Assembly (NCBI RefSeq): GCF_009914755.1
Contig: NC_060925.1
DNA from: the human T2T-CHM13v2.0 reference genome, Homo sapiens
Direction: 5' to 3' (one strand)
Length of the DNA stretch: 64,000 nt
In this document: positions 1 to 64,000 of the stretch, piece by piece
Layout: every line of letters starts with the position of its first letter
Numbering within the stretch: position 1 is the first letter of the stretch
Translations under genes and position numbers: made by a program
Notes under the pieces: model-generated
The model's input: the letters and a program-made list of their open reading frames with translations, nothing else
Told to the model about the DNA's origin: nothing
The model's database searches: none

Positions 1-3000
1 TCCATTCGATAATGATTCTGCTCGAGTCCTTTGGATGATTTGATTTGAGTCCATTTGATTATTCCATTAGATTCCATTCGATGATGATTCTATTAGATGG
101 CTTTCAATGATTCAACGATGATTCCATTCGTGTCTATTCGATGATTCCATTCAATTCCATTTGATGATGATTCCATTCGAATCCCTTTGATGATTCCACT
201 CGATTCCATTTGATGATGACTCTATTCGAATCCATTTGATGATTCCACTTGATTCCATTAAATGTCTCCGTTCAATCCCATTCAATGATTCCCTTCGATT
301 CCATTAGATGATCATTCCATTTGATTCAATTCAGTGATTCCATTCGATTCCATTTAATGATGATTCCATTTGAGTCCATTCGATGATTCCTTTCAATTCC
401 ATTCATTGGTTATTCCATTCATATCCATTTGATGATTCCTTTCGACTCCCTTCGATGATTCTGTTCGATCCCATTCGATGATTCTCTTTGATTCCATTCG
501 ATTATCATTCCATTCTATTCAATTCGGTGATTCCATTCGATTCCATTCAATGATGATTCCATTCAATTCGATTCGATTATGATTGCATTCAATTGCATTC
601 GATGATGACTACGTTTGGTTCCATTTGATGATGATTCATTCGGTTCCATTCGATGATGATTCCATTTGGTTCCATTCGATGATTCCATTCGATTACATTT
701 GTTGAGAATCCCATTCGATTCCACTAAGTGATGATTCCATTCAATTTCATTCAATAATGATTCCGTTTGATTCCATTTGATGACGATTCCATTTGATATC
801 ATTCGATGATTCTATTTGATTCCATTCGATGATGATTCCATTCTATTCCATTCGATGACTCCATTTGATTCCATTTGATGATGATTCTTTTCAATTGCAT
901 TTGATGATGATTTTATTCGATTCTATTCGATGATGATTCCATTCGAGTCTTTTCAGTGATTCCATTCGATTCAATTCTATGATGATTCCATTCAAGTCCA
1001 TTCGATGATTCCGTTTGATTTCATTCGATGATGATTCCATTTATTCCATTCGATGATTCCATTCTATTCCATTTGATGGTTATTCCATTTGAGTCGAATC
1101 GATGATTCCATTCGAGTCCATTGAATGATTCTATTGGGTTCAATTTGATAATGATTACATTTTATTCCATTCAATGATTCCATTTGTTTCCATTCATTGA
1201 TGGTTCCATTCGATTCCTTGCAGTGATGATTCCTTTCGATTTATTTCATTGATGATTCTCTTCGGTTCCATTTGATGATGATTCCATTTGATTCCATTTG
1301 ATGATGATTTCATTCGATTCCATTCAATGATGATTCCATTCCATTTCATTCGATGATTCTATTCGATTCCATTCGATGATGATTCCTTTTGATTCCATTT
1401 GATGATGAATCCATTCGATTGCACTCAATGATGATTCCATTTGAGTCCATTCGAAGATTCCATTCGGTTCCATTCGATGATGGATCCATTGGTGTCCATT
1501 CAGTGATTACATTCAATTCCATTGGATGATGATTCTATTCAATTTCATTCGATGATGATTCTAATCGTTTCCATTCAATGATGATTCCATTCTGTTGCAT
1601 TTGATTATTCTATTTGATGCCATTCGAAGATGAATCCATTCTATTCCATTCGATGATTCCATTCGATTCCATTCGATGATGTTTCTATTCGATCACATTT
1701 GATGATGAATCCATTCGATGATGATCCTATTCGATTACATTTGATGATGAATCCATTCGAATCCATTCAATGATGATTCCATTTATGTCCCTTCGATGTT
1801 TCCATTTGATTCCATTCAACGACAATTCCTTTCAAGTCCATTAGATCATTCCATTCGATTCCATTCAATGATGATTCCATTTGATGTCGTTTGATGATTC
1901 CATTTGATTTCATTCTATGATGATTCCATTCTAATCCATTTGATGATTCCATTGCATTCCATTCGATGATGATTCCATTTGAGTCCATTTGATGATTCCA
2001 TTCGATTCCATTCGATGATGATTCCATTTGGGTCCATTAGATGATTCCATTTGATTCCATTTGATGATGATTCCATTCGAGTCCATTCGATGATTCCATT
2101 CGATAGCATTCTCCGATTATTACATTTGAGTCCATTCGATGATTGCCCCCGATTCCACATGATGAAGATTCCATTCGATTCCATTTGATGATTCCATTCT
2201 ATTCCATTTAATGATGATTCCATTTGGGTACATTAGATGATTCCATTTGATTCCATTCGATGATGATTCTATTGGTGTCCATTACACGATTCCATTCGAT
2301 TCCATTTGATGATGATTCCATTCTATTCAATTTGATGATGATACCATTCGGTCCATTAGATGATTCCATTCGATTCCATTCGATGATGATTCCATTCTAT
2401 TCCATTCAAAGATGATTCCATTCGGGTCCATTAGATGATTCCATTCGATTCCATTCAATGACCATCCTGTTCTTTTCCATTCAATGATGATTCCATTCGG
2501 GTCCATTAGATTATTATTCCATTCGATTCCATTCGATCCTGATTCCATTCGTGTCCATTCGATGATTCCATTCTACTCCATTCGATGATGATTCCATTCA
2601 AGTCCATTCGACGATTCTATTAGAGTCCATTGAATGATTGCTTTTGATTCCATTCGATGATGATTCCATTCCATTCCATTCGGTGATGAATCCATTCGAT
2701 ACCGTTTTATGATTCCTTTCAATTCCATTTGATGTTGATTCCATTCTATTTCATTCGATGATTCTATTCGAATCCATTCAATTATGATTCCATTCGATTC
2801 CATTCGATGATTCCATTCGCTTCCATTCAATGATGATTCCATTTGATTCTATTCGATGATGATTCCTTTCGAGTCCATTCCTTGATGATGCCATTCAATT
2901 CCATTGCATGATGATGCCTTTCGATTCCATTCGATGATGACTCCATTCGGTTCCATTCGATGATGATCCCGATTGATTCCATTTGATGATAATTCCATTC

Positions 3001-3014
3001 TATTCCATTCAATG
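1..3014 (+). repeat. Human satellite II (HSat2/HSATII) array, diverged edge, CATTC strand on +
   Basis: Continuous CATTCGATTCCATTCGATGATGATTC-type 23-26 bp units with GAGTCC/GGGTCC variants; the array continues off the left end of the window. Confidence 0.95.
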
Positions 3015-3301
3015 ATGATTCCATTCCATTCCACTACATTCCATTACATCCGATTCCATTCCACTCCATTCCACTCCTCTCCTCTTCACTCCACTCCACT
3101 CCATTCCATTGTATTTCATTCCATTCTATTCCACTGCTTTCCATTCCATTCCTTTCTTTCAAGAGTGTCTCACTCTGTCACCCTTCCTGTAGCACAATGG
3201 CACAATCTCATCTCCCATTCCATTCCATTCCTCTCCATTCAATTCCATTCGATTCCATTCCATTCCATTCTATTCCATTCCATTCCATTCCATTCCATTC
3301 G
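3015..3301 (+). repeat. HSat3-like (CATTC)n/(CACTC)n terminal block with embedded Alu-derived fragment
   Basis: Abrupt switch to pure pentamers CATTC/CACTC. 3152-3210 (CTTTCTTTCAAGAGTGTCTCACTCTGTCACCC...CAATGGCACAATCTCA) resembles an antisense Alu 3' arm. Confidence 0.85.
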
Positions 3302-3449
3302 AAAAAGAAAAAGAGTTGCAAAGTCATACTCACTTTTCTGCTCTTGTCAGACAATTAAGGGTTCTTTGAATACTTCAGCCCTAATAATTTTCTTTTTATC
3401 ATACATATTGCAGTGCTTATCTAATTTTAAATATATTTTTGTTTCAAAA

Positions 3450-4500
3450 CCCAGTTTCCTATTTGTTCTATCTGTATGTTTGCAATATGTTTTACTCTCT
3501 GTTCATTCTTTGATTTCAGAACTTCAATCTTTCTGAAGCATATTTTCAGAGTTTCTTTGTAGTTTCTTTAGTGGAATTCTGCTGGTGGCATTTTGTTTTT
3601 TATCTCTAAATATGTTATTTAGCCATAGGTTGATGAATATTTTTATTCGTTTAGAAATTCAGAATGGCATTATTATTCTTAACAAATAATATTGTTTATT
3701 TTACCTTTCATTTTTTTCAGATTTCAATATGATTAAAAGTAATTTCATTTTTCAAGTGCTAATTGAAATATTTTTCCCTTCCTCGTTGTTTACTATTTCT
3801 CTAGGAGATACATAGATGTAGGTTTATCTCCATTGTAACTTGCTTAGCAAGCATGGAATTTTTGAATATGCAGATTAGCGTCTTACAAAAGTCTAGGGAA
3901 ATTTCAGCCAAAATACCAACACATATTGTCCCTTCGCAGTTCCCTTCTTCTATGAGAACACTCTCTTAACACATGCTACACTTTCTCACTGTATCTTCCA
4001 TGTCTCTTCAGGATTCTGTCCACATTTTACATTTTTAAAAATTTTCTGTAATGCATTCTGAAATATTTGTGAACTCTCACCTTGGCCATGTCTAATCCGA
4101 TGAGTACATTTTTGAGATTTTAATTTAAAATAACTATACTTTTATACAAACTACTTTTCAAATTTGCTACATCAATTTATTAGTCTCCTAACAATATATT
4201 CATTTATTTAAAAATTTTTGAATGCAAATGTGCTTTATAATTTAACAATGATATTTCTACTAATAAACCTTTGTGGATCTGTTTGTACTCTTTTTCTGCT
4301 TTCCTTTCAAATGGTGGAATATCATTTCCTTGCATACTTAGATGCCTTTGAATGACAAATATTTATTTTTCTCTGAAAATTATTTGTGTGCGCTTTTGCA
4401 GATTAGTAAATAGAAAATTTGCCAAAGAGAATTTGAATTTTTTTGTGATTCTACTAAAGGCACCACCATTCTGGGACCACATTATGTTAATTCTTGGCCT
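3450..4500 (-). mobile_element. Ancient L1M-type LINE remnant
   Basis: T-rich degenerate sequence resembling the antisense L1M 5'/ORF1 region; boundaries approximate. Confidence 0.45.
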
Positions 4501-6569
4501 AACGCTGTTCGGACATATATTTGGACTGCACATTTAAACAATTTTTAAATTAGTTGCTGTAAATCATTAACAATTGAGTTTCTTTAAATCTGTCCTACCT
4601 CAAGTCATTTTTATTTGCCATTTCCCGGGAATGTGAAATGGGACTAATTTACCTCTGATTCTTCTTTATACTGAGGATAGAAATGTTGGTCCTAGCTTCA
4701 GGGAGGAGCTCCTGTGTGATGCCCTATCTTGGGAAACACTATGTATTTCTTTTCTGTCCTATGTTATGTATGACAGTAGGAATCTGCAGTCATGCATTTT
4801 GCTACATGTCTGTAGGGCAAAATCAGTTTCGGTGTTTAGTTATATTTTGTCTGCTCCCTGCATTCCCATGGTTTTGATCTTATATTTTACTTTTATTTGT
4901 GAACATACCAGTGCTTCAAATTTTTTCCAGTAATATATTCAACTATATTATGAGAAAGAGAAAAAATTTGATAAAACACAAATTTCATGTTTTCCTTCTC
5001 TAATTGGCTTTTACTTAAAAATACAGGTAAAATTCCTTTGTGCTTTTTTGCTATTTCTGTTTTGCTATTCTGTGTTTTTCTATGTCTTCTCCACATAGAC
5101 ACAATTAGGGAATTTTGTACACTCTTGTGCCAACTGCTTTGATAGGAACAAAAAGTATTTCTCGAACTCCTAGGTATAAAACTCAAGTATCCACAATTTA
5201 AATTCTTTTTTGCTCACTTCTATTATGTTTCCAGTCTCAATAGAAATCGATGCCAATCCAGAAACACAAGCATTATTCTAATACTTCTCACACATTACAG
5301 GTATAGATTAAATTTTCTAGATCTCCTTAAATACAATCATTTTTCACTACTTGTATCTTAACTGTTAAGTTCAGCATTTTCTATAATATTAATAAGTTGT
5401 GAAAATTTCCTTACTTTCTTATTTGTCCCAAGTTCAAGGTTTTGCAGTCTCTACCTCACCCTGTGAAGCATAAACATTGTAATATGCTGTACAAATATTA
5501 CATAGTTCATGTGCTTAGAGATTGCACAATTTTTATTTGGTTGACAATGGCTAATGTTTTCTTCTTCATTTTCTATTTCCTGATTTTTCTTTATTTAGTA
5601 TATGCTACATTATCATAAAAATAAGAACGTTTTACAAACTAAAACAAAAGCAACCCTAGGAAAAAAATGCACAAATAAAGTATATAAACATACATTTAGA
5701 TGTACCGTGTACACTTCTAATTTATTTAGACTTTTAATTGTAGTACAATTTTAATTAAATTCTGTGTATTATCTGTCATCGTCTTAGTATATTTTATATA
5801 ACAAATTGTGTAAATCAAAAAGCCTCAATGTCATTATAAACTATCTTGGCAGAGGTTGAAGTCCAAGGAATAATTTCTCTACCAAATTATGTCAATCAGA
5901 ATTTCAATCTACCAGAATTATTTTAATCAGTTTCAGAGGAATCATAAATTTCAAAATTGTACAAGGTAGTCGTTGTAGTTCAAATACATTTAGACAGGTG
6001 TAAAACTGTAGACAGACTGATACAAACATATTCTAATTGACACAAAAGTATATGGGACCTATTTTAAAATCTAAACTTTAAAATATCCTGTCAACGTACA
6101 CATGTTCTCCTTGTGAAATAATTGCTTTTTCTTCTCTGGATAGAATAATTTAATCTTTAAACCTTCAATTCACTGTTAAAAACAAAATATTACATAAGGA
6201 TATGCTTATAAAAATAATTCACAACTAGCTTTTCAATTCAGAAATATATGAGAAAAATCATCAAGCATCTAATGGATTTCAAGGAGAAATGGGTTAGTAA
6301 TTTATTCCATATATCTCAATTTTTCCTAGATTCAAGGCTTCCTTTAAAACAATTGTAGGCATTTAAGAAACCATGTCTACTTAAAAGAAGAAATTGTGAC
6401 ACTGCCGCTTAGGTTTTTAAAATCTTTGGACATGAATTAATATATTTTTTAATTTTATCTTAATTAGACATTGTAAGTTCACCCTCTTCCTGTCAGTATG
6501 GCATCCAAGCTGATTAACATAGATTACAAGTTCAACTATCAACTGTGTTCTGAGACTCTAAAAAAATAA

Positions 6570-6970
6570 ATGAACCTATTTGTTTGGGTATTCATAAAGC
6601 AGGAGTGAGGACACAGTGAAAGTGAGACAAGGAAGAGAGAACAAAATAAAACAGGAAAGATAGAAAAACCAGTACCACACGTGTTAAGAGGCAAGCTCCT
6701 GTGTTAGATATCTGGGCTTAATTCTATGGGAAGCTATGCGGAATATGCCTCAGAATTACATCACTGAATCCAGGGAGATTCTTCTTAGTTACCCTCACCT
6801 ATTCTTCCCACTTCATGCCCAGTATCAAACTCCCGTGCTGCTAGAGAAAGTCCTCAGCTAAAAACAGCTGCAAATTCTGGAGATGAGACCCTGTAGAGTG
6901 TTAAGAATGGTTTTCTTCCAGAAGCTACAGGTAAGGAATAGGGGCTGGGCTATTAATACATCTGCTACAA
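6570..6970. mobile_element. Old ERVL-type LTR remnant (LTR33/LTR41-like)
   Basis: GAAAGTGAGACAAGGAAG...ATCTGGGCTTAATTC...GCCTCAGAATTA motif order resembles old ERVL LTRs; paralog at about 37470-37870. Confidence 0.35.
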
Positions 6971-9143
6971 ATCAATATACCCCTTATGCTCCTTTTGGTG
7001 ATCGACAATGTATTTAAACATATTAGATGATCAAGAAGGGCTGCAGAAAGGAGGAAACAGAAAGAAACAGCACACCTCTTGGTTTATTTTTATTCATTTC
7101 ATCAGTTTCAAGGAAAATGTGTTGGGAGTTCCTGGCATAGAGAATGTCACAAAGATATGTTTTCAATAGTGGTGCTATCCCTAGGGCAGAGAAGATCCAG
7201 AGAAAGCCCAAGTGGCTGCTGGAACAAAGTCAGACACCGTGCCACCTGTCCACACTCCTTGGCTCTGCCATCATGCTGAAGATTGGTTTAAAGGGCTGCC
7301 TTCCCTCCCCACAAAATGAAAAGAGAACAAACTGAGAAACTGAATGTGGGAGACAGCAGTGGATTATGCTGTTCTCAGGGGTCACCTCAGGTTTGGAAGC
7401 ATTCTTTCAAATTAACCCATCTCAGGCCATCTGCAGAAAAGAAAGGTGGTACCTAACTTTTTTTCTTGTCAGCACTTGGTAGGGGTGTTTAATTGACCAA
7501 ATATGTTCCCACAACCTAGTTTTTTGTAACTAACTAAATATAGTAGATTTTTAATTTTTATCATCAAAATCTATAGACAATTTTTTATTAAAATAGGCTG
7601 CACATCTATGTCCTGCTTTTCTTCTTATTAATTACATTGCTGTATAAAAGAACAAGACTTCAGAATCAAGAATATCGTGTCTCTTGGCATTGAATTTATA
7701 CAAGGTGCTCTTTCTTTAATGCTGTCTCAAAGGACATATTTTAACTGATTAAAAAGGAAGATCCGAATCTAGTCATATGCAGTGCTCCAACATATTAATA
7801 ATTAAAATTAGGATGTAAATGTGGTCAAAGCTATAGAAACACTTGAGATGACATTTATATTGATTACTGTATAGCACTCTACAAACAGAAATTGTGAAAT
7901 AATAGTTTATGTAAATATTTTGTAGATTTCAAATATTGGAGTGCCTGAAGTTTCTCCTCTTATATAGTTCAGATTATCAATTTAAAGACTTACTCCACTG
8001 GTTAAAAAGTTTTTAGTCTCGTTTGAGTATTATATAAAAGCAATTTTCAGTTAAATGTGTTCCGCTTATGTAAAACATTAGAAATTAGTGAGTATTTAAT
8101 TACATTTTCGTGTTCCTGTAATGCTTTTAGAAGATTTTCATATTATTAAGTAACAATATATGTATGCTTTGTCTAAGAAAAATCTATCATATACATCATT
8201 GAAATTGAAAATTCCAAAAGTACTTATTAATTCTATTGAAAAACCACATCCATAGGAGCAATTACAATATAATATTGTGAACATGTAAATATATATCATA
8301 TGTCTATTTTATATATAAGCATATGTGATTAAAAATATAGTGAAGAATTTTTAAACCTAGTATTATAAAGTAAAAATTAGTTAAACTTCTGATGATTATT
8401 TGTTAATTAAGATAAAATTATTTGAATTGGGTGATTTTAAATGAACAAAATTATTAAATTACATGACAAAAATTCTTTATAAAATGTTTACAATTTTTAC
8501 ATTGGTTTTATCACTTTATTCCACTATTTTATTTTAAGATGACCTGCCTTGTTTATAACACTGTATTCGTTTTAATTAAATTAAATTCCATTTGTAAAAA
8601 AATTAACGAATGATTTGCTCTATTATACAGTGCGGTTATAAACTGAGTCAGTATCTCATGATTTCATCCCCATTAACGCCATCCGTGGCCCTATATGTTT
8701 GATAAATGTAGTGTCTTTTTCCATGCCTGTCACATCTCTATTGCTCATTTATTTTTCTCCTTGTCCCTTATAGGGAGCATTGCCTATCTCTAGATTAAGC
8801 AAAAGTTGCATCTTAAAAAAACGCAATAACCTGTTCAAACTTTCTCACACAGAGAAATGTTTGTTAAGTAATTAAAGTGTAGATGATACAAAGAGCTTGA
8901 TTAAATAAGATGCCAAAGTACCCTTGTGATTCAGAATATGAATGGTATTTAATGCCTTTGAAATTAATAATTGCTGAGTAACATTAATTAATGCCAATAT
9001 TTCAGAAGTTGTTCTGGTTAGTGAAATGTGTACAACATGTAAAAATTTCCGAACTCTGAAGGGCAACATTATTCTATAATTAAGAATTAAGAATTAATTC
9101 ACATTAATTATTGGGGAGAAATAATTTTAAGAATTAATGACTG

Positions 9144-10887
9144 CCCTCTCCCTCTCCCTCTGCCTCTCCCTCTCCCTCTCCCTCTCCCCACGGTCTCCCT
9201 CTCTTTCCAAGGGCTCCCTCTCATGCGGAGCCGAAGCTGTACTGTACTGCTGCCATCTCGGCTCACTGCAACCTCCCTGCCTGATTCTCCTGACTCAGCC
9301 TGCCGAGTGCCGGCAATTGCAGGCAAACGCCGCCACGCATGACTGGTTTTGGTGGAGACGGGGTGTCGCTGTGTTGGCCGGGCCGGTCTCCAGCCCCTAA
9401 CCGCGAGTGATCCACCAGCCTTGGCCTCCCGAGGTGCCGGGATTGCAGACGGAGTCTCGTTCACTCAGTGCTCAATGGTGCCCAGGCTGGAGTGCAGTGG
9501 CGTGATCTCAGCTCGCTACAACCTACACTTCCCAGCCGCCTGCCTTGGCCTCCCAAAGTGCCGAGATTGCAGCCTCTGCCCGGCCGCCACCCCATCTGGG
9601 AAGTGAGGAGTGTCTCTGCCTGGCCGCCCATCATCTGGGATGTGAGGAGCCCCTCTGCCTCCTGCCCAGTCTGGAAAGTGAGGAGCATCTCCACCCGGCC
9701 GCCATTCCATCTAGGAAGTTAGGAGCGCCTCTTCCCGGCCGCCATCACATCTAGGAAGTGAGGAGAGTCTCTGCCCAGCCGCCCATCGTCTGAGATGTGG
9801 GGAGCGCCTCTGCCCTGCCGCCCCATCTGGGATGTGAGGAGCGCCTCTGCCAGGCCGCGACCCAGTCTGGGAGGTGAGGAGCGTCTCTGCCCGGCTGCCC
9901 CATCTGAGAAGTGAGGAGACCCTCTGCCTGGCAACCACCCCATCTGAGAAGTGAGGAGCCCCTCCGCCCGGCAGCTGCCCTGTCTGAGAAGTGAGGAGCC
10001 TCTCCGACCCGCAGCCACCCCATCTGGGAAGTGAGGATCGTCTCTGCCCGGCAGCCGCCCCATCCGGGAGGGAGTTGGGGGGGTCAGACCCCGCCCAGCC
10101 AGCCACCCCGTCTGGGAGGGAGGTGGGAGGGTCAGCCCCCCGCCCGGCCAGCCGCCTCGTCCAGGAGGTGAGGGGCGCCTCTGCCCAGCCGCCCCTACTG
10201 GGAAGTGAGGAGCCCCTCTGCCCGGCCAGCCGCCCCGTCCAGGAGGGAGGTTGGGGGGTCAGTCCACCGCCCCGCCAGCCGCCCCTACTGGGAAGTGAGG
10301 AGCCCCTCTGCCCGGCCACCACCTCATCTGTGAGGTGTGCCCAACAGCTCATTGAGAAAGGGCCAGGATGACAATGGCGGCTTTGTGGAATAGAAAGGGG
10401 GGAAAGGTGGGGAAAAGATTGAGAAATCGGATGGTTGCCGTGTCTGTGTAGAAAGAAGTAGACATGGGAGACTTTTCATTTTGTTCTGCACTAAGAAAAA
10501 TTCTTCTGCCTTGGGATCCTGTTGATCTGAGACCTTACCTCCAACCCTGTGCTCTCTGAAACATGTGCTGTGTCCACTCAGGGTTAAATGGATTAAGGGC
10601 GGTCCAAGATGTGCTTTGTTAAACAGATGCTTGAACGCAGCATGCTCGTTAAGAGTCATCACCACTCCCTAATCTCAAGTAATCAGGGACACAAACACTG
10701 CGGAAGCCCGCAGGGTCCTATGCCTAGGAAAACCAGAGACCTTTGTTCACTTGTTTATCTGCTGACCTTCCCTCCACTATTGTCCATGACCCTGCCAAAT
10801 CCCCCTCTGTGAGAAACACCCAAGAATTATCAATAAAAAAATAAATTAAAAAAAATAAAAAAAAATAAAACAAATAAATAAAAAAAG
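9144..10887 (+). mobile_element. Full-length SVA retrotransposon, SVA_F-like
   Basis: (CCCTCT)n hexamer from 9144, Alu-like domain, GC-rich VNTR about 9590-10330, SINE-R, AATAAA and A-tail. TSD AATGACTG at 9136-9143 and 10888-10895. The empty site is visible in the paralog (about 35290-35315). CTCATGCGGAGCCG, GGTTTTGGTGGAG and AAGAATTATCAATAAA match my recollection of the SVA_F consensus. Confidence 0.96.
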
Positions 10888-11399
10888 AATGACTGAGAAA
10901 ACGTTTTTATTTTTTATTTAGAAAATTATTTTGTGCATGAGCATTACTGCCAGTTTTGCAAGAAACATAAATTTATAGAAACAATTATGTGCACAAGATG
11001 AATTTAATAACATCTTGATAAATCTTGTAGGTAAGGGTAAATATAAGGATGCATCCAATTACATTTACACACACATACAATTACATTTACACAAACATAC
11101 ATGCTCACACGCTCACTGATACAGGTATGCATATATATACATGAAATTACCAAATGATTTTAACTCATATTTATAAGAGCCTGTAGGATTGATATATATT
11201 GTTGAACCTGAAAAATATTTATTAAATACATGTTTAAAATACACAAAGATATAAATAGTAATTGCACTAGGCATTTGAAACTGTACTTAAATATAAGCTG
11301 TGATCATTACAAATTCTTACACTGAATAAATATTTTTATTTTTATAATAATATGTTTGATACATGTGTACATTTTTTTAAATGTATTATTTTTGTCATA

Positions 11400-11741
11400 G
11401 AGTCATGCCATGCATAATAATATTTCAGTCAGAGATGGAATACATATACAAAAGTGGTCCCATGAGATTATAATACATATTTTTACAAACTTTTCTATGT
11501 TTAAGTATGTTTACATACATAAACTCTTACCACTGTGTTCTTATTGCCTGCAGTATTCAGTAGGGTAATGTAGTACACAGGTTTGTAGCCTAGGAGAGAG
11601 AGGTTATGCCATATAACCTAAACGTGGTAGGCTGTACAAACTAGGTGTTTGTAATATTCTCTCTGACGTTTGCAAAATGATGAAATTGCCTATGGATGCA
11701 TCTGTTAGAACGTATCCCTGTCATTCAGTGATGCGTGACTG
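11400..11741. mobile_element. Tigger3a-like (Golem) non-autonomous DNA transposon
   Basis: Termini (C/G)AGTCATG...CGTGACTG, internal AGAACGTATCCC motif, TA flank; paralog at about 34367-34710. Confidence 0.75.
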
Positions 11742-12369
11742 TGCTAAAATGCTAAATCAAAGTTTCAATGACCTCCATAAAATTGTTGTACTGTGAAATA
11801 CAAATCTCTCACCTACGGCCTGAATATGTTTGCAAACTAAGCAGATCATGGGAAGGAGAATGTGCTGGCATCGCTGGGATGATTTTCTCACACTACATGA
11901 ATAATATGTCCAGAGTTTGCGAATATGAGCCACTTGCATAGAGTTAAAGGAAGCATCTCTTTGCTGGGAAATGTATCAAATGGGAGTATGAAGTGTTTTT
12001 AAAAGATACTTGTTTGTTTGTAGACGGTAGGCCTACAGTGGCTCATGGCAATGGTTGAGGTTGCTAAGATTTGGTGGAAGAAGGCAAAATGAAATGGCCA
12101 CTTATATGGTATATGGATCACTTGTTTCTGTTGAGTTACAGATTCAGCTGGCTATTTCTCCCAATGTTAGTTATTTGGAGAAAAGAAACATGATAGTAAT
12201 TTTGGGGTAACAAATACAATATTTGATGAAAGCAAATTTATTGAGGGTTTGACAAACTACAAGATAATTTAGGCTGCAAAGTCAACACGAGACTTCTGGC
12301 CCAAATTGTGCAGAGTTTGGGTCCAGCTGCAAAGTTCAAAGGCAGAGGCCATATAAGATGATTCGCACT

Positions 12370-12645
12370 TTTGTCACCAACTGCCAGTTCTGGGGTTTCC
12401 CCAGACCACCCTCAGTTTCAAGAATTTACTAAAAAGACTCACAGAACTCATTGAATGCCATTGTACTCATGGTTTATAATAGAGAAAGGGTAGAAATTAG
12501 GACCAATCAAAGGAAGAGACATATCACATAAGGTGGAATCTAGGAGGATTTTGAATGTTAAGTTTCCATTGTCTTCAGGACATATTACCTGTCATTGTTG
12601 TACAGCAATAAACATGGAGTACTAAAAACCTGGGGAGCTCACCTG
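12370..12645. mobile_element. MER21-like LTR fragment
   Basis: ACTCACAGAACTCA...TACTCATGGTTTAT...GGAAGAGACA motif order typical of MER21; paralog at about 33465-33740. Confidence 0.6.
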
Positions 12646-12649
12646 ATGC

Positions 12650-15500
<2,851 letters not shown>

Positions 15501-17446
15501 CACAGAAGACTAAGGGGTTTTGGACTGTTGCAGCTGGAAGGCAGTTTGAAATACTGAATAGGTCTCATCGAGAATGTGAGGTTTCAGTAAAGACTTGAGG
15601 AAGTTGAATGAGCTCATCAATGGATATATGGAGGGCTATCTTTCCAAGCTAAGAAATTAACTAGAGTCTTGGTCATAAGGCAGCAGCATGTTGGCATGTC
15701 CAGAGGACAGTGAGGTGGCCAGGACAACTGGTAAGTTCAAGGGTGAAGACAGAAAAGAATTTTGGCGGTTAACATGCGGCAGATCATGATGGGCTTGCAG
15801 ACCATTGTAAGAATTGTGTCTTTTAGTGTAAATGAAATGGGGAGACAAATCATTATCCCATTATCAATATTTTAATAAATTGGATCCATGAACCAAATCC
15901 AATGAGATTAAATCAATTAGTAATTATATGCAGATTTGTATTACAATTACCAGAATTCTTTGCACATTTGAGAACAGGAGAGTCATGATTGTTTATCAGC
16001 AATAATAAACTATTAATTTTAATTGTCATCAGCTAATTGAGATTGAAATACATCATGCTTTATAATGTGACTGTCAAAAGGAAAATATGATTGTAATCTT
16101 ATACTACATCTATTAATGTCTTTGATTCATAGGACTATAGATTAAGCCCCTACTTTTCAAAGCCAACTGATGAGGCAGCGACATCTTATGCAAGTTTGCT
16201 GCTTTCTGCCACAGTGGTCCTTGGTCAGCGGGCACAAATTGTTTTACAACACCACCAGGTCTAAAAAAAGTTTGGATCACAATGAACACAGAATCACCTT
16301 CATCCCTTCAGAAATACCTATCAATTAGTTCCAATACAGAATGAAAAATTGACAACGGAAGTATGTTGATTGTAAAAATGCCAGATAGCTTGCATCTACA
16401 TGAAAGAAAAATGCCATTTTTATTACAATAGATCATCGTTTCACATGAGTTTTGGTGTAGCACAATGTTGAACCAAGGGCAAAGAGAGATGAATTAATGA
16501 AGTCTTAAGATATCAAGAATTTGAAAGAAAAGGCAGGTCAACTTTGAAGGTTAGTGACATAGCATTCATCTTCTGTTGTCACCTTTTCCGTCATTTCCTG
16601 TATGCCTGATGGACAGCTTTCACTCAAGTTCAGAGAACAGCATGCAAAGATTAGCTACCAACTAATTTTTATGAAGTGAGCTTAATTTCTAGCCAGACTG
16701 AGCTTACATTTTAGCAGGAAGCATCTTTGGGAAATGTTTATGTTAGAGTTGGCCCTTCTTGACAAGGTGAGACATAAATGTCAACTTTATAGACATGAAT
16801 TAAGATGGGAAGATATTTGGGGGAAACATGTTCTCAAATGCTGAATAACAAAGGTACAAAAAGGGGAAATTTTTACTAGATTTCTTTCCCACTTGTTTTC
16901 TAAGTCTCATGCAATTCACCTTGATTCCTTTCAGTTTCTGTTTAACGTAGAAAGTGGCATTTTCATTATTTTAAGCTTCTAGCACAATGAAAGAATTTCT
17001 CTTTTTCATGAACTGCATCATAAATGAATGGAAGGAAGAGTGTCCAATATCATATTTATTGTTCAACAAAACACTGCTCCACTGCTTAAATTCAGTTTAA
17101 AAAAGAGAATTTATTGAACATCTAACACATACATAAAAGGCAGTAAAGACACATGAGAAGAAGGCAGGATATTGAAGTATACAGACTTTAATGCTGAGTT
17201 TTGTATCTTAGTAAGTTACTGCACCTTACAGAGACTCAATTTCCCCTGATTTAGGAAGGCGATGCTAATGGGTATTGCATAGGTGTAAGTATAAAAATAT
17301 TGTATTTAAGAGAATCCCACAAGCTTGGTATAAGGCAGAAAATAAATAGATGTGACATTAATGAGTAGTTTATTACATTTGTGTGCTACCTGCAGACTAG
17401 AGGAAGCAAGAAACACAGCCACTATGCTTGATTAGCATTATATTCT

Positions 17447-17776
17447 AATTTGGAATATAAATAGAAAAGAGAAAAATAGAAAGCTATGCATAAACACATG
17501 CATTAAAATGAATTTTATGTGGACTCTTTCAGGAAAATGTTCCTAAGGTATTTTATTTTTTTATTGTGGTAAAATACACATAAAATGTACTCTGTTAACC
17601 ACTTTAAGTGTACAGTTCTGTGGTACTAAATAGAGTCATAACATTGTGCAGCCATCCCTACCATCCATCTCCATAACTCGTTTCATCTTGTGAAACTGAA
17701 ACTCTATACCCATTAAACAGTACTTCCCCATGTCTTCCTCTCCCCAGCTTCTGGCAATCATCATTGTACTATCTCT
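17447..17776 (+). repeat. ~330-bp direct repeat B, copy 1 (partner 28573-28907)
   Basis: AATTTGGAATATAA...ATCTCT occurs in the same orientation at both ends of the spacer between the A arms; hand count about 25 mismatches plus one 5-bp indel. Confidence 0.95.
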
Positions 17777-18200
17777 GTGATTCTGTCCACTTTAAGTCTC
17801 TTATACAAATGGAATTATACTGTATTTGTCCTTCACTGACTAGCTTATTTCACTTGGCATAATATCCTCAAGTTTCATCCAAGTTGCAACATATGTCAGA
17901 ATATTTCCCTCATGTTTAAGGCTGAATAATTTTCCATTCTATGTATATATCATGTTTCGCTTATCCATTCAGCTGTGGTTGGACACTTCAATTGCTTCTA
18001 CGTTTCAGCTATTGCCAATAATGCTGCTGCAAACATGGATGTGCAAATATTTTTTCAAGACTCTGCTTTCAATTCTTTTGCTATCTTGAGATGTGGGGCT
18101 GCCGAATCATAAGGCAATACCATTTGGATGTTTGGAGGAACTACCATACTCTTTTCCACAGCAAACATAGGGTTTGGCATTCCCTCCAATATTGCAAAAG
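17550..18200 (-). mobile_element. L1MA/L1MB 3'-end fragment
   Basis: TTTTTTTATTGTGGTAAAATACACATAAAAT...CTTATTTCACTTGGCATAAT...AATAATGCTGCTGCAAACATGGATGTGCAAATAT is a classic antisense L1 3' end. Confidence 0.85.
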
Positions 18201-21200
18201 GAATCGCCACATCCTTGCCTGTGGATTTTATTCACAAGTCCTGTGGCTCTCTCTACATCCCGGCCACCATGTGTTATTTCCTGTTTATATATATGACATC
18301 AAAGGTGCAGGAAGTAATGAACTAAATGGGAAGGAAAAACATGTAGAAAAATAGAGGTAAATACTGACTACATAAAACCATCAGAATAAGAATTTTGGAT
18401 GATCTATCTATTATATATCTATTTATCTAACATCTATCTGTTCCTCCATCTGTAATTAAAATAAATTACAGGTAGAGAACAGAGAAAAAAGTAGGAATCC
18501 ATGAATTTAAATTTTAATTCTTCTTAGATTGTCTCACAGCATCATTATATGACAGAAAATGTATAGGTCATTATCTGTTAACTATAAATGTAATATTTTT
18601 TAAGTATTCAAATACATTGAATTGCAGAATGAATAACATATTACAATCCATTCAAGTTTATTTTATTCCAGGACCACAAAAATACAAATTTCATTTGCAA
18701 TTCAAGAAAAACAGAAATCGATACATATGATTGATGTATATACACATTTAATGTATTTTTAAATATACATTTTTAAAAAATAAAATTTTTCTAGGACAAC
18801 TACTTAAAATATCACTGAAAATAGTGTTATTAGATAATACCTTCCTAATAACTCTGGTATTACAAAAGAAAACGAAATTAAAATTTCAGATAAGCTTAGA
18901 AACTAAAAATTTTTAAAAAAATTATTCTGTTCTCCATATGTTCATATTTAATATTATTTCTTGTTTTCATTCTTCTTCAGTGTTGCTCTACTAAAATATA
19001 ACAATAGTTACTTTTGTTTTCTGTTCTTATTACTCAAAATTGTATACATTTTCTCATGCTCTTAATTTAGCTATGCTACTTTTCTTTATTCCTGGAATTT
19101 TCACATTTGTGTTCACTCTCTTTTGAGTTCCCATAGTATCAAATAAGCTTTTTGCCCTCTTTCTGATTTCAAGGTTCATCTTCTCATAATTATTTTGTCC
19201 ACTCAGTTTCTTTTCATTCTCACTTAAGTGCCTCTCATCTGGCTTCTTTTCGTTTGTAAGGTTTCCTTTCATCTTAAGCCAGTCTTTTATTTATATTTTG
19301 ATTCTGTTTTTTGGAGGACATGCTTCCTTGAATTTTAATGAAGAGGCCAAAAGGTTTGTTCAAGTTTTTACCTGATACAGTGGATTAAATTACCTAATGT
19401 ACACACCCTTAATTTAAGTCTAGGGGCGACTGTCTACTCTCGATTTTGTATAGTATTATTTTTCTTAACATCCAAGTCCATCTTCATCTATTTGTATATG
19501 ATCAATAAAAATATATTTGTCCAGAACACTGCTGTGGTGGAGTTACTTCTTTCTAAGTAGGAGAGGTAGCAGTTGAGACATGAGCTGGGTTCTGGGTCAG
19601 TTTAGAGGGCTGGGCGACATTCCTCCTTTTGGTCTGTATGACTGAATGAATGCGGTTCTTGCTGTCTCGCTCCTCTCCTTAACACATTGAGCCATTGCAG
19701 CAGATGAGAAGGAATAATCCTGATCTGCCATTCAGGTGGAACACTTGTTCTCTCCAACCACATCCATAGGTTGTACTCACACTCGGCCAGAATGTATCCT
19801 GTCAATGATATGGAGATGTATCTAGCTATCTAGATAGATATCTACTTTGGTTTATGCTCTCTGGTTGCCCGCAAATTATCTCCTTAAAGTGAATATCAAA
19901 AGAGAGCTTGGTGATGGCAGTGTTATAAAATCCTCAAAATGCAGCACCCACACCCAGAGGAATTTGTAGATTCTGGGATTCTAATTCAGATACCAAACTA
20001 TATAAAAGGGGCATTGGTCATTGAGGGTTGCTAGGCTCTTTGTGGAGCATATTTGCTCTTTTCATGACTTTGAAATTATTTTAAAAATCTAACCTTTTTC
20101 TCGGTGTGCTGCAAGATGATTTGATTTTAATGCACAAGCACTAATTCTCCCCTAAGATTTGTACAATATATTTGCTCTGACAAGCCATAGCCAGAAACTC
20201 ACTTCACAGCAATTTATAGCATTTCCACCACAATTTGAATTATTTTTAACTAGACTCTCTTTACCTTAATAAAAATATGAAGAAGCAATATACTTGTTCT
20301 AGTTAGGTTCAAAAGTTGGCAGTCTCTCTCCTGGAAAGAATAATAAAACTTTTCAGCGGCCTAATAGGCACCTATAGACACACAAACATGCAAGCACTAT
20401 TCATAATATTTAAAGCACATTCTGTTCTATGACTTCATTTGTCTAGCACAAAATAAAACGATCTCAGTATATGTCAAGTACCAATTGTTTCGTATGGCCA
20501 ATTATAGGTATTTTATTTTTTAAAGATTAGAGTGTTCTTGAAGCTCTTTCTATTTCTTTGTCAATGAACTAAACATTGGCAAACATGTAGGGTTTCCCAC
20601 ATAAGAATATTATTAACATCAAAATAGAAAGCTGGTGGTAGAAATAATGATTGGGAACACAGAGTCTCCACTCAGCGTTCTACTTCTGCCATACCATAAC
20701 TTTGTGATCTCACGAAATATCTCTCCATGTTCTCATCCCTATGTATAGTTCTGTCATTTTTCAATAAGAGCTTTTTGCTTAATTATGAAGTACTAGTTAC
20801 TATAACCATTATTTTGAGCTTCATGTAAATCAAGAACACATGGGCTCCACTTGCAAAACATTGAAAATGTAGTTAGCGATTGGGGGCACAAAGCAACATT
20901 TTAAAATGTGTAAAGACAATGAGTAAGCAACAAAGTGTCCAGTTTTTCAGGCGAAAGTTGCATAGGTCAGGAAAAGGCAGGATTAAGTAACAGAGAATTT
21001 GAATGATAACTGGCCAATTGGTGTCGTTTACAATTGCAACTTCATACAAATGAAGTTTGCTTTTTTAAAGAGAAAAGGAATTAGTTAGAATGGGTCAACC
21101 TATTGGGGAAGCAATGTAGTTAGAGACAATGCCCAAAACCATGTGAGCAAATGCTCTGTAGAGCGCACCCTTGCAATGCTGCCATTGTGAGGCCAAGTCT

Positions 21201-22156
21201 CTCCTTGTCTTGGTACTGAGCCCTCCATTCTGCCTCCATCATTGCCACTGTAGCTGCCACAAAATGATCCCTCAACCACCGCTGCCCAGGAACAAAGAAA
21301 GAATTCTGTCCTTCCGCGCTCTCAGATCAATTTCCAACATCAGGTGAGACTTTGATGGGCACTATTCAGTTCCCATATCCCTGAAATAGATGTAGTATAA
21401 ACATAGAAATTGCCTATGTGTTTCCCAATAAGACACATATGGAAGCCTGTTTCCCACAACAGGAAGGGGTTTCCACGATGGGTGCTCAAAGGAACAATAT
21501 TCCCTGTAAACCATACTTTGCCCATATGAAGAAGAGCAATGAGGATTATTTAGTAAATAGACATGCAAACTCATCCAGGGTTGGCTGATGAGAAGCTGGT
21601 TAGCAAGGGGGTCTGCCTTCAGTTAGGACAAGGTCTGTGCTTCCCACGGGTTCTCTCCACAGCAGGAGGGATGCAAACTTCCCTTTCCTCCCCTGCACCT
21701 ACCCTCAAATGGCCCAGAGGTCTTCAGGTGCTAGAATTTCTCAATGAACGCTGCACAAAATAACAGACAGCCTTGACTGTCACTGTCTGTTCTCATGAAG
21801 CTAGTCTCTGCTTACTACATAAAACAGAAGAGTAAGAACAAGGGTGTTAAACACTGCCCCAGCTCAAACAAGTTTCTCTCTGTAGGATGCCAAGAACCTG
21901 GGAACCAGTGCATCTGCTGCTTTCCCTTCTCGGATTCTAGCCCAGAAAAAAGAGGCAAGGAGCATTTCTTCAGAGGCCTTGAGCTTCACTACACAATGCC
22001 CCAGGCTCTACATGCACCCTCTTTATATATTTCTACCTCGAAAAAAAATTTTATATAATATTAATAATATATATTTTTATATAAGGAACACATACGTTTA
22101 TTTTATAGATAGATATAGATATACATAGATAAAGATCTCTAGTCTGCCTTTTTTAA

Positions 22157-22453
22157 GGCCGGGCTGATCGCGGTGCCCCAAAACTATAATCCCAGCACTT
22201 TGGGAGGCCAAGTTGGCCAGATCTCTTGAGTTCAGGAGGCGGAGATCAGCCAGGGCAACATGGTGAAACCCCATCTTTACAAAAATTAGCTACTATGGTG
22301 TCATGCACTTGCAGTCCCTGCTACTCAGGAGACTGAGGTTGGAGAATCGCTTGAGCACAGTATGTGAAGGCTTCCGTGAGCTCTGATCACATGACTGCAC
22401 TCCATCTTGGGTGACAAAGTGAGACCCTCTCTCAAAATAAAATAAAATAAAAA
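22157..22453 (+). mobile_element. Old Alu (AluJ-like)
   Basis: GGCCGGGC start, dimeric body, GTGACAAAGTGAGACCCT end and (AAAAT)n tail. Confidence 0.85.
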
Positions 22454-22520
22454 GGCTACCACCATACTCACAGATAAGTGTGTCAGGTATATTTGCAGCT
22501 ATCCTTCCTATACTCTATTT

Positions 22521-22523
<3 letters not shown>

Positions 22524-22562
<39 letters not shown>
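22524..22562 (+). repeat. Pure poly(A) tract, 39 nt
   Basis: Uninterrupted A run about 70 bp downstream of the Alu tail. Confidence 0.95.
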
Positions 22563-22566
<4 letters not shown>

Positions 22567-23515
22567 AAAGAACTCTTCTCATTCTAGATTTTTGTATTAA
22601 TTAGACATTTGAAGTTTATAGCAGAAGAGCTATAATCATGTTTGGTATGTGTACTCTATAGACCAGATAGTGCAAACATATATCAATGCTTTTTAAAAGT
22701 ATATAAGGTTATTAGAAATATTTTAAAGTACCTATAGGTATATATGTATCTAATTGAACTATCAAATACAAGTAAGATCATTTCCTTAGCGTGTGAAATG
22801 CACTCAATTTATTAAAATATTTTCTAATGTCTATTACAATAATATTTCTTAATTAGCTAACATAAGAGGAGTTTTAAGACATTTATTTATATGTACTTAC
22901 TAGATTCAAACTCGACTCCACTATTTTCAGAAATCATGCTCTGAGACAAGTCTTTTTTTTATCTAACTGTTTCTACCTATATTAAAAGACAGATATATAA
23001 ATTTTGCTAATCATGCTCTTCCAGACCTCTCCATCCTATTTTTCGGTTTGTTCTATCAGTCATTCAGAGACTTACTTATATTCAAATTTCTCTCTAGGTT
23101 TAACATTTGTGTATGTCTTCTGGTGTTTTTGTCTATTTTTGCTGTATATAATTTAAGACATTTATTGACATATACATGCAGAAAAATACCATGATTAAAT
23201 ATGGATAGCTTCATTAATGAAACACATGTATTTGCTGATAACCATGTATGAAAATAGAACATTACTAAAAATAGAGATACTTCTCCTGCCCCTTTCCAAA
23301 CACTAACCCTCATCCTCAATAGTAACAGATTTTTTTTATCATAGAGTAATTTGGTCTATTTTCAAATTTTTATTAAATAAATCAGAGTACCTACTCTAAG
23401 TCTATGTTTCTTTCACTGTTGTTATTTTGCTTATAGTATTTATCTGCTAATGGACATGGTAGATTAAAGAGGGCTGCATACACATTTTTTAATTAATAGA
23501 TTTTTTGAGCACTTT

Positions 23516-23640
23516 GTGGCTCATGCCTCTAATCCCACCACTTTGGGAGGCTGAGGTGCGTGGATCATGAGGTCAGGAGATCGAGACCATCCTGGCCAAC
23601 GTGGTAAAACCCCTTCTCTACTAAAATACAAAAAATTAGC
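23516..23640 (+). mobile_element. Alu left monomer (AluSc/Y-like), truncated at the duplication junction
   Basis: GTGGCTCATGCC...GAGATCGAGACCATCCTGGCC...TACAAAAAATTAGC, with the right monomer missing. Confidence 0.88.
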
Positions 23641-23777
23641 TGATAGATAACATCAAGATAACATGTGGGTTCTCAGCTGCACTGAATCAAGCCTACCTAC
23701 ATCTTTGTCTTCCTCTGCACTTTTCCTTCCACATCAAACTCCAGGAATGCCAAGCTGCGCTGGCCTTCTACCCCATT

Positions 23778-25145
23778 TCCACTATTTTGCCCCCGCCAAC
23801 GCGGCTTTTTGGGGCTCTTTGCCCTCGCCACCGCGGCTTTTTGCCGCCGCAGCTTTTTGCGTCTTTCTCCCCCCGCCGCCGCGGCTTTTTGCGGCTTTTT
23901 TCCCCCTGCTGCCGCAGCTTTTTGCCCCCGCCACCGCGAATTTTTCCGCAGCGGCTTTTTGTCACCGCCACCGCGACTTTTTATGGCTTTTGGCCCCCGG
24001 CGCCGCGGCTTTTTACTGCTTTTCGCCCCCGCCGCCGCAGGTTTTTCCCGCCGCGGCCTCTTGCCCCGCCGCCGCGGCCTCTTGCCCCGCCGCCGCGGCC
24101 TCTTGCCCCGCCGCCGCGGCCTCTTGCCCCGCCGCCGGCCTCTTGCCACGCCGCCGCGGCTTCTTACCCCGCCGCCCCGGCTTTTTGTGGCTTTTTGCCG
24201 CCGCGGCTTTTGGCCCCCGCCACCGCGGCTTTTTACGCCTTTTCGCCCCCGCCGCCGCGGCTTTTTTCCCCCGCCGCCGCAGGTTTTTCCTGCCGTGGCT
24301 TCTTGCCCCTACTGCCCGGGCTTTTTACGGCTTTTTGCCCCCGCCACCGCAGCTTTTTGCCCCCGCCGCCGCGGCTCCTTGCCCCCTACGCGTCTTCCTG
24401 CCCCCGCCGCCGCGGCTTTTTATCACCCCAGCCGCTTTTTGCCCCCGCCGCCACGGGTTTATGCCCCTGCCGCCGAGGGTTTTTGCGTCTTCATGTCCCC
24501 GCCGTCGTGGCTTTTTGCAGCCCCTACTTTTTGCCCCCTCTGCCGCAGCTTTTTGCGGCTTTTTACCCCCTGCGCTGCGGCTTTTTGCGGCGTTTGGCAC
24601 CGGACGCCGCCGCTTTTTGAGGCTTTTTGCCCCCGCCGCCGCGGCTGTTTGCCGCCGCCGCACCGTTTTGCCCCCGCCGCGCCTTTTTGGCCACGCCGCA
24701 TCTTTTTGCCGCCGAGGCTTCTTACCCCACCACCGCGGCTTTTTGCCCCTGCCGTCGCAGCTTTCTGCCCCCGACGCTGCGGCTTTTTATGGCTTTTTGT
24801 CCCCGTCACCGCAGCTTTTTCCCTCGCCGCCGCGACTTTTTGCCCCCGCCACCGCAGCTTTTTGTCGCCGCGGTTGTTTGCCTCGGCCGCCATGGCTTGT
24901 TGCCCCCGCCGCCGTGCCTTGTTGCCCCCGTCGCCCCGGCTTTTTCCCCCACCGCCCAGGCTTTTTGACCCCACCGTTGCGGCATTTTGCACCCGCCGCC
25001 GTGGCTTTTTGCCCCCCGCGGATTTTTCCCCGTGCCGCGGCTTTTTGCTCCTGCCCCCACAGGTTTTTACCGCTGCGGCTTTTTCTCCCCGCCGTTGCGG
25101 GTTTTTCCCCCCACGACCGCGGCTTTTTGCCCCCACCGCCGCGGG
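23778..25145 (+). repeat. GC-rich pericentromeric minisatellite (GCGGCTTTTTGCCCCCGCCGCC)n, 'CAAAAAG'-type, about 1.4 kb
   Basis: Tandem 12-13 bp and 21-23 bp units, each with a T5 core and CCGCGG; very CpG-dense. Confidence 0.93.
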
Positions 25146-25296
25146 TCTGAGGGCGGGATCGGCAAACTCGGCTGCCAGATCTAACAGCGTCCTGGCTAAG
25201 GCAGCGCCGAGGGTCACTCCTGGTCCAGCTCTCCTGGCTCGGGGGTTCCTTGCCTAGACACCCACGCCCCGTGCTCTGTTCCTGGGCCGCTGCAGC

Positions 25297-25527
25297 CTGT
25301 ATAGAGCGGCGCTGCGCTCGGCCCCGATGGGAGAGAAGAAGGAGAGCAGTGGCGGGGGTGACGCGGCTATCGCGGAGGGAGGCGCAAGGGTCGCAGCCAG
25401 TTGGGTGCTGCAGCAGTGCGGGCAGCTCCAGAAGCTCATCGGCATCTCCGTTGGCAGGCTGCGCGTGCTGTGCACCAAGTGCGCTGTGCCCAAGGACCTC
25501 ACCCAGCAGGAGATACGGACCGTGCAG
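25297..25527 (+). pseudogene. KSR1: Unprocessed KSR1 exon-1 duplicate (KSR1P-type), copy 1
   Basis: Translation (L)[76 protein letters not shown] aligns without gaps to the recalled KSR1 N-terminus ([24 protein letters not shown]...[11 protein letters not shown]). Ends at a phase-0 donor CAG|GTAAGG (25528). No downstream KSR1 exon recognised. Confidence 0.93.
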
Positions 25528-25804
25528 GTAAGGGGATCTGGGACCAGGGCTGGGCTCCAGCACTGGACTGGACATCTCCCTCGGGGCCCCAGTTCACTCC
25601 TGGCCGAGTTCCATCCTTGAGCCCGCGTCGCCACCTTGGAGGCTTCTCCTCCCTCCTGCACTCGCTGAAACGGCAGCCGGAGGACCCGGGATCAGCCCTC
25701 ACCTTGGGCAGGATTTGTGGGGCGGGTGCGTGTTGGGAACTTTGATGGAGGCTCAAGGGGCCCGTGGGTGGGGTGGGCTGTGCGTGGACATCCCCTTACG
25801 CCCC

Positions 25805-25965
25805 GAATTTCCATGTGGTGCAGCCTTCTCATCTTGTAGGTGAGGAAACCGAAGGCCTGAGGGAGAAATGACTTGCCAGGAGCCCCTGTTAAGGAAAACT
25901 AACAAAGTGTGGTTATCAAAGGAGAACTGAGTTCGGATTCAGACCTGGAGTCCCACACCCTTGGT
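25805..25965 (-). mobile_element. MIR fragment(s) in the KSR1 intron-1 copy
   Basis: CATCTTGTAGGTGAGGAAACCGAAGGCCTGAGGGAGAAATGACTTGCC MIR core; paralog at about 49160-49310. Confidence 0.6.
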
Positions 25966-26351
25966 TAAGACATTATACCACCTTGAGTCTGGCCTGTTGA
26001 CTGAGGGTGAGCCACTCCATCCTCGTCTGATTGTGGGGTCTTGACCTCAAGGGGTTTCCTGCAGGAAGAAGCAAATGGGTTTGCTTTCCTAGCTCTGTCC
26101 AGTACCTTAGGGACCTTGAGAAATGGAGAGATTCTTGGAGAGCCATCTGGTGTATGTCATGGGTGGGCCTTGTTTGAAGGTCAGTCTGCCCAGTGGGCTG
26201 GCTCAGCCCGAATGAACTGTCTTGAATCTTTGGAGATGTCTGTGTACTATTAAGGGTTTCTCATCCTTGCACAAAAAGATCCCCGGGAAATTAGGTGGGA
26301 AAACCTTAACTTTTGTGGAGCCTTGTATTTGTCTTAAAAGTTCATGCACAT

Positions 26352-26626
26352 AGCCAGGTGTGGTGGCTCACGCCTGTTATCCTGTCCTGGATCCCTTGAG
26401 TCAAGGAGTTTGAGACCAACCTGGACAATATACTGAGACCCCATCTCTACAAAAAATAAAATATTAGCCAGGAGTGGTTGTGCACATCTGTAGTCCTAGC
26501 TACTACTGTGGCTGAGGCGGGAGGAACACTTGAGCCTGCACTGAGCTGTGATCTCACCAGTGTACTCCAGCCTGGGCCACAGAGCAACACCTTGACTCAA
26601 AAAAAAAAAAAAAAAAAAAAAAAAAA
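26352..26626 (+). mobile_element. Old Alu (AluJ-like, internal deletion)
   Basis: Dimeric Alu with A-tail; the same element is in the paralog at 48503-48769 (-). Confidence 0.88.
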
Positions 26627-26744
26627 CCAAGAAAAATCCTTGAAGATTTTGCATTCTGTCCCACTATCCATTGGTTTTCATGTCAAGATAATGTCAGAAA
26701 TTCTTTACAATTGCTTCCAGAAGGAGTAACCTTTTGATCTAGTG

Positions 26745-26937
26745 CACAGCTGTCCAGTCTTTTGGCTTCTCAGGGCCACATTGGAAGAAGAATGCTCCTG
26801 GGCCACAGATAAAAGACACTACTGCTAATGATAGATGATGAGCTTAAAAAAAAAAAAGGTTTGTGCATAATTTTCATGATACCCACCACGACAGATAGGA
26901 GGAAAACTCCTTGTAGTCAAAGGGTTGGACACGGCTG
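26745..26937 (+). mobile_element. MER30 (hAT-Charlie) with perfect 8-bp TSD
   Basis: TGTCCAGTCTTTTGGCTTC...GGGCCACATTGGAAGAAGAA...GGTTGGACA; TSD ATCTAGTG at 26737-26744 and 26938-26945. Confidence 0.88.
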
Positions 26938-27663
26938 ATCTAGTGTCTTGTCGTCCGTTTTGGCTTTCTCCCTGACTCCAGAATGCAGGTAGAGATGTAG
27001 AGACATGCTCTCAGGACAGCTGTTGAGATAAAAAAAATTCTTGTCATTTATTCCCAAGGACATCTGTTTGCCATTTGCATTGAAAAAGTCTCCATTCAAA
27101 CTGCTGTCACATATAAAATCTATTTATATGTCTGTATTTTTCTGTTGTCTTGGCCTTTGTGAGCAGTAGTGTGTTTTTACCAAGGAAACTGTCCTTCCAA
27201 ATAATGAAGCGGAAGTCAGCCTACCTGCTTGCCATTTTTCTTCCCCTTCCATTTTTCAGTTGAAAGGATTGACTTCCTGCCTAGAATAGTTTCTGCTGTG
27301 CTTCTTATCCTTCTTGTGGAGATTTCAGATTATCTGAATTGCTTTTCTATCTTAAGAAAAAACGCAACAATTCTCCCACCTGAGAGGAATGTAAACTGTA
27401 GTAAGTTAGCAGAACCAATCCGTAAAGTTTTTACATTGTTTGTTGCAAAATGCAGCGCTGGTGTCTCCATCACTAACCTTTTCTATCCCTCATTGCTCTT
27501 TCTTTGACTGCAATAGGATACCTCTAGGCAAATCTGTATTCCCGAGACAGAGTGTCCTTTTGGTGAGCTATAAGTACACTCAATGTTAGGCTGAAATACT
27601 AGTTTTTATCTATGGTGAAATGGAATCATATCAGTGACTTTCTTAAAAAGGAAATTTAACTCT

Positions 27664-27790
27664 TGCTATGGTTTGAATGCTTGTCCCTTCCAAACTCATG
27701 TTAAAATGTGATCCCCAATGTTGCAGGTGGGGCTTACTGGGAGGTGTTTGGTCATGGGGTTGGACTTTCATGAATGGATAATACTCTCCC
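27664..27790 (+). mobile_element. MST-type MaLR LTR 5' fragment
   Basis: TGCTATGGTTTGAATG...TCCAAACTCATGTT...GGGAGGTGTTTGGTCATGGGG. Confidence 0.7.
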
Positions 27791-27899
27791 TTAGCAATCT
27801 AAAGCTATCCTCCCTCCTCGGTGCCCTCAGGAATGAGTGTACCATTCTGTATTCACCTATAATTGGCCCACCCATCCTTTTTGAGATATTGATTACATG

Positions 27900-28572
27900 T
27901 TTGTTACACTGATGCATATTGTCTGACGTATCAGTGAGTTTCTGGTTTTCTTATTTTAGTTTACCATTTGTCCTTTAGTTTGTAATGCTTCTAATTTGTT
28001 CTATAAATTTTCTGATGTTAGGGTAAAATCCATTACTTATTCTATCTCATGGAATTTTTATTTCAAATATTTATTTTTCATCTATATATGTCACATTTTT
28101 CATTTTATAACTTCTATTTTTCTCCTATGTTCAATTTTCATTTAAGTACCTTGACATATATATGTATTTATCTATATGCATTTATAAAATATATTTACTT
28201 TAAGTACCTTGAAATTTCCTTCTTTTCTGTCATTTATGAATGACTTATTTTTATCCTGTTAATATATATCTTAATTATATATATCTTATGGCTTCTTTGC
28301 ATTTCAGAGTTTTTTTTGGGTATTTTGATGTTATGCTTTTGAATATCTAGATTTGATTGGCTACCTTTGAACAATGTTGTGGCAGGCAGTTCAGTAACTT
28401 CAGGATGAGTGTTTGTCTGTTGTTGTTTTAAATCTTCTCTTTAAACTTTGTTGAGTTAGTCTAGAGCCATCTGTAATTTGGAGCTAAATGAGCACTGTCA
28501 CTAGGGCATGAACCTCCAGTGGTCTTTACTGAATATCCTGGAGGTACAGAGGGGATTCCCTTCTCTGATTAG
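27900..28572 (-). mobile_element. Ancient L1ME-type 5' region remnant
   Basis: AAACTTTGTTGAGTTAGTCTAGAG...GGTCTTTACTGAAT motif order resembles the antisense L1ME 5' end. Confidence 0.45.
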
Positions 28573-28907
28573 AATTTGGAATATAATGGGAAAAGAGAAA
28601 AATAGAAAGCTATGCATAAACACGTGCATTAAAATGAATTTTATGTGGGCTTTTTCATGAAAATGTTCCTAATGTATTTTATTTTTTTATTGTGGTAAAA
28701 TACACATAACATAAAATGTACTTTGTTAACCATTTGAAGTGTACAGTTCAGTGGTACTAAATATAGTCATAACATTGTGCAGCCGTCCCTACCATCCATC
28801 TCCATAATTCGTTTCATCTTGTAGAACTGAAACTCTATACCCATCAAACAATACTTCCCCATTTCTTCCTCCCCCCAGCTTCTGGCAACCATCATCATAC
28901 CATCTCT
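28573..28907 (+). repeat. ~330-bp direct repeat B, copy 2 (L1 portion truncated at the arm A junction)
   Basis: Same-orientation match to 17447-17776; abuts inverted arm A at ATCTCT|ATAATGCTAATC. Confidence 0.95.
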
Positions 28908-30849
28908 ATAATGCTAATCAAGCATAGTGGCTGTGTTTCTTGCTTCCTCTAGTCCGCAGGTAGCACACAAATGTAATAGACTACTTATTCATTTCACATC
29001 TATTTATTTTCTGCCTTATACCAAGCTTGTGGGATTCTCTTAAATACAACATTTTTATACTTACACCTATGCAATACCCATTAGCATCGCCTTCCTAAAT
29101 CAGGGGAAATTGAGCCTCTGTAAGGTGGAGCAACTTCCTAAGATATAAAACTCAGCATTGAAGTCTGTATACTTCAATATCCTGCCCTCTTCTCATGTGT
29201 CTTTACTGCCTTTTATGTATGTGTTAGGTGTTCAACAAATTCTCTTTTTTAAACTGAATTTAAGCCGTGGAGCAGTGTTTTGTTGAACAATAAATATGAT
29301 ATAGGAGACTCTTCCTCCCTTTCATGTATGATCCTGTTCATGAAAAAGAGAAATTCTTTCATTGTGCTAGAAGCTTAAAATAATGAAAATGCCACTTTCT
29401 ACATTAAACAGAAACTGAAGGGAATCAAGGTGAATTGCATGAGACTTAGAAAACAAGTGGGAAAGAAATCTAGTATAATTTGCCCTTTGTGTACCTTTAT
29501 TATTTAGCGTTTGAGTAAATGATTCCCCAAAATATCTTCCCATCTTAATTCATGTCTATAAAGTAGACGTTTATGTCTCACCTTGTCAAGAAGGGCAAAC
29601 TCTAACATAAACATTCCCCCAAAAATGCTTCCTGCTAAAACGTAAGCTCATTCTGGCTAGAAATGCAGCTCACTTCCTAAAGATTAATTGGTAGCTAATT
29701 TTGCATGCTGTTCTCTGAACTTGAGTGAAAGCTGTCCATCAGGCATACAGGGAATGACGGGAAAGGTGACAACAGAAGATGAATGCTATGTCACTTACCT
29801 ACAAAGATGACCTGCCTTTTCTTTCAAATTCTTGATATCTTAAGACTTCATTAATTCATCTCTCTTTTCCCTTGGTTCAACATTTTGCTATACCAAAACT
29901 CATGTGAAACAATGACCTAATGTAATAAAAATGGCATTTTTCTTTCATGTAGATGCAAGCTAACTGACAATTTTACAATCCACATATTTCCTTTGTCAAT
30001 TTTTCATTCTGTATTGGAAGTAATTGATAGGTATTTCTGAAGGGATGAAGGTGTTTCTGTGTTCATTGTGATCCAAACTATTTTTAGGCCTAGGGGCGTT
30101 TGTAAAACTATTTGTGCCCACTGACCAAGGATCACTGTGGCAGAAAGCAGCAAACTTGCATAAGATGTCACTGCTTCATAGGTTGGCTTCGAAAACTAGG
30201 GGCTTAGTCTATACTCTTATGAATAAAAGACATTAATAGATGTAGTATAAGATTACAATCATATTTTCCTTTTGACAGTCACATTATAAAGCATGATGTA
30301 TTGCAATTAATCTCAATTAGCTGATCACAATTAAAATTAATAATGTTTATTATTGCTGATAAAAATCATGTCTCTCCTGTTCTCAAACGTGCAAGTAATT
30401 CTTGTAATTTTAATACAAATTTGCATATTATTATTAATTGATTTAATCTCATTGGATTTGGTTCATGGATCCAATTTATTAAAATATTGGTAATGGGATA
30501 ATGATTTGTCTCCCCATTTCATGTACACTAAAAACAACATTTCTTACAATGGTCTGCAAGCCCATCATGATCTGCCGCATGTTAACCGCCAAAATTGTTT
30601 TATATCTTCACCCTTGATCTTACCAGTGGTCCTGGCCACCTCACTGTCCTCTGGACATGCCAACTTGCTGCTGACTTATGATCAAGACCCTAGTTAATTT
30701 CTTGGCTTGGAAAGATAGCCCTCCATATATCCATTGATCAGCTCATTCAACTTCCTCAAGTCTTTACTGAAACTTCACATTCTCGATGAGGCCTATTCAG
30801 TATTTCAAACAGCCTCCCAGCTGCAACATTCCAAAACCCCTTACTCTTC

Positions 30850-31649
30850 TGTGTATTTTTGAAAGGATTTATTGAGATATAATTTACATAGTGTAGAGTG
30901 CACACATTAATGTCTACAAGTCAGTGGCTTTTAGTATATGCCCAGATAAGTGGAGCCATCATCACAATGAATTTTAGAGCATTTTCATCACTTCAAAAAG
31001 AAACCCCACCTTCCCTAGCTGTTAACCTCCTATGTACCCATCTCCTACTCAATCCTAAGCAACCACAAATCGGTTTTCTGTCTCTATAGATTTTCCTATT
31101 CTGTTTTCATCTAAATAGAATCATACAATAGGTGGCCTTTTGTGCCTGGCTTCTTTCAGTTGGCATAATGCTATCAAGGTTCATGTACCTATTGGTACTT
31201 TATTTCTTTTTATAACTGTATAACATTCAATTTCATGGATATAACATTTTGTTTATCCAATAATATTTTTATTGACATTTGAGTTGTGTTCAGCCTTTGG
31301 CTATTTTAAATACTGCTGCTAAAAATACTTGTGTACAATTTGTGTTTGAACACTTCTTTCCAATAATCTGGGTGTATACCTAGGAATAAATTTCTGGGTC
31401 ATATGACAATTCTATGTTTCATATATTTAGAAGCCATCAAATTATTTTCCAAAGTAGCCAGTTCTAGCCATAGAGTATCTAACTGTGGTTTTGATTTGTA
31501 GTTGCCTGATGAGTGATGCTATTGAGTATATTTTTATGGGATTATTGACCGTTCGTGTATCTTCTTGGGAAACACATCTATTCCTATCATTTATCAGTTT
31601 TGAGTTGGGATATTTGTGACGGAGTTAAAACAATTTTTCTATATTCAAG

Positions 31650-31696
<47 letters not shown>

Positions 31697-33460
31697 CATA
31701 TAGATACGTGTTTTTCAAATATCTTCTCACAATTTTTGAGCTGCCTTTTGACTTGCTTGGTTGTCCTTTGAAACACCAATGTCTTTAATTTTTAAGAAAT
31801 TTTAAATATCTAATTTTTATTGTGTTGCTCATGTTTTTGGGGTTACAGCTATTTCTTTGCTAGATCCAAAATCCTGAAGACTTTCGCATATGCTTTATTC
31901 TACCTCTTGAATGTGTGTCTTTAATTCATTTGAGTTAATATTTTTGTATGCTTTGGGGTAAGGGTTCGAATTTACTATTTTGCAAGTGGTGATCCACGTG
32001 TACGTTGTTGACCCAGTGTGTTCAAAGACTGTCTCTTCCTCCTTGAATTGCACATGGCACCACTGTAAGAATCCATTGACTGTAGACACATAGTTTTATA
32101 TATGGACTCTCAATTCTCTTCCATCAATCTATATATTTTTCCTTCATCACTATTGTGTTGTCTTCATTACTGATACTTTGCAGTAAGGTTTGGAGCATGG
32201 GGGTGTGAATTATCCTAATATGTTTTCTTTTTTCAAGATTATTTTGGCTATTTTGAGTCCCTTACAATTCCATGTGTATTTTACAATCAGTTTGTCAGTT
32301 TCTAGACAGAAGTCTGTTGGGATATTTGCAGGGATTTCATCAAATCTGTACTTCAAATTGTAAAGTACTACAATATTAAATCGTCCAATTCATGGGTGTA
32401 AGGTGTTTGCTAATTATTTAAATATTCTTTAAACAATAATTTTTAATTTTCAGAGTAAAATCTTGTATCACATTTTCCAAATTAATTATTGTCTCTTTTT
32501 TTTGATGCTATTTTAAATTGAAGTGTTTTCCTAAATTCATTTTGGGGTTTTCATTGCAGATGTGTGCAATTGATTTTTGTACATTTACCTTGTTTGCTGT
32601 AATATTGCTGAAATAATTTACGAGTTCTATCGTTCGGTGGATTCCTTAAAATTTTCTATATACAAGAATGTTATTTTGAAATAAAGTTTTATTTCTTCCT
32701 GTTCAATATGGGTGACTCTTATTTTTTTAGTTGCCGATTTGCCCTGCATAAAATCTTTAGTACAGTGTTGACTAGAAGAGATCAAAGTATATATCCTATT
32801 CTTATCTCTGACCATAGCGGGAAAGCATCCTTTACCATTAAGTTGCATGCTTGCTGTTGGCTTTTCACAGGTGTCATGTATCTGGTGTAGAAAGCTCTCT
32901 ATTCCTGGTTCATTGAGTTTTTGTTTTTATTTTTAATCATTAAAGCATTTGGATTTTGTTAAATGTCTTTTCCGAATCTATCGAGATGATCATGCAATTC
33001 TCTTTTCTTATTCTATGGATAAGATGTATTACCGTAATGGATTTTGGGCTGTTAAACCAACCTGGGATTACTTGTATAAATTTCACTTTGTAATAGTGTA
33101 TAATTCTTTTATATGTTGCTAGATCTGATTTATTAGTATTTTTTAAGGAATTTTGCATTTATACTTATAGTAGTTTTATTTTTCTATGCTATTTTGACTA
33201 ATTTTTGTATCAAGGTAACACTGGCCCCACAGAATAAATTGGGAAGTGAATATTTCTCTTTTTTAAAAAATCTAGTAAAGAATTAATATCAATTTTTCAA
33301 CACTAACAAATATTATTATAAATTATTAATTTATCTAATTTTTATTTTCTTCCTTCTGCTTGCTTTAGGTTTAGTTTGCTATTCGTTCCAGTGCCTTAAT
33401 GTGGAACGTCATCTTATCTCATCCTTTCATTTGTCTTTTCATTTTGTAAATAGTGTCTTT
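30850..33460 (-). mobile_element. Degenerate L1M (paralog of 12650-15500)
   Basis: ORF 32940-33158 (KRIIHYYKVKFIQVIPGWFN) is a decayed L1 ORF2 segment. Confidence 0.85.
31654..31692. repeat. (AT)n microsatellite, about 19 units
   Basis: Pure AT run; the left-arm site at about 14710 has only TATATATG. Confidence 0.95.
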
Positions 33461-36400
33461 TTAGCATCAGATGAGCTCCCCAGGTTGGTAGTACTCCATG
33501 TTTATTGCTGTACAACAATGACAGGTAATATGTCCTGAAGACAATGGAAACTTAACATTCAAAATCTCCTAGATTCCACCTTATATGACATGTCTCTTCT
33601 ATTGCTCCTAATTTCTAACCTTTCTCTATTATAAACCATGAGTACAATGGCATTCAATGAGTTCTGTGAGTCTTTCTAGTAAATTCTTGAAACTGAGGGT
33701 GTTCAGGGGAAGTCCCTGAACTGGCAGTTGGTGTCAGAAGTGAGAATCTTCTTACACGGCCTCTTCCTTTGAACTGTGCAGCTGGACGCAAACTCTGCAC
33801 AATTTGGGCCAGAAGTCTCGTGTTGACTTTGCAGCCTAAAGTATCTTGTAGTTTGTCTGACCCTCAATAAATTTGGTTTCATCAAATATTGTATTTGTTA
33901 CCCCAAAATTACCATCACGTTTTTTTTCTCCCAATAACTAACATTGGGAGAAATAGCCAGGTGAGTCTCTAACTCAACAGAAACAGGTGATCCATATACC
34001 ATATAAGTGGCAATTTCATTTTGCCTTCTTCCACCAAATCTTAGCAACCTCAACCATTGCCATGAGCCACTGTAGGCCTACCAGCTACAAACAAACAAGT
34101 ATCTTGTAAAAATACTTCATACTCCCATTTGATACATTTCCCAGCAAAGAGATGCTTACTTTAACTCTATGCAAGTGGCTCATATGCACGAAGTCTGTAG
34201 ATATTATTCATGTAGTGTGAGAAAATCATCGCAGCGATGCCAGCACATTCTTCTTCCCATGATCTTCTTAGTTTGCAAACATATTCAGGCCATGGGTGAG
34301 AGATTTGTATTTCACAGTACAACAATTTTATGGAGGGCATTGAAACTTACATTGAGCATTTTAGTACAGTCACACATTACTGAATGCTAGGGATACGTTC
34401 TAACTGATGTATCCATAGGCAATTTCATCATTTTGCAAACATCACAGATAATATTACAAACACCTAGATTGTACAGCCTACCACGTTTAGGTTATATGGT
34501 ATAGCCTCTTTCTCCCAGGCTACAAATCTGTGTACTACATTACTCTACTGAATACTGCAGGCAATAAGAACACAGTGGTAAGAGGTTATGTATCTAAACA
34601 TACTTAAACGTAGAAAAGTATGTAAAAATATCTATTATAATCTCATGGGACCACGTTTGTAACTGTAATCCATCTTTGACTAAAATGTTATTATGCATGA
34701 CATGACTCTATGACAAAAATAAAATGACAGATTGTAAAAAATGTACACAGGTATCAAACATATTAATATTGTAAAAATACAAATATTTATTCAGTGTAAG
34801 AATTTGTAATGATCACAAAATGTTCACAGCTTATATTTTAGTACAGTTTCAAATGCCTAGTGCAATTGCTATTTATTTCTGTGTGTATTTTAAACATGTA
34901 TATAATAAATATTTTTCAGGTTCAACAATATATATCAATCCAACTGGCTCTTATACATATTAGTTAACATCAATTAGTAAATTCATATATATATATACAC
35001 ACGTGAATCAGTCTGTATGCATGTGTGTGTAAATGTAACTGTATGTGTGTGTAAATGTAACTGGATGCGTCCTAATATTTACCATTACCTACAAGATTTC
35101 CAAGATTCATTTATTATCTTTAAATGGTGTGCATTTAAAGACTTACCAAATAAAATCGCAATCGTGGAATATATCAAGATGTTATTAAATTCATCTTGTG
35201 CACATAATTGTTTCTTTAAATTTATGTTTCTTGCAAAACTTGCGGTAATGCTCATGCAAAAAATAATTTTCTAAATAAAAAATAAACACATTTTCTCAGT
35301 CATTAATTCTTAATAATTATTTCTCCCCAATAATTAATGTGAATTAATTCTTAATTCTTAATTATAGAATAATGTTGCCCTTCAGAGTTCTGAATCTTTT
35401 GCACGTTGTGTACATTTCACTGACTAGAACATCTTCCGGAATATTGGCATTAATTAATGTCACTCAGCAATTAATGATTTCAAAGAAATTAAATACCATT
35501 CATATTCTGAATCACAAGGGTACTTTGGCATCTAATTTAATCGAGCTCTTTGTATCATCGTCTACACTTTAATTACTTAACAAACATTTCTCTGTGTGAG
35601 AAAGATTGAGAAGGTTATTGTGCTTTTTTATGATGCAACTTTTGCTTAATCTAGAGATAGGCAATGCTCCCTATATGGGACAAAGAGAAAAATCAAAGAG
35701 CAATAGAGATGTGACAGGCATGGAAAAAGACAATACATTTATAAAACAAATAGGGCCACAGATGATGACAATGGGGATCAAATCTTGAGATACTGACTCA
35801 GTTTATAACCGCACTGTACAATAGAGCAAATCATTTGTTAATTATTTTACAAATGGAATCTAATTTAATTAAGATGAATACAGTGTTTTAAACAAGACAG
35901 GTCATCTTAAAATAAAATAGTGGAAAAAGTGATAAAACCAATGTAAAAATCATAAACATTTTATAAAGAATTTTTTCATGTAATTTATTATTTTCCTTTA
36001 AAATCACCCAAATCAAATAATTTTATCTAAATTAACAAATAATCATCAGAAGTTAACTAATTTTTACTTTATAATACTAGGTTTAAAAATTCTTCACTAT
36101 ATTTTTAATCATACATGCTTATACATAAAATAGACATAGGGTATAGGTTTACATGTTCACAGTATTATATTGTAATTGTTCCTATGGATGTGGTTTTTCA
36201 ATAGAATTAATAAGTACTTTTAAAAAGTTTCAATTTCAATGATATATATGTTTATTTTTCTTTGACAAAGCATACATATATTGATAGGTAATAATAAGAA
36301 AATCTTCTAAAGACATTACAGGAACATGAATAAGTAATTAAATCCTCCATAATTTGTAACTTTTTATGTAAGCAGAACACATTTAACTGAAAATTGCTTT

Positions 36401-39400
36401 TATATAATACTCAAACGAGATAAAAACATATTAACTAGCGGAGTAAGTCTTCAAGTTGATAATCTGAACTATAGAAGAGGAGAAACTTCAAGCACTCAAA
36501 TATTTGAAATGCTACAAAATATTTATATAAACTATTATTTAACAATTTCTGTTTGTAGAGTGCTATAGAGTAATCAATATAAATGACATCTCAGTCTTTC
36601 TTTAGCTTTGTCCACATTCACCTCCTAATTTTAATTATTAATATGTTGGAGCAGTGTATACAACTAGATTCCGATCTTCCTTTTAAATGAGTAAAATTAT
36701 GTCCTTTGAGACAGCATTAAAGAAAGAGTACCTTGTATAAATTCAATGCCAAGAGACAAGATATTCTTGATTCTGAAGTCTTGTTCTTTTATACTGCAAT
36801 GTAATTAATAAGAAGAAGAAAAGCAGGACATAGAGATGGAGTCTATTTTCATCAAAAATTGTCTATAGATTTTGATGATAAAATTTAAAACTCTACTATA
36901 TTTAGTTAGTTACAAAAAACTAGGTTGTGGGAACATATTTGGTCAATTAAACACCACTACCAAGTGCTGACGAGAAAAAATGTTAGGTACCACCTTTCTT
37001 CTCTGCAGATGGCCTGAGATGGGTTAATTTGAAAGAATGCTTCCAAACCTGAGGTGACCCCTGAGAACAGCATAATCCACTGCTGTCTCCCACATTCAGT
37101 TTCTCAGTCTGTGCTCTTTTAATTTTGGGGGGAGGGAAGCCAGTCCTTTAAAGCGATCTTCAGCATGATGGCAGAGCCAAGGAGTGTGGACAGGTGGCAC
37201 GGTGTCTGACTTTGTTCCAGCAGCCACTTGGGCTTTCTCTGGGTCTTCTCTGCCCTAGGGATAGCACTACTGTTGAAAACATGTCTTTGTGACATTCTCT
37301 ATGCCAGGAACTCCCAACATATTTTCCTTGAAACTGATGAAATGAATAAAAATAAACCAAGAGGTGTGCTGTTTCTTTCTGTTTCCTCCTTTCTGCAGCC
37401 CTTCTTGATCATCTAATATGTTTAAATATATTGTCGATCACCAAAAGGAGCATAAGCGCTTATTAGTTTGTAGCAGATGTATTAATAGCCCAGCCCCTAT
37501 TCCTTACCTGTAGCTGCTGGGAAGAAAACCATTCTTAACACTCTACAAGTTCTCATCTCCAGGATTTGCACCAGTTTCTAGCTGAGGACTTTCTCTAGCA
37601 GCACAGGAGCTTGTTACTGGGCATGAAGTGGGAAGAAAAGGTGAGGGTAACTAAGAAGAATCTCCCTGGATTCAGTGATGTAATTCTGAGGCATGCTCCA
37701 CATAGCTTCCCATAAAATTAAGCTCAGATATCTAACACAGGAACTTACCTCTTAACACGTGTGGTATTGGCTTTTCTATCTTTCCTGTTTGATTTTGTTG
37801 TCTTTTCTTTGTCTCACTTTCGCTGTGTCCTCACTCCTGCTTTAAGAATACCCAAACAAATACGTTCATTTATTTTTTTAGACTCTCAGAACACAGTTGA
37901 TAGTTGAACTTGTAATCTATGATAATCAGCTTGGATGCTATATTGACAGGAAGATGGTGAACTCACAATGTCTAAATAAGATACAATTTAAAAAATATAT
38001 TGAATCATGTCCAAAGACTTAAAAAGCCTAAGCGGCAGCGTCACAATTTCTTCTTTTTAGTTTACATGGTTTCTTAAACGCCTACAATTATTTTAAAGGA
38101 AGCCTTGAGTCTAGGAAAAATTGAGACATATGGAATAAATTACTAACCCATTTCTCCTTGAAATCCCTTAGATGTTTGATGATTCTTCACATATATTTCT
38201 GAACTGAAAAGCTAGTTGGGAATTATTTTTATAAGAATATCCTTATGTAATATTTTGTTTCTAAGAGTGAATGGAAGGTTTAAAGATTAAATTATTCTAT
38301 CCAGAGAATAAAAAGCAATTATTTCACAAGGAGAACATGTGTATGTTGACACGACATTTTAAAATCTAGATTTTAAAATAGGTCCCATATAATTTTGAGT
38401 CAATTAGAATATGTTTGTATCAGTCTGTCTACAGTTTTACACCTGTCAAAACGTACTTGAACTAAAAGTAGTACCTTGAACAATTTTGAAATTTATTATT
38501 CTTCTGAAACTGATGAAAAGAATGACGGTAGAGTGAAATTTGGATTGGCATAATTTAAGAGAGAAATTATTCCTTGGAGATCAACCTCTGCCAAGATAGT
38601 TTATAATGACATTGAGCCTTTTTGATTTACACAATTCGTTATATAAAAAATACTAAGACGATGACAGATAATACACAGACTTTAATTAAAATTGTACTAA
38701 AATTAAAAGTCTAAATATATTACCAGGGTACGTGGTACATCTAAACGTATGTTTATATATTTTATTTGTGCATTTTATTCCTAGGGTTGCTTTTGCTTTA
38801 GTTTGTAAAACGTTCTTATTTTTATGACAATGTAGTAAATACTGAATGAAGAAAAATCAGGAAATAGAAAATGAAGAAGAAAACATTAGCTATCGTCAAC
38901 CAAATAAAAATTGTGCAATCTCTAAGTACATGAAGATGTATTATTTGTACAGCATGTACAATATTTATGCTTCACAGGGTGAGGTAGAGACTGCAAAACA
39001 TTGAACCTGGGACAAAGAAGAAAGTAAGGAAATTTTCACAATATATTAATATTACAGAAAATGTTGAACTTAACAGTTAAGATACAAGTAGTGAAAAATG
39101 ATAGTATTTAAGGAGATCTAGAAAATTTAATCTATATCAGTAATGTGTGAAAAGTATCAGAATAATGCTTGTATTTCTGCATTGGCATCGATTTCTATTG
39201 AGACTGGAAACATAATAGAAGTGAGCAAAAAAGAATTTAAATCGTGGATACTTGAGTTTTATACCTAGGAGTTCGAGAAATACATTTTGTTACTATCAAA
39301 GCAGTTGGCACAAGAGTGTACAAAATTCCCTAATTGTGTCTATGTGGTGAAGACATAGACAAACAGAGAATAGCAAAACAGAAATAGCAAAAAAGCACAA

Positions 39401-41131
39401 ATAAATTTTACCTGTATTTTTACGTAAAAGCCAATTAGAGTAGGAAAACATGAAATTTGTGTTTTATCAAAATTTTTATCTTATAGTATAGTTGATTATA
39501 TTACTGGAAAAAAATTGAAGCATTAGTATGTTCACACAAAAAAGTAAAATATAAGGTCAAAAGCATGGGAATGCAGGGAGCAGACAAAATACATCTAAAC
39601 ACTGAAACTGATTTTGCCCTACGGACATGTAGCAAAATGAATGAGTGCAGATTCCTACTGTCATACATCACATAGAAAAGTAAAGAAATACATAGTGTTT
39701 CCCAAGATAGGGCATCACACAGGAGCTCTTCCCTAAAGCTAGCACCAAAATTTATATCCTCAGTATAAAGAAGAATCAGAGGTAAATTATTCTCATTTCA
39801 CATTCCCTGGAAATGGCAAATAAAAATGACTTGAGATTGGTCAGATTTAAAGAAACTCAATCATTAATGATTTACAGCAATTAATTTAAAGATTGTTTTA
39901 ATGTACTGTCCAAACATATGTCCAAAAACCTTTAGGCCAAGAATTAATATAATGTGGTCCCAGAATGGTGGCGTCTTTAGTAGACTCACAAAAAATTCAA
40001 ATTCTCTTTGGCAAATTTTCTTCTTACTAATATGCAAAAGTGCACAATAATAATTTTCAGAGAAAAATAAATCTTTGTCATTCAAAGGCATCTAAGTACG
40101 CAAGGAAATGATATTCCACCATTTGAAAGGAAAGCAGAAAAAGAGTACAAACAGATCCACAAACGTTCATTAGTAGAAATATCACTGTTAGATTGTAAAG
40201 CACATTTGCTTTCAAAAAATTTTAAAAAAATGAACATATTTTTAGGAGACTAAAAAATTGATGTAGTAAATTTGAAAAGTAGTTTGTATATAGTATTTTA
40301 AATTAAAAACTCAAAAATGAACTCATCAGATTAGACATGGCCATGGTGAGAGTTCATAAATATTTCAGAATGCATTACAGAAAATTTAAAAAAAGGCACA
40401 ATGTGGACAGAATCATGAAGAGACATGGAAGATACAGTGAGAAAGTGTAACATGTGTTTAGTGAGTGTTCTCATAGAAGAAGGGAACTGGGAAGGGACAA
40501 TATGTGATGGTATTTTGGCTGAAAGTTCTCTAGACTTTTGTAAGACACTAATCGGCATATTCAAAACTTCCATGCCAAATATTATAGACATTTCAAACAC
40601 ACGTCTTTCAGTAATAGATAAAAGAAAAAATTAAAAGAGTAAGTTTTAAAAGAAGCTAGTGGATTTTAAAAAGGGCAAATACTATATGAGGAACATGAAT
40701 ATTATAATTCATGTTATTTTCATGTTCATACAGAATACTTACAAAAATTAACATTTTCTAGACCATACCACAAATTCAAACAATTTTCACGGAAATAACG
40801 TGACACAGAATATATTTCCTAAACAAACAGCAATGAAGGCAGATATCAATACAAAAACGAAAGTTAGAAACATAAGTGTAATAATATTGGTTGGAAGCTA
40901 TTTTAATGAATATTGAAATATTTTAAAGGTGAATAGTCAATACAAATAAACCAAACACTTTTGTAAGGCCACCAAGATACATGTGTAATGTGTAATGCCT
41001 CCTTTTATAAGGGGTAAATCTGTAACGTCACCTGGGCTATTTGACAACTGCAAAGTGAATGTGAGAAGGAGAGAAACAGTGAGAGAGAGAGAGATAAAAC
41101 CAGTAAAGTAAACATAAAGAATGAAGGAGAT

Positions 41132-41546
<415 letters not shown>

Positions 41547-43692
41547 TTAAAATATTAAATCTAACAAATATCTAGATAGACTGATGGAGAAAAATACAGA
41601 AAATGCACACACAAAAAAATTACCTGGAATGCGAACGTTACAAAACGTCAGCAGTTGTAGATTTTAAATAAGCAATGATTTTTGAGTTCAACCATGATAG
41701 GGTATATTGAAAAGAATCTCTCAGAGAAAAAGAAAAAGAAAACTGTTATAAAGCTATGTACAAAATATTAAGCACTATTAAAGTCTTCGAAATCTACCAG
41801 TTACGGAGTTATTGGTCTTGGACTAACACTCCTTAAAAGGAAAAAACCAAACAAAACAAGACAAAACCTAAAAACCTGGATAAAATGGCCTACCGTGGGC
41901 ACTGGCAATGTATCCAAGCAGGTAGGACCTGGGTGCTACATTCTCTTTGTCAGAACACAAAGCATTCATACACTCTTCTCACTCTCACTTTCACCTTTTA
42001 ATCTTAGATTTACTATTAAATGTATTCAACATTACTATCAATCCTTTGGTCAAAATTTCTTTACTCACATTTTGCTCGATGCACTTGGATAGACTGTTCA
42101 AGGAAGTGTGAGTAGTGAATTCCTCAAACTCTTGCATATTCAAAATCACATTTTTGAACCTCGATGCTTGAAGTGTAGCTTGGGTAACAGATGGGCTTTA
42201 AGCCAATTTTGGCATGCAAGGGTTGAGTTTATTAGGCATCAGCACTGCTGAAAATCGTGGGGATGCAGGCTTAATTTCAACACTATTCTAAATACTTGAA
42301 AGATATTATATAAGTCTTTAATAAACTCCTGTATCTACAAATGGTTCACATTAACTCAATATCCATGATTAAACATCTATAAAATCAAAGCACTTTTATT
42401 TAGTGGAGACTTGCTGGCTATTCTATGAGAGGAGGTATTGTTATTGTAATCTCATCATCTCATAAAATTGTATCATATTACTCATAACCAGCCCTTCATA
42501 TTCTATTCCTATTTTGGTATTTTAAAATAATATATCTTTGAAACTCTTGAATTCAAAGAGGGAATCTGAAAAATTTTTAAAATGTCAATGAAATGCCATT
42601 TCTTCATGCTTCAACAACTAAAAATTGACTAAAGTGCTTCTCTTCAATCTTTCTGGAACATTTTTTATCTAAATTCTAAGAACAATCACAATAGGTTTTA
42701 ACCACAAATGTGAGAATATTCTAAATGTTAGGGTGGAAAAATTTTTTAAATATTTTATAGTAATTTTTTTCATCATAGTGACAGTGTGCTAAATTTTTTT
42801 AAGCCAACTATTACTGTAGACATTTAAGTCAGGATTCTAAGAAGCTGTTCTAAAGTCCAAAATTTAGTTTCATGTACACTGATATTATATATATATTTGC
42901 TTAAAAATTAATACATGTGAGCCGTGTTTCAAATAGTTGAGAGATTATTATATCAAAGATTCTTGATTATATAAAATGCCAATTACTTATAGGCAGACAT
43001 GCTTTAAATAATTACTAAGGCAGTTGTGGTTGATTCTACTCTTGCTACTGGCATTTATAAGGACATACTATTATGGTCTGAAGAATATTTAGGCAAATTT
43101 ATCCCTCATATGATCAGAAGAACAATGCAAGATAGTTTATATCTGAAAGGAAAAAAATCTTTATATGGTTCTGAAAGCTTAAATCATTAACAACTTGGAT
43201 AATAATTAGCATAAAAATACACAAACATGCCCTCTTCCTAGCAGTAAGTACACAGTGACAACAGAATCAAAGCATGTGGCTATGTGCATGTTTATATTTC
43301 AAGACGCAGAGCACTCTATTCCTCCTCTCTGCCCTTTCTAGATGGCACAATCCCTCATGAATCTAAGTGCAGTCATAGGGTGGATTAGGGTGACCTGCCA
43401 TTTGTATGCAACTGATCTCTAGTTTGGAAGTAATTAATGTCAAAATATATTTTTAAAAGATAATTTCAAATTTCAGGGCAAACTAGCATGGTTTCACCCC
43501 TTTTCTTTGGAACATTTTTTCTAAGGTTGGAAAAGTAAGGTAGGCTTTAGTACGATTTTAAATAATAAGTTTCCAAAGTGAGACGCAAAATGGTGGCGCC
43601 AACACATTTCAAATCTGCTACATTTTGAAGACACTTATTGGAGAAAAGACCTTCTCATCATTTTTCTCTTACAGGAAAGGAAATAACATGTA

Positions 43693-44064
43693 CAGTTGAC
43701 TCTTAAGCAACACGGAGGTTGGGGTGCTGGCCCCCCTGCACAGTAGAAAATCCACTATAACTTTGACTCCCCCAAAACTTAACTACTAATAGCCTACTGT
43801 AAGCCTTACAAATAACACAGTCAATTAACACATATTTAATATGCTATATGTCTTATATACTGTATTCTTAACAAACATGCCAGAGAAAAGAAAAAAGAAA
43901 ATCATAAGGAAAATAGATTTACTAGTTATTAAACGGAAGTAGACGATCAAACAGGTCTTCATCCTCATCCTTTTCATGGGCAGGGTGTGGATAAGGATGT
44001 AGAATTGTTGGTTTTGCTAAGTGGATGTGCACAGTTCAAAACCCTGTGGTGCAAAGGCCAACTG
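43693..44064. mobile_element. Tigger2a-like DNA transposon
   Basis: TA|CAGTTGAC...GCCAACTG|TA termini; internal TTTGACTCCCCCAAAACTTAACTACTAATAGCCTACTG. Confidence 0.85.
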
Positions 44065-44157
44065 TATAGCCATTGAATAGCAATTTATTTTTAGAAATTA
44101 ACCTCACTAAAATACTCTTAGAAGGATGCCAAGAAAAAAAGTGAATAAGTATTTTTG

Positions 44158-46802
44158 CTTCATCTATTACATCATTTCATTTCATTATTTCATTTCTTTT
44201 CATCATTTCATTTCCTCATTTCATCCTTTCATTTCATCATTTCATCATTTCATCTCATTTCCTCATTATTTCATTTCATCCTATCATCTCATCATTTCAT
44301 CTCATCATTTCATCTCATTTTATCATTTCATTTCATTATTTCATTTCATCATTTCATCTCAACATTTCTCATCATTTCATCATTTCATCTCATCATTTCA
44401 TTTCATCTCATCATTTCATTTCATCTCATCATTTCATCATTTCATTTCATCTTTTCATCTCATTTCATTTCATCAATTCATCATTTCATCTCATTTCATT
44501 TCACTTCATTTCATTGTTTCATTTCATTTCATCATTTCATTTCATCACTTCATCTCAACATTTCATTTCGTCATTTCACTTTATCTCATTTCATCATTTC
44601 ATCTCATGATTTCATTTCATCTCATTTCATCTCATTTCATTTCATCTCATCATTTCATTTCATCTTTTCATCTCATCATTTCATCATTTCATCTCATTTC
44701 ATTTCATTTATTTCATCATTGCATCATTTGACTTCATGTCATTTCATCATATCATATCATTTCATCATGTCATCTTTTCATTCCATCATTTCATCATTTC
44801 ACTTCATCATTTCATTTCATCATTTCATTTCCTCATTTCATCATTTCATTTCATCCTTTCATCATTTCATCTCATCATTTCATCCTTTCATTTCATTATT
44901 TCATTTCATAATTTCTTCTCATTGTTGCATTTCGTCAATCCATCATTTCATCATTTCACTTCATCTCATCATTTCATCATCTCACGATTTCATTTCATCT
45001 CATCCTTTCATCTCATTTCATCTTTTCATCTCGTCATTTCATTTCATCATTTCATTTCATCTTTTCATCTCATTTCATTTGATCATTTCATCAATTCATC
45101 ATTTCGTCATTTCATTTCATTTCATTATTTCATCATTTAATCATTTAACTTCATTTCATCACTTCATTTCATTTCATCATTTCATATCATTTCTTCATTT
45201 CACCATTTAATCTTTTCATTTCATTTCATCATTTCATCATTTCACTTCATTTCACTTCATCATTTCATTTCATTCCTCATTTCATTTCACCATTTCATTT
45301 CATCATTTCATTTCATCATTCCATTTCATTTCATTACATCATTTCATCATTTCACTTCATCTCATCATTTCATCATTTCATTTCATTCTTTCATTTCATT
45401 TCATTTCATCTCAACATTTCATTTCATTTCATCATTTCACCTCATGATTTCATTTCATCTCATTTCATCTTTTCATCTCATCATTTCATCATTTCATTTC
45501 ATTTCATCTTTTCATCTCATTTCAATTCATCAATTCATCATTTCTTCTCATCATTTCATCTCATTTCATTTCACTTCATTTCATTGTTTCATTTCATTTC
45601 ATCACTTCATCTCAATATTTCATTTCGTCATTTCACTTCATCTCATTTCATCATTTCATCTCATGATTTCGTTTCATCTCATTTCATTTCATCAGTTCAT
45701 TTATTTCATTTCATCATTTGACTTCATGTCATCATTTCATCATTTCATATCATTTCAACATTTCATCTTTTCATTCCATCATTTCATCATTTCATTTCAT
45801 CATTTCATTTCCTCATTGCATCATTTCATTTCATCCTTTCATCATTTCATCTCATCATTTCATCCTTTCATTATTTCATTTCATCATTTCTTCTCATTCT
45901 TGCATTTCGTCATCTCATCATTTCATCATTTCACTTCATCTCATCATTTAATCATCTCATGATTTCATTTCATCTCATCATTTCACCTCATTTCATCTTT
46001 TCATCTTGACATTTCATCATTTCATTTCATTTCATCTTTTCATCTCATTTCATTTGATCATTTCATCAATTCATCATTTCATCATTTCATTTCATTATTT
46101 CATCATTTAATCGTTTCACTTCATTTCATCATTTCATTTCATTTCATCATTTCATATCATTTCTTCATTTCACCATTTGATCTTTTCATTTCATTTCATC
46201 ATTTCATCATTTCACTTCATCATTTTATTTCATCATTCCATTTCATTTCCTCATTTCATTTCACAATTTCATTTCATCATTTCATTTCATCATTCCATTT
46301 CATCATTTCATAACATTTCATCATTTCATCATTTCACTTCATCTCATCATATCATCTTTCATTGCATTATTTCATTTCATCTCATCATTTCATTTCATCA
46401 TTTCACTTCATCTCAACATTTCATCACATCATTTCATTTCATCTCATTTCATTTCACCTTTTCATCTCATCATTTCATTTCATCAATTCATCATTTAATT
46501 TCATTTTTTCATCATTTCATCATTCACTTCATTTCCTCATTTCATTTCATCATTTCATATCATTTCCTCAATTCATCATTTCATCTTTTCATTTCATTTC
46601 ATCATTTCATCATTTCATTGCATTATTTCATTTCATTTCACCATTTCATGTCATCATTTCATCATTTCATTTCATCATTCCATTTCATCATTTCGTTTCA
46701 TCATCATTTCATCTCATTATTTCATTTCTTCATTGCATCATTTCGTTTCATTTCATCATTTCATCATTTCATTTCATCATTTCATCATTTCATTTCATTT
46801 CA
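44158..46802 (+). repeat. (CATTT)n/(CATCATTT)n satellite-like array, 2.6 kb
   Basis: Almost G-free + strand built of CATTT, CAT and CATCT units, with a ~1-kb internal duplication. Confidence 0.95.
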
Positions 46803-47674
46803 GTGATACATGTATTTAATTGCTAATGCGATGCCCAGGAGACACCCTATTTCCCTTTCTAAAACACCTCCTTCAACAAAAGGCAACTTCTCATGGCTGG
46901 CTAAGTCTACAGGGATACCAGCCTCTCTTCAACCACCCAATTTCATTTAGAACCTCAAACAGCACCTCAGTTTCATAAAAACCTAAAACATAAACACAAC
47001 ACTTGGTTGTAAGTGAGCCAACAGTTTCTTGTCTCTTTCTGTGCTCAAGGCTTAAGGCCGTGTCTCCCCAACTACATTCAGTGGAAGAAAAGATCCCATG
47101 GACAAATAAGTTTGAGAATTGTTGTTGCAGGAATTCTCAGAACTTTCAAAACACAAATCCTCATCCGCAGGGATCTTCAGGAGGGAGATAGCTGATGCAG
47201 CACAGCTTTCTTTCACTGGAGTATCTTGCAGAATACAGTATGAGATACAGAAAGGCTGCATTGAGTCTTTTTAATGGCCCGGGCCTTGGTGGGGGTGGGG
47301 TAGGAGCTCTCCAGGTAGCATCTAATGAGTAGGAACATTCAGGTGGCTTTTTATTTCCTTATTGGCAAAACTGTGTGTACACCATGAATGAAGCTGGTCT
47401 CCCTTATCCATGTCAAAACTAAACCCAAATTAATTGGCTAAATTGGGACTCAACACCTCCAGGAGCCACGTGGCAGAAAGCCCCAACACACTTTAAATTA
47501 GCTTACCTCATATTTGAGGAAAGCAAAAGGCTTACGACCAGTATGCTGCTAATACAAGTCTACAGATAATGCTGTATGAAAAACTAGTTTTCCCAATCAT
47601 AGCTGGCATAGTCCACATTTTGCATTACACTTTCCCCCATTCTTTTAAATTTTAAACACAGGTCTTTTTCTCTT

Positions 47675-47818
47675 CTTTTTTTCAATTTTAATTAAATTAT
47701 ACAAGACGGAGTCTCAGTATGTTGCCCAGGCTGGTCTTCAACTCCTGAGCTCATGCGATACAACCGTCTCCGCCTCCCAAAGTGCTGAGATTGCAGGCCT
47801 GAGACACTGTGCCTGGCC
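47675..47818 (-). mobile_element. FLAM/Alu left monomer
   Basis: GAGTCTCAGTATGTTGCCCAGGCTGGTC...CTCCCAAAGTGCTGAGATT...GTGCCTGGCC. Confidence 0.8.
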
Positions 47819-48184
47819 TTAAACACAAATCTTAATTCATTCTTACAATTATTCTGAGGGTACAAAAATGGAAGAGAAAGAAAAATGGCAAGTAGGTAGG
47901 CTGACTTCAGCTTCATTATTTGGAAGGACAGTTTGCTCGGTTAAAACACACTACTGCCTACAAAGGCCAAGACAGCAGAAAAATACAGACTTACATAAAT
48001 AGATTTTATATGTGACAGCAGTTTGAATGGAGACTTTTTCAATGCAATGAGAAACAGCTGTGCTTGGGAATAAATGACAACTAATTTTTTTTATCTCAAC
48101 AGCTGTCCTGAGAGCATTTCTCTACATCTCTACCTGCATTCTGGAATCAGGGAGAAAGCCAAAACGGACGACAAGACACTAGAT

Positions 48185-48384
48185 CAGCCGTGTCCAACCC
48201 TTTGACTACAAGGACTTTTCCACCTATCTGTGGTGGTGGGTAGCATGAAAATTATGCACAAACCTTGTTTTTTTTTTTTTTTTAACCTCATCAGCTGTTG
48301 TTAGCATTAGTGTATTTTATGTGCGGCCCAGGAGCATTCTTCTTCCAATGTGGCCCTGAGAAGCCAAAAGACTGGACACCTGTG
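48185..48384 (-). mobile_element. MER30, paralogous copy
   Basis: Flanked by CACTAGAT at 48177-48184 and 48385-48392. Confidence 0.88.
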
Positions 48385-48502
48385 CACTAGATCAAAAGGC
48401 TACTCCTTCTGGAAGCAATTGTAAAGAATTTCTGACATTATCTCGACATGAAAACCAATGGATAGTGGGACAGAATGCAAAATCTTGAAGAATTTTTCTT
48501 GT

Positions 48503-48769
48503 CTTTTTTTTTTTTTTTTTTGAGTCACGGTCTTGCTCTGTGGCCCAGGCTGGAGTACACTGGTGAGATCAGAGCTCAGTGCAGGATCAAGTGCTCCTCC
48601 CGCCTCAGCCACAGTAGTAGCTGGGACTACAGATGCCCACAACCACCCCTGGCTAATATTTTATTTTTTGTAGAGATGGGGTCTCACTATATTGCCCAGG
48701 TTGGTGTCAAACTCCTTGACTCAAGGGATCCAGGAAAGGATAACAGGTGGGAGCCACCACACCTGGCTA
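48503..48769 (-). mobile_element. Old Alu, paralog of 26352-26626
   Basis: Poly-T head and the same internal deletion. Confidence 0.88.
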
Positions 48770-49597
48770 TGTGCATGAACTTTTAAGACAAACACAATGC
48801 CCCACAAAAGTTAAGGTTTTTCCCACCTAATTTCCAGGGCGATCTTTTGGTGCAAGACTGAGAAGCCTTTAAAAGTACACAGACAACTCCAAAGATTCAA
48901 GACAGTTCATTCGGGCTGAGCCAGACAACTGGGCAGACTGACCTTCAAAAAAGACCCACCCATGACATACACCAGATGGCTCTCCAAGAATCTCTTCAGT
49001 CCTCAGGGTCCCTGACATACTGGACAGAGCTAGGAAAGCAAACCCATTTGCTTCTTCCTGCAGGAAACCCCTTGAGGTTAAGACCCCATAATCACATGAG
49101 GATGGAGTGGCTCACCCTCAGTCAACAGGCCAGACTCAAGGTGGTATAATGTCTTAACCAAGGGTGCGGGCCTCCAGGTCTGACTCCCAACTCAGTTCTT
49201 CTTTAATAATCACACTTTGTTAATTTTCCTTAACAGGGGTTCCTGGCAAGTCATTTCTCCCTCAGGCCTTCGGTTTCCTCACCTACAAGATGAGAGGGCT
49301 GGACCAGATGGAAATTCAGGGGGTAAGGGGATGTCCTCGCGCAGCCCACCCCCACCCCCACGGGACCCTGGAGCCTCCATCCCAGTTCCCACCACGCACC
49401 CGCTCCACAAATCCTGCCCAAGGTGAGGGCTGGTCCCGGGTCCTCTGGCTGCTGCATCAGCGAGTGCAGGAGGGAGGGGAAGCCTCCAAGGGGGTGACGT
49501 GGGCTCAAGGATGCAACTCGGCCAGGAGTGAACTGGGGCCTGGAAGGAGGTGTCCGGGCAGCTCCTGGAGCCCAGCCCGAGTCTCCAAACCCCTTAC

Positions 49598-49828
49598 CTC
49601 CAGGGTCTGTATCTTCTGCTGGGTGAGGTCGTTGGACACAGCGCACTTGGTGCACAGCCTGCACAGGCTGCCAATGAAGATGACGATGAGCTTCTGGAGC
49701 TGCCGGCACTGCTGCAGCGCCCGGCTGGCCGCAGCCCCTGCGCCACCCTCCGTGGCCGCCGCATCACCCCCGCCACCGCCCTCCTTCTTCTCTCCCATCG
49801 CCTCTGCAGGCAGCGCCGCTCTATGCAG
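49598..49828 (-). pseudogene. KSR1: Unprocessed KSR1 exon-1 duplicate (KSR1P-type), copy 2
   Basis: (L)[76 protein letters not shown], then donor GAG|GTAAGG (GT at 49597-49596). Closer to the recalled KSR1 sequence than copy 1. Confidence 0.95.
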
Positions 49829-49979
49829 GCCACAGGGGCCTAGGCAAGGAGGCCGGGGCGCCGGCGCCTAGGCAAGGAATCCCTGAGCCAGGAGAGCTGG
49901 ACCAGGAGTACCCCTCGGCGCTGCCCTTGCCAGGACGCCAGTAGAGCTGGCAGCCGAGTCTGCTGCTCCCGCCCGCAGA

Positions 49980-52742
49980 GCCGCGGCGGCAGGGACAAAA
50001 ATCCTCGGCGGCGGGGCCAAAAAGTCGCAGTGGCAAAAAGCGGCGGCAACCAGGGCAAAAAGTCGCGGCAGCAAAAAGCCGCGGCGGCGGGGACAAAAAG
50101 CCGCTGCGGCGGGGGCAAAAAGCGGCGGCGACAGTGTCAAAAAGTCGCGGCGGCAAAAAGCCGCGGAGGCGGGGGCAAAAAGCCGCGGCTGCGAAAAACT
50201 CGCTGCGGAGGGGGGGCAAAAAGCCGCGACAGCGGGGGGCTAAAAGCCGCGCCGGGTAAAAGGCTGTGGCGGGTAAAAAGTCGCGGCGGCAAAAAGCCGT
50301 GGCGGCAGGGGGGCAAAAAGCCTCGGCGGCGGGTTGGGGCAGAAAGCCGCGGCGGGCAAAAAGCTGAGGCGGGGTGGGGGCAAGAAGCCGCCGCGGCGGT
50401 GGGGCAAAAAGCCGCGGCGGCGGTTGGGTGGCAGAAAGCCGCGGCGGGCAAAAAGTTGCGACGGCGAGGGGGGCACAAAGCCGCGGCGGGCAAAAAGCCG
50501 AGGCCGGGTGGGGGGAATAAGCTGAGGCGGCGGGGCTGGAAAAAGCCGCGGCGGGCAAAAAGCCGAGGCGGGGTGGGAGCAAAAAGTCGCGGCGGCGGGG
50601 TGGGCAGAAAGCCTCGGGGGGCTTAAAGCCGCGGCGGCGAGGGGCGCACAAAGCCGCGGCAGGTAAAAAGCCGAGGCGGGGTGGGGACAAAAAGCCGCGT
50701 CGGCGGTGGGGCAAAAAGCCATGGCGGCGGGGCGAAAAAACCCCAGCGGGCAAAAAGTCGCGGCGGCGGGGGACAAAAAGCCGCTGCAGCAGGGGCTAAA
50801 AAGCTGTGGTGGGGAAAAAGCCGCGGCGGCGGGGGGCAAAAAGCCCTGACGGGCAAAAATCCGAGGGGGGTTGGGAGCAAAAAGCCGCGGCGGGTAAAAA
50901 GCCGCGGGGTCAGGGTGGAAAAAGCCGCGGCGCAGAAAAAGCCGCGGGGTCAGGGTGGAAAAAGCCACAGCGGAGAAAAAGCCGCAGCGGCGGGGGGGCA
51001 AAAAGCCACGGCGGCGGGGGGGCAAAAAGCCACGGCGGCGGGGGGTAAAAAGCCGTGGCGGGCAAAAAGCCGCGGTGGCGGGGGGTAAAAAGCCACGGCG
51101 AGGAAAAAGCCGCGGCTGCGGGGGGGCAAAAAGCGGCGGGGTGCAAAAAGCGGAGGGGCGCAAAAAGCCGCAGCGGCGGGGGGGGGCAAAAAGCGGCAGG
51201 GGGCAAAAGCCGCGGCGGCAAAATTCGCAGCGGCGAGGGGTCAAAAAGCCGCGGCGGGCTAAAAGCCCTGGCGCCGGGGGGGCACAAAGCCTTGGCGGGG
51301 AAAAAACCGAGGCGGGGTGGGGGGAATAAGCCGCGACGGCGGGGCGGGGAAAAGCCTCCGCGGCGCGGGGGCAAAAAGCCGCAGCGGGCAAAAAGCCGAG
51401 GCCGGGTGAGAGCAAAAAGTCGCGGCGGCGGGGTGGGCAGAAAGCCGCGGGGGGCAAAAAGCCGCGGCGGCGAGGAGGGCACAAAGCCGCGGCGGGTAAA
51501 AAGCCGAGGCGGGGTGGGGACAAAAAGCCGCGTCGGCGGTGGGGCAAAAAGCCATGGCGACGGGGGGTAAAAAGCCCCAGCGGGCAAAAAGTCGCGGCGG
51601 CGGGGGACAAAAAGCAGCTGCAGCAGGGGCTAAAAAGCTGTGGTGGGGAAAATGCCGCGGCGGCGGGGGGCAAAAAGCCGCCGCGGCGGGGGGCAAAAAG
51701 CCCTGGCGGGTTGGGGGCAAAAAGCTACGGCGGGCAAAAAGCCGCGGCGTTGGTGGGGGCAAAAAGCCGCGGCGGCTGTGGGGCAAAAAGCCACGGCGGC
51801 GGGGGCTAAAAAGCCGCTGCGGGCAAAAAGTCGCGGCGGCGGGGACAAAAAGGCGCGGCGGGCAAAAAGCCGTGGCGGCGGGGGGGGGCAAAAAGCCGCG
51901 GCGGCGGGGTGGGGGCGGAAAGCCACGGCAGGCAAAAAGCCGCGGCAGCGAGGGGCACAAAGCCGTGGCGGGCAAAAAGCCGAGGCGGGGTGGGGGCTAA
52001 AAGCCACGGCGGCGGGGGGTAAAAAGCCGCGACTGGCAAACAGCCGCGGTGGCGGGGGGGAAAAAAACCACGGCGGCGGGGGGGGGCAGAAAGCCGCAGC
52101 GGGCAAAAAGCGGCGGCAGCGAGGGGGGCACAAAGCCGCGGCGGGCAAAATGCCGAGGCGGGGTGGGGGCAAAAAACCACGGCGACGGGGGGGTAAAAAG
52201 CCGCGGCAGGCAAAAAGTCGCGGCGGCAGGGGACAAAAAGCCGCGGCGGCGGGGGTTAAAAAGTCGCGGTGGGGAAAAAGCCGCGGCTGCGGGGGGCAAA
52301 AAAGCCGCCGCGGCGGGGGGCAAAAAGCTGCGACGGGTAAAAATCCGAGGCGGGGTGGGGTCAAAAAGCCGCGGCGGGTAAAAAGGCAGGGGGGCAGGGT
52401 GGAAAAAGCCATGGCGGTGAAAAAGCCGCGGTGGCGGGGGGGCAAAAAGCGGCGGGGGTCAAAAAGCGGCAGGGGGCAAACAGCCACGGCAGCGGGTGGG
52501 GGACAAAGCCGCGGCGAGCAAAAAAGCCAGGGCGGCAAAATTCGCAGCGGCGAAGGGTCAAAAAGCCGCGGTGGTCAAAAAGCCCTGGCGCTGGGGGTCA
52601 AAAAGCCTTGGTGGGCAAAAAGACAAGGCACGGTGGGGGAAAAATGCCGCGGCGGCGGGGCGGGAAAAAGCTGCGGCGGCAGGGGGGGCAAAAAGCCGCA
52701 GCGGGCGGTGGTGCAAAAAGCCGCGGCGGCGTGGGGCAAAAT
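49980..52742 (-). repeat. GC-rich (GGCAAAAAGCCGCGGCGGCGGG)n minisatellite, about 2.8 kb
   Basis: Same family as 23778-25145 in the opposite orientation, with internal block duplications. Confidence 0.95.
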
Positions 52743-55129
52743 AATGGAGATGGGGTAGAAGGCCGGCACAGCTTGGCATTGCTGGAGTGCGATGTGATAG
52801 GAAATGTGCAGCCAAAGACAAAAAAAGATGTAAGTAGGCTTGACTCATTGAAGCTAAGAACCCAGATGTTATCTTGAGGGTATTAACTAATAAGCAGTTT
52901 AAATCAGAATGGCACATTTGGCAGGCATAGATACTGTTTGAAAAGAGAAAAGTCAGTAGAGAGAGGTAACAAACTTAAATATGTGCCAAGTCTAGAAACA
53001 AGAGACCAGGGGGATAAGGACCTTTCAAAATAAAATGCAAGATTTGAAAACTGATTGGCGGGTGATGAGGAAAAGGCAGGTCTTTAAGGTCCATCCCTGT
53101 TTTGCTTTAAGTTGTTAGGGGGTGGTTTTATCACATGTTGTAGAATATGTCATTTCAGTTTTGAACATCTTGGGTTAAATTGTCCTAACATATCTTATGA
53201 ATTTGATTTTCTTCCCTGGGAAGCTAATATTTCAAACACTTAAAGAGTATATAGATTTCCAACTTGTATCCCGTTTATAAAACTATCTCTAGGCTGCTGA
53301 TTTCAGGAGGAGGCTCATGAATATTCTCTTTGCAGAGAATATACCAGGAGTTAAGAACAGCTTCAATATTTGTGGACGACCAGTTAACTAAGCCACCTCT
53401 TAGTGTCTTTACTTGGGAAATCTTAGCTGAAGGTATTCAATAATGAACCAAGAGTGACTAAAAAGTTCAATATTTAAGTATATTTCATTGTAATTAATTT
53501 GAATTGAAGTAGCCATATACAGCTAGTATTTACTGTATTGAACAATGCAAATAAGAGGAAAAAATTAATAACCATCTCTAATACCACATGCCAAACTCCT
53601 CATCAATTTATTCTAGCTAAAGGAGTTGATCAGAAGCAGCAGTTGAAAGCACCAACTAAACCAGCTGGGGTTAGTTCACTGTCATTCTCTCAGAACCATC
53701 TCTTCTCTGAACAAAACAAGTACAAGAGTTCATTGTGAATCTGCATTCTCCTTGCCTATTTTAAGGTTTTGATGTTGACACAAATTTGTGAAATCCCTCC
53801 TGTGGTGTGATATTTCGTTTTCCTTGCTTTCTGTTAGGACAAGAATGCTTCAGCTCTTAATTTAAAATTATGTTTCTCCCTCCTAGGTTGAGTGAACTTA
53901 GAATGCATTCTCTGACATATCCAAGATTTTGTTAATATGAATTTCGGGAAAAAAGCATACTTAATTAGCTAAGACGTCTTCTTCCAAGCTTGATCCTATG
54001 TTCGACATCTTTTGAATTTCTAGTTGCATGGGCTGCTCTCTGACACTGGTTAGTGACCTGGAAGCTCTATTAATGTTAGGGGAGGTGGTGTATGAGCATT
54101 AGAGGTATCCTTGCAAGGAAAGACTTGTTTTATCTCAATACATCTTTTTTTTGCACACGAGAAAGTCAATGTCTGAGTCTTCTAAAATCTTCCTATTTCC
54201 AAATTGCAGATTATGATTGATTCCTAAACAAAGACCTAATTTTTGACTCAGAGACGTGGCAAGCTAGTGAATCACCGTTATAATTTAACAATCTTCAAGA
54301 TAAAATTATCTCTGATGCTTAGATGTTGCCCAATTATTAAGATATTTGGATGTTTCGTTAAGAATGGAAAACTCTAGTCTCTTGAGCAGAGACTATAAAG
54401 GCCTCAGATGATCATTTTTAATTTTATGCTCTTTTCTTTAACACCTTCAACACAGTTGGAAGCAGCTGATATTCCCCAGAGTTGTGTTTTTTAAACCAAA
54501 TGCATGGTTCAGTGGTAGAAAACTGGGCTGATCCAAGCTGTTTTCAGTAAACACTTCATTTCAGGTGACCTATTTCATATTAAATAATCTCTAGATCCTG
54601 TCTTCGAAACTAACTAGATCAGATAACCTACCCTGGATTTTCTCCTTTTAGGGTCTGTGAGCTGCAGTCACTTTTGTGAAAATGATTGCAATGACAAGAT
54701 AGAGTTGTAGATGGGGAAAATGTTTTGACTAATTTAAGCATAGTGGCATTTCATATGAGAATTTAAGTTACACACATTTGAAAATGATAATGGAGTCTCT
54801 TGGCTGAGCTTTAAAAAAAATAGCGTTTAGGCTAAAAAGGGAAGTGCTACCTCTCCTAAAATCAGAAAGATGTTACAGTAATTCTCCATTCTCTAGAATT
54901 ATCAAGAAGCACCTTTGTGATGATTTACTTTTGCTCTTGGGACTGTGAGCCCGTGTAGTCGTGGAATCATCAATTAGAATGGTGGCTTTCTGATCCCAAA
55001 GTCACTCGTTCTGAAAACAATATTTTTCATAAATTTGAAAGTGAGAAGTTTTGATCTTGCCATTCCCAAGTAACTCTCTTAATAAGAGGCATCGGCATGC
55101 TTCAGTGACAGCTGTCACCTTCAAGTGCT

Positions 55130-55500
55130 GAGTGTCATCTTTGAGTTCTCCATTTCACTCCCTACACTCCAGTTTAGCTGCAGTTCTCTTGGCCAGCCCT
55201 ATGAAATACATCCATGGCCTAACGACTTCTCACCACTACTACCACTCATGCTGACAGCATTCTCACCTAAGTCACTACCATTTTTCTCTGGATTAGAGTA
55301 GCCTCCCAATTTATTTGCTCACATAACCTATTTATTCTACACAGTGCACCAGATACACCCCTTTGAAATGCAAACACAATCATATTATTCTCTGGTGAAA
55401 TTATCTCATATATTCCTATCGCATTTAAAATTAATTCAGAATCATCCCATGATTATCAAAACCCTACATGCTCTTCCACAACATGGTTTACTTCCAAGAT
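55130..55500. mobile_element. L2 fragment
   Basis: TCTCTGGATTAGAGTAGCCTCC...ATTCTACACAGTGCACCAGA...TGAAATGCAAA motifs resemble the L2 3' region. Confidence 0.55.
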
Positions 55501-56221
55501 ATCTCTTCAACTTTTTTTTCACTGTACTGAATTGGTGACTAATAGTCATATTTTTGTTTTTGCTCAAAAAGTCTTCACTTGTAATTTTTTCAGTTTCTCC
55601 TGTATCCACAGGTAACTCTTTCCTCATAAGGCGAATTGCTTGCTTCCTTGAGTTCTGCTCTCAAAGATACCCTTCATTTTCTACCTAATATTAATAACTT
55701 TAATCATTCATTATTCCATTACTGTGCTCTATGGTGTATACAATTTCTGTTCTTTGTCATGTTATTAACTTAATTATTTATTGGGTCCAGTAACGTATTC
55801 CATAAATATTGTACACATAAAAATTGTGTTATTTTTATTCCTGTATGCTCAGCTGCCCAATAACAGTCTGAGGATTAACATATTTGTTAAATGCACAAAT
55901 ACATTCTTTCACAAATATTAGCTTAATAATTTTATATTAAACTCCCTCTATACTTACAATATGAATTAGATAAGTCAGAATAAACATTCCATTGAAAAAA
56001 GCTACACAATTTGTTATAAAACATCCTCAAAAGCATCAGAAAGTTAATACAGCAATGAAGAAGTACAGGACCAAATTAAGAATGGTATGAAAGCCTGTTT
56101 GTGACGCTTATGTTTGGGTTATCTCTTTGAGTGACTATAAATCTCAAAAGAGAACTAAAGGGAGAAATAACCGTATCTACTAACATGCTAAGGGTACTTA
56201 AACATCTCTTAGTAATTGAGA

Positions 56222-56370
56222 AAATTGAAATAAAAGAAAAAAGAGGGAGAAAGAGAAACAGCGAAAGGGATAATGAAGGAGAGAAAGAAGAAGAGAAAGG
56301 AAGAGGAAGAAAAGTAAAAAGGAGGAGGAGGGGGAAGGAGGAAGGAAGAAAGATGAAAAGAAAGAATGGT
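56222..56370. repeat. GA-rich low-complexity tract
   Basis: Almost pure purine on the + strand. Confidence 0.85.
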
Positions 56371-56394
56371 AAACTTTTTAACAACATAATTTAT

Positions 56395-57940
56395 CTTCTA
56401 GAATGTGAATGTTGGTCTATTTGATGATGTCCCACAGATTCATTAGTCTCTGCTCATTGTTTATTTTTTATTCTTTCTGTTTCTCAGAGTCAGTATTTTC
56501 CATTTTCTTCTCTTCAAGTTCATGGCTTCTTCTGTGTGTGCAAATATACTCTTTAATCCCTCTGGTGATTTTTAAATTTTTATCATTGTAGTTTTCCACT
56601 CCAGAATTTCTGTTATCTCTTTGCTGATATTCCTACTTTTTAATATTTTTTCTGATTCCTTTATTTCTTTGTTTATGTTTTCCTTTTGACATTTGAGTAT
56701 AATGAAGAGAGTTGTTGTAAAGTCTTTGTCTGGTAAGTTTGATGTCTGGCTTTCCTTAGGGATATTTTCTGTCACTTTATTTTGTTCCTCTGAATGAGCC
56801 ACACTTTCCCATTCTTTGTATGCCTTGTAACGTTTTTTGAAAACTGGACATTCTAATAATTATAATTACTATGTGGTTACTCTGTAAATCAGACACCCCC
56901 TACAAACACAGTAATGTTTTGTGGTTTTAAATTTTCTTTACTTATTATATTGTTAAGGATTTTTTTTTTTTTTTAGTGAAATTTTCCAAAGTGATTTACA
57001 AAACTGTTTGGTTTATAAGGTGTGGTCACCGAAGTCTTTTTGTTTCCTTAACAAATGTTAAGCTAATGTTTTGACAGTGATTGTATGGTATGTCAGGAAC
57101 CAATCAAACAGGCAAATACAAGAAAAACAAAAAGAAAAGCTAGTAATCATTGTCCAGCAAAATATGTCTCTAGGCCATGCAGACTGGCTTTGTGCTGGGT
57201 TCTTTAAAGCCGGCAGAAAGCGTGTGTTCACTCTTGCACTGAGTGAAGTTCAAGTTCACTCTTGCACAGAGCTTGTACTGAGGGGAGGGATCGGCCAAGG
57301 TAAAAGTGTAGGGTCTCCTTATGACATTTGTCAGCATGTGGCTTAACCTATGAATACATGTGACTTTGTAGACTCTCCCATGTACGTGAATGATTTTGTA
57401 TGTCTTAGTTTTTGAAATACTCTTCTCCAGCTTTTCTTGCTCTGCTGAAGTTGATCTACTATATTTGTAAACTTTAATTTTTGCCCTAAGCATCTGTGGT
57501 TTGTTAGGTCTCCTTGCAGAGTTTCTTAATAATGTCCATTCCTTATCTGTTCAGTATTCTACCAACACAGAAAAAAAAAAAAAAGCCTTTCATGAGTCCT
57601 TTAGGTATCCCCCAGACCAGTCAGAATAGACACATTATAATTTGTGGGTAAGATCTTCTCTTGTTCCTTTGGACCATGGACCAGGCTTCCTCACTGGGAA
57701 CGTGGGCTTCTGACCCTTCAGAACTGCCAATTTGCTGGGGCAAAGGCAAGTTAAAAATGTCGTAAAGTTTTCCAGTTGTCTTTTTCTTGAGTCTGCTTTC
57801 ACCTGGTTGTTGTAATCTTTTGACCATTTTCCAGAGTTTTGGCGAAGTTTATTCGGACAGTTTCTCTTAGTTGTGTGATGTTTCTGTGGGGAAATGAAAG
57901 ATTGCAGCTGTCTCCACTGCCATTTTGCTGATGCTCCTCT
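56395..57940 (-). mobile_element. Old L1M 5'/ORF1 remnant
   Basis: ORF 56572-56802 (MAHSEEQNKVTENIPKESQTSNLPDKDF...KEITEILE) resembles the ancestral L1 ORF1 N-terminus; right boundary approximate. Confidence 0.7.
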
Positions 57941-57985
57941 TTTGTCAATTTTTGCTTCATGTTATTATGCTTTGTTATTAGTTCA

Positions 57986-58420
57986 TGTATTAGTTTTCTA
58001 GGGCTGCCACAACCAAGTAACACAAACTGGGTACCTTGAACAACATACATTTATAGTCTTATAGTCTTATAGTCCTGGAAGCTAAAAGTCTGAGATTGAG
58101 GTGTCAGCAGGGATGGTCCCTTCAAGGGCTATGAGAGGAAGCCTGCTCTGTGCCTTGTTTCTCACTTCTGGTGGTTTAGTGGCAGTCTTTGGCATTCCTT
58201 GGTTAATCTCTGTCCTCATAATCACACGGTACTCTCCCTCTGTGTATGTCTCCCTCTATTCTAATTTCTTCTTTTAACAAGGACATCAGTCATATTGAAT
58301 TCAGGCTCATCTGATTGTATCTTAACTTGATCAGCTGCAAAGAACCTATTTCCTAACGAGGTCATATTCAGTGGTTAGAATTTCAGCATCTGTATAGAGG
58401 AAACAATTTAGCTCCTATCT
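57986..58420 (-). mobile_element. MLT1 (MaLR) solo LTR
   Basis: TGTATTAGTTTTCTAGGGCTGCC...AAGTCTGAGATTGAGGTGTCAGCAGGG...AAGGACATCAGTCATATTG. Confidence 0.85.
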
Positions 58421-58439
58421 GCGCATACATGATTGTAAT

Positions 58440-59885
<1,446 letters not shown>

Positions 59886-59894
59886 AAAACATAG

Positions 59895-60345
59895 GTGCTC
59901 AAAAAATAAACACGTGCATGAATATTTACAGCAGTAATATTCATACAGTCAAAAAGTGGAAACAATCCATATGCTTGTTGACTCATAAATGGACACCCAA
60001 TTTTCAGCAATAACAAAGAATGAAGTACTTATATATGGTATAATATTGGTGAAATTTGAAAGCATTCTGTTAAGTGCACAAAAGGACAAATATTACTTGA
60101 TTTTATTCACATGAAACATCAGGAATTGGCAAATCAATTGGGATATAAATCAGATTAGTGGTCATTAGGGCTCAGGGAAGCAGATTAGGGTGTAACAACT
60201 TTATGCATAATGGGTTTTTGGAAGGGACATGATGAAATTGCCCTGGAACATTGTGAATATAGTAAAAGCAAGTGCATTGTATGCTTTAAAATGGTGGTTA
60301 TTAATTTTATATTATGTGATTTTTACCTTAAAAAACAAAAAAGAG
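59895..60345 (+). mobile_element. L1MB/ME 3' end
   Basis: AAAAGTGGAAACAATCC...GTATGCTTTAAAATGG...TTATGTGATTTTTACCTTAAAAA. Confidence 0.7.
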
Positions 60346-61179
60346 AAAATAGTCTTACTCTATACATAATAAAGTCAAGATATGTTACAAATTTACATGT
60401 GAGATCCAAAATACTATAATATTTAAGGAATAGCTAAGTAGAATAACACTGAAATTTAACATAATGAAACATTTCCTTAGAAAAGAAAAAAGCACGGTGT
60501 AATTTAAAAGGGAAATATATTTAATATTTTTTCACACCATTAAGCATGCCATTAACTGAGTAAAAAATCAAGCTGCAATTATGTAAACTACATTTTCTAA
60601 AACCATAAAGAAAAGAAGAAATAAAAAGGTATTTGGGAAAAAAATCCAAAAGTACAGTCAACTACACAAAAAAAGCTTAGTCTCATTAATCATTAAGAAA
60701 ATGCAAATGGTAACTGAAAGAAGATAAAACTACAATTCAAAGAGAAAGCCTAAAACTTCCACCCCCAAAAAGTCTGGGTTTTGGACATCTGGGATGGAAT
60801 AGGGTTCCAAACCTGACAACAATGAAAGACCCAAACTAACTTCAAAGTCATGACTTTATTTTTATAGCAACGAGGTTGCCAAGAAGTGAGTCAAAATGTG
60901 AGGGAAAACAAGCACCTGCAAGGAGAAAGAGGACGGATGCACTTACATAGGACAGATGCAAATAGGCACCACGATGACAAGTAAAGCTGGAATAATCAAT
61001 AAATTCCTAGAGACAAAGTGGGGCTGGTGAGATTGGGAGACCGCTGACAGCTGCAGAGGTTGGGAAAGATCCATCATCTTGAAAACTTTTTCCCCACAAA
61101 CCCACTGCGATCTCTCAAGCAATTGATAAGGAGTCCAAGAGAGTCTGTATATGACACAGATCAGGGAGAGCAGAACACT

Positions 61180-61456
61180 TGGGAGGTGACCAGGTCTTGG
61201 GGGCCGAGCCCTTATGAATGGGATTAGTGCCTTTATAAAAGAGGCTCAATGGAGTTCTTGTGTGCCTTCCACTATGTGAGGACATAGAAAGCAGGCACCA
61301 CCTATGAACCATGAAATGGGCTCTCATCAACACTGAATTTGTGAGCATCTTGACCTGAGATCTTACAGCCTCAAGAAGTGTGAAAAAAGAAATATCTGTT
61401 GTTTTTTAGTCACCCGGTCTGTTATTTTGTCATAAGAGTCCAAATAGAGCAAGATA
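61180..61456 (+). mobile_element. MST/MLT1A-type MaLR LTR (3' part)
   Basis: GCCCTTATGAATGGGATTAGTGCCTTTATAAAAGAGG...ATGTGAGGACA...TTATTTTGT. Confidence 0.8.
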
Positions 61457-61639
61457 TTCCACTTAATATGTAGGGGAAGGCAACAAAAACTGCCACACTT
61501 AGAATACTCCTGATGCTGGGAGTATGAAAGGAGGAAAAACAAAACAAAACTGCTCTTGAAGGTGACGGAGGAATATCACTGAGCTCACAAACACAGCCAG
61601 GAAAAGAACAGAAGTGTGAGAAGGCTACATTCCTGAGAC

Positions 61640-62390
61640 CCTGAGAAAAAGTACCTGCATAAGACTGAGATGAAATTACCTACTCTAGTTATGATTGAAA
61701 TCTCAAAAAGAAAAGAGGGAAAAATAATGGAGCAAAAGAAATATTTTTCAAAATAACTGCCAAAAATATTCTAAAAGAAGTGACAGGAAATCAAACTTCA
61801 AATATAGGAAACTCAGAGAATGTCAATTAGAACAAAAAGAAATAAGAATTACATCTTGAAAAATCGTTAAAAAGTCAATTCCAAATTTTATATCTTGCTC
61901 CAAATATATAGAGATATAAAGAGAATGGAGATATCAAGATATGGAGATATCAAGATATGGAGAAAGCCATATCATGGAAACACTAAAATAAGGCTGTGGA
62001 AGGACTACATTGATATTAGACTCAACAGAGTTCGGAACAAGAAATAGTATCAGAGATGAGAGATAGCAGATAATAGAATCATCAATTCTCAAGAAGATGT
62101 AAACATCCTACTAATTAGGGTATGCAGCTAACAACAGAACCTCCAAATACATGAGGTAAAACAGGAAAGAAATCAAAGGTGAACTGGAAAAATCCAAAAT
62201 TATATTTGCCGACATCAACACTTTTGTCTTAGAAATGGAAAGACTAGGCACTAACTCAGTAATCATGTGGAAGATAAGAACAACAATATCACCAACAAGA
62301 CATCCAATCTTCAATGGCAGATACTCTTTCCTTTCAAGTGAAAAAAAAAACAGTATGGCATATTCTCTAACAAACCCAGAATTTCTAATA
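61640..62390 (+). mobile_element. Old L1M ORF1-endonuclease region remnant
   Basis: CTAACAACAGAACCTCCAAATACATGAGG...ATACTCTTTCCTTTCAAGTG, a decayed L1 endonuclease region. Confidence 0.6.
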
Positions 62391-62396
62391 TTTGCG

Positions 62397-62997
62397 TTCT
62401 TCCTTCTTTCTTTCCATCTTCCTTTCTCTTCCCTTCCCTTGCCTTCTTCCTTTCTTTTCCTCTTCCTTTTTTCTTTTTTCTTTACCTTTCTTTCTTTTCT
62501 TTCTTTTTTCTCCTTCCTTCCTTCTTTCCTTCTTTCTTTCCTCTTATTCTTCCTTCCCTCCTCCCTCCCTTCCTTTCTCCCTCACGTTTCTCCCTTCTTT
62601 TCTCATATTCTTTCTTTCTTTCCTTTTTTCTCCCGCCCTCCCCCCCTCCTTTTCTTCCTTCCTCCCTCCCTTCCTTTCCTCTTTTTCCTTCCTTCCATCG
62701 CCTCTTTATTTTCTTTGATTCTGTTCCTTCCTCCCTTTTACCATTCTCTCTTCCTCCTTTCCTTCCTCCCTTCTTTCTTTCTCTCTTTCTCTCTTTCTTT
62801 CTTTCTTTCTCTCTTTCTTTCCTTCTTTCTTTCTTGTGTTCATGCTTTCTTTTCTCTCCCTTCCTGCCTTTCTCCCTTCCTCCCTCCTCCCCTTCCTTCC
62901 CTCATTTCCTCCTTCTTTTCTTTCTTCTTTCTTTATTTCCTTCCTTCCTTCTTTCCTTCCTTCTTTTTCTTTCTTTGTTTTCTTTTCTTTCTCTTTA
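62397..62997. repeat. CT-rich polypyrimidine tract, about 600 bp
   Basis: Mixed (CTTT)/(CCTT)/(CT) units with very few purines. Confidence 0.95.
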
Positions 62998-63084
62998 CTA
63001 CAATTAATATTATTTTAAAAAAAATTAAGAGAGAGAGACAGAAAAATAAGGAATGCTTTAATCTGCAGGTAAACAGATCATGTC

Positions 63085-63915
<831 letters not shown>

Positions 63916-64000
63916 GTAATTGTATCATGAAAATGAGAGCCATAATTTACAACTGCTTTTAATACTGCACTTGGATGTTTGAAAGCACGTACATGGAAAT

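What the first reader, a model, noticed from the sequence alone, without database searches (positions are those of the whole stretch)
17429..28910. A> B...B <A architecture: 11.5-kb spacer with ~330-bp direct terminal repeats sitting exactly between the tips of inverted arms
Seen: left arm A ends at 17442 and B starts at 17447; the second B (28573-28907) ends at the base where inverted A begins. The L1 fragment in B continues past 17776 in copy 1 but is cut at 28907 in copy 2. B copies differ by about 25/330 bp, similar to the A arms (7/110 in one sample), which fits a single old event. Junction signatures: TGATTAG lies just before B at both sites (17429-17435; 28566-28572), and TTCTAAT (17443-17449) is the reverse complement of ATTAGAA (28568-28574). 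Inferred: either a circularly permuted, terminally redundant segment (ancestral X-B-C integrated as B-C...X-B through a circular intermediate) or a fold-back/template-switch palindrome that was later modified.
Basis: partly seen in the sequence, partly recalled or inferred. Interest (0 to 1): 0.75.

Follow-up and report, generated by a model that had tools for sequence, protein, structure and literature searches.

The report
Two duplicon variants fused head-to-head
The mirror-image layout near the chromosome 1 centromere is real, but it is two distantly related copies of a common human duplicated segment, one in the original order and one carrying an old rearrangement likely made by replication template switching at a small hairpin, that were later joined head-to-head, rather than the product of a DNA circle.

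Summary
The A> B...B <A layout is confirmed to the base (B copies 25/330 mismatches; arms 6.7%). The window belongs to a pericentromeric duplicon family with about 70 junction-bearing copies in CHM13 (PIR4-like, by recall). Its most source-like copy (chr7:53.3 Mb) reads A-B-C...Y'-X'; old dispersed repeats run across B|C and X|Y, so X|B and B|A' are derived. The right half is an X-B*-A' variant found 31 times on 8 chromosomes; the left half is an ancestral-order A-B-C copy from another clade (sisterhood rejected, AU p about 1e-6 for A, 1e-5 for B). The 11.5-kb 'spacer' is not a unit: it holds a junction at 27256|27257 (1-bp microhomology) seen in 1 of 40 scored hits, the window itself. All derived junctions (B|A', X|B, and a third, stuttered Z|B junction in 3 copies elsewhere) fall on one 8-bp inverted repeat at 17438-17460, which points to one old multi-switch replication event (FoSTeS/MMBIR type; inferred). 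The circle model is refuted; a template switch is supported, but in an ancestor elsewhere, not in situ. A clean new case of known processes.

The parts
3851..17442 (+). Arm A of an ancestral-order (A-B-C) duplicon copy; holds an SVA-type insertion (9144-about 10886) and an Alu (13369-13638) absent from the right arm
   Evidence: clade with chr1:128.796/128.992 Mb
17438..17460 (.). 8-bp perfect inverted repeat with 7-nt spacer at the A|B border; the breakpoints 17442, 17447 and 17449 all lie in it
   Evidence: such repeats cover 1.6% of 3851-43000; whole 71-mer z only -1.4
17447..17776 (+). B1, ancestral-type B; second part is an old dispersed repeat (L1M-like by recall) that continues into C
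17777..23642 (+). C, ancestral continuation of B; colinear with the chr7:53.3 Mb copy up to an Alu cut at 23642
23643..27256 (+). Segment inserted into that Alu in pericentromeric copies, with the GC-rich CAAAAAGCCGCGG-type repeat (23785-25144); cut at 27256. Inverted paralog at 47864-51219
27256..27257 (.). Window-specific fusion point between the A-B-C copy and the X-B*-A' copy, 1-bp microhomology (C)
27257..28567 (+). X, truncated on its left; ancestrally continues into Y within one old repeat
28568..28572 (+). ATTAG, 5 nt not from X; copied from within 20 bp of the A|B border (17431-17435 or reverse complement of 17445-17449)
28573..28907 (+). B2 = B*, derived-lineage B, inverted relative to A'; ends in a 3-bp microhomology (TAT, 28907-28909) with A'
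28907..40575 (-). Arm A' of the X-B*-A' variant; nearest relative chr1:128.860 Mb
60638..64000 (+). W segment of the next copy; 60638 is the site (Z) joined to the B start in three copies on chr10 and chr16

Best explanation
The layout is a mosaic of two old paralogs of one pericentromeric duplicon, an ancestral-order A-B-C copy on the left and a rearranged X-B*-A' copy on the right, joined at 27256|27257, likely by a later end-joining deletion, with the rearranged variant likely made once, elsewhere, by replication template switching at the hairpin at the A|B border. Shown: the two lineages, the ancestral order A-B-C-E-Y'-X'-W', the junction sequences. Inferred steps: (1) a fork stalled in the 17438-17460 inverted repeat after 17442, switched strands through a 3-bp match at 17776-17778, copied B backwards to the loop, picked up 5 nt from the border and jumped to X' (11.8 kb on in the chr7 form, 18-19 kb in most pericentromeric copies), copied about 14.5 kb of X'W' and returned to the B start with two stuttered restarts (the Z|B junction): product A B*' X'W1' B* C*...; (2) recombination between the repeated X'W1' stretches gave the common A B*' X' W' form, which spread to 31 sites; (3) on chr1 an A-B-C copy and an X-B*-A' copy facing each other lost the DNA between them (other facing pairs are 67-91 kb apart; here 11.5 kb). 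B looks like a direct terminal repeat only because it is inverted relative to A inside the right-hand variant. No function is implied.
For: Census: 68 A tips = 37 A-B + 31 A-B', no third type; 70 X ends = 37 X-Y + 33 X-B, of which 31 have A' 335 bp on; controls 0. chr7:53.3 Mb copy is A-B-C...Y'-X', has the Alu intact that is cut at 23642, and is the most distant row in A and C. 3 of 3 dispersed copies cross B|C and none B|A'; 2 of 4 dispersed copies extend 46-50 bp into X across X|Y, none matches X-B (picked by a 15-mer on the junction, so only the extension counts). X-B-A' rows form one side of a 100/98 branch in A; all 20 non-A B rows one side of a 100/99 branch. Window halves as sisters rejected: p-AU 1.0e-6 (A), 1.2e-5 (B); nearest relatives 2-3% away against 5.7% between halves. 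Junction 27256|27257 spanned by 1 of 40 scored hits; 29 of 29 other X loci lack it. Z|B junction in 3 of 40 hits, with the first 15 nt of B and a 9-nt W piece repeated twice, 13.5-17 kb from an X on the same strand layout.
Against: No ape or monkey genome could be searched, so the root rests on repeat continuity and the chr7 copy. The single-event origin of all three junctions is inferred from their shared position; the site was also hit by an independent 5-bp deletion in two A-B-C copies, so it may simply be fragile and the junctions serial. Only 3 copies keep Z|B, and most X-B-A' copies checked have intact W, which needs step 2. X does not resolve X-B rows as one clade. The hairpin is weak (z -1.4). 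Only 40 of 149 candidates were scored for the fusion junction. Deletion versus ectopic joining at 27256 cannot be told apart.
Confidence: 0.8

Rival explanations
1. Same mosaic, but the derived variant arose in serial steps at a fragile hairpin: first X|B (X-B*-C*, by inversion or ectopic joining through a 2-bp TG match at 17429 plus an 11-bp deletion), later B|A' and Z|B as separate events.
For: Two X-B-C copies exist with intact W (chr2:92.256, chr9:44.887). B* alleles are shared by X-B-C, Z-B-C and X-B-A' up to 8 bp from the B end; four of five derived B-C copies share a C clade (96/94). The border was hit independently in two A-B-C copies.
Against: Needs A' to be cut at 17442 and Z to be joined at 17447, both within 5 bp of the first junction, in separate events; no reciprocal A|Y junction among 68 A tips; X-B-C is also expected from a crossover inside B* between X-B*-A' and Z-B*-C.
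Confidence: 0.3
2. In-situ fold-back: one event in this window made both arms and both B copies, later modified.
For: A and B pairs are equally diverged (p=0.51); junction microhomologies fit a template switch.
Against: Halves are not sisters; the right-hand junctions are shared with 30 other sites; each half has relatives at 2-3%.
Confidence: 0.04
3. Circular intermediate: ancestral X-B-C excised as a circle and integrated as B-C...X-B between inverted arms.
For: X-B-C occurs twice in the genome. Two copies (chr2:132.45, chr18:15.33) have X-Y on the A side of B, which could be a permuted or tandem order.
Against: X-Y and A-B-C are the source-like state; B1 lacks the B* alleles that X-B-C carries; the spacer's C end and X start are joined at a private junction that is not in any X-B-C copy examined.
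Confidence: 0.02
4. The 27256|27257 join is an assembly artefact or a change private to the CHM13 cell line.
For: Seen once; reads could not be examined.
Against: Both flanks are unique sequences 2-5% from their nearest paralogs, not copies of other assembled loci.
Confidence: 0.06

Closest known systems
PIR4, pericentromeric interspersed repeat (Horvath et al. 2003, doi 10.1093/molbev/msg158; only the citation was seen; features recalled)
   Same: Multi-ten-kb non-satellite duplicon, more than 40 copies, on chr1, 2, 7, 9, 10, 13-18, 21, 22 next to satellites and GC-rich repeats.
   Different: Identity with PIR4 could not be tested. The A-B-C versus X-B*-A' junction classes, the Z|B junction and this fusion were not found in the library searches, which do not hold the PIR4 paper.
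FoSTeS/MMBIR complex rearrangements with iterative template switches (Gu et al. 2016, PMC5120786; passages read)
   Same: Several junctions with 0-3 bp microhomology, an inverted 330-bp piece, short templated insertions from nearby DNA.
   Different: Here a fixed evolutionary allele that was later duplicated some 30 times, not a patient variant; the original product is reconstructed from scattered copies.
Four-point template switch, type 1-4-3-2 (Loytynoja and Goldman 2017, PMC5453318; passages read)
   Same: Switch at 17442 to the other strand at about 17778, back-copy to 17447, possible return at 17443-17449: the order that creates an inverted repeat.
   Different: The model covers single short switch-and-return events; here the fragment is 330 bp and is followed by a kilobase-scale jump.
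Polymerase theta-type templated insertions (search listing only: PMC5068794, PMC12426944)
   Same: The Z|B junction repeats the first 15 nt of B and a 9-nt flank piece twice.
   Different: Enzyme cannot be assigned from sequence.
Segmental duplication through circular intermediates (recalled, no call)
   Same: Terminal redundancy looks alike at first sight.
   Different: No permuted source order in this window; redundancy comes from two lineages.

Membership tests
PIR4 | More than 40 copies in the human genome (recalled) | tested here: met
   68 A tips and 70 X ends, controls 0; lower bounds
PIR4 | Confined to pericentromeric duplication zones of a subset of chromosomes (recalled) | tested here: met
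   Hits on 13 chromosomes, nearly all near centromeres or acrocentric arms; outliers such as chr7:53.3, chr2:132.5, chr16:52.2 Mb
PIR4 | Unit of about 49 kb (recalled) | tested here: inconclusive
   A 11.7 kb + 18-19 kb to X + X 1.3 kb + W at least 13 kb = at least 44 kb; outer ends not mapped
PIR4 | Sequence identity with the published PIR4 reference | not testable with these tools
   Paper not held; no accession at hand
FoSTeS/MMBIR product (X-B*-A' variant) | Two or more junctions with short microhomology and an inverted segment | tested here: met
   TAT at B|A'; AAT or TG at X|B; B inverted relative to A
FoSTeS/MMBIR product (X-B*-A' variant) | Templated insertions from nearby DNA | tested here: met
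   ATTAG at X|B; stuttered B start at Z|B
FoSTeS/MMBIR product (X-B*-A' variant) | All junctions made in one event on one molecule | tested here: inconclusive
   Z|B, X|B and B|A' lie in cis at chr16:39.29-39.30 and 52.23-52.25 Mb (middle of W not read), but serial origin is not excluded
Circular-intermediate duplication | Insert is a circular permutation of a contiguous source segment (X-B-C) | tested here: not met
   Source-like order is A-B-C...Y'-X'
Circular-intermediate duplication | Both ends derive from one donor lineage | tested here: not met
   AU tests

The most novel reading that the evidence does not exclude
One hairpin-triggered, multi-switch replication accident in a hominoid ancestor made all three junctions at once, left an excess of substitutions in the back-copied 330 bp (6 of 335 stem changes against 10 of 2240 in A and C, p=0.012, post hoc), and its product then seeded at least 36 pericentromeric copies, so that these junctions are a datable lineage tag for tracing how centromere-flanking duplications spread between chromosomes.
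Probability: 0.4. Interest if true: 0.45.

Novelty: new member of a known kind. Interest (0 to 1): 0.28.

Why it matters
It shows how a striking 'terminal repeat between inverted arms' pattern can arise in pericentromeric DNA with no circle and no mobile element, which is a caution for reading such layouts from one window. The three junctions split a 70-copy duplicon family into ancestral and derived classes at base resolution and could serve as markers to order duplication events in T2T ape genomes. No gene or function is involved.

Tried and rejected
Circle model and in-situ fold-back: rejected. Equal divergence as proof of one event: rejected, it holds for any two old paralogs. A surviving A-B'-B-C palindrome or a reciprocal A|Y junction: none among 68 A tips (limited to 2 mismatches, and the chr18:15.33 copy was missed by that limit). 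X tree could not resolve X-B rows. A search with 28908-44158 to map the mirror partner gave no scored result, so the large chr1 mirror is drawn from junction coordinates only. Literature: searches found no paper on PIR4 or this locus; three Horvath look-ups were not held; subscription papers and their supplements may describe these junctions. Hairpin stability of the border is not significant as a whole. The B* substitution excess is weak against A alone (p=0.09). Rows left out of trees: those covering under 85% of the segment; chr10:42.996 C was left out of the C stem count because it falls outside that clade.
Full report
Observation. The layout is as described. Self-comparison gives inverted arms 3851-17442 and 28907-40575 at about 92% and a direct pair 17447-17776 / 28573-28907. 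B differs at 25 of 330 columns, the arms at 768 of 11408; the rates do not differ (p=0.51). The left arm alone carries an SVA-type and an Alu insertion with duplicated flanks (family names recalled).

Family. B1 has at least 40 paralogs in the window's genome, almost all pericentromeric; 30 of the 30 loci fetched (of 40 hits, window included) read A-B-C. Of 30 X loci fetched (of 40 hits), 14 are X-B-A', 15 are X followed by another sequence Y, and 1 is X-B-C. Pattern censuses give 68 A tips (37 A-B, 31 A-B') and 70 X ends (37 X-Y, 33 X-B); 31 X-B sites carry A' and 2 carry C; reversed-pattern controls gave 0. These are lower bounds. Copy number and distribution fit PIR4 as I recall it; the paper was not held and I saw only its citation.

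Ancestral order. The copy at chr7:53.3 Mb reads A-B-C, matches the window to 23642, lacks the GC-rich repeat, and reaches Y' and X' 11.8 kb from the A tip. It keeps intact the Alu that is cut at 23642 in the window and is the most distant row in A and C, though not in B. Three of three dispersed repeat copies, picked, align across B|C and stop at B|A'. Two of four dispersed copies, picked by a 15-mer on X|Y, extend 46-50 bp into X, and none matches X-B. So B|A' and X|B are derived, and A-B is ancestral by elimination within this genome. No outgroup species could be searched.

Two lineages. X-B-A' rows are one side of a 100/98 branch in A, next to the chr2:132.45 and chr18:15.33 copies; the window's left half groups with chr1:128.796 and 128.992 Mb. 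All 20 B copies not preceded by A share diagnostic alleles (B*) and a 100/99 branch. Holding the two halves together is rejected (p-AU 1.0e-6 in A, 1.2e-5 in B). Each half has relatives at 2-3% against 5.7% between halves over 1.1 kb of A. With recalled rates of 1.5-2.2e-9 per site per year the halves split roughly 15-22 million years ago; this is rough.

The spacer is not a unit. 17777-27256 is continuous in six other copies, which go on into different sequence; X is preceded by other sequence in all 29 other X loci. One of 40 scored hits spans 27256|27257, the window itself (149 candidates). The join has one shared base. Other facing A tips are 67-91 kb apart, so a deletion of tens of kb between two facing copies is the likely cause; an ectopic join is not excluded.

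Origin of the right-hand variant. Read from A, the variant is A to 17442, then B backwards from about 17778 (3-bp match) to 17447, then 5 nt from the border, then X'. The border lies in an 8-bp inverted repeat, 17438-17460; such repeats cover 1.6% of the region, a post hoc figure. Three copies (chr10:42.996, chr16:39.288, chr16:52.232) hold a third junction, W site 60638 joined to the B start, with the first 15 nt of B and a 9-nt W piece repeated twice. On chr16 it lies in cis with X-B*-A', with W continuing from both ends (the middle was not read). One event with serial switches around one stalled site explains three junctions at one spot; this matches the signatures given for FoSTeS/MMBIR in Gu et al. 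2016 (PMC5120786, passages) and, for the first switch, the 1-4-3-2 type of Loytynoja and Goldman 2017 (PMC5453318, passages). Against it: most X-B-A' and both X-B-C copies checked have intact W, which needs later recombination; and two A-B-C copies have their own 5-bp deletion at the border, so serial hits at a fragile site remain possible. I put the mosaic at about 0.9 and the single-event origin at about 0.6.

Verdict. Real structure, wrong model. Neither a circle product nor a local fold-back; a head-to-head fusion of two variants of a high-copy pericentromeric duplicon. The processes are known; this reconstruction was not found in the searches run, which miss most subscription papers. Interest 0.28.

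Noticed in passing
chr1:128.79-129.0 Mb (window plus flanks; L003, L004, L036): Mirror-image pairs around about 128.894 Mb: the A-B-C copies at 128.796 and 128.992 Mb are nearly identical in A, B and C, while the inner X-B-A' pair (128.860 Mb and the window's right half) is about 97-98% alike. Suggests a 200-kb palindrome with recently homogenised outer arms.
   Followed up: partly
L061, L062, L063 (chr10:42.996; chr16:39.288; chr16:52.232 Mb): Z|B junction with the B start copied three times, interleaved with a flank piece: a fossil of iterative templated insertion.
   Followed up: yes
chr16:39.20-39.49 Mb: Six X-B-A' units in the same orientation, 40-100 kb apart: a tandem array of the derived variant.
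   Followed up: no
L018 (chr2:132.45 Mb), L026 (chr18:15.33 Mb): X-Y lies 45-56 kb away on the A side of B instead of the C side: a permuted or tandem order in the copies closest to the derived clade.
   Followed up: no
window 23643-27256 and 47864-52741: GC-rich CAAAAAGCCGCGG-type repeat segment inserted into an Alu in pericentromeric copies, absent at chr7:53.3 Mb; the predicted pseudogene LOC124905675 lies on the second repeat array.
   Followed up: partly
window 9144-10886 and 13369-13638: SVA-type and Alu insertions in the left arm only, with empty sites in the right arm; could date the left lineage.
   Followed up: partly
L065 (chr17:27.707 Mb): A B-C copy whose B starts about 85 bp in and is joined directly to the GC-rich repeat: another junction type.
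   Followed up: no
window 44159-46802: A 2.6-kb ATTTCATCATTTC-type satellite block, distinct from the CATTC satellite at 1-3300.
   Followed up: no

What the first reader, a model, noticed from the sequence alone, without database searches (positions are those of the whole stretch)
23643..27256. Portable 'satellite + first exon' cassette: CpG-dense minisatellite fused directly to KSR1 exon 1 with an intact splice donor, present twice
Seen: in both copies the GC satellite runs without a spacer (...GCCGCCGCGGCTCTG.GGGCGGG) into about 150 bp of putative 5' leader, then KSR1 coding exon 1 and an intact AG|GTAAGG donor. The same junction in both copies means satellite and exon moved as one unit. 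Known: KSR1 is the RAF-pathway scaffold at 17q11, and GC-rich CAAAAAG/CAGGG repeats mark pericentromeric duplication boundaries. Inferred: the satellite stands in for the KSR1 CpG-island promoter, making a variable-length promoter/first-exon module that can splice into whatever sequence lies downstream and so seed lncRNAs in heterochromatin.
Basis: partly seen in the sequence, partly recalled or inferred. Interest (0 to 1): 0.8.

Follow-up and report, generated by a model that had tools for sequence, protein, structure and literature searches.

The report
KSR1 fragment beside pericentromeric GC satellite
This is a decaying 0.68-kb scrap of the KSR1 gene's 5' end stuck to a GC-rich pericentromeric satellite and copied at least 57 times between chromosome centromere regions: an ordinary junction of duplicated segments, with nothing in the sequence pointing to a working promoter.

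Summary
In both window copies a CpG-dense ~22-bp satellite (GCCGCCGCGGCTTTTTGCCCCC)n runs without a spacer into a KSR1 5' leader, the KSR1 exon-1 coding part and a GT donor.

It is not a two-copy cassette. The T2T genome holds at least 57 non-native copies near the centromeres of 11 chromosomes. All 57 share the same satellite|KSR1 junction and the same KSR1|downstream junction, so there was one founding event.

Only ~680 bp comes from KSR1. The native flanks are single-copy and the native gene has no satellite.

The satellite also occurs without KSR1. One such array lies beside an ABCD1 (Xq28) fragment and another beside a 14q32-derived piece, so it is a general duplicon-boundary repeat.

The KSR1 piece decays like neutral DNA:
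- The native start codon is lost in 57 of 57 copies.
- The reading frame is broken in 16 of 57.
- CpG sites have diverged about three times faster than other sites.
- The leader is no more conserved than the intron.

The promoter/first-exon reading is unsupported but could not be tested here. One lead is new: the KSR1 breakpoint sits on the most satellite-like 30-mer of the native locus.

The parts
23647..23774 (+). Copy 1: 132-bp remnant of upstream flank X. An Alu fragment lies directly upstream at 23516-23637.
   Evidence: X positions 418-549 match here at 82.6%; 23516-23637 matches an Alu in the native locus.
23760..25144 (+). Copy 1: GC-rich satellite array, unit about 22 bp (GCCGCCGCGGCTTTTTGCCCCC), about 1.35-1.4 kb, C-rich strand in the KSR1 sense.
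   Evidence: Tandem Repeats Finder rows 23800-25144. GC 0.67, 169 CpG.
25145..25326 (+). Copy 1: KSR1 5' leader homolog. Homology to native chr17 starts at 25138. The native start codon is replaced by CTGTAT at 25297.
   Evidence: 25138-25804 matches native L031 5947-6624 at 84.8%..
25327..25527 (+). Copy 1: KSR1 exon-1 coding remnant, 67 open codons starting at the native Met11. Donor CAG|GTAAGG with GT at 25528-25529.
   Evidence: pN/pS against the native exon is 0.93.
25528..25804 (+). Copy 1: first 277 bp of KSR1 intron 1. KSR1 homology ends at 25804.
   Evidence: the native locus stops matching exactly at 25804.
25805..27256 (+). Copy 1: segment Y, not from the adjacent KSR1 intron. It looks MIR-like at the start, with an Alu at about 26347-26639. 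It is shared with copy 2 up to 27256.
   Evidence: 74 genome candidates, the 40 scored at 94-100% identity; the native intron beyond the breakpoint is single-copy. The MIR and Alu labels come from reading the sequence and were not tested with a repeat library.
52752..53300 (-). Copy 2: flank X, at least 549 bp. It may extend beyond 53300.
   Evidence: 116 genome candidates, the 40 scored at 90-100% identity..
49985..52751 (-). Copy 2: satellite array of about 2.75 kb.
   Evidence: GC 0.68, 327 CpG.
49799..49984 (-). Copy 2: KSR1 5' leader homolog. Homology to the native locus starts at 49991.
   Evidence: 49991-49319 matches native L031 5943-6623 at 86.9%.
49598..49798 (-). Copy 2: KSR1 exon-1 coding remnant, 67 open codons. 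Donor GAG|GTAAGG with GT at 49597-49596.
   Evidence: PDB 5vyk E 8e-20.. pN/pS is 0.75.
49319..49597 (-). Copy 2: first ~280 bp of KSR1 intron 1.
47864..49318 (-). Copy 2: segment Y.
   Evidence: copy 1 25096-27256 matches 50029-47864 at 89.7%.
49290..52744 (+). RefSeq predicted pseudogene LOC124905675. It runs antisense to the KSR1 remnant, and most of its exons lie in the G-rich, nearly T-free strand of the array.
   Evidence: The hub's gene table gives the model; stop-free frames of up to 374 aa on the + strand through the array.

Best explanation
This is a pericentromeric duplication mosaic with no sign of function. It is made of flank X, a GC-rich satellite of the GCTTTTTGC type, a 0.68-kb piece of the KSR1 5' end (about 175 bp of leader, exon 1 and about 275 bp of intron 1) and an unrelated segment Y.

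Shown:
- One founding event joined the KSR1 piece to the satellite on one side and to Y on the other.
- The mosaic was then carried passively inside larger duplication blocks to at least 57 places on chromosomes 1, 2, 7, 10, 13, 15, 16, 17, 18, 21 and 22.
- It split early into two subfamilies. Copy 1 belongs to one and copy 2 to the other.
- The array changes length, from about 50 bp to about 2.75 kb.
- Sequences on the far side of the array are swapped between copies. The same satellite also joins X to other duplicons.
- The KSR1 piece is decaying.

Inferred:
- The KSR1 piece was captured next to a satellite that already existed, and the join was guided by sequence similarity. The breakpoint lies on a native 30-mer that looks like 1.3 satellite units.
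- The CpG loss reflects germline methylation.
- Neither the exon nor the leader has a function.
For: Identity of the exon: PDB KSR1 chains and Pfam SAM_KSR1_N.

Size of the KSR1-derived piece:
- Only native L031 5943-6624 matches the copies.
- The 1-kb native flanks on each side have 1 candidate each in the whole genome.

Single origin:
- 57 of 57 non-native copies have the same satellite|KSR1 junction.
- 57 of 57 span the same KSR1|Y junction.
- 0 of 57 keep the native start codon; all carry the same altered sequence there.

Subfamilies: clades of 28 rows (SH-aLRT 100, holding copy 1) and 25 rows (98, holding copy 2), plus two basal chr16 pairs.

The native gene lacks the array.

The satellite is a general boundary repeat:
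- A two-unit pattern gives 140 hits against 0 for the reversed control, including places not among the 57 KSR1 copies found, on chr9, chr14 and 17p.
- X plus array is joined to three other partners in 4 of 4 loci fetched for having X but no KSR1 hit.
- One partner carries an ABCD1 fragment. Its source is on chrX at 152.01 Mb and it has copies on chr2, 10, 16 and 22.
- Another partner comes from chr14 at 100.3-101.1 Mb.
- Among the KSR1 copies, the far side of the array is full X, 132-bp X, or one of three other sequences.

Decay:
- Divergence from the native gene is 26.4% at CpG sites against 8.9% at other sites, and CpG count falls from 73 to 28-66.
- The reading frame is intact in 41 of 57 copies.
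- Non-CpG divergence from the copy consensus is 5.9% in the leader, 4.2% in the exon and 4.2% in the intron.

Homology at the breakpoint: the best satellite-like 30-mer among 17,942 windows of the 9-kb native locus is L031 5926-5955, which abuts the breakpoint.

A named relative exists: KSR1P1 on chr10 (passages read).
Against: - No transcription, methylation or chromatin data were available, so 'no function' rests on sequence decay alone.
- The arrays are still very CpG-dense (about 12 per 100 bp; the CGCG core is kept in 17 of 42 and 55 of 112 scored units). That fits some protection from methylation, or homogenisation within the array.
- GT donors are kept in 55 of 57 copies, the ATG in 54 of 57, and the reading frame in 41 of 57.
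- Median pN/pS against the native exon is 0.53, below 1, for the 44 of 57 copies that could be scored. The constrained native branch and CpG-rich synonymous sites both push this value down.
- Similarity-guided joining is not general. At the one other junction where I could read the ancestral sequence directly against the array (the chr14-derived partner), I saw no satellite-like sequence at the breakpoint.
- The genome searches score only 40 of 81 candidates, so copies without the satellite could exist among those not scored.
Confidence: 0.8

Rival explanations
1. The array replaces the KSR1 CpG-island promoter, and together with the leader, exon 1 and the donor it forms a dispersed promoter/first-exon module of variable length. 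The module starts transcripts that splice into whatever lies downstream.
For: - The arrays meet formal CpG-island density.
- The native upstream promoter DNA was not copied, so any transcription would have to start in the array or leader.
- Donors are kept in 55 of 57 copies.
- Papers report that repeats labelled REP522 are transcribed at the 8-cell stage (passages) and in tumour data (passages and tables). At the BAGE locus they are H3K9me3-silenced in human liver but active in a transchromosomic mouse (passage). Whether this satellite is what RepeatMasker labels REP522 was not tested.
Against: - The leader and exon show threefold excess loss at CpG sites.
- The leader is no more conserved than the intron.
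- The reading frame is broken in 16 of 57 copies and 2 of 57 donors are lost.
- The hub's RefSeq table has no sense-strand model at either copy.
- The same satellite lies beside unrelated duplicons, so it is not a KSR1-specific promoter substitute.
Confidence: 0.1
2. The satellite family was born from KSR1. A native repeat of about 21 bp at the KSR1 5' end (CGCCGCGGCTTTCGCTTTGCTGCCGCGGCT) expanded into the array after the first duplication. Arrays found elsewhere descend from it through exchanges within arrays.
For: - The most satellite-like site of the native locus is exactly at the breakpoint.
- The KSR1|satellite junction never varies, while the far flank does.
- The basal copies have short arrays of 300-600 bp and no X.
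- Non-CpG divergence from the native gene is 6-12.5%, which suggests an old event.
Against: - No copy keeps any KSR1 DNA upstream of the native repeat. The native upstream 1 kb has a single genome candidate. The original breakpoint would therefore have had to fall on the seed by chance.
- The second half of the satellite unit differs from the native repeat (sequence against the consensus).
- Arrays occur at many places not among the KSR1 copies found.
Confidence: 0.1
3. The history is the same as in the best explanation, but the join was blind end-joining. On this reading the satellite-like 30-mer at the breakpoint is a coincidence inside a CpG island of 73% GC.
For: - The chr14-derived partner shows no satellite-like sequence at its ancestral breakpoint.
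- GC-rich islands hold many near-matches. A reverse-strand window at L031 6169 scores 15 against 16 for the top window.
Against: The top window ranks first of 17,942, and only 4 windows reach a score of 15 or more, three of them at this one site. The chance that a random breakpoint falls within about 20 bp of the top site is roughly 0.4% over the 9 kb, or about 3% within the ~1.2-kb island. This is my own arithmetic.
Confidence: 0.3

Closest known systems
GCTTTTTGC / GGGCAAAAAGCCG pericentromeric repeat at duplicon boundaries. Source: Eichler et al. 1997 Hum Mol Genet on the ALD paralogs and Horvath et al. 2000-2001, recalled. These papers were not held and I did not see them.
   Same: - The unit contains GCTTTTTGC.
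- It sits at boundaries between DNA of different ancestral origin.
- An array of the same family lies beside an ABCD1 fragment, with copies on chr2, 10, 16 and 22 and the source on chrX. Those are the four sites I recall from the 1997 paper.
- It is absent from the ancestral loci I inspected.
   Different: - Here the partner is a 0.68-kb KSR1 5' fragment with at least 57 copies.
- The ancestral breakpoint lies on a satellite-like 30-mer.
- I found no paper describing this partner (searches and the failed; the older subscription literature cannot be searched).
KSR1P1, a named KSR1 pseudogene on chromosome 10 (passages in PMC11157162 and PMC8135009).
   Same: It is a KSR1-derived pseudogene near the chr10 centromere. 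A family member lies at chr10:43,025,545 in this assembly (L019).
   Different: I could not confirm that L019 is KSR1P1, because the papers use other assemblies' coordinates. The window copies are unnamed paralogs on chr1. RefSeq does not annotate them as KSR1-derived (hub table).
REP522, a RepeatMasker satellite label (passages).
   Same: It is a GC-rich satellite reported at juxtacentromeric loci such as BAGE.
   Different: No repeat library was available, so I did not test whether this array would be labelled REP522. One paper describes REP522 as mostly telomeric.

Membership tests
Unprocessed (duplicated) KSR1 pseudogene fragment | Homology to the KSR1 coding sequence | tested here: met
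   PDB KSR1 chains 5vyk (E 8e-20) and 2lpe (E 1.6e-17). Pfam SAM_KSR1_N at 32.7 and 25.4 bits against a cut-off of 23.1.
Unprocessed (duplicated) KSR1 pseudogene fragment | Genomic origin rather than a retrocopy: homology continues into the leader and the intron | tested here: met
   Native L031 5943-6624 aligns with both copies, including about 275 bp of intron 1.
Unprocessed (duplicated) KSR1 pseudogene fragment | Cannot encode KSR1: the rest of the gene is absent and the start codon is lost | tested here: met
   The native flanks are single-copy. The native start codon is kept in 0 of 57 copies, and the reading frame is disabled in 16 of 57.
Pericentromeric duplicon-boundary repeat (GCTTTTTGC type) | Tandem GC-rich unit containing GCTTTTTGC | tested here: met
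   Tandem Repeats Finder consensus units.
Pericentromeric duplicon-boundary repeat (GCTTTTTGC type) | Lies between segments of different ancestral origin and is absent from the ancestral loci | tested here: met
   KSR1 (chr17), ABCD1 (chrX) and chr14 pieces each abut or lie near such arrays. No array at native KSR1 or in the 300-450 bp read at the chr14 and chrX sources.
Pericentromeric duplicon-boundary repeat (GCTTTTTGC type) | Distribution limited to pericentromeric and duplicated regions | tested here: inconclusive
   140 pattern hits against 0 control, 100 of them listed, on chr1, 2, 7, 9, 10, 13, 14, 16, 17, 18, 21 and 22. Calling these coordinates pericentromeric rests on my recall of centromere positions in this assembly. 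40 hits were not listed.
Functional CpG-island promoter / first-exon module | CpG-island composition | tested here: met
   Arrays: GC 0.67-0.68 with about 12 CpG per 100 bp. Leader plus exon: CpG observed/expected 0.71 and 0.58.
Functional CpG-island promoter / first-exon module | CpGs protected over evolutionary time (unmethylated in the germline) | tested here: not met
   In the leader, exon and intron, divergence is 26.4% at CpG sites against 8.9% elsewhere, and CpG count falls from 73 to 28-66. This holds for the KSR1 part only. The arrays keep many CpGs, which is inconclusive.
Functional CpG-island promoter / first-exon module | Selective constraint on the leader, exon or donor | tested here: not met
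   Non-CpG divergence is 5.9% in the leader, 4.2% in the exon and 4.2% in the intron. 2 of 57 donors are lost.
Functional CpG-island promoter / first-exon module | Transcription start and spliced transcripts | not testable with these tools
   No expression, CAGE or methylation data were available. The hub's RefSeq table has no sense-strand model.
REP522 satellite (RepeatMasker label) | Match to the REP522 consensus | not tested

The most novel reading that the evidence does not exclude
In germline, early embryo or tumours, some of the 57 or more array-plus-KSR1-leader modules fire as CpG-island-like promoters. They would splice from the conserved KSR1 exon-1 donor into downstream heterochromatic DNA. 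That would make a family of chimeric lncRNAs whose output depends on array length.
Probability: 0.1. Interest if true: 0.55.

Novelty: new member of a known kind. Interest (0 to 1): 0.25.

Why it matters
As it stands this is routine pericentromeric architecture: a pseudogene scrap at a duplicon boundary. Two points have some value.

First, the complete assembly gives a full census of one small duplicon. There are at least 57 copies, one founding event, two old subfamilies, array lengths from 50 bp to 2.75 kb, and several swapped partners on either side of the array. This shows the satellite acting as a repeated breakage and exchange site.

Second, the ancestral KSR1 breakpoint lies on the most satellite-like sequence of the native locus. 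That makes an old proposal concretely testable across all duplicons in T2T assemblies. The proposal, which I recall from Eichler et al. 1997, is that these repeats are sequence-specific integration sites.

Tried and rejected
- **Single-strand DNA folding of the array.** I tested whether unusual structure explains fragility. The results were z -1.90 (7 of 200 shuffles fold at least as well) and z -1.42 (17 of 200), so the array is not distinctly structured.
- **A pre-integration site.** The distal partners of four X-plus-array loci without KSR1 do not occur anywhere in the window, so no empty site could be identified.
- **Segment Y as deeper KSR1 intron.** It is not found within 2.4 kb of exon 1, and the adjacent native intron is single-copy.
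- **Similarity-guided joining at a second junction.** The chr14 ancestral breakpoint shows no satellite-like sequence. The ABCD1 piece is separated from the array by a 142-bp element found at many sites, so it gives no direct junction.
- **Classic papers.** They were not held. The PIR4 search term returned unrelated papers.
- **Literature searches.**
  - KSR1 + pericentromeric + segmental duplication: 0 papers.
  - KSR1 + CHM13: 0 papers.
  - A six-term search on pericentromeric duplicon boundaries found 2 papers, which I did not open.
  - For GCTTTTTGC and GGGCAAAAAGCCG, the 25 papers listed of 41 hits included REP522 mentions, which I followed. The GCTTTTTGC hits looked by title like chance strings, and GGGCAAAAAGCCG matched none of the 25.
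- **pN/pS.** The median is 0.53 for the 44 of 57 copies with a gap-free exon; the other 13 were dropped for indels. It does not separate weak constraint from the effect of the constrained native branch plus hypermutable CpG synonymous sites.


Full report
**What is there**

The window is chr1:128,898,001-128,962,000 of T2T-CHM13, according to the hub's note. It is an island of duplicated DNA between ATTCC-type satellite arrays.

At 23760-25144 there is a GC-rich tandem array. Its consensus unit on the + strand is about GCCGCCGCGGCTTTTTGCCCCC. The array runs without a spacer into sequence that aligns to the native KSR1 locus on chr17.

From the retained ATG at 25327 to 25527 there are 67 open codons, followed by CAG|GTAAGG. 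The second copy lies inverted:
- array 52751-49985
- ATG at 49798
- exon end at 49598
- donor GAG|GTAAGG

The peptide of copy 2 matches the KSR1 CC-SAM chains 5vyk (E 8e-20) and 2lpe (E 1.6e-17). Both copies pass the Pfam SAM_KSR1_N cut-off.

**How much is KSR1**

Only about 680 bp is KSR1-derived. Native L031 5943-6624 (chr17:28,397,943-28,398,624) aligns with window 25138-25804 at 84.8% and with 49991-49319 at 86.9%. That covers about 175 bp upstream of the native start codon, exon 1, and about 275 bp of intron 1.

The next 1.07 kb of native intron and the 1.03 kb of native upstream DNA each have a single candidate in the whole genome. So the upstream part of the native CpG island was never copied.

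The rest of the module shared by the two window copies is not adjacent KSR1 DNA:
- Segment Y (25805-27256 / 49318-47864) has 74 genome candidates. The 40 scored are 94-100% identical.
- Flank X (52752-53300 in copy 2, and only its last 132 bp at 23647-23774 in copy 1) has 116 candidates.

**Copy number and history**

Two whole-genome searches, each scoring 40 of 81 candidates, give 57 distinct non-native places. They lie on chr1, 2, 7, 10, 13, 15, 16, 17, 18, 21 and 22. The native gene is at chr17:28.398 Mb.

I fetched all 57 and found three features shared by every copy:
- the array abuts the KSR1 piece at the same junction (one copy, L046, keeps only about 50 bp of array)
- the KSR1|Y junction is spanned in the same way
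- the native start codon is replaced by the same altered sequence

This points to one founding event.

A maximum-likelihood tree rooted on the native gene has a clade of 28 rows that holds copy 1 (SH-aLRT 100) and a clade of 25 rows that holds copy 2 (98). Two chr16 pairs branch outside both clades.
- Copy 1's nearest relatives are on chr7 (94% identity).
- Copy 2's nearest relative is on chr16 (96% identity).
- The two window copies are only 83% identical in the leader plus exon and 89.7% identical over the whole shared module.

They are therefore old paralogs that happen to lie 24 kb apart. They are not a recent inverted pair.

Non-CpG divergence from the native gene is 6-12.5%. By ordinary primate substitution rates this suggests a founding event tens of millions of years ago. 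That is a rough inference, because GC-rich duplicated DNA may change faster.

**The satellite is a general boundary repeat**

The native KSR1 locus has no array. Tandem Repeats Finder reports none in the 9 kb fetched, and satellite coverage upstream of the native exon is 0.0.

A two-unit pattern with up to 3 mismatches hits 140 places, against 0 for the reversed control. These include sites on chr9, chr14 and 17p that are not among the KSR1 copies found.

I fetched four loci because they had X but no KSR1 hit. All 4 of 4 have X plus an array of about 0.5-1.5 kb, joined to three different distal sequences:
- **ABCD1 partner.** After a 142-bp element, one partner is an ABCD1 fragment. Its translation matches ABCD1 structures at E 5e-25. 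The source is on chrX at 152.01 Mb, with copies on chr2, 10, 16 and 22. These are the chromosomes I recall from Eichler et al. 1997 for the ALD paralogs, which that paper reported as flanked by a GCTTTTTGC repeat. I could not read the paper here.
- **chr14 partner.** Another partner derives from chr14 at 100.3-101.1 Mb.

Among the KSR1-bearing copies, the far side of the array also varies. It is full X in the copy-2 clade, a 132-bp X stub in the copy-1 clade, and three unrelated sequences in the basal lineages.

Array length ranges from about 50 bp to about 2.75 kb. Five arrays reached the end of the fetched flank, so those five lengths are minimum values.

The array thus behaves as a repeated break and exchange point between duplicons. 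That is the known behaviour of pericentromeric boundary repeats.

**Is the KSR1 piece functional?**

The sequence gives no sign of function.
- Relative to the native gene, CpG positions have diverged by 26.4% on average against 8.9% at other positions. CpG count falls from 73 to 28-66, with 48 in copy 1 and 40 in copy 2.
- Relative to the copies' own consensus, non-CpG divergence is 5.9% in the leader, 4.2% in the exon and 4.2% in the intron. CpG columns stand at about 19% in all three. Neither the leader nor the exon is protected.

| Feature | Copies that keep it | Source |
|---|---|---|
| ATG at native Met11 | 54 of 57 | |
| In-frame length | 52 of 57 | |
| Fully open frame | 41 of 57 | |
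| GT donor | 55 of 57 | |

Against my reading:
- The arrays themselves remain very CpG-dense.
- Median pN/pS against the native exon is 0.53 for the 44 copies that could be scored, 0.93 for copy 1 and 0.75 for copy 2.
- Most donors survive.

None of this separates weak function from modest age. No expression or methylation data were available.

The only RefSeq model here, LOC124905675, runs antisense. It lies mostly in the G-rich strand of the array, which is almost free of T and so stays open in all frames. I read this model as a prediction artefact.

**One lead worth keeping**

I scored every 30-nt window of the 9-kb native locus, on both strands, against the satellite consensus. The top window of 17,942 is L031 5926-5955, CGCCGCGGCTTTCGCTTTGCTGCCGCGGCT. 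It ends where homology with the copies begins.

This fits a join guided by sequence similarity to an existing array. It is also what one would expect if the array had grown out of this native repeat. I consider the second less likely for three reasons:
- No copy keeps KSR1 DNA upstream of the site.
- The unit's second half differs from the native repeat.
- Arrays occur at many places not among the KSR1 copies found.

The chr14-derived junction shows no comparable similarity, so this is not a general rule on present evidence.

**Comparison with what is known**

The structure is a member of a known kind: a small duplicon bounded by a GC-rich pericentromeric repeat.

One family member appears to be named already. 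KSR1P1 is described as a pseudogene on chr10, near 42.07-42.15 Mb in the coordinates those papers use. I found a copy at chr10:43.03 Mb in this assembly.

I found no paper that describes the KSR1-satellite combination. The older subscription literature cannot be searched here, and supplements were not examined.

Papers on repeats labelled REP522 report transcription at the 8-cell stage and in tumours. They also report H3K9me3 silencing at the BAGE locus in liver. Whether this array carries that label was not tested.

**Verdict**

The mobility inference is supported. The promoter/first-exon inference is unsupported by sequence evidence and remains untested.

Interest is low. The breakpoint-similarity lead and the full copy census are the only parts that add anything new.

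Noticed in passing
window 3851-17442 and 28907-40575: A large inverted duplication, with collinear arm blocks at 90-96% identity, brackets copy 1 of the cassette. Copy 1 lies in the spacer of about 11.5 kb between the arms.
   Followed up: no
window 9144-10886: A CCCTCT hexamer run (9144-9203), a ~40-bp GC-rich VNTR (9572-10250) and an A-rich tail (10832-10886) together look like an SVA element. That label is recalled, not tested. The matching stretch of the other palindrome arm is about 1.7 kb shorter (9126-11386 against 34722-35315), so this is probably an insertion made after the duplication.
   Followed up: partly
window 24-3300, 44166-46802 and 62399-62996: Three other repeat arrays: ATTCC-type satellite at the window start, a 13-bp ATTTCATCATTTC array of 2.6 kb next to copy 2, and a TTCC/TTCT polypyrimidine tract. 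The last is a GGAA-type repeat, which I recall as another boundary-repeat class.
   Followed up: no
window 49290-52744 (+): RefSeq pseudogene LOC124905675 runs antisense to the KSR1 remnant. It lies mostly in the G-rich strand of the array, which has almost no T and so has stop-free frames of up to 374 aa. It is probably a prediction artefact.
   Followed up: partly
G000 chr1:128,803,476 (+) and 128,984,028 (-); loci L003 and L002: Two cassette copies about 180 kb apart, in inverted orientation on either side of the window, are identical over the 680-bp KSR1 piece. This suggests a much younger large palindrome, or gene conversion, around this satellite-embedded island.
   Followed up: no
L060 (chr10:38,658,412-38,664,400) 1542-2100: X plus satellite is followed by a 142-bp element present at 130 candidate sites, and then by an ABCD1 exon fragment (E 5e-25 to ABCD1 structures). 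The source is on chrX at 152.01 Mb.
   Followed up: yes
L061 (chr13:13.43 Mb); also chr21:10.50, chr14:6.01 and chr15:17.85 Mb: X plus a short satellite is joined to a segment whose older relatives lie at chr14:100.3-101.1 Mb, which I recall as the IGH region. The four acrocentric or pericentromeric copies are 99-100% identical to each other.
   Followed up: partly
G000 chr17:27,671,815 and 27,903,602 against native KSR1 at 28,398,000: The native KSR1 gene lies only about 0.5 Mb from the nearest satellite hit and about 0.73 Mb from a cassette copy on the same chromosome arm. The first capture could have been local, although the chr17 copy is not basal in the tree.
   Followed up: no
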